DNA of 63,444 bases, the filler included, from Phoronis australis (Eukaryota > Animalia > Phoronida), in the NCBI GenBank assembly GCA_002633005.1. It is 7 parts of 7 records of this genome, joined end to end, with 100 filler letters (N's around TTAATTAATTAA, not from the genome) between each part and the next. Parts side by side here need not be neighbours in the genome. Positions count along the whole stretch, not along the records: positions 45,634 to 51,760 come from NMRA01000416.1; 6 more parts are not named here. One strand, written 5' to 3'. The notes under the pieces were generated by a model. The model worked only from the letters and a program-made list of their open reading frames with translations. It had not been told where the DNA came from and made no database searches. The translations under genes and the position numbers were made by a program. Positions 1 through 63,444 of this stretch are shown here, one piece after another. Position 1 is the first letter of the stretch. Each line of letters starts with the position of its first letter.

Positions 1-1366
1 AGGTGTATACTTTGTGTTACTTCGTGACTGTGAAGGAAAAGTTCCAAGTAGAAATTTGTTTCTGGCATTCTAATGCTGTGCTAATCTCGTATGTTGGTAA
101 ATTTGTTTTTAATTCTATGTTTCTGTGGTGCTTTAAGCAACTGGTGTATAGGATTTGCTTGTATTATGAAGATTACTCACATTTTGCCCCTAGCTTATTG
201 AGGAGACAATGACCATGCCTTTCTATTTTGCAAAGTATGCCCTCTACTGGCCACTTTATGGTACCAATAAACAACCCTAGAAGGATACCGTATGCGGTGC
301 AATTGTGGGCGCATTTCAACGCTCCGCGTTGCTCTTGTCAGTTTTGCTGGTGCAAAAATAAAAATTTGTTATAGGATTACAGAAATCAAAAAAGTCAATG
401 TTAATGTACTTATGAGTTAATAATACAACCCCATCACCATCTCATACTTCAGAGAAGCACTTTTTATTCTTATTAAGGGTGCCCATTACCCATTGCTTGG
501 CCAGTTTTCAAACACCGTAACTGACTAAGAATCCTACGCACTGCCTGCAGTGCATGCTGGTCCATTTTCAGACCTCCTGGACAAATCCCTGTATATGCGC
601 ATGGAAAAGTCCTCTAAAACTAATAGCAAAGTTCATACTAAAACTAATCAAGATCTTCGAGATCACACGTGAAAAGAGGACGGTGGATACGAGGAGAAGT
701 TTCGTGTTATGGGACATACAAAGTGTCACGCAATGCTTCTTGTACTACACAAAAGCGGTCGAGCATGGTGGCAGTGCGCCAGTGGAATTTGCAATTTCAG
801 AAAAAATAACAGGTACGGATATTTACGATTGAAAACATACTTTCAGTGATCCAAGATACCGGCTTTCCAAACTAGTATTTAAGCAATTGGGTGTTGTTGC
901 GACTTACTAGCAAAAAGTTTCACAATATGTAAATTCCGTTCACGCGGCGGACTCAACACCACAGTTTCTTGAAGGTTGCTAGGTTTAGTGTATGATGCAT
1001 TTCTACACAACACTTCAAAAAAACTGCATTCTGTTTGAAGAAAACAAGAGCTACTGAAACACAAAGTCTTTTTATTTTGCTCAGTACACATGTCTAAGAT
1101 AGACGTTTCTCTAAACTAGATAATCACTCCTATAAAAATCTCAGTAGTTTCAAGAGAATCAATCATGTAAAAAGTATGCTTCACGAGTCTCAAACTGAAC
1201 AAAAACGCTAGTAAAAAGTGACAGAAGATTTCAAAGTTGACCATCAGTGGCTTGGATTATTTTCACCAAACAGCCACCACGCAAATTTCTCCCCCATGGA
1301 AGCCCCTAATTTGCGTCATCTTCCATTTTTTTCCAATTTCGCCCAGGGTGGACCCCAGTCCCCTAG

Positions 1367-3200
1367 CTACGATAATGATGGCCACAACAATATTGTAAGA
1401 ATATAGACAACAACTAAAACATGTTCATAATTTCCTACAGTTTGTGATGATAACTCATTCATGACTTCAAGCTCCAACTCATTCATGGAGGCAAACTCGT
1501 GGGCAGCAGCAGCATCAGCATCTTCAATATTCTGAATATTTCCGATTCGAGACGCGGCAACCATACAGGAAAAATCCAGCAATCTGCTACTTTTCTTTGC
1601 TTATTCCTGGCTTCTCGCATCATCTTTACAACCTCAGCTGACTGTTGTTATCTGCCTCATTTTTCACCTTCAGAAAATATATCCCTGGGTAAAGTCTTTA
1701 CCTTCTCAGAGAAGCGGACCGCTTTTCTAGTATTTTTCAGGGCCCAATCCTGCGGCAACTTGATCAACAACGTAAACGGCAGACAACTCAGGTGATGATA
1801 CAGCTGTGGTAGTAGATAAAATCTCAGATTGTCTTGAAATGTGGTCGAACTGAGTCTCGTTCTGGAGGGATGATGAATGAGCACCAACATCCAAGTGCTC
1901 ATTTAGCTAAGCATCTGTAGGAAAAGATTTCGAGCACCCATANNNNNNNNNNNNNNNNNNNNNNNNNNNNNNNNNNNNNNNNNNNNNNNNNNNNNNNNNN
2001 NNNNNNNNNNNNNNNNNNNNNNNNNNNNNNNNNNNNNNNNNNNNNNNNNNNNNNNNNNNNNNNNNNNNNNNNNNNNNNNNNNNNNNNNNNNNNNNNNNNN
2101 NNNNNNNNNNNNNNNNNNNNNNNNNNNNNNNNNNNNNNNNNNNNNNNNNNNNNNNNNNNNNNNNNNNNNNNNNNNNNNNNNNNNNNNNNNNNNNNNNNNN
2201 NNNNNNNNNNNNNNNNNNNNNNNNNNNNNNNNNNNNNNNNNNNNNNNNNNNNNNNNNNNNNNNNNNNNNNNNNNNNNNNNNNNNNNNNNNNNNNNNNNNN
2301 NNNNNNNNNNNNNNNNNNNNNNNNNNNNNNNNNNNNNNNNNNNNNNNNNNNNNNNNNNNNNNNNNNNNNNNNNNNNNNNNNNNNNNNNNNNNNNNNNNNN
2401 NNNNNNNNNNNNNNNNNNNNNNNNNNNNNNNNNNNNNNNNNNNATGTACAAAATGGCTTCAGTTAAAATGAAGGCTTGTGTGCAAAATCTACTAAGAGAA
2501 AAATAATGCATCACTGTCAAGCTTTTGTTGGGAAATGGCAAGAAAAGACTAGATATTAAGTGCACACTCCCTGTATCTTGTACTGTTACAGTAAATCAAT
2601 ATACTAAAAAGAGGTAAAGGCAACAACATTGTTCATCACTGGCTTTCTGTTTAATATTGAGCACATCTGAGAATTACTTTGTAACACCTTGAATACTAAT
2701 TGAGGATTTATTTTTACCTGATGGCTTTCACCTTTCTTTGTGATACAAGCCGCCACGTGCCATGAGATCCAGTCGGACTGCGCTTCACGGAAACTGATGG
2801 GTATGAACTTCATTGCAAAATCCATTACAACCAAAACTTGGTGTGGGGTGAGAGATGACATCAGATCCTGTTTTGCTTATTCGTGGTTTATCCCTCTAAC
2901 AATATTCTGTGTGTTCGTGATAACAGCACGTCAGTTTTTGTCTAAAACCAAGTCCAAACTCATGTCGATGTGTAAAATATATAACAGCGCATTTCCATTG
3001 GTTTGCCAGTCCAACCTCCTATCTCCAGCTCTGGCAAGAATCAGCTGTAATTTCGATATACTTTCAAACTTCTGTGGCACTTTGCACGACCTCAGATGAC
3101 TTCTGACGTCTTTAACACGGCTAATTAAGGCCACATTTCCTCCGCGATCACACGTATGTAACGAAAATTGACCAAATGTACAAGAAGGAAATTCCTCCAT
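1367..3200 (-). mobile_element. Decayed DNA-transposon transposase remnant, probably Sola (Sola3-like); interrupted by the 1943-2443 gap
   Basis: Frameshifted minus-strand pieces read ...KLQLILARAG..., VLVVMDFAMKFIPISFREAQSDW-ISWHV, KLPQDWALKNTRKAVRFSEK and AEVVKMMREARNK. These match my recollection of the D(W/F)AMKF...RExQSDW...SWH motif of invertebrate DDE transposases. The family assignment is from memory, and no TIR pair was found. Confidence 0.55.
1943..2443. other. Assembly gap (501 N)
   Basis: Run of N. Confidence 0.99.
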
Positions 3201-3964
3201 ACTCTTTGCAGTGCCAGGAAGTGCATGTAATCTCGAACCCTAAAGTGCTATTGGTAAAGTCAAACAAAGAATGGAGTGTTCTAGAAAATTGGGGTCTCAA
3301 AAGTGAAATTTAAATTTTTGTGATATTGCATTGTTTATATTATATCATATATTTTAGGTGATATCTCTAAACTAAAAGTGTAGCCTCAACTCTCTTGTCA
3401 GTCAGAGCAAGGCCACATCACAAAAATGCCCAAATTAGAGGGTCACGTTTAAAACTAAATATAAAAGAGACAAGTTTTTTTAAAAGCAATTATCAAAGTT
3501 CAATCTTAGAAGTGTCTACAAAGAGAATTTCAACTTCAAATATATTCCGATATAGCAGGCAGGTTAAGCAACATCTTGCCACTTGTGACTGGCCTGAAAA
3601 GTGGTCTCGGAGTTTTCTCCCCTGCTGGAAATTTAATTGTACCTATGAGTTGCAAATTTCATTTTCTTACTAACCTTACATGAGTCTTTATAACCATCAA
3701 TGTCAAACTTTGTCACCACTTTTCCAAGTTTGATTTTTTGCCGTTCAAAAAAATGCAGTTTTACTGACATGAAAAAATGCAAAATATGACTTTATAGCCA
3801 AATAGGTCATATCTCAGTAACCAAAGGTCGTTGAGTGCAAATATTGCAGCAGTGTACTTTGGGCCAGCATCCCAACACATGCACAAAGTATTAGTTCTGT
3901 ATGAATTTTTGAGTATATAGTGATTTTTCATTTTCATATGGTTTTTATATGGAATCATTCTTAA

Positions 3965-4685
3965 CGTACTGCTCCCGCACTAACAAGTCTCTCAACTCAG
4001 CAAAGTCTTTGCCACAGTCGGACATGTCGATCCACCTGTCTAGGTTACGTTGTATGTGACGTGCCACAAACTGGTATGCTGTCTCGCCCTTCTCGGCCCT
4101 CGCTTCCCGGAACTGTCTGCAAAAACCCTCTTCAGTCAGCTCATAGCGCTTTAGCAAGGCTCTTTTGAGTGTAGCATAGTCCAGTGCATCAGCCATAGGA
4201 AGGCTAATATAAACCTGCAGGCCCTTACCTGTTAACAGGGGACTGAGACTAATTGCCCATTCACTCTGTGTCCAACCCTGACTCTCTGCGTATCTTTCAA
4301 ACCTTTCCAGGAAGTTGTCCATATCGTCCTGTTTTTCATCAAACTTGAGTAGCTTCGGTTTTATGCCACCAGTTGATCAAACATGGCTACCCTCCGCTGC
4401 AACCTGTTCAGCTTTCAGTGCTGCTATCACCCTCTCGTGTTCCATTCTTTCTCTCTCCATCTGCTGTTCGGCCTCTCGCGCCCTTTCCTCAGCCTCTCGA
4501 GCTTGCCTTCTCTCCTCCGCCTCAGCCTCTTGCGCCTGCCTTCTCTCCTCCGCCTCAGCCTCAGCCTCTGCCTGAGCACGCACTTCAGCTTGTTGTTTTT
4601 CAACAAACTGTCTGAGATTGTCTCCCTGCAGACCCATTTTTTGTCCGAGGGCCATCAACTCTCTTAGTTGAGATCTTGTCTCCAT
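3965..4685 (-). mobile_element. Gypsy LTR retrotransposon gag remnant (one in-frame stop, 3'-truncated)
   Basis: ORFs 4377-4685 and 3945-4322 are in the same frame, separated by a single TGA. A coiled-coil E/R-rich N-terminus is followed by KPKLLKFDEKQDDMDNFLERFERYAESQGW...LLTGKGLQVY...DYATLKRALLKRYELTEEGFCRQFR, typical of Gypsy Gag. Similarity ends at a TTAA (3961-3964). Confidence 0.88.
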
Positions 4686-4740
4686 AGTGAGTCGCTAATT
4701 CCAACAGTCCACGTTATCACACCTTGTTACCGTCAGTAAG

Positions 4741-5043
4741 CTCCTGGCGTGCTCGCCAATTGTCACGTTTTTCCCTGTGTTTGGGTGGGCGCAGGTTGTT
4801 ACAGACCGGTGCTAATAGCTTTCGGTGCGAAGATTGACTGAAGACTGGTTCGAGTTAATCCTTTATTAATCCCGACCGTACGTTTACAAGCCTACTCAAA
4901 CAAAACGTCCGACGTAATGTCTGTTTATGCTCCAGCCAGTGCTGCGAAGCCTTGACTTGTGTTGAACTTCTGAGATACTTCCAGCAACTGTTACACTCGT
5001 TAATTCAATAACCTGCTGTCTCTATAGCTGGCTCTCTATTGAC
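4741..5043 (-). mobile_element. Primer-binding site (tRNA-Arg-like) and 3' part of the 5' LTR of the Gypsy element
   Basis: Minus strand reads ...CGTGACA|AT|TGGCGAGCACGCCAGGAG. The plus-strand CTCCTGGCGTGCTCGCCA (4741-4758) resembles a tRNA-Arg 3' end including CCA. The LTR ends in CA at 4761, carries AATAAA (4862-4867, minus) and runs into the gap. Confidence 0.7.
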
Positions 5044-5143
5044 NNNNNNNNNNNNNNNNNNNNNNNNNNNNNNNNNNNNNNNNNNNNTTAATTAATTAAN
5101 NNNNNNNNNNNNNNNNNNNNNNNNNNNNNNNNNNNNNNNNNNN
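5044..5143. other. Artificial contig spacer (44N-TTAATTAATTAA-44N)
   Basis: Identical 100-bp spacers also at 9726-9825, 18188-18287, 45534-45633, 51761-51860 and 60147-60246. TTAATTAATTAA gives stops in all six frames. Confidence 0.97.
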
Positions 5144-5274
5144 TGTGGGTACTTGTGGTGTGGTCTGGTAGTGGGTCTGTGGGTACTTGTGGTATGTTCT
5201 GGTAGTGGGTCTGTGGGTACTTGTGGTATGTTCTGGTAGTGGGTCTGTGGGTACTTGTGGTGTGGTCTGGTAGT
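5144..5274 (+). repeat. 34-bp minisatellite, about 4 copies visible
   Basis: TGTGGGTACTTGTGGT(G/A)TG(G/T)TCTGGTAGTGGGTC units start at 5144, 5178, 5212 and 5246; the array abuts the gap. Confidence 0.95.
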
Positions 5275-5571
5275 TGAAATGTGGCTGCTTTTTCAATGTG
5301 TGAAGTTCACATCTGATAACATTCATTTGACAATGAGCATATTCATGCGAGTACTGCGAAAACAACGCAAGGTTAAGTAAGACTTTTTCAACGTTTTATT
5401 TTTATCTAAAACTGGGTTTCTTTTCTCTGGCATGGCTATTATTCTTTTCATTAATAAGTCTCCCCAGGAACCAGTTATACCCAGATGTACAGTAGACAGT
5501 TTAGACACATTGTACCAACCCTTTGCTTATGTATGCCTAAAGGCGTGAATGTAATGATTTCAAATTTACAG

Positions 5572-5755
5572 TGCTCAAAGGGAGGGATTGTTGTCAGAGG
5601 CGACATCAGATGAAGATATCGCTGACCCTTTCTACGCTTATTGCCGCTTGCATGCGGACAAACTAATTGTTCGTGTCAAAAAGAGAAACTGGCTGGCAAT
5701 ACAGTCTTTTAATAAGAACAGACAAGAGAACCCATCTGTATCAGGAAAGGAAGAG
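5572..5755 (+). CDS. PHF14: PHD finger protein 14, internal exon (end of ePHD)
   Basis: AG/GT bounded. Encodes AQREGLLSEATSDEDIADPFYAYCRLHADK...KRNWLAIQS, matching vertebrate PHF14 AQKEGLLSEA..EEDIADPFFAYCKQHAD. Not in the ORF track. Confidence 0.93.
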
Positions 5756-7136
5756 GTATAGAAATTTTGAAATTATAATTTAATATTATCCATTTAGTTG
5801 ATATTAGGAATTAGATTTCATGTGTAAAAATAACATGTTTGAAATTTGTTATTGTACGTACTAAACTCTTTTTTGACTTAGAAGATTAGCTTTTAGGAAG
5901 TTGTGTACCCTTTGTCTTGATCTGTATTATACCGTTAAATTTTGAAAGCTTCAATGCCGTCTTCAAAACCTTGTTTATTTCTGCGTCTGTCATAAAACCA
6001 TGCATAAAACTGACTATGTCATTCTAGGCAAAATAGTGCCTTAATTGGCATGAGACCATGTCACGTGACCATGTCTTTTTAGTTGTAAATAGCAAAAAAG
6101 AAAGGTGCATTCATAGCTTAACAATAGTTACCTATAACATGACCAAATTTTTTGATGAAAATCTCAGATGAGATTTCAAAAATATTTTTACAGTTTTCTG
6201 AAATGTCGTTTCATTTCTGTTTTATGCAACTTTTGATTTTTTTTGCACAAAAATCATGAAGTCCTATTGTGTGATTTTTCGTCATGCAAACGTGGAACAT
6301 TTTACAAATAATTCCTTAGCAGCGTTTTAGAGAATAGTGCATCATAGTTTACATTGTTTTCTCTGAGGTCACGTTCTTTGACCTTTTTAAATTTGTTTCC
6401 CTCATCATGACTGCATTCCTTGTTGTAAATAAAATAATCGTCATTTTTCATTTCTGGCAGTGCGCGGCATGCCTTACCTGTTCTGTTAATGTTGCATGTT
6501 TTTGGCCTTTGTTAACTCAAACCAGGGAATTTTTCAATTAAGTCAAATGCTTTACACATTTTATCTGGCCTGTACTTTGATAAAATGTATTATTGTATCT
6601 TCATCAAATTTTATTTTGTATAAATGTTCAAGATGAGATCTCAATAAATCTTACAGTTTTCTGGAAGACCATTTGTTCTTTGTCATGCAGCTTTTGATTT
6701 TTTTCAGGAATATCATAAAATTACTATTATTTTCCACAACCCCTCGAAAAAGTAGAACATTTTAAAAACAATTGCCATGAACAGCATTTTGGAGAGTAGT
6801 GATTAAAGCATATAGTCTGAAAGTTTCATTCTATCAACACGGTGTTCCAAAGTTAGTGAAATTTGGACATTTTTCTGGAGTCCGACATAAGCTAAACATT
6901 CTGTTATTACGGTGGTTGTCTCTGTGCTCTCCCATCTTGACAGAAGGACATGTAGTATGCCAAGCTTGATGTTTCCTGTTAGGTGTTGCTTTTTGCTATA
7001 CTTTGCTTTTACTTGTGTCACGGGGTCCTCGAGGGCGTCTCGGAATTCAAGATTTGGCTACCGTTGTAATCGGCAGTCAATCTTTGCATTAAATAACCTG
7101 TCAACGTGTTTGCCTTTAAAGGTAATCTCTTTCCAG

Positions 7137-7212
7137 CTGAGAGTTCAGAGGAAACTGAATCGTCACCGTCGCAAGTTCCAAGAGGCTAAAGCTTTGCGAG
7201 ACCCCCCATGGA
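7137..7212 (+). CDS. PHF14: PHF14 internal exon
   Basis: ttccag|LRVQRKLNRHRRKFQEAKALRDPPW|gtaag; phase 0 in, phase 1 out, consistent with neighbouring exons. Confidence 0.88.
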
Positions 7213-8070
7213 GTAAGGGTTTTTCAACGTCATTGATTAGACTTTATAGCAAAATAAAAAAGTGTTGTTTTAGCTTAAAATTTTGCTCCAAATGTTCGTC
7301 ATGACTAAACAGTTTAGGGTTGCAGTTAACGTAAGTAGCCAGACTGCGCCTTTAACCAAATATCTACAGGAATGCCTGGGACACGACCATTTGTGGAATA
7401 TATCCTGTTAGTTTTTCCTGAAATATTTCCCGAATTTTTAAATTCATGGCAACGCAGCCAATGTGAATTGGTCAAATTATCTGAATGTTACTCAAATTAA
7501 TTTTGTAAGGGTTGTAATCTCATGCTGTAGCTACCCAATTCCCATATTCCGCACACCCGCGGAGTACCGCTCTTCTCGGCAGTGAGGTAAGATTGTAGCG
7601 ATTGTACAGCGTTGGTGCTATGCGCACGGTGGGCACATTTTCATTATCATGGTGTCAGCTGACCGTGGGTTTTTTAATCAGGGAAAGGGTGAAATGTGAC
7701 ATCCCACATCCATGGATATTTATCCAGCTTATTCCACTTCCTTGAATTGGCATTGCAGCCCACGGTCCAGCAGTAACACTTTCCCGGCATGACCTAAGTA
7801 TGCTATAAAATATAAAGTATTCAGACGACATAGGCTCACGTGATTCACAAAAGCGGGGCTTGTGACCTGCCTGTCGTTTCTAGAGGTGTGTCGCTATTTC
7901 GTACCTCATGGCATGGGAGAGCGAGCAGTGCGGAATGCGAGAATTACCCTCACAAAAATTTTCAAAATTATGGATGTAGTTGTCGTGTGTTTTATGACGT
8001 TTTTGCAGAGGAACTGGATCATGAGCTGATGCTTTCCCTTTGATAAAACTCAATGCTGTGTACATTCTAG

Positions 8071-8256
8071 CCCCACCAGAGAAGTGGCCACGATTTATCA
8101 ATAGCTGTGCCTCAGCTGTGCGGCGACTGATCAGGAAGGCTGAACTACTGGGAATTAACAGTCAACTGTCTAGTCATACGGTAGATAGAAGCGAAGTGAG
8201 AAAGAAGCCATTCGTCAACCCAGCGCTTTCTGTCGACTTTGTGGCGTACTTCTTGG
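8071..8256 (+). CDS. PHF14: PHF14 internal exon
   Basis: PPEKWPRFINSCASAVRRLIRKAELLGI...PALSVDFVAYFL matches PHF14 EKLPRPLTSSASAIRKLMRKAELMGI...PALTADFVNYY; AG/GT bounded and phase-consistent. Confidence 0.93.
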
Positions 8257-8369
8257 GTGAGTGATGCTGAGTCAAGCACCACCACAGTGTAATCTGTGCG
8301 TAGCCCAGATTCTGCTAACTATGATTCCTGGCATTTTGCTCTGTATTCAGCTGGACAATTAGCCCAGCA

Positions 8370-8640
8370 TTAACTCATCACTTAACAAACTTTTAATTCA
8401 TCACTTGGCTCAGCAGTCCCCATAACCCTCAGCTCAGCATAGCCCAATACAATCTTCACTGAGTTCAGCTTTTGGCTCAGTTCTTAGCCTTGCTCTAGGC
8501 TTCGCATTTAACACTGAGCCCAGTACTTAAGTCTACACTTAGTTTTTAGCTCATCACTTAATAAATACTTAATTCATCACTTTGCTCAGCAGTTCCCTTA
8601 ACACATAACTCAGCACTTAGCCCAACACACTACACTTAAC
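8370..8640 (+). repeat. Degenerate ~180-bp tandem duplication in PHF14 intron
   Basis: ctcatcacttaa..aa.acttaattcatcactt.gctcagcagt.ccc.taac occurs at about 8374 and about 8550. Confidence 0.75.
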
Positions 8641-8868
8641 TTGGCTCTTAACATTGCACTAGGCTCAACACCGTGCAAAACAAAGTTGGGACCTCTGGAA
8701 TCTGAGAAACACCATTAGCTCCCCCTAAAGTCATTTTCTGAAGATATGAAATACAGAGATCTTGCAAACAATCCAAACTTAAGTAATGAGTGTCTATTGT
8801 AGCCTTGAACGTATTAATGTGAATCTGAAGTTGTCATGCTCATCAATTGCCTCGTCTGTTCCTCTCAG

Positions 8869-8975
8869 AACGTAATTCTAAGATGACTACCATGAAGACC
8901 CATTTGAAGGAGCTTCTTATTCAGAATGGAACTCTGCGGGAACAAGAGAAGATATTAAGGGGCAAATATGACCAG
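8869..8975 (+). CDS. PHF14: PHF14 internal exon (coiled coil)
   Basis: ctctcag|ERNSKMTTMKTHLKELLIQNGTLREQEKILRGKYDQ|gtgac; phase-consistent. Confidence 0.9.
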
Positions 8976-9641
8976 GTGACTATTTGACAAATGTACTAAT
9001 GTCAGTCATAGGTATTATGACAACGATAATGGTAATGGCACAAAGTAAGCAGGTAATTGGAGGCATTTTCTGGTGCAGGTTACATTGATCACCTGATTAT
9101 GGCTCATGAGGGCCCATCGCTGTGAGGTTCCCATGGGTTAAGTCAACAACATATGTCTGTCGCTCACAGGAAGTTGGAAAGGTTGTTAAACCCGAAAGTT
9201 CTATCAATTCCCTCAGGTTACTTGTCTATCAAGTAGTGGACTGCTGTAGTGGACTGCTGAACCTTTGACAGACTGAGCAAATGACAATGTTATTCTGAAA
9301 ATGACATGCTAAGACCAGATGAAATTAGACGATGTAGAAACGAGCAAAACACTTTGAAATTTGAGCCTCAGTGAGCGTGGTTCTTCATTATGTAATAGTA
9401 GTGATAGTTCTGTAGTAATGGCAGCTATGGCTGCTCTTCTACTGATTCTTATAGTTTGATTATAATGGGACTATTTTTACTAATAGTTCGTTTACCTGAA
9501 TTGATAATTGAGTTAAAGGATGCCAGGTGGCGCTATGAGCACTAGTCCATAGAGCCCACACAAACTGGTGATCGGTATAAATGATTGACTCTTGTTCACT
9601 GTCATTCTATAAGTTTGTGGAACAATTGTTTGTTTTTCTAG

Positions 9642-9725
9642 TTATCCCACGACGTAAACAGTTTAACAGGGTCCAATAAAGAACTGGTGCATGTTGGCGA
9701 GAAAATGTGGAAGCTGTTAGGAGAC
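9642..9725 (+). CDS. PHF14: PHF14 internal exon, truncated by gap
   Basis: tttttctag|LSHDVNSLTGSNKELVHVGEKMWKLLGD, then N; aligns with PHF14 ...NGKLRSEGQGIWALLG. Confidence 0.85.
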
Positions 9726-12700
9726 NNNNNNNNNNNNNNNNNNNNNNNNNNNNNNNNNNNNNNNNNNNNTTAATTAATTAANNNNNNNNNNNNNNNNNNN
9801 NNNNNNNNNNNNNNNNNNNNNNNNNCCTTTTCAATTTAGCCGGTGGAGCGTGAGACCCCTGAGGTCCCAATCGAGTCCTCACGACAACTTCGCGTTATGC
9901 AAGTAACTGGCCCGGCGGGTCAGCACATTTATTTGCTGAAGCTCGAGCACTGACTGTGAGTCAGTTGAAGTTGAGCTAGAGCTGAAGTTGAGATAAAGTT
10001 ACAATTGCGTTGCAGCTACAGCATCACTGGTTACAGTGTTAGCCAGTAGAGACGGTGTATTATTGAATCAACGAGTGTAGCCGATTGCTGTAAGTCATTG
10101 TCTCAGAAATTCAGAACAAGTCAAGGCTTCGCAGCAGTGACAGGAGCATAGAACATACATTACGCAGGCCGTTTTGGTGGAGTAGACTCAGTTGTGAACG
10201 TACGGTGGAGATGGAAAAAGGGATTAACCCGAACCAACCAGCCATCAGTCTGTCATTGCAACCATAGCTATTAGCACCGGCACAGACGGTGGCACCGGTC
10301 AGTGACAACCTGCTCCCGGCACCCACCAACGGGGTAAAAGGTAACAAACAGATTAAGATAAAGGCTTTTTACAAAAGTGTGTTGCCACATTGATTATTAT
10401 TCACGTCGAAATAAAAACAGGTTTCGTGTATATCTATAACCTTCCCCTTCGAAATCCAGCATAAGGCATTGGGGCGGCGCAGCACCGACTAAGTGGGGGT
10501 TGTAGGTCCCCTAGTCCCCTAATGGTACACTTGCATGGCTGCGTTCCGTATACCCCAAACAATCACTAAAAACTTAAGACTGAAAATCATGAAACAGTGA
10601 ATTGCATCTCGATATCAAGATCCGGCACAGACCAATCGCTTCAGTGACTGTCGTTTTGCTTGATTAGGCTAGTAATGTCTCAAACACACTTGCAAACACT
10701 AACGTGGTTTTGTGTGGACTTTCGTGATCACGCTTTTCACGCACGAAACTTGGACGGGAACGCTGCGCAATTGGCACCGTGGAATAGCGGAGTTGCAACC
10801 GAATCGATTTAACGATTGCGCATGTCCGGAAATTAGGGTGCGCAAAGGCTACTGGGATTGTTGATGGTAAACGGGATGACCGACTGGTTTGCACGACGTG
10901 TAATTTGTGTGCATTAAACTACGCTGCTGTATGTAATTCTGCCGCTATTCGCCCTAATTAGCGCCCATGGCTCAACAAGTGCCCCAACGCGTTTTCAGAC
11001 TTTGCTAAAGTAAGCGCCCAGCCCATGAACTACATGCGAAAAATGCCCTTACCTACAGTTCTAACGTCTCCAATTTATCAATTGAAAGATCCGACAGCCT
11101 GAATTTGTAACGGACCACGAGCCTCACCGTTATGTCCGTATACACTTCAAACTTACGCCGCGATTCAAAAAGAACGCAGAAGTTTTGCTGCTCTTGCGAG
11201 GGATGTGCCCCACTACGCGGGTCTGGACTTTGAAAACAGACACAGCGTACTTGTCAAAGAGCGGGATTGCATTGTTTCTTTCCAGTACAGATCTTCTCCG
11301 GCCTCAAACTTCTTTGTGCATGTGAAAACCGTGAATCGAAGACTAATAAAAAAAACTCGACCAGTGTTAGCACGCGACCAAGAAGCGCGCGCTGCATAAT
11401 GTACCGACTGTCATCGAAGATTAATCGGGTAACATAGCATCGGCAAATAAATATTGGCACTAATTTCCGAAAGTTTCCAATACCGTAAAAAGCTTCTGCA
11501 TTATTTTTAAGAGAAATTATTTAACTAATCATAATTGGTGTTTTTAAGGTCAAAATGACCCACTTCGCACCCTTACACCCCAAATCTTCCGGGAAATAGC
11601 TGTTACACTACGGTCACGCATCCACTCACCCGGCGACTCAATGAGTGACATGTCGGTCTTACCGAAAAAATTCTCGAACGTTTTTAGCAGATGAGGCCAG
11701 CAAGTGCTAAGCCGTAAATATTAAAACACGCTCTGCTTGACTGCTTGACTTATTTTTTTTTTGGATACAATGCACACCTAGATCATTACATTACTCTGGC
11801 AAATGAACTCTGACAAGCACACGCACGCTTACTCTCACACACACGCATACAAACTTCAAAACAAACGTCACGTGACAACAACATGTGTTCCCACAGAGAT
11901 TTTTCTCGGGTTGCGTGCTACAATCTAGCGTAGATTTGGACTTAATCTGCAGTTAATCCAGACTTCACAAGAACTTAAAAATCTTAGAGACGCTATTTGG
12001 AAAACTTGAGGAGGATTTCAGGTAATTTGTTGAGTCAAAGCTGTATTCTTATTTAAGAATTCAAGCCCTATCGACGATTGCGAGACCAGCAGCTACGCAT
12101 TTGTCGGCAAGATTTCGCCCTGGAACTTCAACAAAATTTTATGAAAAATGATCGTAATTTAACAACGAATTTTGATAGCAATGTACCACAATTTTGTAGA
12201 AAGTAAATAATAATAATCTGCACGCTTTATCTTAGCGCGTAATGCATATAGTGTGCATACGTTAAGTGAGTCGACCCAGAACAGGTGATTGTGCAGAGGC
12301 ATTATCCTCAAAATTGCTCATGTTGGCTTGGTTCTGGTCAAGCGAAAACAAGTTTTTTTTTCACTACCAACCGCCGTGGAGTATTTGTTACTGTTTCTTT
12401 GAAGGGAGATATTGTTGGGCAGTTTCTAAGATACGTTTTCTTGCCGCCCTCAAAATGAGCGCTGCACACTTTATGCTACGAAGTCGGAAAGAATTCACGA
12501 AGTCGGCCTTTGCTACCAGCTCTACCGATGTCTCTGACCCATGTTTAACGCAGTTCTTGATCCTTGGGAAACAGGTAGTAACTAAATTTTTTATTTCGCT
12601 AACTGGTATTATAGCATGCCAGGCACACAACACGTATAACCTCCCTGTGGCCGGTTCGCCCCCACGCTTGCCGACGTACTTGTTTACCGGCTTAACCACA

Positions 12701-14929
12701 ATGCAACATTCTGACCCATTTCCAATATGGCGGCGTTGCAACTCCGCTATTGAGACACTGAGTACACTTGCTATTTATCTCGCGAAGGGGGCCACATTTG
12801 TTTTACCATAAGCCCCTCAAATGAAATTGCTGTTCATGTTACGTCCAGCATTGCTTTTGTTTTTGTTTTCATCGCTGAAGAATTCACAATAAACTGTCCC
12901 ATTGTAATTTAACCTGATTTTATCTTCAAGCGAACGCACCTGTTTTGTCTGCAATCACGAGCAATGGTATTGCCGCCCTGAAAATAAAATATGTGTAATA
13001 CTTGCAGAGATACAAATGTTGTCAGTGTGGTAAGTGAACATGTTCATGGTGATGACTGCATCACATTGCAGTTTCTAGGATCTAGCCACGTAGATTGCAG
13101 TCAGTGGAATGGGGGAAACTAGTGGAATAACAGTGGAGGTGGAGCTCTGAGACAGTTCAACCCAACCGTGGCATACACTTAAGAGGAACACATGAAAATG
13201 AGGATTCCCAGTCTCCTCCAGCCTCCCCACCTCCAAAATTCAAGTTTGTGATTTAATGTCTAATTGTGCGTTCGTGCGTGCGTGTGTGCATATCTGTTGT
13301 CGGTATTGGTTGTCTCGGTTACAGGAGCTTAACCAAGCGCCTGTTACATTGGCAGACGGGTACGCTAGCACAGTCCAATGTCAGTTCGTTTACGTGGAAA
13401 GAAGACCAGGCAAGCGTTTGTTTTAAGTCAGTTGAACTGAAATAAGAATTAGAGGGTTTATTATTAGGGTTTGACTAGCGGTCTAGTGCTAGACAAGCAA
13501 CAGGGTTACAATTAGAATACAAGTGGAACATAATTTGACCCACATTTTTCAAGTCAAACTGGAAAAATAGGGCGTGTTCCTTTCAAAACGAAATAGATCG
13601 ATTCACGTATTCCGTTGGCAACATTTACCCAGCGACAAGTGTGTATTTTCGACAACAAACCTGGTGTGGTTGCCCACCGTAAATTAGGTTGGCATGGCGG
13701 TTTGTGTGCGAGAAATTTGGTTGCAGGATCCTGCTCTATGTCTCAATGATTGTGAGATTCGATTAGAACTAATTTGAATACGACATGGGGTCAAGGAGCA
13801 TGCATAAACGCCATTTTAAAATGATCGCTTGTAGATTTTTACGTGGCAGTATTAAACGCCATTAGGAGTGTGAATGTTTGTGAAAGTCACATGAATAGGG
13901 CAGAGGTCGGTTACTTTACAATCAGGACACTTTTATTACATTGATTCTTAAATATTGCCGAAATGCCTTTGAAAACATTTGGTTTAAAAAATTCTCAAGG
14001 ACAGACACCAACTACAAGAACTTTTGGCTTCACTATGGTCGAGTGTCTCAGAAAGTGTGAGTGGAATGTTCCAAACGTTCAAGCACCAGATTTTTAGGCA
14101 TCCCACATCTCAGTGTTAGATAAAGTTTAAGAAAAATCCAAAGAAGTGGCATCTCTGTGTACTCACTTGACGTAATACACGGGTTTCCCTGGCACCTTGT
14201 TATCGATTTTCACCCATTCAATCCTGTGGGCTGCGACTCCTGTAACAGTCACAAGAACGCGTTCACGGCAACACGTACACTTGCACGATTGGATACAAAA
14301 ATGTTGTATCACCGGTTGTTGATGGCAAGGACAGACGTTTCAAAACCCGCCCTATAGACTGAAACTCGAGCATTTCCACAACGCTTCTAGATCGCCGGTT
14401 TAACAGTTACATATTCGCACGCTTCTGTGTTGCTATTGAACTTACTGGTACAGTGCAACAAGACGGGAGATTTTTGGCGCATTCACCGTCCTGTTGTACA
14501 GTGGCTGGTGGAGGGGAGTGTTCAAGGTTCGATTACGCGCTGAGGCTGATCTCATAAAATAACTTTTCTCGCCATTAGTACCCTTTAAAAGAGAAGATAA
14601 CTAGCAGGACGCAGAAGTCCTACTTACCAACTTCGTGGTTGCAGTAACTCAACCAGAGTATACAGATAACAGCGAAGTTCAACATTATACATTTAAAAAA
14701 TCTTTTCAACAGCAATGATGTGGCGATGACATACAATGAATCGCAAATGTAAGGAATCTGTCGTTTGTGACGTAACGCTGTCTTTTCTCGCATCCTCATA
14801 CTTGAAAGCGAATAAAAATCTGTTTAAAATACATGTTAACAGGTATAACACACCATTGAAAATAAAGAAAACTGCAATAGTAAACGTCAGTATTGAATCT
14901 GAAAAACATGCAACAATTAGTTTAAAATG

Positions 14930-15225
14930 CCATTGTTTCGACACCTGATAAAGTTGACAATGCAGAAGCTGGTAAAATATTTATTAAAAGACACAATCTT
15001 TCGACCCTAATTGGTGCGTCGCTTCGTCAGGTATTGATAAAAAATGTCGCGAAAGGCTTTCTTGTATCAACCTGTTCAAATCTACAAAGAGAGAAATTGA
15101 AAAATGGAAAGGAAGTGGGAATGGCTAGTGTGGCCCATGTCGCCGTTCTTGTTGGTGTTGAAGAACAAAATCATTGAGATTTCTTTAATTCTCCATGGTG
15201 TGTGTGTTGATAAGATCCTCCATAA
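14930..15225 (-). mobile_element. Possible Penelope-like element 3' remnant with a degenerate hammerhead-like core
   Basis: Minus strand encodes WRIKEISMI...NKNGDMG, resembling the PLE endonuclease C-terminus, followed by CTGACGA-AGC-GAC...GTC-GAAA (15030-14998). Confidence 0.45.
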
Positions 15226-15429
15226 ACATACAGCAAAAATCGAACATCTAACTACAACTTACTTTTGTAAGCAATCAGATTAGGTTCAGTAGCAAAACTT
15301 CATCAGAACACAACCTGGTCCGAGTTAAGCAAAATTCCCTCGTGTTTACTTCCTCACAGCGTCGCTTTTCCTCTTTTGATATTTCGTTGCACTTGCTGGA
15401 CTTCGACGGTTTCGCAGGATCAACTACAA

Positions 15430-15740
15430 TCTTTCACAGTGCTACGAAAGGTAGCACTGTTGAATGTTGATTATCTTGGCTACTCATTGCTTAAAGTAAT
15501 GAAATCGACGTCATAACATTCAGTCATTCTTATTAGTTGAAATCTGGGAAACCCTTTCTCAGTTTACTGTTACGTATAGTATGGCGACCACATTTGACTT
15601 GAACAGTTGCAATTTATTATAACGGGCAGTTATCAAAGTAAACAAAACCAAGAGAACCCCGATCCCGTGGCTGAGTCCAAACAAGTACAGTACATAGAAG
15701 GCGTGTGCTAGTGATAGCCATGTGATCGATAAACTTCCGT
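15430..15740 (+). repeat. ~300-bp dispersed direct repeat, copy 1 (copy 2 at ~17885-18187)
   Basis: Both copies begin ctttca(c/t)agt(g/a)ctacgaaaggtagcactgt and share gacgtcataacattcagtc, cagtttactgttacgt and agtccaaacaagtacag. Confidence 0.9.
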
Positions 15741-16464
15741 GTGTCGTTCAGGAGGCACTGAACAGTTCTCATAGGGATTTGCCTATCAGAACACACGTCA
15801 ATGGACTCTTCACCCTTTCTTTACTCTGTCAAAAACTGCATTCAAATAAAGAAAAGTTTTGAGTCATTTCACATCACACTGAAGCCCTACAGATGAGCAC
15901 AGAAACTTTGTACTCTTGTATTTTTGACCCTTTCACTCCCAGTAGAAACCAAGCTGAACTAAGAAAAATAAGGGCAAAAAAATGCAAAATCGGCACTTTT
16001 CACCCTAAAATCACCACCCCTGCCGATGCTCGTCTAAAGCCAACATGAGATTGCGAAAGCAAATTTCCCACCGATTCCAAAAATTTGGTACAAAAGTACT
16101 GTCAACCAACTAGTTTTTTGCAAATATGGGTTGTTTGAGGGCTACCGGAAATCGCGGCCAATTTCTCAGTGGCTACACAGCAATGCACAATTGCAACAGG
16201 GGGCCACCATCTTGAAGAAGAGTGCAGTTTCAGCCGAGAAAGTGGCCTTTTTTCATTCTCAGCATGTTTACAAATACATTAACTGAGCCTACATGCAATG
16301 CCCACCTACAAAATGTCCCCAAACTTGGCCTACCCCAAAATTTTAGTATTTTGGAGTGCAAATTGGCCGCGGCCGCAGCCTACCTATTCAGTGCCACCTC
16401 ATCATGTTTCCACAGCAACACTTTTCATAGGTGGCGCTGTGTCAGAGGGTAAGGCCCGACATCT

Positions 16465-16618
16465 GCCTCCCTTTCAGTAACGCTGGGACCTCGCTAAAAA
16501 GCAAGACTTCGCGAGATTACGTGAGATACTGCCGTGTATTTTAAATGAGAACACGTCGTGACTTTGACTAAGTTTTAGCTAGGTCCTAGCGTAGGTCCTA
16601 GCGTCTACTGAACGCAGG
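16465..16618. mobile_element. ~155-bp MITE-like repeat; inverted copy at ~21780-21935
   Basis: Near-identical reverse-complement copies (gacttcgcgagattacgtgagata, ttttagctaggtcctagcgtaggtcctagc). Ends carry short inverted ttcagta/tactgaa motifs. Confidence 0.85.
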
Positions 16619-17027
16619 CCAGGGCCCGGTCTCCAATCTTTTTACTCGAAATGGAACTCGAAATTAGATTTGGCATTTTCTACTCTACTTTTGGGCGAAC
16701 TCAAGATAAGTGTCTATTATTCTATGCTCGAGTACACAATAACTTACGTAGATAATTTATTGCCCTTAGTTCACAGTTTGTAAACCCAATATTAAAGCAA
16801 TAAGTTCGAGTTTGAACTCAAAATTTCGAATTTTTACTCGAGTTTGTACCACGAATATAAGGGTCTTCAAGGGCAAACTTGAACTAGAAACTCCTATGCA
16901 TAAACTATAATGTATTCGAGCACAGTCTGATAACCAATTATCTTAAGTTCTCACAAAAGGAGCAGAGAAATTGCCAAAAATAGTTTCGAGTTCGTTTCGA
17001 GTACAAAGATTAGAGACCGGGCCCTGG
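16619..17027. mobile_element. Foldback MITE, PIF/Harbinger-like
   Basis: ccagggcccggtctc...gagaccgggccctgg termini; imperfect inverted arms extend more than 100 bp (actcgaaatggaactcgaaa / tttcgagttcgtttcgagt); CWG flanks. Confidence 0.85.
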
Positions 17028-17884
17028 TTGCTTTTAAAGACGAAAGGTCCTCACTAAGAACCAATCTGATGTCTTAGCCCGTTGACGCGGCGGAACCGGC
17101 AATGTTAATCAAGTGTTACCATTGTGGATGGTGTGTATTTATGATCAACTGCAAGACGGATTCGAGTCCACTACCCGTTCACAGCCCAGAACTGAAAGCC
17201 AAGCGTATTTAACTGAACAAAGGTCACCGGCTTCGATGTCAGTCAATTTCATATCGTGTGAATCCAACGTCGGTAATCGACGACTTCTAATCAAAAATCG
17301 CAAAAACAACAGATTGTGATGTTCTATACTAGTAACTCAGGTCATACTTAATAATTTCAAGAAGTCAATTCAATTATAATCCCCAAAAGTTTGATTTTTT
17401 GTCGTAAAACCGATTGAATTCCCTTTTCCATTGCTTGCCCAACGAAATGGACATTTGTCAGGGAGTGTCACAGAAGTTCCCGAACAAAAACCTAGCCCAT
17501 TCGGAACATCTCAGATATTTTCGTAGCTGAAATTAACCCTCGTAGATGTTCCATATCTGCGCATGTGCAGACTTCAATCACAACAGCAAGTCGTGTGACT
17601 CTCAAAACAGAAAATGCAGTTGAATGCGTTAATTGCGATTCCGCTGTCAAGAAAGGTTTAAACAGGATTTAATGGTACATCAGGAAGTAAACTAAGAGTT
17701 CGGATTGCCCGTCGGGTGCGACTTTTGAGACTTACTTGAAAAAAAGCCATGATTTTAGCCATCCTTTCACTAAACCCATTTCCTTTAATGATGTTCGCAC
17801 ATGCGCAACTATGAAACACCTCCGAGGAATGATTTGAGTCAACGGAAATATCCGAGGTCTCGGTGTTCCGATGGCACGTACACT

Positions 17885-18187
17885 CTTTCATAGTACTACG
17901 AAAGGTAGCACTGTGGAATTGTTGTTTAACATGACTTCTCATTGGTTAAAGTAACGAAACCGACGTCATAACATTCAGTCGTTCCCATTGGTTGAAATCT
18001 GGCAAACCCCTTTCAGTTTACTGTTACGTCTTTGATTTGAATAGTTGCAATTTGTTAAAACGGCAGTGATTGAAGTAAACGAAATCAAGGGAACCCCGAT
18101 CCAATGGTTTAAGTCCAAACAAGTACAGCGCATACACGTAAAGGTGTGTGTAAGTGGTGGCGATGTGATCGGTATACATGTACTTCC
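17885..18187 (+). repeat. ~300-bp dispersed direct repeat, copy 2
   Basis: Colinear with 15430-15740 up to the gap. Confidence 0.9.
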
Positions 18188-18562
18188 NNNNNNNNNNNNN
18201 NNNNNNNNNNNNNNNNNNNNNNNNNNNNNNNTTAATTAATTAANNNNNNNNNNNNNNNNNNNNNNNNNNNNNNNNNNNNNNNNNNNNGTATACGCAACGA
18301 TGACTCTCAGCTCTATGTTCCTGAGATGAGACGGAATTCGGAATGACCAGAAATGAGGATTACTTTCAAAGAACGGGACTCAAATTCGGATGTAATGTTA
18401 CCTCTACTGAGTCCTGCCAAACTTTCAAATCAGACGTGGTTATGAGTGATTACACTCCTCAGTACATACGCGAACGGGAATATTTAATAAGACGAAATTT
18501 TTTATGTGGTTGTAGTTTTGCGTGTTACTTAAGTTGCTTACATCGCTGTAAATAGGAGCCCA

Positions 18563-18653
18563 CTATTCGGGAGGTTCACTATTTGCAAGGTTCAATATTC
18601 CTAAGGTTTACTACTTCGAAGGTTCACTACTCCGAAGGTTCACTACTCCGAAA
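18563..18653 (+). repeat. 16-bp tandem repeat (AGGTTCACTACTCCGA)n, about 5 copies
   Basis: Directly visible and degenerating towards the left; resembles the subterminal repeats of DNA transposons. Confidence 0.85.
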
Positions 18654-19249
18654 ATATCTAAGATTTCGGACTGAAATTTTTATACTCAGTGCAAAAATAA
18701 ACGATACTTCAATTATTGAGTAGTGTACCTAAACAACGCCCAGATTTAATGCACATGCGAAATTTGCCTGCATGTCTTACGAATATGGAAAAATGAGTAC
18801 CTATTTGCATTTTGTAAAGAATATGAAGTAGGGATGTTAATAAATTATCAACCACGGCACGATATATTCATCGAATTCATGTCGAGATCGCATCATTTCA
18901 CAATTAAAGCGACTTAAAAGTTCAGGGCCGCGACTCAACCTCATCCACCAGAACCACGCGAACTGGGAGTCGAAACTAAATGTTGTTAGCAGGCTATCCT
19001 TTCCCTACCATTCTTCACGAATCCAAAGAGCCCTATTCAGTATTCTTAAATTTAAAACTGCCGTTGGTCGTCGCAGCCTTGACCGGCGGGCCCCAGATGT
19101 TGTCCCAGCTTGATACAGATAATGAGTCGTTATTTAGATTCAATAATCACGATGGTCAGTGATGGGAACTGAGCTCATTTGCAATCAATGTTTTATTAAC
19201 TTTTCAACTCGTGTATACCCTTTATGGTTACTAAATGGACACAAATACA

Positions 19250-22200
19250 ACGATGGCCTTCCCCATTGTCAAGTCTGATGGTGTGTTCGTAAGAATTTGT
19301 GGTGACTACAAGACAACGGTTGTCAGTCTTGCGTCTAAGCAAGACCATATTTACCCGATTCCTAGAATCCGGGACCTATTTTCTGCTGTCTCTGGCGATG
19401 TAAAATTTACTAAGCTCGACTTCTCAGTTCTCATGAGCTTATCAGTAGATTTGTTTGGACCAGGAATCCAAATCTCTCGCAACTATTAACACTCATATAG
19501 GTCTGTTTCGTTCGACCAGATTGCCGTTTGGTATCAATTCGGTAGCAAGTATTTTCCAGCGTGCCATATGGAGAATCTTGTGTCAGGCATTCCGTTGACA
19601 GTAGTGTACCAGGAAGACATTCTCATTAGCGCCAAGAATGATCGATTGTAATCATCTGCGTAATCTCGAGTGTGTTTTGTGTAGGTCGCGTGAAGCGGGT
19701 ACATGTATGAGACTCCTGCGTGACAAGTGTTTTCGTCGAAAGAGGTCACTTACCTTGGACACGTACTGCATCAACTCTGGGCATTCATACATTGCCGTAG
19801 AAAACCTGTGCGATTGTTGAGGCACCAACACCCAATAACGTTTCCGAGTTACAATCATTCCTCGGTATGTTGAATTATTACTCTCAGTTTGTGCCTGATC
19901 ATGCTACTCGATCTGCTGGCACCATTGTATCGTCTTCTTCGGAAGGTTGCGCCGTGACAGTGGGGAGACGCTGAGAATCAGTCGTTTGTGGACGCGAAGC
20001 AAGCTCTTGTGTCTCCGCCCATATGCTCGCTCATTTCCAAGTAGACGAGGATCTAGTTCTTGTGTGTGATGCTTCACCTCATGGAGCAGGGCTCGACGTT
20101 ATTAAAATCGCCAGGTCGCATTTTGCAACCTAGCCAAAATCCCAGGTCGCATTTTCAAAATCCAGCTCGCATTCGTAAATGCCAGGTCGCAAAATTTTCC
20201 CGCCATTTTTACGCGCCAAAATAGATTTTTTAGATCATCGAGAAATTGCTCTTACTTGCAGCGTTAAATACTCACAAATTTCGGATCTCAAAATTGNGAC
20301 TTGATACGAGCTGACAAAAATCTCAGCTCGCATTTCCAAATTTCAGGTCGCAAATGCGACCTGCAGCTCGTTATGTCGAGCCCTGTGGAGTAGGTGCTAT
20401 GCTGTCACACAAGTTCCCTGATGGCCAGGAGAAGTATTTTGCGTTCGCCTCGCGAACTTTGTCGTCCTCTGAGCGAAACTATTCGCAGATGGACAAGGAG
20501 GCGCTTGCCGTGTTATTTGGTGTTAAGTACTTTAACCAGTACCTGTACATGTATGCTCGTAACTTTGTGATATATACAAATCACAAACCTTTATTGGGTC
20601 TGCTCCTGGAGAGTAAACCCATGCCGGAGATTACTACTCCCCGTATGCAGCGTTGGGCGATCACTTGGTCTGCATACATGTACAGCAATCGCTTGTTGTA
20701 ATTCCTGGGAAATCGAATTCCTCTGACACTGGTTGTTTGAGTCGTTTACCGCTGACCGCTGCCTGACCCGCACCCCGGCCAACCCGCGATCGAGAACGAC
20801 CGAAAGGCGATCGAGAACGAGACCTTGCACCAAAATGGCAGACGACAGTCACGTACCCGGTGAGTTTAAGTGTCATTTTCTGCTTAAATAGAGGCCACTT
20901 TGGTACGAATGTTACACACAGAAAAGCATCAGAGTGAAACCTTTGTTGTGGATCAGAAATAATACGTTTGCTTATTTTTTTTTTAAAATAAAGAGCTCAG
21001 AAAGCAATGGCTTTTGGTAAAATGCCTTGCGCCTCGTAAAATCGACAATTTCTACTTCTAGTGTTATTAGCAATTCCAGGGTTCTCAAGAAGAGACGTGT
21101 GACGTTTGTAGTTTAATCGTCCCTGGTGACACCTTTGTTAGTTATGATTTGTGAAACAATTAGAGATATTTACCAATACAAGCAGGTCCTTGTGTGAGAC
21201 GGCGATCGGGAACGATGTCGTTAATTCTCTATGGCGATGGTGAACGCAAGAAAAGCGATCGCGAACGTACATTTTTTCTCTGAATTGGCCTGAATAGTCT
21301 TTCAAGTTACGGTATTATGTCAATAATTTTAGAATAATACGGAGCCTGAATTAGTTGATGGGTTAATCATTAAATTACATTTCATCGTTTTTTCATTATT
21401 TCCAAGTGAGATTTAGTTTAACAAACATAACTGAATGCGTTTGATTTTTTCAATTGAACTGTAGCCACACGGCGAGTCCTTCAGGGTGTTAACGTCCACG
21501 CCTTCAAAAAAGAGTAGTACAACTGCTGTATGTCACAACAAGGTGTGTGTGTGCTGTGGAGTCTCGTTCAGGAACTAAGAAATCGACTTAGTATGACCAC
21601 ATGGCAATAAAATACAGTGACACTACAACAAAGCAAGACCTTTACCAGCCATGTGATTGACGCGTTGCACGGGTCAAGATTTTTTTACCCCATAGTAAAA
21701 CACAGCATGAAGCATCGTGCTCAGGAACCAAGTCGTTTCAGTGTCCTATCTGTGTTCAATGTTTCACGGAAAGAGTAAGCCTGGCGTGCGTTCAGTAGAA
21801 GCTAGGACCTACGCTAGGACCTAGCTAAAACCTAGTCAAAGTCACGTGCTCTCATTTAAAATGCAAGGCAATATCTCACGTAATCTCGCGAAGTCTTGGT
21901 TTTTAGCGATGTCCCAGCGTTACTGAACGGGAGGTGGATGTGACACTGCGTCAAAGCAGGAGGACACTCCTTTTTGTGGTGAATGTGGCATGTCATGCAA
22001 ACAGAATGCCTCCTTCTACAGGCATAGCAAGCAGAAACGTCATGAATGAAAACATTAAGTCTAGTGCTGAAGGTTATTTTAATAACTTAAAAGTCACTAT
22101 AGTTTATTCAGATTTACAAAGTCTGTGGTTGGTACTTGTCTGATGTGATAGTATTTTGACGTTTTGTTTTGAAGCTTTTTTCCTCATGTTTCTTTCTATA

Positions 22201-22870
22201 TTTGTGTTATTTCAAAAGAATCTTTAACAGAACCAGTACAGTTTTGTAATGTTTAGGTAGATCTAAATGGCCATACTAAGTGTCATTGGGCAATACTTAC
22301 ATACAATTGTTCTGACCAATGAGTATTTTGAATGAAAATATATATCTATGATTATTGTAGAAATTGCCTCCATTTTGTAGTTGATTTCCTGTGAGAGATT
22401 GTTATAATCAGTCCTAAATACATTGTGCCGTTATGATAGTCAAGAGTGCTTTAAGGAAGATGTCTGGTGGTGACGTCAACACCAAAGTGTATCGTTTTTG
22501 CTACGCTATCATAACACCCCTCATTCTGTTACGGGCAGATCTCCTGCGGAGTTACTGATGAAGCGTCGTTTGCGTGAGCGTATCGATATGGTGTTTCCAG
22601 GCAATTCCGAATCTTATGGATCGTGTTTTAGACAAACAGGCTAGACAGGACTGTCATGATAAGCATTCGAAATGCCGCATTTTTGCTCGTGGTGATAATG
22701 GTCTTGGCCAAAGCCGCTGGCTCTGGAACTTCGTGGTTGGAGGGAGACATTGTTCGTCCGACAGGACCTGTGTCCTATGAAGTTGTGCTAGTCGATGGGA
22801 GAACTGTTCGTCGGCACGTGTTTCAGGTAATTCAGCGTCATTACCACGTTCGTCCTGAGGATTTCAGTGT
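19250..22870 (+). mobile_element. Decayed Gypsy (Mag/K02A2.6-like) pol: RT, RNase H and integrase C-terminus, with insertions
   Basis: RT: PIVKSDG..VRICGDYK, YPIPRIRDLF, FTKLD, VVYQEDILI. RNase H: CDASPHG|VGAMLSH...FASRTLSSSERNYSQMDKEALAVLFGVK...TNHKPLLGL. Integrase tail at ~22440-22850: LLRYHNTPHSVTGRSPAELLMKRRLR and WLEGDIVRPTGPVSYEVVLVDGRTVRRHV. Many frameshifts; 20760-22440 is unrelated sequence. Confidence 0.92.
20087..20385. mobile_element. hAT-like MITE with 5-bp TSD inserted in the Gypsy RNase H
   Basis: TIR CAGGGCTCGAC...GTCGAGCCCTG; TGGAG duplicated at 20082-20086 and 20386-20390; internal CCAGGTCGCA repeats. Removing the element plus one TSD restores ...PHGVGAM in frame. Confidence 0.92.
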
Positions 22871-23104
22871 GGATTTGTACATGAGACTGCTCGTTCTAAT
22901 GGTTCTGGCGCTGTTGAGAATGCTCAGGAATTGCCGGTGCGAGTATAAGTGCCCCGCCAGACGAGAACTCATCTCAGAGAGTGCCCGACAACCCCACCCT
23001 GCGACGTTCTACTCGTGTGTCGAAGCCGCCTGCTCGGCTGGATTTATAGGTGTTTTAGTGGGCTATTAGATTCATGTTTTAGTAATATTATTAGTGTTAG
23101 AACT

Positions 23105-23211
23105 TTGGGGAGAGCAGTGCTATATACTGTACGAAGGAGCTTCCGGTTTCTGCCATTTTGATGTACACACCTGTTTAGCTTGGTCTCTGAAATGCACTCC
23201 GATATACTACA
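23105..23211 (+). mobile_element. Possible polypurine tract and short 3' LTR of the Gypsy element
   Basis: GGGGAGAGCAG is followed directly by TG at 23118 (tgctatatac...gatatactaca). No 5' LTR was found for comparison. Confidence 0.4.
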
Positions 23212-24118
23212 GTGGACGAAGCGGTAAAATTATTTGATGCTTTCCCTCTCTAAGATGGCTCCAGTTAGCATACAAGGAGTTTCGTAGGCCATAAAATCAA
23301 ATTACTTGAGGTTTAAAGTGAAATTTCTGTATAAACACTTCATAATTAAGGAAACAATCATCGGAATTAAGTAAGTCGTGTACAAGAGTTATCTTTCTTA
23401 GAAACCACTTTATAGAAAACAGGCTTGTTAGAAGTCATTTGAGATATCTTTGTAAAATGGAAATCTCCGAACAATAAATATTTATTTAAAACTCTCGATA
23501 ACAGACAATTTGCGAAAACTGCCCATACACTTGTAGTACTCTGAAAAAGTAGTAAACGAAACCGAGTTAATTAAATGGCTTTCATAGAAGAAGTGACGCC
23601 AATTATTCTGGCTTCACCAACGTTAAACTTTTAAGCCATAGCCTAGCAACAATTTTCCCGTTTCATCGCTCTATCCAAAACAGTAGAACATTTTGTTCAG
23701 CTGCTTCAGGAAGTCCTGTGAAGGGTAAGGGGGGTATGTAAAAAGATATGTACGTCGTGACATAATTATGAATGTCACAACTGTTATTCTTCATGTCTAT
23801 AGCCTTCTATATTTCACCAAGCTTACTATTAAAGTTAATGTGGGGAATTTTATTTAAATATATAGCACATTGCTTTGTCTCTCTGTTTAGCACATGGTCC
23901 CATTTTTCTATTGAATCACCAAAATTAAAGAAATTTAGAACTTTGGTTTTCGCCCTTATAGCCTGTCAATAGCTCAGTACAGTCATTCGTAATCTCGTGA
24001 TTTCGTCATAGCATATTGTTGACGACAGACCGACGATGGTTTTGACTCAAGTTCTTGTCAGAAGATCTCGACATCTAAGGTATACCCTCCTGCCCTCTTG
24101 TTACAACCGCTGAATAAA

Positions 24119-25027
24119 ATGATGTCGGTTGTCGTGATTTGGGTGTTGGTGACAGTGGCTTGCCAGGCAATGGCGCAAGAACTCAAAATATCATTGGAAT
24201 CTAATTCTACAGTGCTCGAATTGAAACAGTTCTTGAATCTTACTTGCAGTGTGATCGTTGACATTGGCAGGACAGGCAAGATGTGGAGAAGAAATGGAAT
24301 AAGTGAATACTTTATACAGAAGAAGCAAGATGAAACAAACGGGTGGCTCAACCTTAACAAAAGACATATGAGCGTTAAAAGTAAACATTTCGAGGATGAC
24401 GAGAACATAAATGTGAAGGCATTTCATTACGGCACTGTTGAAACGTTCATGAGCAGAACAGTGGTTTTAATACGCATTCGCGAAAGCGACGAAGGTTTTT
24501 ATCGCTGCTTGTACAAGCCAACAAGTGACTTGGCACAGGCCTCTCCAACTGTCAAAATTGTTGTCAACAGAAAACCATACAATTTGAATTTAGTCGCAAC
24601 TGATAACCAAATGAATACAGTAAATTCAGATACCGAGAGTGGCGAGAGTTTGGCAACGGGCGTGAACCTGAAATGCACAAGCACGGGCGGGGTACCGTAT
24701 AGCACTCTTGTCATCAAAGCCGGTGACAAGAAATATTGCTCTACTACACTTGTAAAAGTAGCCTGGGAAGGTGAAAAGCCGGGTTATATGGTGTTGCAAA
24801 GACGAGTCTCAACAACAACCACTGAACCTGATCCTTCAGAGCTGAAAGGCAAAATAGTCGTCTGCGAGGCGCGTTATAGAGGTGAGATTGCCATAAGCAC
24901 GACGCGTAAACTTGAATTTGCATCACTGAAAGAAGGGTGCTCGTCACAACTGACAGCTAACATTGCAACTTTGGCTACGATATGTATTATTTCTATGCTT
25001 CCAACAAAGCGTAAAGTTTTTGATTAG
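24119..25027 (+). CDS. Intronless two-Ig-domain secreted or cell-surface protein (302 aa; signal peptide, Ig-V, Ig-C2-like, hydrophobic GPI-like tail)
   Basis: Signal MMSVVVIWVLVTVACQAMA; LNLTC...W...DEGFYRC (V-set signature); second domain VNLKCTSTGGVP...IVVCEARY; hydrophobic C-terminus IATLATICIISML; AATAAA at 25060-25065. Confidence 0.88.
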   Translation: MMSVVVIWVLVTVACQAMAQELKISLESNSTVLELKQFLNLTCSVIVDIGRTGKMWRRNGISEYFIQKKQDETNGWLNLNKRHMSVKSKHFEDDENINVKAFHYGTVETFMSRTVVLIRIRESDEGFYRCLYKPTSDLAQASPTVKIVVNRKPYNLNLVATDNQMNTVNSDTESGESLATGVNLKCTSTGGVPYSTLVIKAGDKKYCSTTLVKVAWEGEKPGYMVLQRRVSTTTTEPDPSELKGKIVVCEARYRGEIAISTTRKLEFASLKEGCSSQLTANIATLATICIISMLPTKRKVFD

Positions 25028-25229
25028 GAGCAACAAACCGCACAAATGTAACTCTGGAGAATAAACAGTGGGAGACCAACAGCACAGAGCACTATTTAGC
25101 ATAGATGAACGAGGTACCAACATCTGACCCCCAGAGCACTTAGATTCCACCTCAGAATGTACAGATATGGCTGTCTGGCGTTGTCTAGGCTATGGGTATG
25201 GCCCCTGGGGATCTTAAATGGGATAAAAA

Positions 25230-25720
25230 GGTGACCTAGATTTGATATTCTAGGTACCGGCCAAAACTGTTCTAAAACGAGCAATCGTGCTGCAGTGAGC
25301 AGCCAATGACCAATGGCAGACAAATTGCAAGCTGGAAAGGTCCGCCAGAAACCCAAAAAGCCCCACCCCCCAAAAATACGAACTACTTCAAACATCCGAG
25401 GTACCACAAAAAGTTCCATATACTGATCAATGCATGACATTGACCTTTAGTTTTCCCATCAGACAAAATACACTCTAGTTTGTGCCCGCCAGAAGCCCCA
25501 AAACATCAAAAACGGCATGCCACTGAAAATTTGAGCTAGGTTAGATATTCGAGGTGCCGGCCAAAACTAATTTAAATCGATCAATGGCGCCGCATTAAAC
25601 ACCGAATGACCCATGACAAACAAATTGTATTCTGGAAAGTGTCCGCCAGAAACCCACAAATGACCCCCCAAAAATGATCTAGCTCATATATTCGAGATAC
25701 TGCAAAGTCAATTCCATATG
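25230..25720 (+). repeat. Diverged ~300-bp tandem duplication
   Basis: gatattc..aggt.ccggccaaaact...caaattg....ctggaaag.tccgccagaaaccca occurs at about 25243 and about 25544. Confidence 0.8.
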
Positions 25721-25834
25721 ATTCAATACATCCTACTGTAGTAAATGGCCTATGAGAGGAGGCAGTGTGGCCTCAGTGTGATAGGTGGCTGCTTTCTTTA
25801 CTCGAGGTCGTGGGTTCATTAAAAGAGTTTATAA

Positions 25835-26122
25835 CAGGGGCGGATCCAGGATTTCGATTTAGGGTGGCCAGGGCACAGGAATAACCGGAATTTTGCCACA
25901 TGCGCGCGCCCAGCCTAAAATGTAAGGGATGCAGGGGTCTCGAATTTTTGTGTTTGTGGACCTTATTACTAAAAAAACTTGAGGTAAATGGGGTTTGTTC
26001 AAGGCATGGGTGCGCGCATATGCTGGTAAGCAATTCGCACCCCGAACTGCCAACTGGTATCTGGGAGAATTTTAGGGGAGGGGGCATGGCCTCCTTGGCC
26101 CCCTCCCCTAAATCCGCCACTG
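25835..26122. mobile_element. hAT-like MITE with 5-bp TSD
   Basis: CAGGGGCGGAT...ATCCGCCACTG termini; TATAA on both flanks (25830-25834, 26123-26127). Related copies at 38412-38484 and ~48515-48677. Confidence 0.85.
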
Positions 26123-26845
26123 TATAAGATGTAATATGACTATGCCAGATAACATTTCATCATCCGTGTATAAAAGGATAAGCGGAGCGAATGAGCAGTT
26201 CATAAGTTTAGGGAGGAGTGGCGCCTTGTGGATGGAACGTAGAAGCGTTTTGTTTAAGCACGGAACTCTCCATATACCACCACTGAAAGATCGTCTGCGA
26301 AGCTCATGCAGGGAAGAAAATCGAAGACTTTGATGAACAAATTTTTCCACTGCGCTCCATCATGGCACGCGTGCGAGGAAACCAGCGTACATTTTGATCC
26401 GACTGTAAATTTTACCTGCATCGTGTGCTCAGTGTCTAATATTTATAGACGTGAATTCGTGACGTCTAGGCAGGTGGTATAAGAGACATTTTGTATACCG
26501 GTATGTATATTTAATTTATGGGTCATGGTGTGTAAGTAGAGCACTGTAAGCTAATGACACCTATCGGTATCAGAGTGAGTCGAGGCAGACGCCTTGACAT
26601 AAAGTCACGTATATTTATGCAGCGTTTATCTTGATTTTTATTTGATATTTCACGTAAAGAATGGACACTGGCCCACAAAAGAGTCACATATATCAAATAT
26701 AAACATAAACTAAACAAATGGATGGCACATGGTATTCTCAAGTTCACCAAATATGGAGAAACGTTAGAGATTAAAAAAAAAAAACGGCCAACAACACAGC
26801 TTTTCAACAATTTATCTCAAAACTTAAAACGTTCAACAGAAAGTG

Positions 26846-26980
26846 TTAACTATTCGCATTTTGTCTCTTCCAGTACCAAATCTGTCTTTTGTAATTGTAA
26901 CACTCGACCATAGAGATGTAATCCCCGTTTACTGATAGTTGTAAACAACGACCCGTATCCACGTGGCGTATCTGTCCTCC
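26846..26980 (-). CDS. GALNT exon 11 (ricin gamma repeat, stop)
   Basis: tttctag|[44 protein letters not shown]. Confidence 0.92.
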   Translation of the reverse strand, partial: GGQIRHVDTGRCLQLSVNGDYISMVECYNYKRQIWYWKRQNANS

Positions 26981-29900
26981 CTAGAAATGGAAAAATAACT
27001 CTGGAGTAGAACAATCGAAAATTGTTAGAAGATATTTAGTGCACCAAGTCAATGTCCAGCTCACCAGGAAGGCAAGAAGTGGCGCATCAGACGCACATGC
27101 AATATAAGCGATACAGTACGGGCCATCGACTGGACTTGGTTAGGGCTGTGCTGTATTTAAAGTGGTTTTATTCATAATTTGATTGGTTTTAAATTGTTCG
27201 GAACTGAAGCTAGACAAGACTTTACGAGGTTTCACAAAGTTTAGAATTAATATGCCGAGATCACTAGCATTTGATTAGCAAATGTTTTAGAATATTCTGG
27301 GGACACCCAATAAATTTCCTCGATTATTGTTAGGTGTCCCGATGTTTTCATTCTAAATGTTGACAACCACGTAAGTGATGTTCAGTATAACAATGTCTCT
27401 GTGTTGTGAATATTGTAATTTTCCTGAGTCCACGTTCTTTAGTCTCATACCAGTCATAAAATGTCTTCACGGTAACACTCGCTACACCTATCACTATCAC
27501 TTATTTGTTTACGGAAACACTCGCTACGTGTAACACTATTAGTTATTTGTTTACTACATGTATCAGTGTCAGTTATTTGTTAATTTCTGAGGATTGAATA
27601 CGTTATTTCTAAATTTTTATGTGACGTCCTACACTGCAACCAGTTTAAAGAGCAATCCACAGTTTATTTCAAAGCAGTACACGACAGATGTTTGCAATTG
27701 TTTATCTATCTGAAAAAATCCTCTAAATTTAGAATACTTAGAGGTAGTTGGAGTAATTAGTTTAGCACATGCTTTGTAAATGTCGTTGCGTCCTGAATAT
27801 TAATGAAGAATGCAGTTGTGATAAGTGACACCAACAGTCCAATTAATATATAAACACGTATAATTTTGGATGAATGTCTGACTAAATTCTTCACAGCAAC
27901 TGTCAGGGAACCATGTTCTAAAACCTTTACTTGATGTGATGGCAAATTTTGAATCATTGAAACTATTTTCCTGCTGGTTTAATTAGTCATATACATGACC
28001 TCTCTGGTTGATATCCTTTTTACGTTACTGTTACTCTCTACGTTAATTGTCATTACAACTTAATTAATTAACGAATTAACTGCACGTTTTGGTAACACTA
28101 TTGATGTAAGAACTGAACATATTTTTAAATCTGTCTGGTATGCAAAACGAGAATTATTGATGAAGTAAATTGTTGCTCTTTTCCTTCTGGTATAATCACA
28201 CGCTATCAAGAGCTTATGAATGGTTTTCTAATGGAATGACTCTTGTGCAGTTCAGTAGAAAAACAGTGGAGCTGTGAAACGTTTTAGTGACAGTAAAGAA
28301 GGCGACATTTTTCCATTGGCTTAATGATAAAATATATATTTGTTACATTTTGCCCTAGGTACATGAGCCTGCAATCGTTTTAAAGCTCAGGTGGTGAGCG
28401 GAAATGTGAATAGATTTAAGGACAATTGTAAACTTTCGAAATTATTGTAACATGTCTAGATGGCTTTCGGGTATGCCAACCAGCTAGGTAGCGGTTGTAC
28501 CCACGAATCATATTAGCAGATGATACTCCGTTTGACAATGTTTGCGGCCATTAGACCGCAAAATACTCCAAAAATTTAGATGGAATTTATTAGGAAGAAA
28601 TCCAATGTTACTGCGATAAAAATTTTAATTTACTTCGTTTGTACTAAACAAACATTCCACCTTCAGATTATGTAATACCTTATTGACAAGTGTATATATT
28701 TAGCCAAATGTCTACAAAACTAGGGAATTTAACTTGGCAAAAGTATGTATTTTCTAAAATTATAAATTTGTTAGAATTTGATTTTTGATATATAACCAAT
28801 CTGCCACTAATTAGGTCACGTGACCTTGATTTTTAGGACAATTTACCAGACACACCTACAGGATCAACAACACATGACATAAATGTTCAATATAAAATCT
28901 CAAAAACGCTGTTGCCGTTTTCAAAATTGTACTTTCGTTTCAGATTTCTGCAATTTTATTTTTTTTAACAAAAATGTCCTTATTTATTTCATGCACAACC
29001 AGGAAAATTTTAAATGTACACTGTAATTCCTCAAACATTTTTGGAGACCAGTGAATAAAGTACAGTTTCTTAAAGTTTCATGTCATTTATGAGTTACGAT
29101 GTTCCGAATTTCGGAAAGGGAGAAAAGAACTGAAATGAGAAAAGGGGTGCTTTCATGTGAAACGAACGCTGTTAATGAAACAAACACCGCGATTCGTGGG
29201 AGGATAATTGTCTCCCTGATTGAGTGTGTACCCTTCATCACAATACAAAGCTGACACCTACCGGTTCATAGGACCATTCCTGAGGACCTCTGTTGTGATG
29301 ACATCTGTACAGTATCAGGTCACTTCCGTTGTAATCCAAACAATAGTCATCACGTCTAATTTGACCAATTTTACTAAGATACCACACCTGGGATAGGTAA
29401 TTAAATAGGACTTATAGAGCTGTGTAATAATATCAAAGTGGAAGCTAAAATTCTCAAAATTTTAAGATTCACAGTTTACTCAAATGAACTAGCACACACT
29501 GGCTTCGGGATTGTCTCCTAGCAACATTTCCAAGCGTGCAGCCAGAACTTCAGTGTTAAACACGCGTACACCTCCATTACTTTGCCTGAACGACATGGAC
29601 TACAGCTTTTAACACACTTAAACACAATTTACTTGATTAGTAAAAGCTGCGCGTCTGGAGTTCAACAAGAGACTGGTAGGCCTACATGTAGCTGTCGTTT
29701 CTAAATTCTGTTTAGATCAGTGAGCAACATTCACTGTTCTCGGTAATTGTGTGTGTTCACAAATTAAAAATAAACCTAACATGTTCAACTTCTAGTTAAG
29801 CTACATATTTTTCGGTCAAGTGTTTGCGATTGGTTGTACCCTTACTTGATTCCCGCCCTGTCCGTGACAACCGTAAGTCTGTATTTTCTTATTCAGCTCA

Positions 29901-32900
29901 GATGGTCCAGCGGGGCTATCGACGCACATGCTCATAGCTGCATTTCTTATCTGAAATGACAAACAGGAAGAAAAACACTATTGTGATAAAAAAACGTGAT
30001 TCAAGTGATTTTATTGAATTTGCATCGATCGCTTCAATACAGTGTCTATGATTCTGAAGACGTCCACTCGGTCAATGCTCTGAGGTTTGTGCACGAAGTG
30101 TAGTATACATGTATCTCTACCCTGCCCATCTCACACCCACGCAGTGTGGAGGGCCTGTACTGATACGATGATAAAGTAACAAACGAGTGACAACATAGTG
30201 GCACTGCTACTAAACCAAACGTCAATTTGTTCTATTCATAACTTGTTTTTTAAAGGTAGACTAGAACCATGGCAGACTTCACTCTTTCACAGTGCTATGG
30301 ATGACAACACCAGCACAAGGCGAATCCATGCTATGAATTGCACGCTTTGAGGTACGCTCGGAGGAACGGGTAACAGAAGTTGAAGGGCCTCCAGTCACTG
30401 TAGAGGCCACAGCTCGCGAGGCTACTCGCTTCAAAAATGCACTTCTCGGGCCTGGCGACTGGACGCTTCCGGGAATCAACAGCGACAAAATGGCATCCTT
30501 CTTCAGGCGTTGTTTTGCAGGAACCTTCACGAATTCCGCGTACATATCTCTTTCGTAATCCAACGGCAGAAAATGCTTGCCACACACTCAGTAATTCTCC
30601 ACTGCTTTGTACGTGTCTTGGACGGTAACGCTGCATTCTTCACACGAAAGAGCGAAGTACGTCGTAGCGTGTCATCTTTCGGAAAGCAGTGTAACAACAT
30701 ACTCAAAGTGCGCGTGAGACGATAATGAGTACACGCCGGTACGCAGCAACCGTGCAACATGTTGACTGACTGGTAAAGAAACGCAAACGACGACCGAACT
30801 TATCACAACCGAGGTAAAAGAATGGCTGACTCGACAGCTCAGACAGTGAGGCTATATGAAAAAAGGCGGAAAATTCTTAACTCCCTAAACGCCACTTCCG
30901 GGAAGCGGTTATTAACTGAAAAATATGTCTGGGATAATCAACGAACCGTATTTTTACTAAAAATGACACGAAAAAAGTTTTCCTTCTCCTTTAATCCATG
31001 ACAAACAATTAGCTTGTTCTGTGTTGAATTCCGTAGACGTAACAATCTCGCTAAGGAAGCTAATGTGATCACGTGCTGCGCAAGATTCTTGCATCAACGG
31101 AACTCGACGCTATTGTGTGCTCCGACCCATATCAAACTTGCACTTCACTGTTTAAAAAAGAAAGGTCCCACCTGCATCATCGAACATTTTATAGATTTAG
31201 TGAAGAACAAGTTTGTAATCTTTTCAAATGTGTGTGGAGTCAGGTGTAACCTGCTGTATTTCGACACATGACATATAATCCCTGCAAGCACGACCACGTG
31301 ATTGATCTTGAAATAGCGTGAACGCAGTCGTTTTAGCTGCACTAAAAGTTTTGACATATTAGATTAAAAACTGATGCCACGTGTTTGTTTAGTTTGTTTG
31401 GAAAACAGTTAAGACTTGCAACTGAAACACATCACATTCACTACATGCAGACGTTGGTGGCGCTGCAAAAATTATTGTTGTGCATTGCTATTCAACACAC
31501 AATGCCACGTTTTAGCATCACTTTTAAAAACGTAAACGTAAAAGCGTGCGTGTTCCAAAACATGCAGAACCATTTGTAGTTTGGACTCAACACCTCGTTT
31601 GCAAGCATGATGGCAAATCCCTGCAACTGTGAATTCTCTGGTTACATAATCAATATTGAGACCCTGACCTTGAGTGAGCAAACCAAAAAGTTTGTCATAA
31701 TTACCTCCCCTGAAGCCAGCGCTTCGCCGGGTATAAACATCTCTGGGTGGATATTTCGTAAGAACCACGAAAAAGATTTACACTTTAACCTCTTGCGTAA
31801 TTCGCGACGCTCAGAAACATCCCCATAGTCACCCTGTAAAATTATACCTGTACCTGTAGCCAAGTTAAGCGATTATAGTGACAGCACGATTAGACATGCA
31901 TGGTGCTTCTTTCACATGACAGATAACATTTAAAAAACAAGCGTTACTACATCTCAACGTTCCTAAGTTCAGATCCAGAGAAAATCAAAGAGGACGAGGC
32001 ATATCGCTAATTACACCAGTTACAACACAGGAAAACACAACAGTGAATCGTCTTACTCTTATGAAAGCTCAGACCTTTTGTAGTTGTCTATTTTCCTCGG
32101 TATGGTCACAGGCGCACACTCAATAAGGTGTTTAAGTCCGGAAGTCAAAAGTCTTTTTTGTCTTGAACTTCCATGATAATGGCGTCAGACTATGGCATAG
32201 GAAGAGCAGGCTAAGGTGCTTTTGACGAAAGGCGTTTAATTAATCTCCGTTGCTCAGGAAGTTGTTGCGATTAGAGCGGCGTGACCATGATTGCACTGAG
32301 TCGCGCTCCAACTTCACCGTCACTAAGCACTTCATTTGGAGAAGGGTTTGCGGAACCCAGTGGTTTTGAACAATATATGTTTTTCTATGCATATAATACG
32401 ATAACAGGTACACGACATTTTAAAAACTTTTTGGTATTTACCACGCGTGTGGAATGGACTTTTCACTCGGTTGTAAAGTACTTCTCACCCCACGTGTGGA
32501 AAGTACGAAAAAGGTTTGCTTAAATGCGTTTGGAAATTTTCTGATAGCCCACTGGGGCTTTTTCACTTACCAAGTCATACCCAATTTTCTCGTAGTAGTA
32601 TTTTTTGTAATCGTCCAGCCAAACTTCGGCCAGACGAACCAAATTCTTTTTCAGGAAATCACCTTTGCCCTTAGAATACGTTGCACCTTTCCTTCCACGA
32701 AATATGTGGCCGACTTGTGAACACGGATGTGTAACTAGGGCGCCACCGCACATCCAAATCTTAAAATTATAAAAAGTAAACGTTACTTAGACTTCTCGTG
32801 AGTTACCAGGAAATTCATACAGTGATAACACCCTGGTGGAATACGTCATCCTATTGATGCTCAAGCGCGCCAGAGCTGTGTCTTTTATTGCCTAGGCTAA

Positions 32901-35900
32901 GTCATACACAACTAGATGGAAGGGTATGTCTTACGTAGTCATGGTAAAGTCTTGCGTAGTTTTGGTTCGTGATGCACAATTAGGTGGAAGGCTGTGTCTC
33001 AAGTGACCAAGGTAAGTCATGCATGCACAGTTATGTAGAAGACTTTGTTTCATGTAGCCATGGTTAAGTCATACACAGGTTGTTGGAAGGCAATGTCATA
33101 CACAGCATGGTAAAGTCACACATAATTTGCTCGAAGGCATTCTTACGTGGTCTTGGTAAAATAATGCACAATTAGCTCGAAGGCCATGTCTTACGTATTC
33201 ACGAGAAAGTCGTACACAATTAACTGGAAGGTTATGTCTTATCGCACTTATTCTTAAGGTGTTGTTTATGTTTTAATTATGACGCACGACGCCCAAATCT
33301 CAAGTTATAATGTATGTGAAATATTTACCAAATTGAACCCTGAGTACAGGATAATGCACACGTGCGACATTTTAAAATCATACCCTGAAAGACAACTCTA
33401 AATTTTCGCCTCCCCAAATATCCATGGCTGCATCGTATGTACCAATTGTGTGAAAATATTCCCTTTGGATGGAAAACAAACCTCCCGCCATCGTTGGAGA
33501 TCTGAAATGTAGTCAAAGTATTCCATACATCTAATAAATTAGCAGCATCGCGTTGATCTGCTGGTGTATAACCTGACCAATAAAACTGTGAAGCATCTCA
33601 AGTGAAAGTTACTTCTGTGACCTTGATGTCAAAGTTGCAGCTTGATTCATATCTTTAAAAGAGAATGCCACCCGATTTTATTAGTCTTTTTACCGTCTTA
33701 ATCGGTCTATATCTACATGTACATCTCCTCTTATACGTCGACCTCACCTTAGTTGCCGAGAGGTGTCGCGTTAACCTGCGAGGAAGATGAGAAACGACGC
33801 AGCGACGTCAGAGGTTCGTCTAGAGAGTGAATGCCGCTATATTGCGGTGCATTGTTCCCGCTTGTCCGAACTATGAAGCTGCGAAGAAAGCGGGTATATC
33901 GTTTTTCGACTTCCTCGATAGCCCGAAAGGCTTAGGAAGTGGCTTGCGGTAGTGAAGAATGAAAGGTATGCTGTTGATAGCAAGTATGAGGCCGTGAAAC
34001 ATCTCCGTGTCTGTGGCCGGCATTTCGTCGACAGTGATTTCTCTGACGAATTCCGGCTTACCAAAGAACTATACATACGTTCCGTTTCCTGTGCATGTTC
34101 CCGGCGCCTCTCTAGTACTTCTTGATCACTGCATTCCGTGAAACCTAACGATCCGACCCGAGAAGTCTTCGTCGTATGAGCTCTTGACTAAGTCGGGATT
34201 GGCGCCGGGCGAGTTGCCATATAGATGTTTATTATTCTGCGTTCTGTTTCAAAACGAATTATTCTCAACCTAAAATGATCCTAACCAATGCTTATATGAA
34301 ACTGAAACAAAGTCTGTCTCGTTAGATACAATTTTGTAATGCCTTGGAATGCTCGTGAGTGCAAATAGTTTGAGAAGCCACCAATGAATAAACCATTGCG
34401 TTACCGGCTTTTGATGCCGCCAACAAAGGTAATTCACCGGGCACCGAGGCCGTGTGAGCACATGCTAATTCAGTGTTTGCTGACAGAAAGCTGTTGTGAA
34501 ACAATTACTCGATTTTATATGCTATGTTCACATGTTAGGTTAATGCTTAGAAATACAAATACATTATTCAAATCATTGTTACTGTACAACCTTTGCCCTG
34601 ATGGTCTGTGCAAGGAGAACCCGACTTCGTGGCTCCCTACAAGTAAGTAGATTTTCAGTTTCGTGGCTAATTCACATAAATATACATGTAATTACGTGCA
34701 CATTATTAATTTGGCTCACTATTATAGTCTTTTTGTGACTTGGAGGTTTAGTTTCCAACTCAAGCTGGTTTATGTTCATGCCAGTCCCGGCGGTCGCGAA
34801 GGGTCTGATCGAGTTCCGAGCCACTGGCCGGGATAACGAGTCAGTCCGGCCGGGACAGGCCTCATCGGGTTCCGAGTGTTTTGTGTGTTTAGAACTAAAA
34901 AAATCACAAGTCTAAACAACACAGTTCTAAGTTCTCCTGTCTGTATTTCACGGAAGAACACTTCGAATTTATCTCCGAACAGACCCCAAACTCCTGCTAC
35001 GGACCTTGGTAAATTGGCCTGCCGAACTTTGTAGGCTACGGTGTGTCCAAATACCAGTGAATCCGCAACAGCGAAATAAAACAACACGTTTTTATGAGAA
35101 CTCGGTGTATTTTTAAGGGTTTTACATCGAAGTTTGATGATTTATTGGAGTTAAACGATGAATTCAAGCGATAAGCTGACACCACTAACTCGTGTTGTGA
35201 ACTGCTTTACTGACTGCGGGTGAAACCAATTACGTCATTGGATAATTTCAACACATCCGTCTTCCGTCAGTTGTCAGGTAACGTAACAGAACCTGCTGTT
35301 ATAGAGTAGAACTACTCGATCTAAATTGATACAAAATAGGTTGTTTTTTGGGTGGCATTCTCCTTTAATGTACTCGAAAGAGTGAATGTGAGCAATGGCA
35401 CAAATTCAAAATAATGGTCTTTCTTCAACAGTATCATTATTTCTAAAATGTATAGGTCTATTTAGTAGAGATTCTAGTTTATTTATATTGACTGCCGTTT
35501 TATGTAATTATTTCTCTGACATTCTTCAACAAGTCTGTTAATGGTGCTCCTAGTGCACTTGCCAAGCCATTGCACCCACCCCATAAACCGACTTAATTGG
35601 ATGGTAGTGACATCTTCTGGATTGCCTCGACTTTGACATGATTGGTCTTTGATTTTGTAATGAACATACGTGGCAAAAGTGCCTGAAGTGACATTTTTGA
35701 AATGTAATTTAATCTCTCCATCACTGTTCTGGCGTCAGCGCTGTGTTCTAAAACTGTTCTTCTGTGCCGGGTTGCATGAAACAGTCCCAAACAGGGACTC
35801 AACTAAATTCCCTATTTTGCCTATTTGTGTCTTTGACGGTTTAATTACAGATGTGATCTTTCTCTTTCTAATCATCTTCATTATGAGCTGCTCTTTGACT

Positions 35901-38900
35901 GGTGACATTTTCTAACAATATAACCAAAACCTGAGCCTTGAATTCAATGGAAATAAATTGGGACTTAGTCCCAACGTTAGGAGTGTTGCATGAAAAGATC
36001 CCTATACATTTTCGATGATATTGAGAATTCAACGTCGATTTCACTCTCGATTTCTATCAAAACCAAAAGTTGACTTAGTACTGACACTAGAAAAGCATAA
36101 GAAAGGACAAGCTGTGTTTTCACAAGTCCACAAATACGCAGTAGGTTTAGGGAACTAAGTTGAGCCCCAATTTAGGACTGTTTCATGCAACCGGGCACTG
36201 CGGACTCGTATGATTGTTAAGCGTGACTATCATAAAATGGTATTTCACTCGTTAAATATATTCATGTCAGCATATGGACTCGTCTTACTCCTTTTCCCCC
36301 TAATTTCGGTCAAGTCAATTGTTCCTTTGTGTAGGACTGCATTTCGTTTTTCCAGCCTTTTCGTTGGTCTGCAGTTATCACGTGCCTTAAGTTTGGTCAG
36401 CTCATGGCTCTTGTAGTCTGATCATTGTCACGAGTCCTTAAGCGTTTTCTTTGTTATAGTAACCTCGTTTTCAGTTCACCTTTGTTCCGGCCACATTGTC
36501 ATACGTTCCAAAACTTGTTAATGTGCTCACATAAACTTTAAGAAGTAAAATACCATATACATGTACGTTAACCGAGTAGAATCCATACTTTGATACATGT
36601 TTGTTTGCAATATCTATAGGCAGTTTGTTTTACGATTGCATACCGGAAGATTGGATATTGTACAGAGAGTAGGTTATGAACCAGTGTGTACACTGTATCA
36701 TGTTGTCGTGTTTTCAATCAAGTGCATCAGTGCATCATCCATGCAAGCGTACATTCTAGAAACAATAACAGACGTATAATTATTGACATTTTTCATCAAT
36801 CTGTTCTTGTTGTTAGTAAAAGCAGGTGGTCAGATACACAATGTATGTTATTTAATCAAAGCAGGTGGTCAGATACCCAATGTATGTTATTTAATCAATT
36901 GAACAGCTGTACTAAAACTGCAGCAAGGGCTGAGTATATGCGCAAGTTCTCTGTAATGAGTTGAAGGCATACGTACATCAATGGAGGCAGCAAGTTTGCC
37001 AATATTCAGGTCTTAAAAGAGCTGAAGGCCCACCGGAGGGCTTTTCACTACCTGGTGATATGGATATAAACCAAAAATGTGAGGAAAATTCTTGTTCAGT
37101 GTGTTAGCACTAACCAAATCAAACTCCCTCAACGTTTAGAAAACTGCAAACGGTCTTATCGCTTCCGTTTCGCCTCTTTTTACCTTCCTCAAACAACAAC
37201 GAATCAAATCGTCGGCCATCTTCTACTCTCAGTTTTTGACCTAATGATGTCATCAAGTGACCCGAATACCAACCAATGAGAGAAGTGAATGCTTTAGTTC
37301 ACGAGCCCACCGCTAGGTAAAAAAATGAAAATGTTGGAGTGAAAGCGAAAAGCAAAATGTCAAAATTTCGAGTGAATTAGTTCTTTTACAGACATTGATT
37401 TGCGAGCATCGATATTCGATGTATTATTTATGCAGCTGAACGTGTTCACGCGATTTCAATTTCGACGAGTGTAAGTTAATGCACTAGTGTCCAATAACGT
37501 CGTAAGGTGGCTGGTGATAAGAGAGGAAACTGCAGTATAATTATGTTTGTTCTTGTTGTGAAAATACGAAACTATTAGTCATCTAGTCTACCAACCTTAT
37601 GAAACAATTTAGTGATAGTTGGACATGCTGTTTTCTCCTATTTATGATTAATTGAATATATGTTTATTTGAATGCTAAATGGTGTGATCTCTATTGATAT
37701 ACGTCAGCACGCGGTGCTGGTAGGGATAACCATGTGTGACCTCGCTTGAAATCTCTAAACGTGCAATGCTATCACTACTATGTCAAGGCTGTGTCCGGAA
37801 AATGTAATACACTAGCGAGTAAAGAAAGCATCGTAGTCTGATGCACAGCGAAAACTTGCAATGACTTGGCGTGATTTCGTTTTTCTCGACAAAAATTTGT
37901 TCTAGAGAACGTAGCCCAAGTGGTGGCAAACATTACCTATTACGAGCTTACCTCACCGGAGCCACAAAGTGGTATTTTTTTCTCTCCCTCTGGAGTTTGT
38001 TTGGCGGGAAAAACCACGTGAAGCCGAGATTCCAATCGAAGCCGCCCAGTTGCGTTAGCTCTGCTTTCCCATAGAAAAATTCGAACGTGTCGTCACTGAT
38101 GATATCGATGACGGGAGTGACACTTGTGTTTGGGTTATTCTTGATGACATCGAGAATGGGTGGCAACCATCCTTTAAAGCATTGCAATTCACTATCAGGT
38201 GGCATCCAATTAGGCTTGGCAGAATTGTTGAATAACATGGCACAGCACAACTCCCAATTAAGGGACTGGCGTACATCATAAGTCACGTGTCAGTGCATGA
38301 GTTTGAAAACTCTTCAAGTTCTTATGCTCATAACAAAAATCATTCTTCAGTTGCATCTTGTATGGTTTATAGGAGGATTTGAGACTAGACTACTACATGT
38401 ACTATCTTTTGCAGGGGCGGATGCAGCATTTGAGAATTTTATTGGGGGGCATGGCCCCCTTGGATCCCTCTGAATCCACCACTGCTCTGTGCCAGTAATG
38501 CTCTATAGTAAAAATTCGAATTCCAAGAATTGGAACGTAGTGGACTTTGCTGGTATGATTTTCCTGACCAAATTTTCGTTCGTCAAAGACCTTTCCACCT
38601 CAATACGAGGCTGGTTATCAGAAGATGATAACCCTTTTTACCTGGGGTACATTCACAGTGAGAATCAAGGAACGTCAACACGTCGCCCGTAGCAGCGGCA
38701 ACCCCAAGTAGACGCGCTCGTATCAACCCTTCTCTTTTCTTTGCACGAATAATCTTCACTATTCTCAGTCGTCTCATATATTTGTCAAGCGGTTCTTTAG
38801 TATGTGCTGAAGTTTAGACATAGACTTGCATTTTATGGATGAATGACTTGAATGATTAATTCGCAAAACGACACGATAATATAAACATTCTATATTTTAT

Positions 38901-41900
38901 ACTGTCTTGCATTGTCTTTGATTTGGTTGGTCCCAGGAATCTGCTCAATGTTTTACCACTCTTCGACATGAAAGTCTTTTGTTAAGGTTGCATTTGCGTT
39001 TTAGTGCTCACTATTCAACCAACCAAAGCTCGAGTAGCTTGCTAAACTCACACAGCGTTCAAATACTGTCCAGTCAAAAGGCAGATCCAACGTCAGCTCC
39101 ACCGTCTGAAAAAATCACACCGGAACGCTCGTGTGATGTCGGTGTTCGGTACGTGTATGGCTTCTCATCATCCAACCTCTAACCAAACAGTAGAACAACA
39201 CAGCAGGTTGGACGCCTTTGTAAATGCCATTTTAGCGTCCCTAATAGGTCTTCGGATCCGACGTCCTATACACGTTTTCAAAATGTTCACATCGGAGCTC
39301 GGGATAGACAAAAACAATTTTCGTATTTCCAAACAATTTCGAGTAAAGCAGCTTTCCCTTTTCGCAGAGTTTGTTAATGCGTTTTGAATTAGACCTCTTT
39401 ATATCATTGGTTGGAGATGTCTACATTTTCGTTGATCGTACATTCATGCGCTGTGATGACGTATTTCCGGATTTTCTTGATGGTGATTTTGCCACATTTC
39501 ATTAGCTAAGACAGTATACCAAAACTCGTATTGAGAACGTATATTCATCCACATTCACGTTGTGGTGTTAGCCGGCGGATGTCCCAAAACCGAAAAACTA
39601 GTTCTTACAAGTAATTTTTAAATAAAAGGCCATTAACAATTCACTTATTCACATTTACTGCACCATTTTCAAGGGCAATGGGGCAGTTTTTGAAGACGTA
39701 TATTCGCAATGATCCGAGTAAATACCGTTCGAATGTCTAGCAAAACGGAAACCTACCGCACCCTTTTTGTGTGAGTTGACCGTAAGTCGAGCTGTTCGGC
39801 ATTTTGTTATGCTAAATGTCAGTGTTCTGTACACTTCTCGATTTGATATGTCGCTATGACCACTATACACGTATGTCTTAGTCATTCATGCACTTGCATC
39901 CAATGAGTTTGAGAACAAATTTGCATTAAATGTGTCAAATTATCCTCGTACTTGTGTTTTTTGTGATCAATACGATGTCACAAATGCATACATTTGTATA
40001 TCTCAAGATACCAATATTAGTTCATTATGACTGTCTTGGCGATGAAGCTCAGCCTAACTTTGCTAAGTTACATGACGTCAGAATATAGACTGTGGGAATT
40101 GCCTGAACAACTTACGTGCGTCAGAAAAGTCGTCGACGAGGATAATTTCTTTAAGAAGTCTCTTTGGCGATCTATCTATCACACTATGAACGGTTCGCAG
40201 CAACACGGACCAACCTTCGTTGACGAAACAGATGATGACACTAGTGGTAGGCAAACTACTTATGTCGTCTTTTGTGTAGTTCTTGCACCTTTAGTGGAAA
40301 ATTAAGAAAAATCTGTCAAAGTAAATGAAACTTGATTCGAATTCGGCTACATGTATCTCTCTTGCCTTAGCCACTCTGAAAGAAGTAATATAAGCCATTC
40401 AGATCTTTTATCTATGCAGCTGCTATAATATGGAATTCTTTTAGCCCAGAAATTAAACGGTCCAACTCAATTACTACCTTTAAAGTTAATGTTAAAAAAT
40501 GGCTGTAATTTACTTAACCTTTTATACCCTGCCTATCTTAATCATGTCATTTTTTCATTGTCGTAAATACTCTCATTGTCTAGAGTCATCTCTTAATTTA
40601 TTTCATCTGTCTTAGTTAATTTTTTACCATTATTTGTCATTTAGTTATTGTCTTAATTCTCAACCTTAACTGTTTTAATTGTATCTTTGTTACGTACATT
40701 TCATTGTTGTTTTATTACTTCATTGTATTATATTACTGTTTTTCTTGTTGAGGGCCCTCTTGGAAAGCAGTGCTATCACTGAAGAGGCCACCCTCATTTT
40801 AAATATCACAATAATAATAAAATATTAGAAACCAACTGTTTCCATGGAGTCATGTTTGCGAGTTCAACGTCTTATCTTTAAAGGTGCAGTTCATTTGCCT
40901 GTGTGACCTATATAAAAATACGTCGCAAAAGCAAATGAAATGCACCTGTGACATTTTTAACTGAAGCCAAATTTCTGAAACAAAGAATCATCCACTTAAT
41001 GGCTTTCGTGGTGTTTCGTTTAGAAATATATATGTGATCAAATTATCAAGATATTTGTTTTGATACATGCATGCCTGCATTATGAATTATCCAGGAGTAA
41101 AAAAGAAATACACCTACTTTTTAAGTGCAAGTTTACAACCGATTAGGATCAACGCGAATCACGTATGCTACTCTAAAACACACTGGGTACGATCAGTTTG
41201 GTATAAGTAAGCCAAAGTAATCGTTTTTCCCTTTTTTAATTTGTTGGAGTTTTGTAATGATTCCAATTAGATTGCTTATTTCATAGCATTTCACATAGAC
41301 TTGATTGCACAAAAATTTTATGCTTAAGCGATAAACTTCACGTATAGACTTGTGAGAGTCTTATTTCTGACAGCTTGTACCCTGACCATGAGTACAGGCC
41401 TACATACGCTTTGTCCCTCATGTCTGGTAGTTTTCTGTGGAGCGAGATGCGATCACTGACGTATGTGTTGAAACCACTGCTATTCCAACCACTTTCATAT
41501 TTTCTGCGTTCTTCTGCAGACAAATCTTTGGCGTTAATAACGACTGGTCGCCCATATTCACCTGGATGAGCAAAAGTAATGAACAGGTGAAACTGTAAGG
41601 TTCTCAAGAAATTGTGTTTGATTGATTCTACTTACTGCAACTGAGATACTTTCTCGTGTGATGTCAAACAACTCCAGGTACACCTGTATACAGTAGTATT
41701 TCGTGTGCCTTAGGCAGCAAAAGAAATATAAAATCACTTCTTTCACAACTTTGGGAATGAGTGAGGGTAGCAATTGTGTTTTGATGTGTTTGATATCATA
41801 AGTCATTGTATTTTTTAAAGCAAAATGCCCCCATGTTTTATTTTCAAAAAATTTAAGTTAAGGCACACCCACACGAGATCGGGCACAAGATCCTTTATAG

Positions 41901-42965
41901 AGCATGTTGCAACAATTTGCATTAAATCAATCCAACACTTATGTTAGGTGGGAAACTCTGGGCATTTCTAAGTGAACAAAAGAAAATCAATATCACCGTT
42001 TCATTAATTAAACAGTCTGACACTTGTGGAGGTTTTCGCAATCCAAAAGGAACATCTTCAACTTTCAGCCTGTTTGGATTCTTTACAGTGTTAATTGGAG
42101 TTTGGTTTTAAAGGAAAATATATTTTCCAAAAAGAAATCGATTGTATTGCCAATATTAAATGTAAAGAGAACTCGTGCCCAAATCCCCCCCTCCCCTTTA
42201 TTCCCCGTCAAACAACTTCAAACACCATGCTCCCCCATGCTGATTAGACCCGCCTCATGATTCTCCTACCGTCATGCCCCCCCAGGTCCGTGTCGTCCAA
42301 TGTTCCCCGCGCTTGGTGATCCATCCACTTATTAATCCAATTTGTGAGTGACATCTTATCGTGCCTCTGTCGTTGCCACTGCAGAGATTACATTATTACG
42401 TCATGTAATTTCGGTGATATTGCCCTTGAAATATTTACACAGAAACTGTTGCTAAGAGTTTTGATTTTTCAAATCCAGGACTTTGGCAGTTGCAGGAAGA
42501 GAACTTTGATAATGAAGCCGTCAAACATGAAATATAAAATATTGCCTAACCTGGTGCTGTACTTTCAACTCCAGATTTCCTCGAAATCTGTTTCTTATCT
42601 ACCACAGCATTTTGTAGTCCCCAACTTAGTGTTCGATCACGTTTCTCAGCATCTTTGGCAAATTGTTCAAACCCTTTTCTCACATTTCTTGCTCCTTCTA
42701 CAAAGTTCGAGTCATGAATCTGCTCTTTAACGAGCTTTCTGCGATATTCAATAATGGAAGATTCCTGCATTTTCTTTTTCAGCACAATATCATCTTGTTT
42801 CCACATCTTCAGATTGTGTGCAATCTCTTCATCTACCTTCACATCGTTCTTTTCTCTCTGTTTGTCTTCAACATTGAACAGCAACAAGACTATGACGATG
42901 AGCCATAAGACGGGCATGTACAGGACCAGCTTGGTTAAGAATCTGCTCCTCGCACTTCTCGCCAT
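26846..42965 (-). CDS. Polypeptide N-acetylgalactosaminyltransferase (GALNT; gly-5/pgant9-like), complete 11-exon gene, 642 aa
   Basis: Exons 42965-42551, 41561-41408, 40288-40116, 38806-38642, 38171-37952, 33501-33384, 32759-32571, 31833-31705, 29950-29846, 29387-29262 and 26980-26846. All are GT-AG and phase-consistent, summing to 1929 nt. Type II TM anchor, GT-A fold ([23 protein letters not shown]), Gal/GalNAc-T motif ([19 protein letters not shown]) and a three-repeat ricin lectin domain. Confidence 0.95.
29262..29387 (-). CDS. GALNT exon 10 (ricin beta repeat)
   Basis: [42 protein letters not shown]; AG/GT bounded. Confidence 0.93.
29846..29950 (-). CDS. GALNT exon 9 (ricin alpha repeat)
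   Basis: [35 protein letters not shown]; AG/GT bounded. Confidence 0.93.
30279..30990 (-). mobile_element. Kolobok-like element end with a frameshifted THAP domain (GALNT intron 8)
   Basis: [10 protein letters not shown]...HCFPKD... then, after a frameshift, VCGKHF...RLKKDAI (THAP C2CH signature). The ATG lies 230 bp inside a TTAA|AGGAGAAGG terminus (30994-30981, minus). The other end was not located. Confidence 0.75.
31705..31833 (-). CDS. GALNT exon 8
   Basis: [43 protein letters not shown]. Confidence 0.95.
32571..32759 (-). CDS. GALNT exon 7
   Basis: [21 protein letters not shown]...[18 protein letters not shown]. Confidence 0.95.
32880..33242 (+). repeat. Degenerate ~47-bp minisatellite, about 7 copies (GALNT intron 6)
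   Basis: Recurring gtcatacacaattag.tggaaggc.atgtcttacgtag.catggtaaa units. Confidence 0.8.
33384..33501 (-). CDS. GALNT exon 6
   Basis: [39 protein letters not shown]; this frame is missing from the ORF track. Confidence 0.95.
33659..35364 (+). mobile_element. Non-autonomous Kolobok-like DNA transposon with THAP remnant (GALNT intron 5)
   Basis: TTAA TSD at 33655-33658 and 35365-35368; 15-bp TIR A(A/G)GAGAATGCCACCC (14/15 match). Disrupted THAP at ~33830-34090: CIVPAC...[13 protein letters not shown]...LRVCGRHF. Confidence 0.88.
35765..36197. mobile_element. PIF/Harbinger-like MITE with CTG TSD
   Basis: ~40-bp imperfect TIR tgcc(g/c)ggttgcatgaaacagtcc...ctcaact; CTG on both flanks (35762-35764, 36198-36200). 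Confidence 0.9.
36819..36897 (+). repeat. 39-bp tandem duplication
   Basis: aaagcaggtggtcagatac(a/c)caatgtatgttatttaatc, two copies. Confidence 0.95.
37952..38171 (-). CDS. GALNT exon 5
   Basis: [32 protein letters not shown]...[11 protein letters not shown]...APVR. Confidence 0.95.
38642..38806 (-). CDS. GALNT exon 4 (DxH motif)
   Basis: [35 protein letters not shown]...[10 protein letters not shown]. Confidence 0.95.
40116..40288 (-). CDS. GALNT exon 3
   Basis: CKNY...[45 protein letters not shown]. Confidence 0.95.
40500..40822 (+). mobile_element. Probable LINE/SINE 3' end (T-rich 3' UTR, terminal stem-loop, short ATA-repeat tail)
   Basis: T-rich tract, then the nested hairpin GAGGG-CC-CTCTT-GGAAAG-CAGTG-CTAT-CACTG-AAGAG-GCCA-CCCTC, then aataataataaaa. 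Confidence 0.5.
41408..41561 (-). CDS. GALNT exon 2
   Basis: GEYGRPVVI...[22 protein letters not shown]. Confidence 0.95.
42551..42965 (-). CDS. GALNT exon 1 (cytoplasmic tail, TM anchor, stem)
   Basis: [30 protein letters not shown]; good initiation context (CACCATGG); its phase-1 donor matches exon 2. Confidence 0.9.
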
Positions 42966-45793
42966 GGTGGCTTGTGTATGACTGAGTGTATTAAATGTTG
43001 GCCGATACGAGTCGCTACATCAGTTGTGATTAACACATTTAACGAACACGTTCCGATATTACAAATCTATTTAGTTGACATTAAAACTTAGAATTTGCTG
43101 CAGTGAATTGATGGAAACGTTTAGGAAATCTCAATCTCTCTTAAACTACGGCAACGTGTTTTGAAAATAGATTTAAAAATCCGCTCAATAAGTCAGTGAT
43201 AAGAAATTGTCATATCTAGTGACCATGGTAATACGAGATCACCTAACCTCGCTCCGGCCAGCCACCAACGCCTGCAGTTGGTCTCGTACATTCCGAAAAT
43301 ACAGCCAAGCATCTGACTGTTTATTCTTCCTTATTTGGAAAGTCACGTGAAGTGACTTGAGTGATAGGCGTTGCATCAATGTTGTGATTGGCGAAGTGGC
43401 ATCAGCGCAGTATACGCTGATGGTAATATTGTAAATGTATTGGAGTTATCCAGCGTTCATCAACTTGGAATTAAAATTAAAATATACACATCACGACGAG
43501 GGACCAAACCATGCCCTTGTTGCAATGGCTCGACGTCATTCCTATGACAAATCATGAACCAGAATAGTTCAGAGCCATCTAGTCTCAGCTGGGTACTACC
43601 GGAGTTGCTAGTCTGTAGATCGCCCTAGAGGTAATATGTGCAGTAACATACGTGTATCAACTGTCATATCCGCATAAGTCTGGGGATAATCAATACTACA
43701 ACAGAATGCCGCTACTTGATCCCACCGATTACGTACATGTATGTGTTACGTCAGCGTTTGGCTAAAAAGAACTTATGAAAACGTAAATTCTGAACAATGT
43801 GAATCTATGAAAACTGACGATGCTCTTGTCTCGGTCATTTTATGTACTAGTACGGGTAATCTAGCTAAAATGTGTTAGGTAACGTGTGGCAATTTTATTT
43901 GCTCTTTGGTCTCAACTAGGGGGGCGAGTTGCAAATGGACGTTCAAGACCCTATTGACCGGAAACCTATATCGCAGCCAAATGAGGCCTGTGACCCCAAC
44001 ATGGACTTGCATGTGCCTGTTTTACAAAATGTTACGAATAGTCTCAATCTACGACAGTTTCTAACGTGGATATCTGTCCTGTGGCGGATCTATGGATGTT
44101 TTAAGATTGAACCTCCCAACAATAAATCACGTCTGAGCACTCATTTCACAATAAGAAATACTGGCGGATTGATACTCAGCTCGAGAGGAAACCGACTCCA
44201 ATTGCTAAAAGACGAAAGGTTGGGTTCATAACGTGAAATGATCGTGATAGAATCTGAGGGGTTACAAGAGACTATAAACTTGACATGCTTTTATCAGCGA
44301 TTTCAATAGTTCATTACCCACTCGGCTGAGGGGGCAATAAACATGATGATTACGCCTGGTCTTGCAATGGAACTACTTTTAACTGAATGGTGAGATGCCT
44401 TTCGGCGGCATTAAGTTTATACAATACAGCACTTTTTCGACATGTACGTTTAGTTAACGAAATATATAGAGAATTAGAAGATTCAGGAAAGTCGAGTCGC
44501 ATTATAATTACGTACATGTACCTGTCGTTTACAACGTTCGATCGCTCCCATATACTCTTTCTACAATTCGTTTTTAACGAACTCGAATACAGAACTTGTA
44601 ACACATGCGTGGTTGTGGATGGTATAATCACCAAATAACTACATGTATGTCGTCGTCGAACCGCCCTTCAGCATTGATCGTAATATGGTGGTCTTAAAAA
44701 GTTCACGATAATTCTCGTGAAAAAAGATGGAATTTTGACGCAGAAACTTTCAGTAAATTTTCAACAATTTTAGGGTCATTTTTGCGTCCAACTTCCTTCC
44801 TAATTTTCGCCATGACTTCCGACAAAAATCGTTAACTCTTGAAATTAGCGTCATTTTTCGTCCGATCTTCATTGGGATTTTCGCTTTACGACAAAATGCA
44901 TGTGGTTGAACACGGACGCCCGTCGCTTTCAATTTGAAACGGTAAAAAACGACGAAACTTTACACATCACATGTGCTCACGACCCACGAGAACGGATTAA
45001 TACTGTAGCACTGCGCAAATTAGACCGTCGTGGATTAATAAATTCCTGAAATTTGTTACTTTCTCAGGAATTTTAACTCATGTTTAAAGATATTCCACGC
45101 TAATTTCTGTGTATTTACTTTGAAATTATTAGTGTAAATTAAATTATTAACGGATATAAAATTCAAAACAAAGGAAACCGCTTTACCGCGTAGTAATACT
45201 ACAAATTACTTCAAACTCAGCTGATCTGACCGAAGCGACCTCAACTAAAACTTCACCGATATTTACGGAGAGAGCACATGCGGAGGTCAACATTTTATGA
45301 AGATTTCAGATCTTCTATTAGTTTAAACCCATCCGAAGAGCGAAAAAGTGAAAACAGACATGTTGTTTCGTCAGGCAACTCTTATCTTAACGCGATCAGC
45401 TAATATGTATTAGCGTGAAATCGCATGTTACCGGCCAAATAAAGGTATGTGGTTTACTGTTGTGTATTGGCAATGCTACTTGTGGTTTTCCTTAGAATAT
45501 AGTCACGTGGTATTTATGCCCACAAGCCACGTGNNNNNNNNNNNNNNNNNNNNNNNNNNNNNNNNNNNNNNNNNNNNTTAATTAATTAANNNNNNNNNNN
45601 NNNNNNNNNNNNNNNNNNNNNNNNNNNNNNNNNTATTTTACATAATGTATATTAAAAGTGAATCAAACATTGAGAATCATTAACATATTCTGCATCAAGT
45701 AGTAGTTAACATTTGATAACAGTTGAGCAACAGTTAGTTTCACATAATAAAAATGAATAAGTGTCTTGTTTTTGAAGTAATTAATATCTAAAG

Positions 45794-45980
45794 TCATTCA
45801 TTTGATTGTATGCTGGAGTACCAACCTAGACAAAACCATTCCACTTCAGAGGGAGGTGGATTGTCCTCAATAACATTTTCAAAATTGAAATGAAACCAGT
45901 CGTATCATCTGTCACATTGAATGGATGGTTGAATTCCCTCATCTGGGTCCTTGCATTCTAAGTCGCATACGGAACACAAG
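45794..45980 (-). pseudogene. Decayed C-terminal PHD finger, probably transposon-derived
   Basis: LCSVCDLECKDPDEGIQPSIQCDR*YDWFHFNF...EWFCLGW shows C4HC3 spacing with one Cys changed to a stop and two Cys substituted. Confidence 0.65.
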
Positions 45981-47397
45981 AATTGTTTCGAACTTGTTTT
46001 TGGCCCAGGCTTTGACGGTTTAGAGGAAAGCTTATGCTTTGCAATTTTTGCCAAACCAGGTTTCTTGGAATTCTACAAGTGATATAGTTTTTTTAATTGG
46101 AAAGTAAGGCATAGGAGACAAACAAGTATCTTTATCCTCAAATGTAGAAGATGTGATAGAATGCTTTTTGAGATGGTTGCAGAATTCTTGGAGATTTTTG
46201 AAAATACAATTCACTCCTTCTTTATAACAATACATAAATCTTCGCTTCCTATGATTGGACTGAATGCATTTCCTCAGGCTACCCTCATTAGTAAAACAGA
46301 ACGGTGTAAGTCAGAAAGCACGCTTGGCACTGAATCATTACAGAAAGTTTTTTTTTTACAATTTTGACTCTCATTTTGTGGATGGGTGTTTGAGATGGGA
46401 AGGCGAGTAATCTGGAATATGAGGCACAGTACTCATATACAATTTGTTTTAGTCCATTTCCTGGTTTCTGAATGATAACACAACATACAGGTGTTTAAAA
46501 AGTATGGTTTCCCTATAACAATAAATGACAGACAAGTGCAAAAGTGCACAAATAATATTTACAAATATTGTGACCAGCAAGCAGCACGTGATACATTATA
46601 TCCATGTTCGAAAATGCTAGTTTGTAACACAGAAGGACTGAAAGTAGAAAGCGTGAGTGAATTATTCTCAAAAGACAGTGGATGGAAATTCACCATCTGT
46701 CCACATGTAATATTTGCCATTCTTTTCTAAAAGTTTCACTCACACTCGTCTACAAGAACCGATGTAAAACACAGTTCACGAATCAAACAGTTTGGTATCG
46801 ACATGGGTTAACAGCACAGTTGATATGCGGACATGATTGGTGCATCTCCAACGTAAAGGGAGTAGATCACTTTCACGTGTTATTACCAAGCAGGCCCTTA
46901 GTAAGATACAGTCAACTATCACTTGTGTTAATGTTAACTAGTTATATCTTAAACCCCAGTTTAAATAAATTTTACAAATGATAGTCCACTCTTATCAAAA
47001 ATACAGTACAACCTGTGTGTGGACTGTAAAATACTGTGGCCAATTAAGTCATGTACAGTTATCACTGTTCCTCACAAGATCAAACGGCAGGCAATAAGTG
47101 GCCTAAATCACAATTTAGTTTTTTCAACAAACCCCGGACTTGGTAAGTGTAGGTATAGGTAAAGCACATCAGGGTGTGGGTAGATACAACAAAAGAGACA
47201 TTAGCACAAGTGCTACTTACAGATAGAATTACATGTTTAGAGAATTATTTACAGAGAGGTACACATAGAAGATACACATGCAAAAAACATACATTACTAT
47301 GTATACAAGCCTTAGTCAAAAACCTGTATGGTTGGGTTGTAAATTTACTTCCAGTGAATTCTACGAGTCTCTGTTAGCTACTCGCTGATGGGAAATT

Positions 47398-47478
47398 GCC
47401 CATTGGCTGAATGGTAAGCACACTTGCCAGTTTTATCAGGGTATTTATCAGGGTTGCGGTTCGATACCCTGCGGTTGG
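47398..47478 (+). other. tRNA-derived (SINE-head-like) fragment
   Basis: Pol III A-box-like TGGCTGAATGG (47404-47414) and B-box-like GGTTCGATACC (47458-47468); no proper cloverleaf. Confidence 0.4.
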
Positions 47479-47646
47479 ATAACTACAATTGCCAACGCGA
47501 TGCAAAAGACATGACACAACATCGAAACGGTTCTGGCACATTGTAATATCTTATTGATGCTGGCAATTTGTTCCAGAGGAACACTTCAATTGAGACGTAA
47601 TAATTCTATGGAATCTCCCTCATTCTCACTTGAGGATTTATTGCAG

Positions 47647-47889
47647 GTCAAGCGTCTGGAAGTCTACAAACAAATTTATGAGTTGCTGGAACACTTAAAA
47701 TAATTATGAAAATTAGGCCCAAAGTAATACTTAACCAACGGTTACTAAGTCTAAGCCAGGTTACAAAACAATTGTCAAGTGTCTGAAAGTCTACAACCAA
47801 ATTTATGAGTTACTGGAACACTTAAATAATATGAAAATTAGACCTAATACAAAACGAACGGTTACTAACTAAGCCAGGTTACAAAACAA
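47647..47889 (+). repeat. ~125-bp tandem duplication
   Basis: gtcaag.gtctg.aagtctacaa.caaatttatgagtt.ctggaacacttaaa...aagccaggttacaaaacaa, two copies. Confidence 0.9.
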
Positions 47890-48889
47890 CTGTGTGCTCT
47901 AGACCTTTAAACACGGAGCTGCAAATTAATGATAAATGACAAAATGAAATTATGCATTACTATGTAATTCAGCCTTTACAACTGTTATCTTGAACACGTT
48001 AAGAATTAGAAGGAATCACTAATTTTGTAATAGAAGACGCAAGGCAGTTAAATCTCGCTTGTATATTCGCTTTGAATCGCAGTCTGTTTCTGCACCAGCA
48101 AATGCCAGAATTAACCTGGTTCCCGGGCCTCACAAGCTGACGTCACGGATTGCTTGTGAAGGCCCAGGTACAGGGCACTAGAACGATGGTTTTCATTGGC
48201 TGTCAGCCGGCATGCTGACATCCGGTATTATGTTATCAGGTCACTAGGTGTCACGAGAGTAAACGTTATTTTTCGACTGGGTCGCGTTTGCGGTCGGGGG
48301 TAACTCTCTGGTGAGGTAGCTGTTTATATGTTGTGATATTACCAACAAACTGTAGTAAAATCATGTAAATATCGATTCCTTACTAGGAAAATATACCTGA
48401 ATTAACAATGGCTTCACTCTTTTGGCATTCTTTCAGTTTCTTTGTTTGAACGCTGTTTATGAATTGAAAATGGTCCTGAAATCCTGGATCCTTCCCTGCT
48501 GTAAGATCTTACTGCAGGGGATGATACAGCATTTTGAGTTAGGGGGTAGGGGTAAGGGCAGAGTAGTTTGCCCGTCAAACATTTGCACCCCTAAGCTGCC
48601 AAATGGAATCTGGGAGAAATTTAGGCAGGCCCGTCCATGGCCCCCTTGCCGCCTCCCCTCCCCACTATGCGTCTCTGTACAGTGTTACAGTAGATACTGC
48701 TGGCACCCAATTTCCACCACTTGGCAGCCTACACAGTATTCATCCCCTAGAACGCCACAATTTTCGACTCTCCAGGTAGCCACGATTCTCAAGCTACACC
48801 CCTCACCTCGTTGACATTCTAATTTTTTCTTCCCCATATCCCTTTTAAGGTGGGACCCCACACAGCTTGAGGGTCTTAAGTCATTCAGA

Positions 48890-49300
48890 TCACCTTGGGT
48901 ATATTTGGGGCCTCAAATTTCTCACTGGAGGTGAATTTAACCTGCGTGATCATCAAGAGGAGAATGATTGGCCATAAAGTTCGCGCATGCACTGAAAACA
49001 TTAAATTTCCAAGGGCATCCAGAACACCTCGGGTGTTTTTGTAACCTCAAATTTCACCTAATAGGTGAATGCTCTCTGCATGTGTGCGGACTTCAGTTTG
49101 CCTATAATTGTCAAGATTGAAAATCACGTGGCTTGCCATATTTTGGATAACTTTCATCTCCGAGAGGAGATTTGAGGCTACGAAAATACCCGAAGTGTTT
49201 CTACGAAAAATTTGTAAATGTAAATAGGGAAATAGCCGAGGTGCACCAGATGTTCCGAGGGTAAATTTGTAGCTACGAAAATACCCAAGAGGTGTTCCAA
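48890..49300. repeat. Foldback arrangement of ~33-bp units (two forward, two inverted)
   Basis: cacct(t/c)gggt.t.ttt...cctcaaattt at ~48891 and ~49025; atttg..gctacgaaaataccc at ~49170 and ~49263. Confidence 0.7.
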
Positions 49301-50962
49301 ATGGGCCATAATCTTTAGTTTTGTACATAATCGAGTACTACATGTAGAAGAATCTCCACCCATTTAGACAGTGGCTAAAAAAACATTATGTTTGTGGTCC
49401 GAGGTTTAGACTTAAATAAAATTGTAGCCTAATGTTTCAAATGCACAATCTTTTTATAAGAGCTAATGCTAACAAATGAATCCTTTCGTAGTAATTCTTG
49501 GACAGCTGTCTTTTTCACCCATTAAGCTTGAAGAAGTCGGCCAAGAGATTCCTGTTGTCAAAAATGAGTCTGGTGTCCAAGGTTTTACAAATACAGGTAT
49601 CGTATTAAAACCCCTTTTGCAGTAGGGAAAAGGTACCATTTCCCGTGTTTTTAACTTCCAGAGTGAAACTCGTTGTATTCATGGGAAAAAATTGCTTTGG
49701 TAGGGCTTTTTCAAGCACCATTTTGAAGAGAAATTGTTTTAATGAGAAAAATCACCCAGTTGAGTGTTGTGTCTTGTATAAACCTATGGGAGTACCCCCT
49801 TGGAATGGTTTTAGGAGGGTGCTATGAAAGCTCAAGGATGGTGGAATGAACCCTATCCCTATACATAACTATGTGCGTTGAACATCTTGGAAAGTACAAG
49901 CACAATTGTTGATTTCAGAATGCGCTTATCAGATGGTGTCTTGTAACTTCCAGATTTCCTTCGAATTAAATCCCTTTAAATTGCTATAAATGGGTCTTAT
50001 GTGAAAAAGAATAAATTTTGATCTGAACAACTTACCACTATATACTGGAATTGAAATGACAATAAAAGGAAATTTTTCCAGGTGATTTATCATTTCACAA
50101 ATAGGCTTGAATGTGTGATAAAAATATTTTTGTGTTGTAAAATTAAACTGAAATAAATGTTTTTGCATGAATCAAGCCAAAAATGATGATAAAAAGAAGC
50201 TGGAAATCAAATAAAAGGAAATAAAAACAAACAAGGAAAATTCCAGGCCCTGTATATATCCCTGTCTCAACTTGTTCCTTAGTGGACTTGGAAGAATTCA
50301 AACTTTGTTATTGCTCAAAGCCATGGTTATTGCACCAGGTCTTAAGCAATAACAAACTATCCGTTCAACCGAAGCCAATATACCACATGTAATGTCAGTA
50401 AGGAACAGTACAAGATTAAGAGTCTAATCACAAGCACACACATGAAGATTAACATCAGACACTAGTATCCAAATCCAATGCCAATCTTCATGGGAGTGCT
50501 TGTGATTTTTGCCAGTAATTTGGTCAAAAAACAACATTGTTTGTACCAGACCAATCTTATGTTCTTACACGACGGTTCTAAAAAGAGTTTGGGTAAAAAG
50601 CAGCTTGAAAAATGGTACAATTTGTGGATAAGGAATGTCAAAAGGGTTCATTTTTCAACTGTTTAGTACTTGGAGGCTCTGCATGAAAAGGGGACAGGGA
50701 CAGGGAAGCTAGGCAAGAACAAAATGGAATGAATTTCTATCAGGGGAAGGGTTTGCAATGAGGATGGGATAGCCCTGTTGTGCGCCCACGGCTATGTTAA
50801 TGCCCAGACTTAGTACTTCAGTCTATTGCTAAACTAAACCATATTTGTAATCAATACATCAGAAAAATAAAGTTCCCGATGCTTAGATAAATTTCTTGGC
50901 ATTTTGTGTGTTTTGTAGCTTATGAGTATACTATTTCTAGGAACACATTAATGATGTCAACG

Positions 50963-51045
50963 TGAGGGTGTTTGCCAGTGCGAATGCTCTGAAGCATTTC
51001 ACACTGCCCAACTCTTGCCACGAGGAGGCCCCCTCAGTAAGAGTC
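50963..51045 (-). ncRNA. HDV-like (nested double-pseudoknot) self-cleaving ribozyme
   Basis: Minus strand: P1 GACUCUU/AAGAGUU (G1-U wobble); J1/2 AC; P2 UGAGGG/CCCUCA plus one G-C pair beyond a bulged A; P3 GCC/GGC; L3 UCCUCGU; P1.1 CC/GG; P4 CAGUGUGAAAUGCU-UCAG-AGCAUUCGCACUG; J4/2 GCAAA containing the catalytic C. Predicted cleavage between 51046 and 51045. Confidence 0.88.
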
Positions 51046-53767
51046 AAATTTGTAATTTTTGAAAAACTGTTCGAAAAGACCGAAATGTTGACTAAAATCA
51101 CTGCTGTATTATGTAGATCATAACCACAAGAATGAAACACTAGCGTGTTGCTCAAAACACTGAGCAAAACATAATGGTAATAGTAACATACCAGGCACCC
51201 CCACTTTGAGAACCATTGTTTTCTACTGTATAACAGGAACCTGTTTTTCACTGAATAGCAGGCGTTAAAACTTGTTCTCAAAATTTGGATTGCCAGTGAG
51301 TGACTATTGCCTGGATAACAATCCAACCCAAGCAACGCACAAGAAACCGTCAATTTGAGTTTAGTGACCCATGTCGTGAACACATCCACTAAAACAAGAA
51401 ACTGTAGGAACACCGCATTTATCCACCTTCACTCTTATCAGGCTTCTATTGTGAGTCAGCATGCGTGAATAATTGGCTGATAAGCCACCTCTGGAACTAC
51501 TTTTGGCTGAATGGATGACCAGGCCATAAAATGATAATATTAGCCAAGACCAGTTACTAATGCAACAAAGAATAGTGTCGTAGTATCATCTAGCCTTGGT
51601 GGAAAGCTGTATACTGTATTGGCTCTAATAAACGCTTAGAAAAAATCATTTCACGGGGAGGGGATTCTTATTGTAGCCTACGGCAGTTGAAAGCCGGTTT
51701 CCCAAACGGGTAAAATCGGAAGCTAGGATTCATAAAATTTACGCTTTGTGACGAATTTTANNNNNNNNNNNNNNNNNNNNNNNNNNNNNNNNNNNNNNNN
51801 NNNNTTAATTAATTAANNNNNNNNNNNNNNNNNNNNNNNNNNNNNNNNNNNNNNNNNNNNAACTGAAGTCTGTCGCGCCCGCTTAACGTCAAGTTAGCTT
51901 CCGCGACTCAAACGCAACAATGTACTAGAGGTGTTTAATTTACAGCCGTTTTATTTTTGTAAGCTTTGGAAACAAGGTCGACGCCTCCGACAAGCTCACT
52001 TGGTTGTGTTATTTATTCTTGCGTTTGAATTATTCATGTAAACAAGCTTTGTGTGCTGGCCGTTCAAGACTTACAGTACACGGCTTTGTATTACGTGCCC
52101 TGAATGAAAAAATACAATACGTTGATCAAGTGCATTTCAAAACCTGTGTTGCTACTAAAAACATCTTAATTTCTTTACCATACTAAACTGAGAGCCAAAC
52201 ACGCTACTCCATTAAAGTACATGCAATCAGTCGGGAGAGCATCAGGTCGACTGGGTTCGGGTCCCCCGTCGTCGTGGTCGCCGGGACACCACGTCGACTG
52301 ACTTGATCGGGTACCATGTCGACTGATTGCGTACGACTAGGACTTGGTCGGGCTCGACTGTGTCTTGGTGAGGCATCATATCAAGTTTATGCACACCGCG
52401 TCGGCCTAGTTGATCAAAACGTCACTGCAGGTAATTTATTTTGTCCCATCTGCGCCGTGACCTGATGCCAAAGCTTTATACACCAAACCAGTTGGAAGTG
52501 AAACGATTCAATATTTCACTGCAGAACAAAATTATCTCGTTTGACCTCAGCAACAAGTACAACAAAAATGACCCCGGGATGTAGGTTTCGGACTAGTCCC
52601 ATCACTCTGTTAAATTTGTAAGCTTTGTCACCCAGCTTACATGCTTAGAGATCATACCATGCTTCCGTTCACTGGGCCTTGACCTTGTGAAGAAAGGATT
52701 CTGATGCACGTTCCATGCAATGCTACTTTTGAAAACCATCGTGTTGGATCCATGCTTTCTATCAAAAATATGTAACTTAGTCCGCTAACCGTTATAAAAC
52801 GGTCTCATCCTATTCGTTATTTAGGAAAGAAATGAACTCTGGGCTCATGTTATTTCAGACGAGTCTCAATAAAGTTCAGGCCAACGCGTGTACGTTCACC
52901 CCAGTCGAAGCTCGAGATACGTTGGGTTGGTCAAGGCAAACTTATTGTACTGTATGTAGTCAATTGCACAACTGACGTATGACACAAAAGATAATTAATG
53001 CCGTTTTGGATGTGTTAAACGGGCCTATATGAACCGTTAGAAAGCCGTTTTGGGCACGTCACTGCAAATGTTTTTGTCGCTTTAACCCTAAGGGTGTCTG
53101 GTTATCACTCAAAAGCACGCACACGGTTCGTTACCAACTGAAATGTAATCGGCATTTCCACTGCTCATACACTGTACTGCTTTTCCATTGTCGGTACATG
53201 TAGCGTTATTTCCACTTGAACGTTTTAGAACACGACGCGTTTGTCAATTATCAATATCTTGAAGCACTGTTGAACTAGAAGAGTACTGAACCTATAAACG
53301 TAACAATTCATGCGCGCCAGATTAAGACATGGACCAGCGGGGTTCATTTATTGTGTCAATTCAACTGAAAGATTCTTCCCTGGCAATTTATTTATTTCAA
53401 TTCGAAGTTTGCGACTTCGACTTGACTTAACCCTCGTTGCGCAAGAGAAAATTGGCCCGCAAGCAACGTGAACTTGACCTTCCCATTCTACCAAATGAAG
53501 TAAGCTTCGATTTAATTAGTAGACCATCGAAAATTATAAAAGTAGCCTCGACATGTTCCTTAAACGGATTAAAAATGATTTTAGATCTTGGAAAGAACCA
53601 ACATTCCGACATTGACTGTGGCCATTCTCGGCGCACAACTTACCAATACAGACTGCTTAATACCATGTCCGAGCAAAAACGTTTTTAAAGCTTAAAAACA
53701 CTTCGAGTCTTAAAAATGATTCATTTTGCCAAAATTTCCGATTGCTTTGGTCATTTGCGAAATACGT

Positions 53768-54645
53768 TTATCTCTCCCCTGCAGAAACTTTCTGTGTGTT
53801 AAGAGCCTTACTCTGGTTTGAGTCTGTTTCACACGAAATGACTTTAATGACAACACCGTTCGATTCCGCGGGAGGTGATGGCGGAGAGGTGACGTTCTTT
53901 GCAGGCGGGGGACTCGTCAGTTGATTCCTTGGAGAGATGTCACTCCCCCTAGGACTTGTGTCACTTTTATTAGACGAGGCCGACAGTTTTCTCTGTCGAA
54001 ACTGTTTCCTTGAAATCATCGGCGACGCGACATGTGATGATATCAGTGGCGATGTTGGCGGCCACTTAGCGCCATCCAAACTATCCTGTCGTTTCATGGT
54101 ATTATTGCCCAAGTCTATTGAAATCATGGGACTTTTTCTTCTCATGAGCATGGGTGAGTCTATTGATGATCGAGTAGAAAGAGCGCTATCTGGTCGATTT
54201 CGAGGACTACGACCAGCGTTACCGGCAGATGGAATTCTGGTACGAGGGCTCAGACTTTGAATGGTCTCGCCGCGCTCGAAGGGATTGCGAGAACTGAAGG
54301 ACTGTGCGCGGACACGTGAGTGCGAATTTTGAAGTTGACTAAACGCCCGCAATGTGTCCAGTTGGTCCTGTTGTTGGTCAATTGATTTTCTTGGACGACG
54401 AACTGATTTAATATACTCCGGCTCTCCTAGTGTAGTAAGTTGCCGCAGGGAGGCGGTCAGATTGGTACTTGAACCGGTTCTTGAGCGAAGTTGCCCATCA
54501 AGGCCCACGATAGGTGGTAAGAGAAACTTAAACGAGTTTCGTGTTCTCAAGTCCGGTGGTAGAAGCTTCCCGGTGGCCGTGTGTACATCGAGGTCTTCAA
54601 ACTCCCTGGACATCCTGCGACCTCTTCTTGCAGCATATTTTTTAC
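53768..54645 (-). CDS. Exon 3 of the unannotated gene
   Basis: 878-nt open frame (SREFEDLDVHTATGKLLPP...FLLPPIVG..., many SP and RxxS motifs) ending in TAA. Confidence 0.8.
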
Positions 54646-57600
54646 CTGCAAGAAGAGCGTTCAATAAGCATGTGCATGGGCGGCGCACCATAGGGGGCGC
54701 TGGGGGTCTATAGCCTCCACTTATTTCAATGCTGCGCCGTCCATGTTAAAAATATTCGCTTGTCTAGTGAGCTTAAAGAGGCATGGAACGTGAAAACTTG
54801 TAAAAAATACCTTTTAAACAAATCGTGGCGAATCTTGGCGATGTTAACGTGATAGTTATTCACCTTGAATATTGCAAAACTTTCTAAAAAAGTCGTCATA
54901 TTCACTCTTTGAAACAGAGACGTAAAAACAATTCTTTAGTTCCTATACAGTTTTCAAATTCTCCGCCACCAACGCATGCGCACAAACAATTCGGACGGGC
55001 TGCTGCTTGAAATCATCATTGTTTTGTTTACCTCAAAGGTCAAGTGTCACATTTTACATTTAAGGAAAATGCGCTACGTTGATGTCTTGACATACCAAAT
55101 AAGGAGACGTGCTTTGCCGTGTGGTAGAAAAATCGACGAAGTGATCAGCAGTTGACAGATTGTTTGTTCAAATATGAAACTAGAGGAAAAATGCTTAGAC
55201 ATCAAAGAAATTCAAAATCTTTATGAGCAACCCGTAAAAATACCTCGTGAGCAGTTTGTTTTCAGTGTCTGTGGTACACAACCACTTTGAATAATGCAAC
55301 TTAGTCTGTTTTTCACGTTCTATGCCACTTTAATTTACTGCACGCATCGCAAACAACAACTCCACGGAAAGAACGCTGCTTCCAATATTTCTCGCTACCT
55401 CCTTGTTACTGTTGTAGGATTAATTGATTTCAAGGTTTGCGGTCATAATTTGCATATGATTAACGCAGCCAGTCGAGACTGAAACTGTCAAGTTGCTATG
55501 TAGATCGCATTTATTATGGCGACCATATAGCCTTAGCAACAATGAACTCGGGTGGGTAATTTGCATACAACGTAAAATAAGGAACCATGACTCCACCAGA
55601 TTTAAAAAACCTCAAAGTGCATTCCAGACAACGTAATGACGACTTTAGCGTTGCAGACATGAAAGTCAAGGATTAGAAGCGGCACCTTCATGTGCTTGAC
55701 ATTTGAAATCCTTAAATATTAAAAACATCTAGCTTCAAACCATTACTTATTTTTTAGATACTTTTCAAAGATACTTGAACTTAGGTAAAATGGAAATGTA
55801 TACGGGAACAGACAGTTTGGCTTTGGTGCAGTCGTTAAAAATAAGATTCAGCCTCAAGCTTTCAGAAAAAAAATCGAAACTGCATTAAAGTCAACAAAAT
55901 CACAAGGAAAACTGTTCATTACAAAAACGTTATGTAACTACATTATATTTTGTAATTTAATAACCGAGGTGTCTAAACTATATTTAGAAGGTAAATTATA
56001 TTTTCACACGTCTCGTGTCAATGCAAAATAACCCAATTGGGACCTTTCCTTTTTCGAAAATCGATTTGTGCTGTTAACAATACCAGTCTTTTTTGTGATG
56101 ACGTTTAAGAGGTAAGAGAATAAATTTGATTTGGTTTGAATATTACACACGGTGCTACTCTGTGCAAGTTAACTTACCCATTTTCTCAAAGTCTGTTTCT
56201 GCGGCTTTAGCGCCTTTAAAGTTGATCGGAAAAGGATTAACAAACTTGTCTTCATCTTCCGACTCCGTTAAGCTTCCACTATCACTACTTGGTTCTGAAA
56301 ACAACGATCAGAGTTGAGTGGCGGAGACGCAAAAATACCGCGATACAAGTCGATCTCGCAAAGTCTTGGCAGTGCGTGATCTTACGTTTTCGCGAGGCGC
56401 TCGCGTCTATGGAACCTACGTCGAGGTCATTACTACCTGGTCTCATTGGCTTCCGGTATCGTTAGATCCCGTATTGAGACTACGTTGGCTCAGTTTCTTT
56501 TGATTGGTCAATGATGCAAAATGATACTCGCACAATTATCTACACTGATGATGTTTAAAGCACACGGAACGCATCCTTTTGCAGATGAGTAGGTGTAAAG
56601 GGAACCACTGTCCGGTTTACGGATATTTGAGCGGCCGAGCATCTGGGGGAAACATTGAATGACGGGTCAGTGTGTTTACATGTAGGTGGAACACTAAGCC
56701 CGCGGGCTAGCTCGCTTTCTTGCTGCACCGCCGCTATAACAAGTACACACGACAAACGCCAGAATATTTCGTGCGTGATGAAGTTTAATTACTAAGTCAA
56801 TGAAGTTTCGTACTTTTGAACACACTACCGTACAATGATAAAAATCACGAAACACGATCCTTCTGTACGTATTTGGTTTCATAACTGCAGTTTCCCGTTG
56901 CGTGGTGAGTCTGTCTTTATAGCCTAACAGTTGCTCAATAAACAGTTTGTCAGAGGACAAAGTGACTTGTTTGAGAATTTTATATTTAGAACTGTGAGTG
57001 GTTCAGCGTGCACGGGTTGTGATGAAAATGGTGCACGGAAGTTGTAGGCTATATATGAGCGACTCACTATACATCAATGCAGACAATCACGTTGTTTTAC
57101 GAATACCGGTAATTAATCACTCCAAGTTTTATGGCTTTATTATGGACCAGATATCGAGTTGCCAGTGGTAAAATACTGTTAATGAATCAAGTAGGTAACG
57201 CCAACTCAAGTGGGAACGAGTATTCGATTGCAGTATCTCAAGATGCCACATTTATGGCACAGCCTATACACCTTATTCACGCAGTCACCATTTTAAAAGT
57301 GAGCCTCTTTTTAGGTTTTAAAAACAATGTAAGAGCAAAGCGCGAATTTTCCTTGTGCCTTGTTATATTTATGTCTCAAATGCATTGTTTTTAAATCTAA
57401 AAAGAGGCTCACTTACTAAAATGACCACTGCGTGGATAGGGTGCATAACGAGAATGCGACTTACTTGAGTTGAAAATTTAAAGCTTATAACACTAACAAT
57501 TGTACCGGAAGATGTAGCAGGAATCAAACGAGTGCAGTTACTGAAATCATGGACGGTTGTTGCATTTTGAAAGGCCAAGTCATTTTTTTTTCTAATTTCT

Positions 57601-58559
57601 AAAAAGGAGACAGATTCATTCAAATTAATCGTCTCTTAATCAAAACATCAAAAGTCGGATTTGTGAGATCACATTTTGTTAACATAATTAAACCTGTTGC
57701 GGCGTCACGACGTCACAGCCAGTAATAGTAATTGGATCCAGGTTTGGTGAACTTAGAAGACAGATTAATTAAACCAACTTTTTGCATGTAATGCATCGAA
57801 ACGAATCGTGATCTTTGATCCGGGTACATAAAGTCCTCAAAGCCGCGAGATCGGTGTCTCCAGAAAGCACATCTTGGTGGCAAGACTCACTTTTAGTGTA
57901 AAAGTTTATTTTGTCGGTTAAAAACAGTAAGCGTGCTTGTTGAAAAAATCTAACTTTTATGAGAAAAGTCTTCCAGTTTTACCTCAAGGATGACGTGTTT
58001 AAAAACACTTGTCAACTACATGTTGACAAAATGTAGAGCCAAATGTCGTCTTGTAAAGCTGTCGGGCATTTTCATGTCTGTTTGTATTCACTTTCATGTT
58101 AAATGCCAACTTATGCATGTATCGAATCTGAGGATTTAAATACTGTGATTCCCCACGCCACATTGCCTTCGCAACAGCAGTTAAAGTATTGCGAAGATTT
58201 TGGGTATTATATGAAATCGTGTTGAGCTTTCCCTACTTCTAATTTCAGAAAAGCGAGATTTGTTTGCAATACTTCAAAAGCGAATAATTAATAGGCTAAA
58301 GCACCAAGCACTCTGTACGAGCCCCGGACTTACCCTTCAGATCTGTCATTCCGCACACCAACTGGTCCGTTTTCAACTGTTGCAGGTGCGCCACCATGTC
58401 CCTTTGGGCCTTCTCCATCTTACTCCATGCCTGTTTCGCCTCATTATCCAGCCCCACAGCCCTGTGGTTGTGTATCGCCCTCTCCCGTTTATTCTTAATT
58501 TTCACTCTGTTAAAGCTGCGCGTGGACTCCTTAGTGTACATTTCGACGTCTTCTTCCAT
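53768..58559 (-). CDS. Unannotated 3-exon gene, 406 aa: N-terminal coiled coil plus long Ser/Arg/Pro-rich disordered region
   Basis: Exons 58559-58334 (donor aag g|gtaagt), 56294-56178 (acceptor ttttcag, donor atg g|gtaagt) and 54645-53768 (acceptor cttcttgcag). Both introns are phase 1 and the total is 1221 nt in one open frame. Confidence 0.78.
56178..56294 (-). CDS. Exon 2 of the unannotated gene
   Basis: EPSSDSGSLTESEDEDKFVNPFPINFKGAKAAETDFEKM; strong splice sites, phase 1 on both sides. Confidence 0.72.
57265..57447. mobile_element. Hairpin MITE with ~65-bp inverted arms (intron 1 of the unannotated gene)
   Basis: tatacaccttattcacgcagt...aagtgagcctctttttaggttttaaaaacaatg pairs with cattgtttttaaatctaaaaagaggctcactt...actgcgtggatagggtgcata. 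Confidence 0.85.
58334..58559 (-). CDS. Exon 1 of the unannotated gene (coiled coil)
   Basis: AGCATGG start; MEEDVEMYTKESTRSFNRVKIKNKRERAIHNHRAVGLDNEAKQAWSKMEKAQRDMVAHLQQLK...; consensus donor GTAAGT. Confidence 0.75.
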
Positions 58560-60246
58560 GCTCAGTCCAATTGCTGGTTTGACAACAGTTCGTAATTAGT
58601 AATTCTTCGGAACAATACACAGGAACGCTCCGCTACTCGATATAATAGCTTGTTATAACTACACTATGAATAGTTCATGAATCCATACTTCAGTACGTGC
58701 GCACGTATTTCAACCAGCTATGCTTCTGAACCTATAACCTAACGACGAATGGACGTAAAATACGTCCAAAACTGAAATATAGTAACTATTCTCAAATGGG
58801 CCGTCTGCGGAGCTAAAGCTCAAGCCATGACGTCATTCTTCCTCAGGCACCAATACTGGACTTCGACAACAACAGATTTCTACTTTGATTTAATCCAATT
58901 TAAGAAAATTACCACCCGTCGAGATGGCCCTTTTGTTGAGTCGACAAAACTGCTATATACTGTCATGTGATACGGTCAATTGGTGATTGAAACTCTTTAA
59001 TGGGCTGAAAATAAAAGATGACAATCTTGGATTCACCTTCACATTGGACGGTTGTCGTACAAAGATATATTGGATTTATCTTGACGCCAGTGGCCCAATG
59101 GATATACATGCAACAGAAGGTGTACAGAAATGATCAATTTAAAATTTGCTAACTGCCAATTCACTCAAGCGAACAAGTTCAAAGTTGCGCAAATACAAAA
59201 TGAGAGAAAAAGTTCATAGCTACATTTACAATGCAAAACTTGATACTGACCATTGAACACAATAAATGTGGGTGGAATGTCAATCACCTAGGATTAAACT
59301 CCAGCCTGCTCAACACTCGCAATTAGACAAACAGCGTTCCGACCAAGAAGAGAACTTTGGATTTATAGCACTACCGTCATAAAAGTAGTCTCAAGACTTG
59401 TTCCTTGTTGAGCTGAGGAGTGAGTTTCGGGTTTGAGGCAAAGAACTGACAATTCGTTTATGAGATCGCGCTCGGCGCATAAACTGACACGCCGTGGCCA
59501 GTCAACTTGTAATGCCTGGACTAAAGTAATAGGCCTAATGGCTTCAGTTATTTCGAAGCCTTGAAATCCTCTCCAATTTGGCAAAGGGACAATTTGAGGA
59601 CAATTTTAAAACTGTAAGTGTTCTAAACCGGACGTTTTTTGTGTTTGGAAGCTGGCTTGTTGGCTCTTTACTGCTTTCCGAAACTTACCTGTTGGCGGAG
59701 TTATTAGACTTGAAACTGCACTTGCATTAGTGAACATATGTACTCACAGAATGTGTTCAAATGTCGTCAAACATCCAGTTTTCAAAGAAGTGGATTAACT
59801 CCGCGTCATCGTAACTAAACCTATTGCCGCAGCTTAGAATATCAATGTCTTATTAAACGTGAGCTTTGGCAGAGAGAAAATTTACTGCTCGCGTATCCAA
59901 GCGCCTGAGGAGATTATCACAAGAGCGGCGATAAAACTTACAAAACCATTGACGATAAGCCTTCGGCGATGTTGATTTTACTTTAAAACATCGAGAAGGT
60001 TAATTGCCTCCTCATGAATCGTAACTGCCTTTCTGTTGCTTTAACCTCTGATTTACGTAAAAAGCCCAGTTTCATCTTTTTGCGCGATGTTGGTGAACAG
60101 CGATTTAATTGTATTTTAGGGCCTCCGGATGACATCATCATAAAGANNNNNNNNNNNNNNNNNNNNNNNNNNNNNNNNNNNNNNNNNNNNTTAATTAATT
60201 AANNNNNNNNNNNNNNNNNNNNNNNNNNNNNNNNNNNNNNNNNNNN

Positions 60247-60268
60247 TACACGTTCCAGTTGGAGCAAT
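60247..60268 (+). CDS. ABCH-type ABC transporter, 3' end of an exon emerging from the gap
   Basis: HVPVGA-AT|gtaagt joins the next exon to give VPVGAIYGLLG, matching the ABCH pattern xVPxGxIYGLLG. Confidence 0.75.
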
Positions 60269-61686
60269 GTAAGTACATACATTCAAGCAGTGAGCAAGTA
60301 AACTACTCTAATGTTCAATTCATTTGAAGCAGAGCTGCTCAGGAGACCTGTACAAAAAATAGTTTCTGAACAGGCAACCAACGAAATTAAAATTGTATTA
60401 GCCGTTGGTAAATACTTTGTCACTTTATTTTTTCAACAATTGTTTTAATATTATGTTTTTATCTGCAACGAGCGTCAGTTGCTTGAAATGTGGTAAGGGA
60501 GGGACTCTCCTACGGCAAAGATACGTGGATAGAAATTAATGCACTATTTACACTGTACTGCATGGGTAAAGTGGCATTGCCTTGTAATTTTTTTCATCAT
60601 TGAATATTGTCTTTGCTGCCCATTATGGTGGTTGCCCTGTATTGTCTTGGTCTGCCGTCCTCTTACCCATTGGGTGGAAGAGAATTTAACCTCCCATCCT
60701 GTTGAGTGGATGTGTTGGACGATTTTCAAAATTATGCAGTGATATCTCTCATGATTTCAGTTTTTGTCAAATTAGTGCTGAAATATGTTAGATTTAGCCT
60801 TTGCCCACCTGTCATGAACAGTCTTGACATGGAGGTAGGCTAGGCTATCTTTAAGAGTTAATAGTACTTTAAGGTTCAAATGTCTTTGATTCTGGATAGT
60901 CATGCAGGTCGGAGAACTGGACCACTCTGGTGTTATCATTTATAGTGGGTGGTAATAGGTGACTATCAATCAAAGCACAATGAACAGAAGACAAGACAAT
61001 ACAACAGCTGACATTATGAGGGAGGCTGGATTGATTCATTTAAATAACCCTTAAGGATCATGACAAAGCCTAAAGTTAAATGAGTAGCAATTATAAAGGG
61101 TTCATGGTACTGCCTCACGTTAAAAATAAGAACCATTAGTGTTAGAACTTGTCATGGGATTCCAATGACAGGAGAATCTCACATCAATGCAAGATTTTGT
61201 AAAATAGCACCCTGTAGTACAAGCGTATGATACAATAGCTTCCTTCATTAGATTCTTACATCTGCTTAACTAATCCTTGCTCGTAAGGTGTAGCTTGTTC
61301 TACGGGAGGGAGGAGAGATGTTCTGTTGGCTTAGCCTATTAGGCATTGTCTTTTATCTTAAGTTTATTTTATCAGTACTTAATGAAAAAAGATGAGGATG
61401 AACATGATGCATGTGTCCTGCAATAAAGATAAGTTCATGAAGATTTGAAACTGGGATATTTTATTTAAAAAAATTTAATCGTCTTGGTTGAAATCAATGA
61501 TTTTGGGCCACCCAGTGCCCATTTTAAATTTTGATTTTACCTCTAGTGGAGATTTTGGTGTTTTTTTTTGTGTCAATGGCTGTATCTCCATTTGCCTTTG
61601 CAAGAACTTTGTGAAATGTGGCAGATTTGTTGCTATAGAGCTGACAACAGATGATGACAAAGTTCCAGACCAATCCGATGACTGGT

Positions 61687-62354
61687 CAGGCCTTCATGCA
61701 GCGTACGTCCTGGGCGTCCAAATGGACGCCCCAGCACTAATATGGACGCCCTGGCAAGGACGCCCAATGTATCATTTGGACGCCCACTGTCAATAGGAAC
61801 CTTTCAAGTTTGGACACACACATTGTAATGATTACTAGGAAGCCTCTGAAGGCTCACAGTGGGGGCTCTTTTNATGCAGCGTACGTCCTGGGCGTCCAAA
61901 TGGACGCCCCAGCACTAATATGGACGCCCTGGCAAGGACGCCCAATGTATCATTTGGACGCCCACTGTCAATAAGAACCTTTCAAGTTTGGACACACACA
62001 TTGTAATGATTACTAGGAAGCCTCTGAAGGCTCACAGTGGGGGCTCTTTTCAAAGCAGGAAGAAATATACAATGTATATACAAAGTATATACAATGTTGC
62101 TATGCTCACACTTGGCTGATAGCATTGTAAAAGTCTTGGTCTACACCAATTTTTTTATTAAAAATGCTCACTACAGAAGACTGTTTTTTAAACTTAGATG
62201 TAGAATTCTTAGTCTATGCATTTTTTGTGAAAAAATTTGTGTGTTTGGGGGGATTGCTGGGGATGGGGGGTTACGCGTCGGAATTATGGACGCCCTGGAA
62301 TATTGGGAACCTCATTTTGGACACCCTATTTTCGAAATCCTGGATGAAGGCCTG
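61687..62354. mobile_element. hAT MITE with 8-bp TSD (ABC transporter intron)
   Basis: TIR CAGGCCTTCAT(G/C)CAG; TGACTGGT duplicated at 61679-61686 and 62355-62362; internal TGGACGCCC repeats; a 177-bp segment is duplicated around a single N at 61873. Confidence 0.92.
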
Positions 62355-62644
62355 TGACTGGTGTGTCCCCTAGTGGCAATTTTTGTTGTCTACGACTTTA
62401 TTCTGCATCTTTGGAATTCATTGATAGGTGGAATTTCATGAAAATTGGCAACTCGTTTTATTTTAGAGAGATAACGATACCATCCCATTATTGGACGGGT
62501 TAGATGTATTCTGTGCTATCTAATGTCCACTTTTACGATTACTAATTAACACCCCTGGAGGCATACCGTTTGCAGTGCGGTCATGGCCGCCTTTCTCCAT
62601 GTTGCTCTGACATGTTAACAGTTTATTGTTTATACTGATTCCAG

Positions 62645-62804
62645 ATATGGGTTGTTGGGCCCCAGTGGTTGTGGTAAGACGTCATTGCTTCGATGCGTGG
62701 TTGGAGCCACGTCAGTGGATGCAGGCTTTATAAGAGTCTTAGGTTCGCGCCCTGGATCATACAGACATGAAGTGCCAGGCAAAAGGGTCGGGTATATGCC
62801 ACAG
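62645..62804 (+). CDS. ABCH-type (ABCG20/23-like) ABC transporter exon: Walker A to Q-loop
   Basis: ttccag|A-YGLLGPSGCGKTSLLRCVVG...IRVLGSRPGSYRHEVPGKRVGYMPQ|gtaact. The VLGxxPG...VPGxRxGYMPQ stretch is characteristic of ABCH. Confidence 0.9.
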
Positions 62805-63370
62805 GTAACTATATGGAGACACTGTGAGTGGATACAAGGCTCATGGCACCAATTCGATGCAAAAATCGACCAATCACTTCATGTGAAACTGGAAAGATGA
62901 CTTAAAGCGTAGTATGTGATTTGTCAATTTTTGAGTCTAATGTAATGGACCCAGCAGTTTGGATTTCATGAAGGATCTCTCAATAGATTTATGTAACTGG
63001 CTTATCTTCGTGCCTGACTGATGGCTTGACTTAGTAATTCATCATCCAAGCAGTCTGTTGAATTTTTTCAATGTAATGCCAACATATTCAATGAACCAGA
63101 CATGTAAAACATTGTGGAAAGAACCCCCTCCCCCTATGGGGGCTTTTTGAAACCTTGTTTCTGAAAGAGTTTGCATAGGGCCTTCTTCTTGGTGAGAATT
63201 CTTTCAGATATCTGAACTATGTAATCTCTAGTAGTGAGGAACAGTACACTACTTCATGACACAGGTAATTCTCCACTTAGTTTGCCTGGAAATAGTTGCT
63301 GTTTTCTCCTTTTCAAAGTCTGTTTACCTCGCTGCAAATAATGGAAACTTTTCCAACAAGGTTAGGATAT

Positions 63371-63441
63371 CATTCCAATAAGATTAGACAGTCATTCCAA
63401 TAAGATTAGACAGTCATTCCAATAATATTAAACAGTCATTC
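63371..63441 (+). repeat. 22-bp tandem repeat, about 3 copies
   Basis: cattccaataagattagacagt units. Confidence 0.9.
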
Positions 63442-63444
63442 TAA

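What the first reader, a model, noticed from the sequence alone, without database searches (positions are those of the whole stretch)
50963..51045. Apparently intact HDV-like self-cleaving ribozyme with no retroelement ORF attached
Seen in sequence (minus strand): aattt|GACTCTT-AC-TGAGGG-G-GCC-TCCTCGT-GGC-AAGAGTT-GG-G-CAGTGTGAAATGCT-TCAG-AGCATTCGCACTG-GCAAA-C-A-CCCTCA. All five helices of the HDV fold (P1 with G1-U wobble, P1.1, P2, P3, P4) pair in the right order. L3 is nearly the HDV UCCUCGC sequence and J4/2 has the catalytic C. Established: HDV-like ribozymes occur at the 5' ends of non-LTR retrotransposons (R2, RTE, L1Tc) and in the mammalian CPEB3 intron. Here no RT or endonuclease ORF follows it, and nearby repeats are heavily decayed while this fold is essentially intact. 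Inference: it is either the 5' processing module of an undescribed non-autonomous retroelement or a retained, possibly domesticated, ribozyme in an unannotated transcript.
Basis: partly seen in the sequence, partly recalled or inferred. Interest (0 to 1): 0.88.

Follow-up and report, generated by a model that had tools for sequence, protein, structure and literature searches.

The report
Ribozyme inside a multicopy animal repeat
A complete fold of a known class of self-cutting RNA sits inside a repeated stretch of animal DNA with roughly 40 copies, rather than at the repeat's start as such RNAs usually do, and it likely cuts RNA running through a transposon-like element whose class is not yet known.

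Summary
The HDV-like fold is real at 51045-50963 (minus strand): five helices, G-U first pair, catalytic C50974. A descriptor finds it once in the window and twice in 412 Mb of shuffles. Rfam scores it below cut-off. Cleavage is untested.

The window joins seven contigs; this one is 6.1 kb and holds no RT. The ribozyme is neither solitary nor a usual LINE head. In public DNA of organism A, one unbranched 170-nt contig about 40 times deeper than unique DNA spans the cut site, and both flanks are equally repeated. It therefore lies at least 320 nt inside a repeat of at least 2.2 kb. Repeat depth falls toward a decayed PHD-finger ORF about 5 kb downstream, and a hAT-type end motif lies 173 nt upstream.

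Most likely it is an internal RNA-cutting module of a DNA-transposon-like element (0.45). The main rival is a captured retroposon head carried as a passenger (0.30). RNA-seq shows no 5' ends at the cut site and mostly antisense reads. The scan holds no look-alike sequence, but unchecked notes describe similar settings in other genomes.

The parts
50963..51045 (-). HDV-like ribozyme fold (P1, P1.1, P2, P3, P4); predicted cut between 51046 and G51045; predicted catalytic C50974
51046..51368 (.). Upstream flank, part of the same medium-copy repeat
   Evidence: X3 contig 50998-51168, depth 1952, 2 substitutions and 1 gap; binned depth 2382-5585 up to 51368; parts of it also in runs X5, X6 and X8
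51172..51311 (.). Imperfect palindrome of about 140 nt; its centre holds a hAT-type end motif (51218-51201, minus, pointing at the ribozyme) and a degenerate partner at +51269 pointing away
   Evidence: z -2.94, 1 of 100 shuffles as good; same 18-mer is an element end in unrelated contigs: 7 of 50 distinct left ends have a right end and an 8-bp TSD
49186..50962 (.). Downstream body of the medium-copy repeat, no protein domain found; interrupted by a high-copy fragment at about 50112-50182
   Evidence: X3 depth about 1400-6600 outside the high-copy fragment
45652..48069 (-). Lower-copy continuation (about 9 copies by one contig of depth 420), transcribed on the minus strand in organism A; holds a high-copy insert near 47326-47511
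45797..46594 (-). Decayed ORF with a C2H2-like stretch (read by eye) and a C-terminal PHD-like finger; broken by a stop, a frameshift and a 52-nt insert
   Evidence: PHD E 0.00096, 19.6 bits, below cut-off 24; (X7 contig covers 45652-46594 and skips 46229-46280)
51369..51760 (.). Separate very-high-copy element with a sharp end at 51369/51370 and varied flanks in other copies
   Evidence: depth 131,000-280,000; differing loose ends at 51369/51370 in X5, X6, X8
51761..51860 (.). Artificial 100-nt contig spacer (another at 45534-45633); DNA beyond them is not linked to the ribozyme

Best explanation
This is an HDV-like ribozyme fold that lies at least 320 bases inside a repeat with tens of copies, and it likely works as a built-in RNA-cutting module of a mobile element that is probably DNA-transposon-like rather than a LINE. 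Shown: the fold, the shared flanks on both sides, and no RT domain in the 5.4 kb downstream. Inferred from the class: when the minus strand is transcribed through the element's end region, the double pseudoknot would fold and C50974 with Mg2+ would cut 5' of G51045. That would leave a 5'-OH downstream RNA cut free from upstream or host read-through RNA. [quoted passage not shown] Odds by step: fold real 0.97; catalytically active about 0.8; inside a multicopy repeat 0.9; integral to a non-LINE element 0.45.
For: An unbranched 170-nt contig crosses the cut site at depth 1952, against mostly 40-55 for single contigs, which gives 35-49 copies. Identical ribozyme heads with other upstream flanks would be expected to break that contig at 51046. 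Depth shows no step at the cut, and it falls away downstream (3000-5000, then about 1500, then 500-1000), the reverse of LINE 5' truncation on this strand. No significant TSD (231 of 3000 controls as good) and no poly(A) or tandem tail near the ribozyme. A hAT-type end motif lies 173 nt upstream. A decayed PHD ORF lies on the same strand and its family is transcribed. In X3, joints of equal depth 31.9 (probably one diverged copy) link upstream flank, ribozyme 3' end and downstream body in order, a hint that the linkage predates the recent burst.
Against: No transposase was found, the element's ends are not in the contig, and protein searches found no relatives (the one hit is an unrelated repeat protein). 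The hAT motif lacks the usual TA-centred target site, its partner faces outward, and the repeat continues past it, so it is not the end of the amplified unit. Linkage of the PHD part to the ribozyme is seen only in this one contig. Logan contigs drop rare variants and summed depth is not a copy number, per the tool. Intactness is not significant (P 0.16 for no listed fixed difference in 83 nt; P 0.03-0.15 for at most 3 in 171 nt). RNA-seq shows no pile-up of ends at 51045, and reads over 50488-51231 are mostly from the opposite strand (summed bin depths 28.4 vs 7.2 in X9, 26.9 vs 9.7 in X10). P2 5' can pair with L3 in a competing hairpin.
Confidence: 0.45

Rival explanations
1. Passenger: the 5' head of a ribozyme-headed retroposon (RTE, Vingi or Ingi type, or a short non-autonomous derivative) inserted into a larger repeat and was then amplified with it. 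The ribozyme has no role for the carrier.
For: This is the known home of the class (PMC6765202 passages; PMC4035085 abstract). The contig is a patchwork of nested inserts. X3 depth is higher at 50967-51033 (8962) and 50833-50966 (about 4400-4500) than beside it (2100-2600). A 9-nt match to the upstream flank lies 194 nt downstream. Unchecked scan notes e1-9270997 and e1-8584191 describe such mini-elements in other genomes.
Against: The 9-nt TSD is chance-level (231 of 3000), and organism A's copies differ at 50847 inside it. No tail. No branch at the cut site. The depth excess can come from overlapping short contigs.
Confidence: 0.3
2. The medium-copy 2.2-kb part is a long terminal repeat of an LTR-like, retrozyme-like, Penelope-like or DIRS-like element. 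The ribozyme cuts once per repeat to release a unit-length RNA, and solo repeats explain the extra copies.
For: Shared flanks on both sides and a copy ratio of about 4.5 to 1 over the downstream part fit solo repeats. LTR retrozymes are processed by ribozymes (PMC7761336 passages). One X6 contig joins 51201 back to 49761 (depth 7.8, 35-nt side).
Against: No second repeat or second ribozyme in the window. The retrozymes described use hammerheads and have units of about 150-700 bp. RNA depth around the ribozyme is 11 or less per strand, pooled over all copies. The X6 joint is one short contig at the edge of the laid stretch.
Confidence: 0.12
3. A site-specific non-LTR element (R2-like logic) inserted in a multicopy target, so that the upstream flank is shared.
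For: Some R2 ribozymes cut within the target sequence upstream of the element (PMC3774820 passages).
Against: No RNA gene in the window. No RT domain downstream. Copy number falls toward the 3' end.
Confidence: 0.05
4. A domesticated, CPEB3-like ribozyme in a host transcript at this locus.
For: The fold is intact in a copy that has private changes elsewhere (at least 35 listed fixed differences in 1608 nt).
Against: Tens of near-identical copies exist, intactness is not significant, and no host exon was found in the contig.
Confidence: 0.05

Closest known systems
[quoted passage not shown]
   Same: Same five-helix double pseudoknot and catalytic C; multicopy; ORF-less carriers are already known in trypanosomatids (PMC4035085 abstract; PMC8256844 passages).
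   Different: Those genomic copies have conserved downstream and differing upstream sequence (PMC6765202 passages on Webb 2009). Here both flanks are shared, no RT follows, and copy number falls downstream.
Phage HDV-like folds with P4 fetched here (L017, L020, L063, L080 and others; relatives of theta ribozymes, PMC10879173)
   Same: Same 7/2/7/3/7/3/7/GG core spacing in the 9 sequences of A2; J4/2 G-CAAA in L017, L063, L080; bulged A in P2 in L020.
   Different: Phage DNA; no similarity outside the core (blastn of the contig against all 281 loci gave only the 24-nt hAT-end match). They are predictions picked by my descriptor, so their covariation is partly circular.
Mammalian CPEB3 intronic ribozyme
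   Same: HDV fold with no RT ORF beside it (PMC2950038 passages).
   Different: CPEB3 is a conserved host-gene locus; this one is part of a repeat with tens of copies.
LTR and non-LTR retrozymes
   Same: Ribozyme within a non-coding repeat.
   Different: They use hammerheads in paired or tandem units with abundant circular RNA (PMC7761336 passages); here a single HDV-like motif and low RNA depth.

Membership tests
HDV-like ribozyme | Five helices in nested double-pseudoknot order | tested here: met
HDV-like ribozyme | G+1 opening a 7-bp P1, catalytic C in J4/2, L3 core with C-C/G-G P1.1 | tested here: met
   catalytic C per PMC10879173 passages; the P1.1 and G+1 rules are recalled
HDV-like ribozyme | Reaches an Rfam gathering score | tested here: not met
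   30.8 bits against 50 for RF00094, the model of the viral ribozyme. This lowers membership of that Rfam family, not of the fold class.
HDV-like ribozyme | Covariation within its own family | not testable with these tools
   No sequences of other copies could be fetched
HDV-like ribozyme | Mg2+-dependent cleavage lost with C-to-U | not testable with these tools
   needs an in vitro assay
Ribozyme-headed non-LTR retroelement | Cut site at the element's 5' end, with varied upstream flanks | tested here: not met
   shared upstream flank; caveat that contigs drop rare variants
Ribozyme-headed non-LTR retroelement | RT/endonuclease ORF, or TSD and 3' tail | tested here: not met
hAT or other cut-and-paste DNA transposon | Paired terminal inverted repeats with TSD | tested here: inconclusive
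   one hAT-type end, partner faces outward, atypical target site; contig ends before the element does
hAT or other cut-and-paste DNA transposon | Transposase | tested here: inconclusive
   none in the contig; the element is incomplete; only a weak PHD match
Retrozyme | Two or more ribozyme-bearing direct repeats, abundant RNA | tested here: not met
   within a 6.1-kb contig
Domesticated host ribozyme (CPEB3 type) | Single-copy, conserved at an orthologous locus | tested here: not met
   multicopy; orthology not testable

The most novel reading that the evidence does not exclude
Some animal DNA transposons carry their own HDV-like ribozyme a few hundred bases inside one end, as a selected module that cuts read-through RNA or starts the element's RNA. 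This would take the class beyond retroelements and viruses to elements that move as DNA. An unchecked scan note on a Merlin transposon in another genome would be a second lineage.
Probability: 0.25. Interest if true: 0.7.

Novelty: new variant of a known kind. Interest (0 to 1): 0.42.

Why it matters
The ribozyme alone is one more member of a class widespread in animal genomes. The setting is what counts. Genomic HDV-like ribozymes are explained as cutters that free a retroelement's 5' end from a host transcript, which predicts varied upstream flanks. A ribozyme fixed inside a repeat that has no RT needs another job or is a passenger, and the two can be told apart with one long-read assembly and a cleavage assay. 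Two literature searches found no paper on the DNA-transposon setting: one search gave 5 listings, all on R2 or retrotransposons by title, and one search gave 0. The library lacks most subscription papers, including Webb 2009 and Ruminski 2011, and I read no supplements, where such cases could be listed.

Tried and rejected
No whole genome is held. An exact 20-nt ribozyme core found 0 matches in metagenome contigs. A looser core gave 5 viral matches that look like chance GC-rich DNA and 46 prokaryote matches with only 3 long, loose descriptor hits. The upstream 18-mer gave 110 metagenome matches, none a relative of this repeat. The ribozyme model searched 80 of those 110 plus 6 phage loci and gave one weak metagenome hit (E 0.29). 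The descriptor covered all 281 loci and found no hit in the metagenome ones.

Protein searches on fragments of the decayed ORF found no relative. The Atlas did not answer. A search meant to place the animal group found nothing, so the group is unknown. The 163-codon frame that reads through the ribozyme has no Pfam match and is treated as chance. The 325-codon frame at 53768-54745 and the RT-RNaseH at 20315-20698 are on other contigs and cannot be linked.

No RNA holder was listed by the run search. Runs X5, X6 and X8 do not cover the ribozyme; such holes prove nothing. The TSD candidate and an inverted pair at 50502/51078 are chance-level. An Academ or RAG2-like identity for the PHD ORF was recalled, not tested; the AcademH paper was not held. 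No fold or complex prediction was run.

Full report
Observation. All five helices pair: P1 with a G-U first pair, P2 of six pairs plus one past a bulged A, P3, P1.1 and a long P4. L3 is UCCUCGU and C50974 sits in J4/2. A structure descriptor, written after I had seen the candidate, finds it once in the window and twice in 412 Mb of shuffles. Rfam gives no match at gathering score and 30.8 bits, E 0.025, for RF00094. Nested folding keeps P1 and P4 and shows a competing hairpin between P2 5' and L3.

Independent comparison. Many hold HDV-like folds with P4. I aligned 14 and kept the 9 with the same core spacing, dropping 5 with shifted spacing or no P4. A model from these scores the candidate at 39.8 bits, E 1.9e-7, with the next window hit at 10.6. 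Held-out phage folds score 21-40.5 bits, apart from two near-copies of a training sequence at 75.4. This is partly circular, because the core came from the candidate and the set was chosen for pairing.

Setting. The window is seven contigs joined by 100-nt spacers. The ribozyme's contig is 45634-51760, with 715 nt upstream of the cut. No RT or endonuclease domain appears in its 51 stop-to-stop frames of 45 codons or more (49, 2). The far end holds a decayed ORF on the same strand, with a weak PHD match and no relatives found.

Copy number. The run search listed organism A (share 0.31-0.33), B, C and a marine metagenome; whether A is the window's own species is not shown. In run X3, all 30 bins of 49761-51760 are covered. 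One 170-nt contig spans 50998-51168 at depth 1952 with 2 substitutions and 1 gap, while single contigs in the tables mostly lie at 40-55. That gives 35-49 copies, on my assumption that those contigs are single-copy; the tool warns that summed depth is no copy number. The contig crosses the cut site without a break, and similar depth runs on to 51368, where a separate element of far higher depth begins. Downstream, depth is about 3000-5000 to 49186, about 1500 near 48628-48999 and mostly 500-1000 to 45652, with high-copy inserts between. The ribozyme is therefore internal to a repeat. Both lays show only the best-supported rows (for example 41 of 220 differences).

RNA. Two raw runs of organism A (18-19% read) look stranded. 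Under the usual convention the PHD region is transcribed on the minus strand. Around the ribozyme most reads come from the plus strand (summed bin depths 28.4 vs 7.2 and 26.9 vs 9.7). Ribozyme-sense depth is 4.0 and 3.5 in the bin starting at the cut, and 0.75 and 2.7 upstream, too low to call a step. No pile-up of ends lies at 51045. Reads are pooled over all copies, and fragmented libraries are poor at showing such ends, so this neither shows nor excludes cleavage in vivo.

Class of the carrier. An 18-mer 173 nt upstream is an element end in unrelated metagenome contigs: 7 of 50 distinct left ends have a right end and an 8-bp TSD, and 31 of 50 have TA at target positions 4-5. The label hAT/Charlie is recalled. 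In the window the motif lacks that target site, sits in a palindrome with a partner facing away, and the repeat extends past it. It is a lead only. A 9-nt TSD candidate is chance-level (231 of 3000). The fold's intactness is not significant against the copy's divergence.

Mechanism. Most likely (0.45) the ribozyme is a fixed module of a DNA-transposon-like element. It would cut minus-strand RNA at 51046/51045 and separate upstream read-through from the element's downstream RNA. The chemistry is inferred from the class (PMC3774820 and PMC10879173, passages); the role is inference. Rivals are a captured retroposon head (0.30), an LTR- or retrozyme-like repeat (0.12), a site-specific LINE in a multicopy target (0.05) and domestication (0.05).

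Comparison with what is known. Genomic HDV-like ribozymes are reported from sea urchin, lancelet, lamprey, insects and nematodes, mostly with retrotransposons (PMC2950038 and PMC8256844, passages), typically with conserved downstream and differing upstream sequence (PMC6765202, passages). ORF-less carriers are known (PMC4035085, abstract; PMC7761336, passages). A missing RT is thus ordinary; the shared upstream flank is the departure. Searches for the DNA-transposon setting found nothing on point (listing only). Two primary papers were not held and no supplements were read. The scan has no look-alike sequence and no notes on this genome. Unchecked notes from other genomes describe both the integral and the passenger setting.

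Verdict. A real fold of a known class in an unusual, unresolved setting. New variant of a known kind; interest 0.42.

Noticed in passing
L007:56-136 and 285-357; L080:70-145 and 285-359; L060:157-224 and 284-353; L045:283 and 516: Many IMG/VR phage contigs carry two different HDV-like folds with P4 in tandem, about 130-230 nt apart; what lies between them was not examined.
   Followed up: partly
window 24023-25027 (+): Uninterrupted 334-codon frame that reads like a secreted, Ig-domain, C-terminally anchored protein; weak Ig match, no relative found.
   Followed up: partly
window 20315-20698 (+): RT-type RNase H fragment (E 5.6e-23), on another contig.
   Followed up: no
window 53768-54745 (-): 325-codon Ser/Pro/Arg-rich frame, probably a host exon, no Pfam match; on another contig.
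   Followed up: no
window 48880-49300: Palindromic repeat with direct and inverted copies of a 30-55-nt motif, a related motif at 17821; MITE-like.
   Followed up: no
window 51369-51760: Element with depth about 50 times that of the ribozyme repeat in organism A, also in runs X5, X6 and X8, with a sharp end at 51369/51370.
   Followed up: partly
window 5044, 9726, 18188, 45534, 51761, 60147: Six artificial 100-nt spacers join seven unrelated contigs; features on either side must not be linked.
   Followed up: yes
window 49485: Six molecules begin here in run X9 only; unexplained, possibly duplicates.
   Followed up: no
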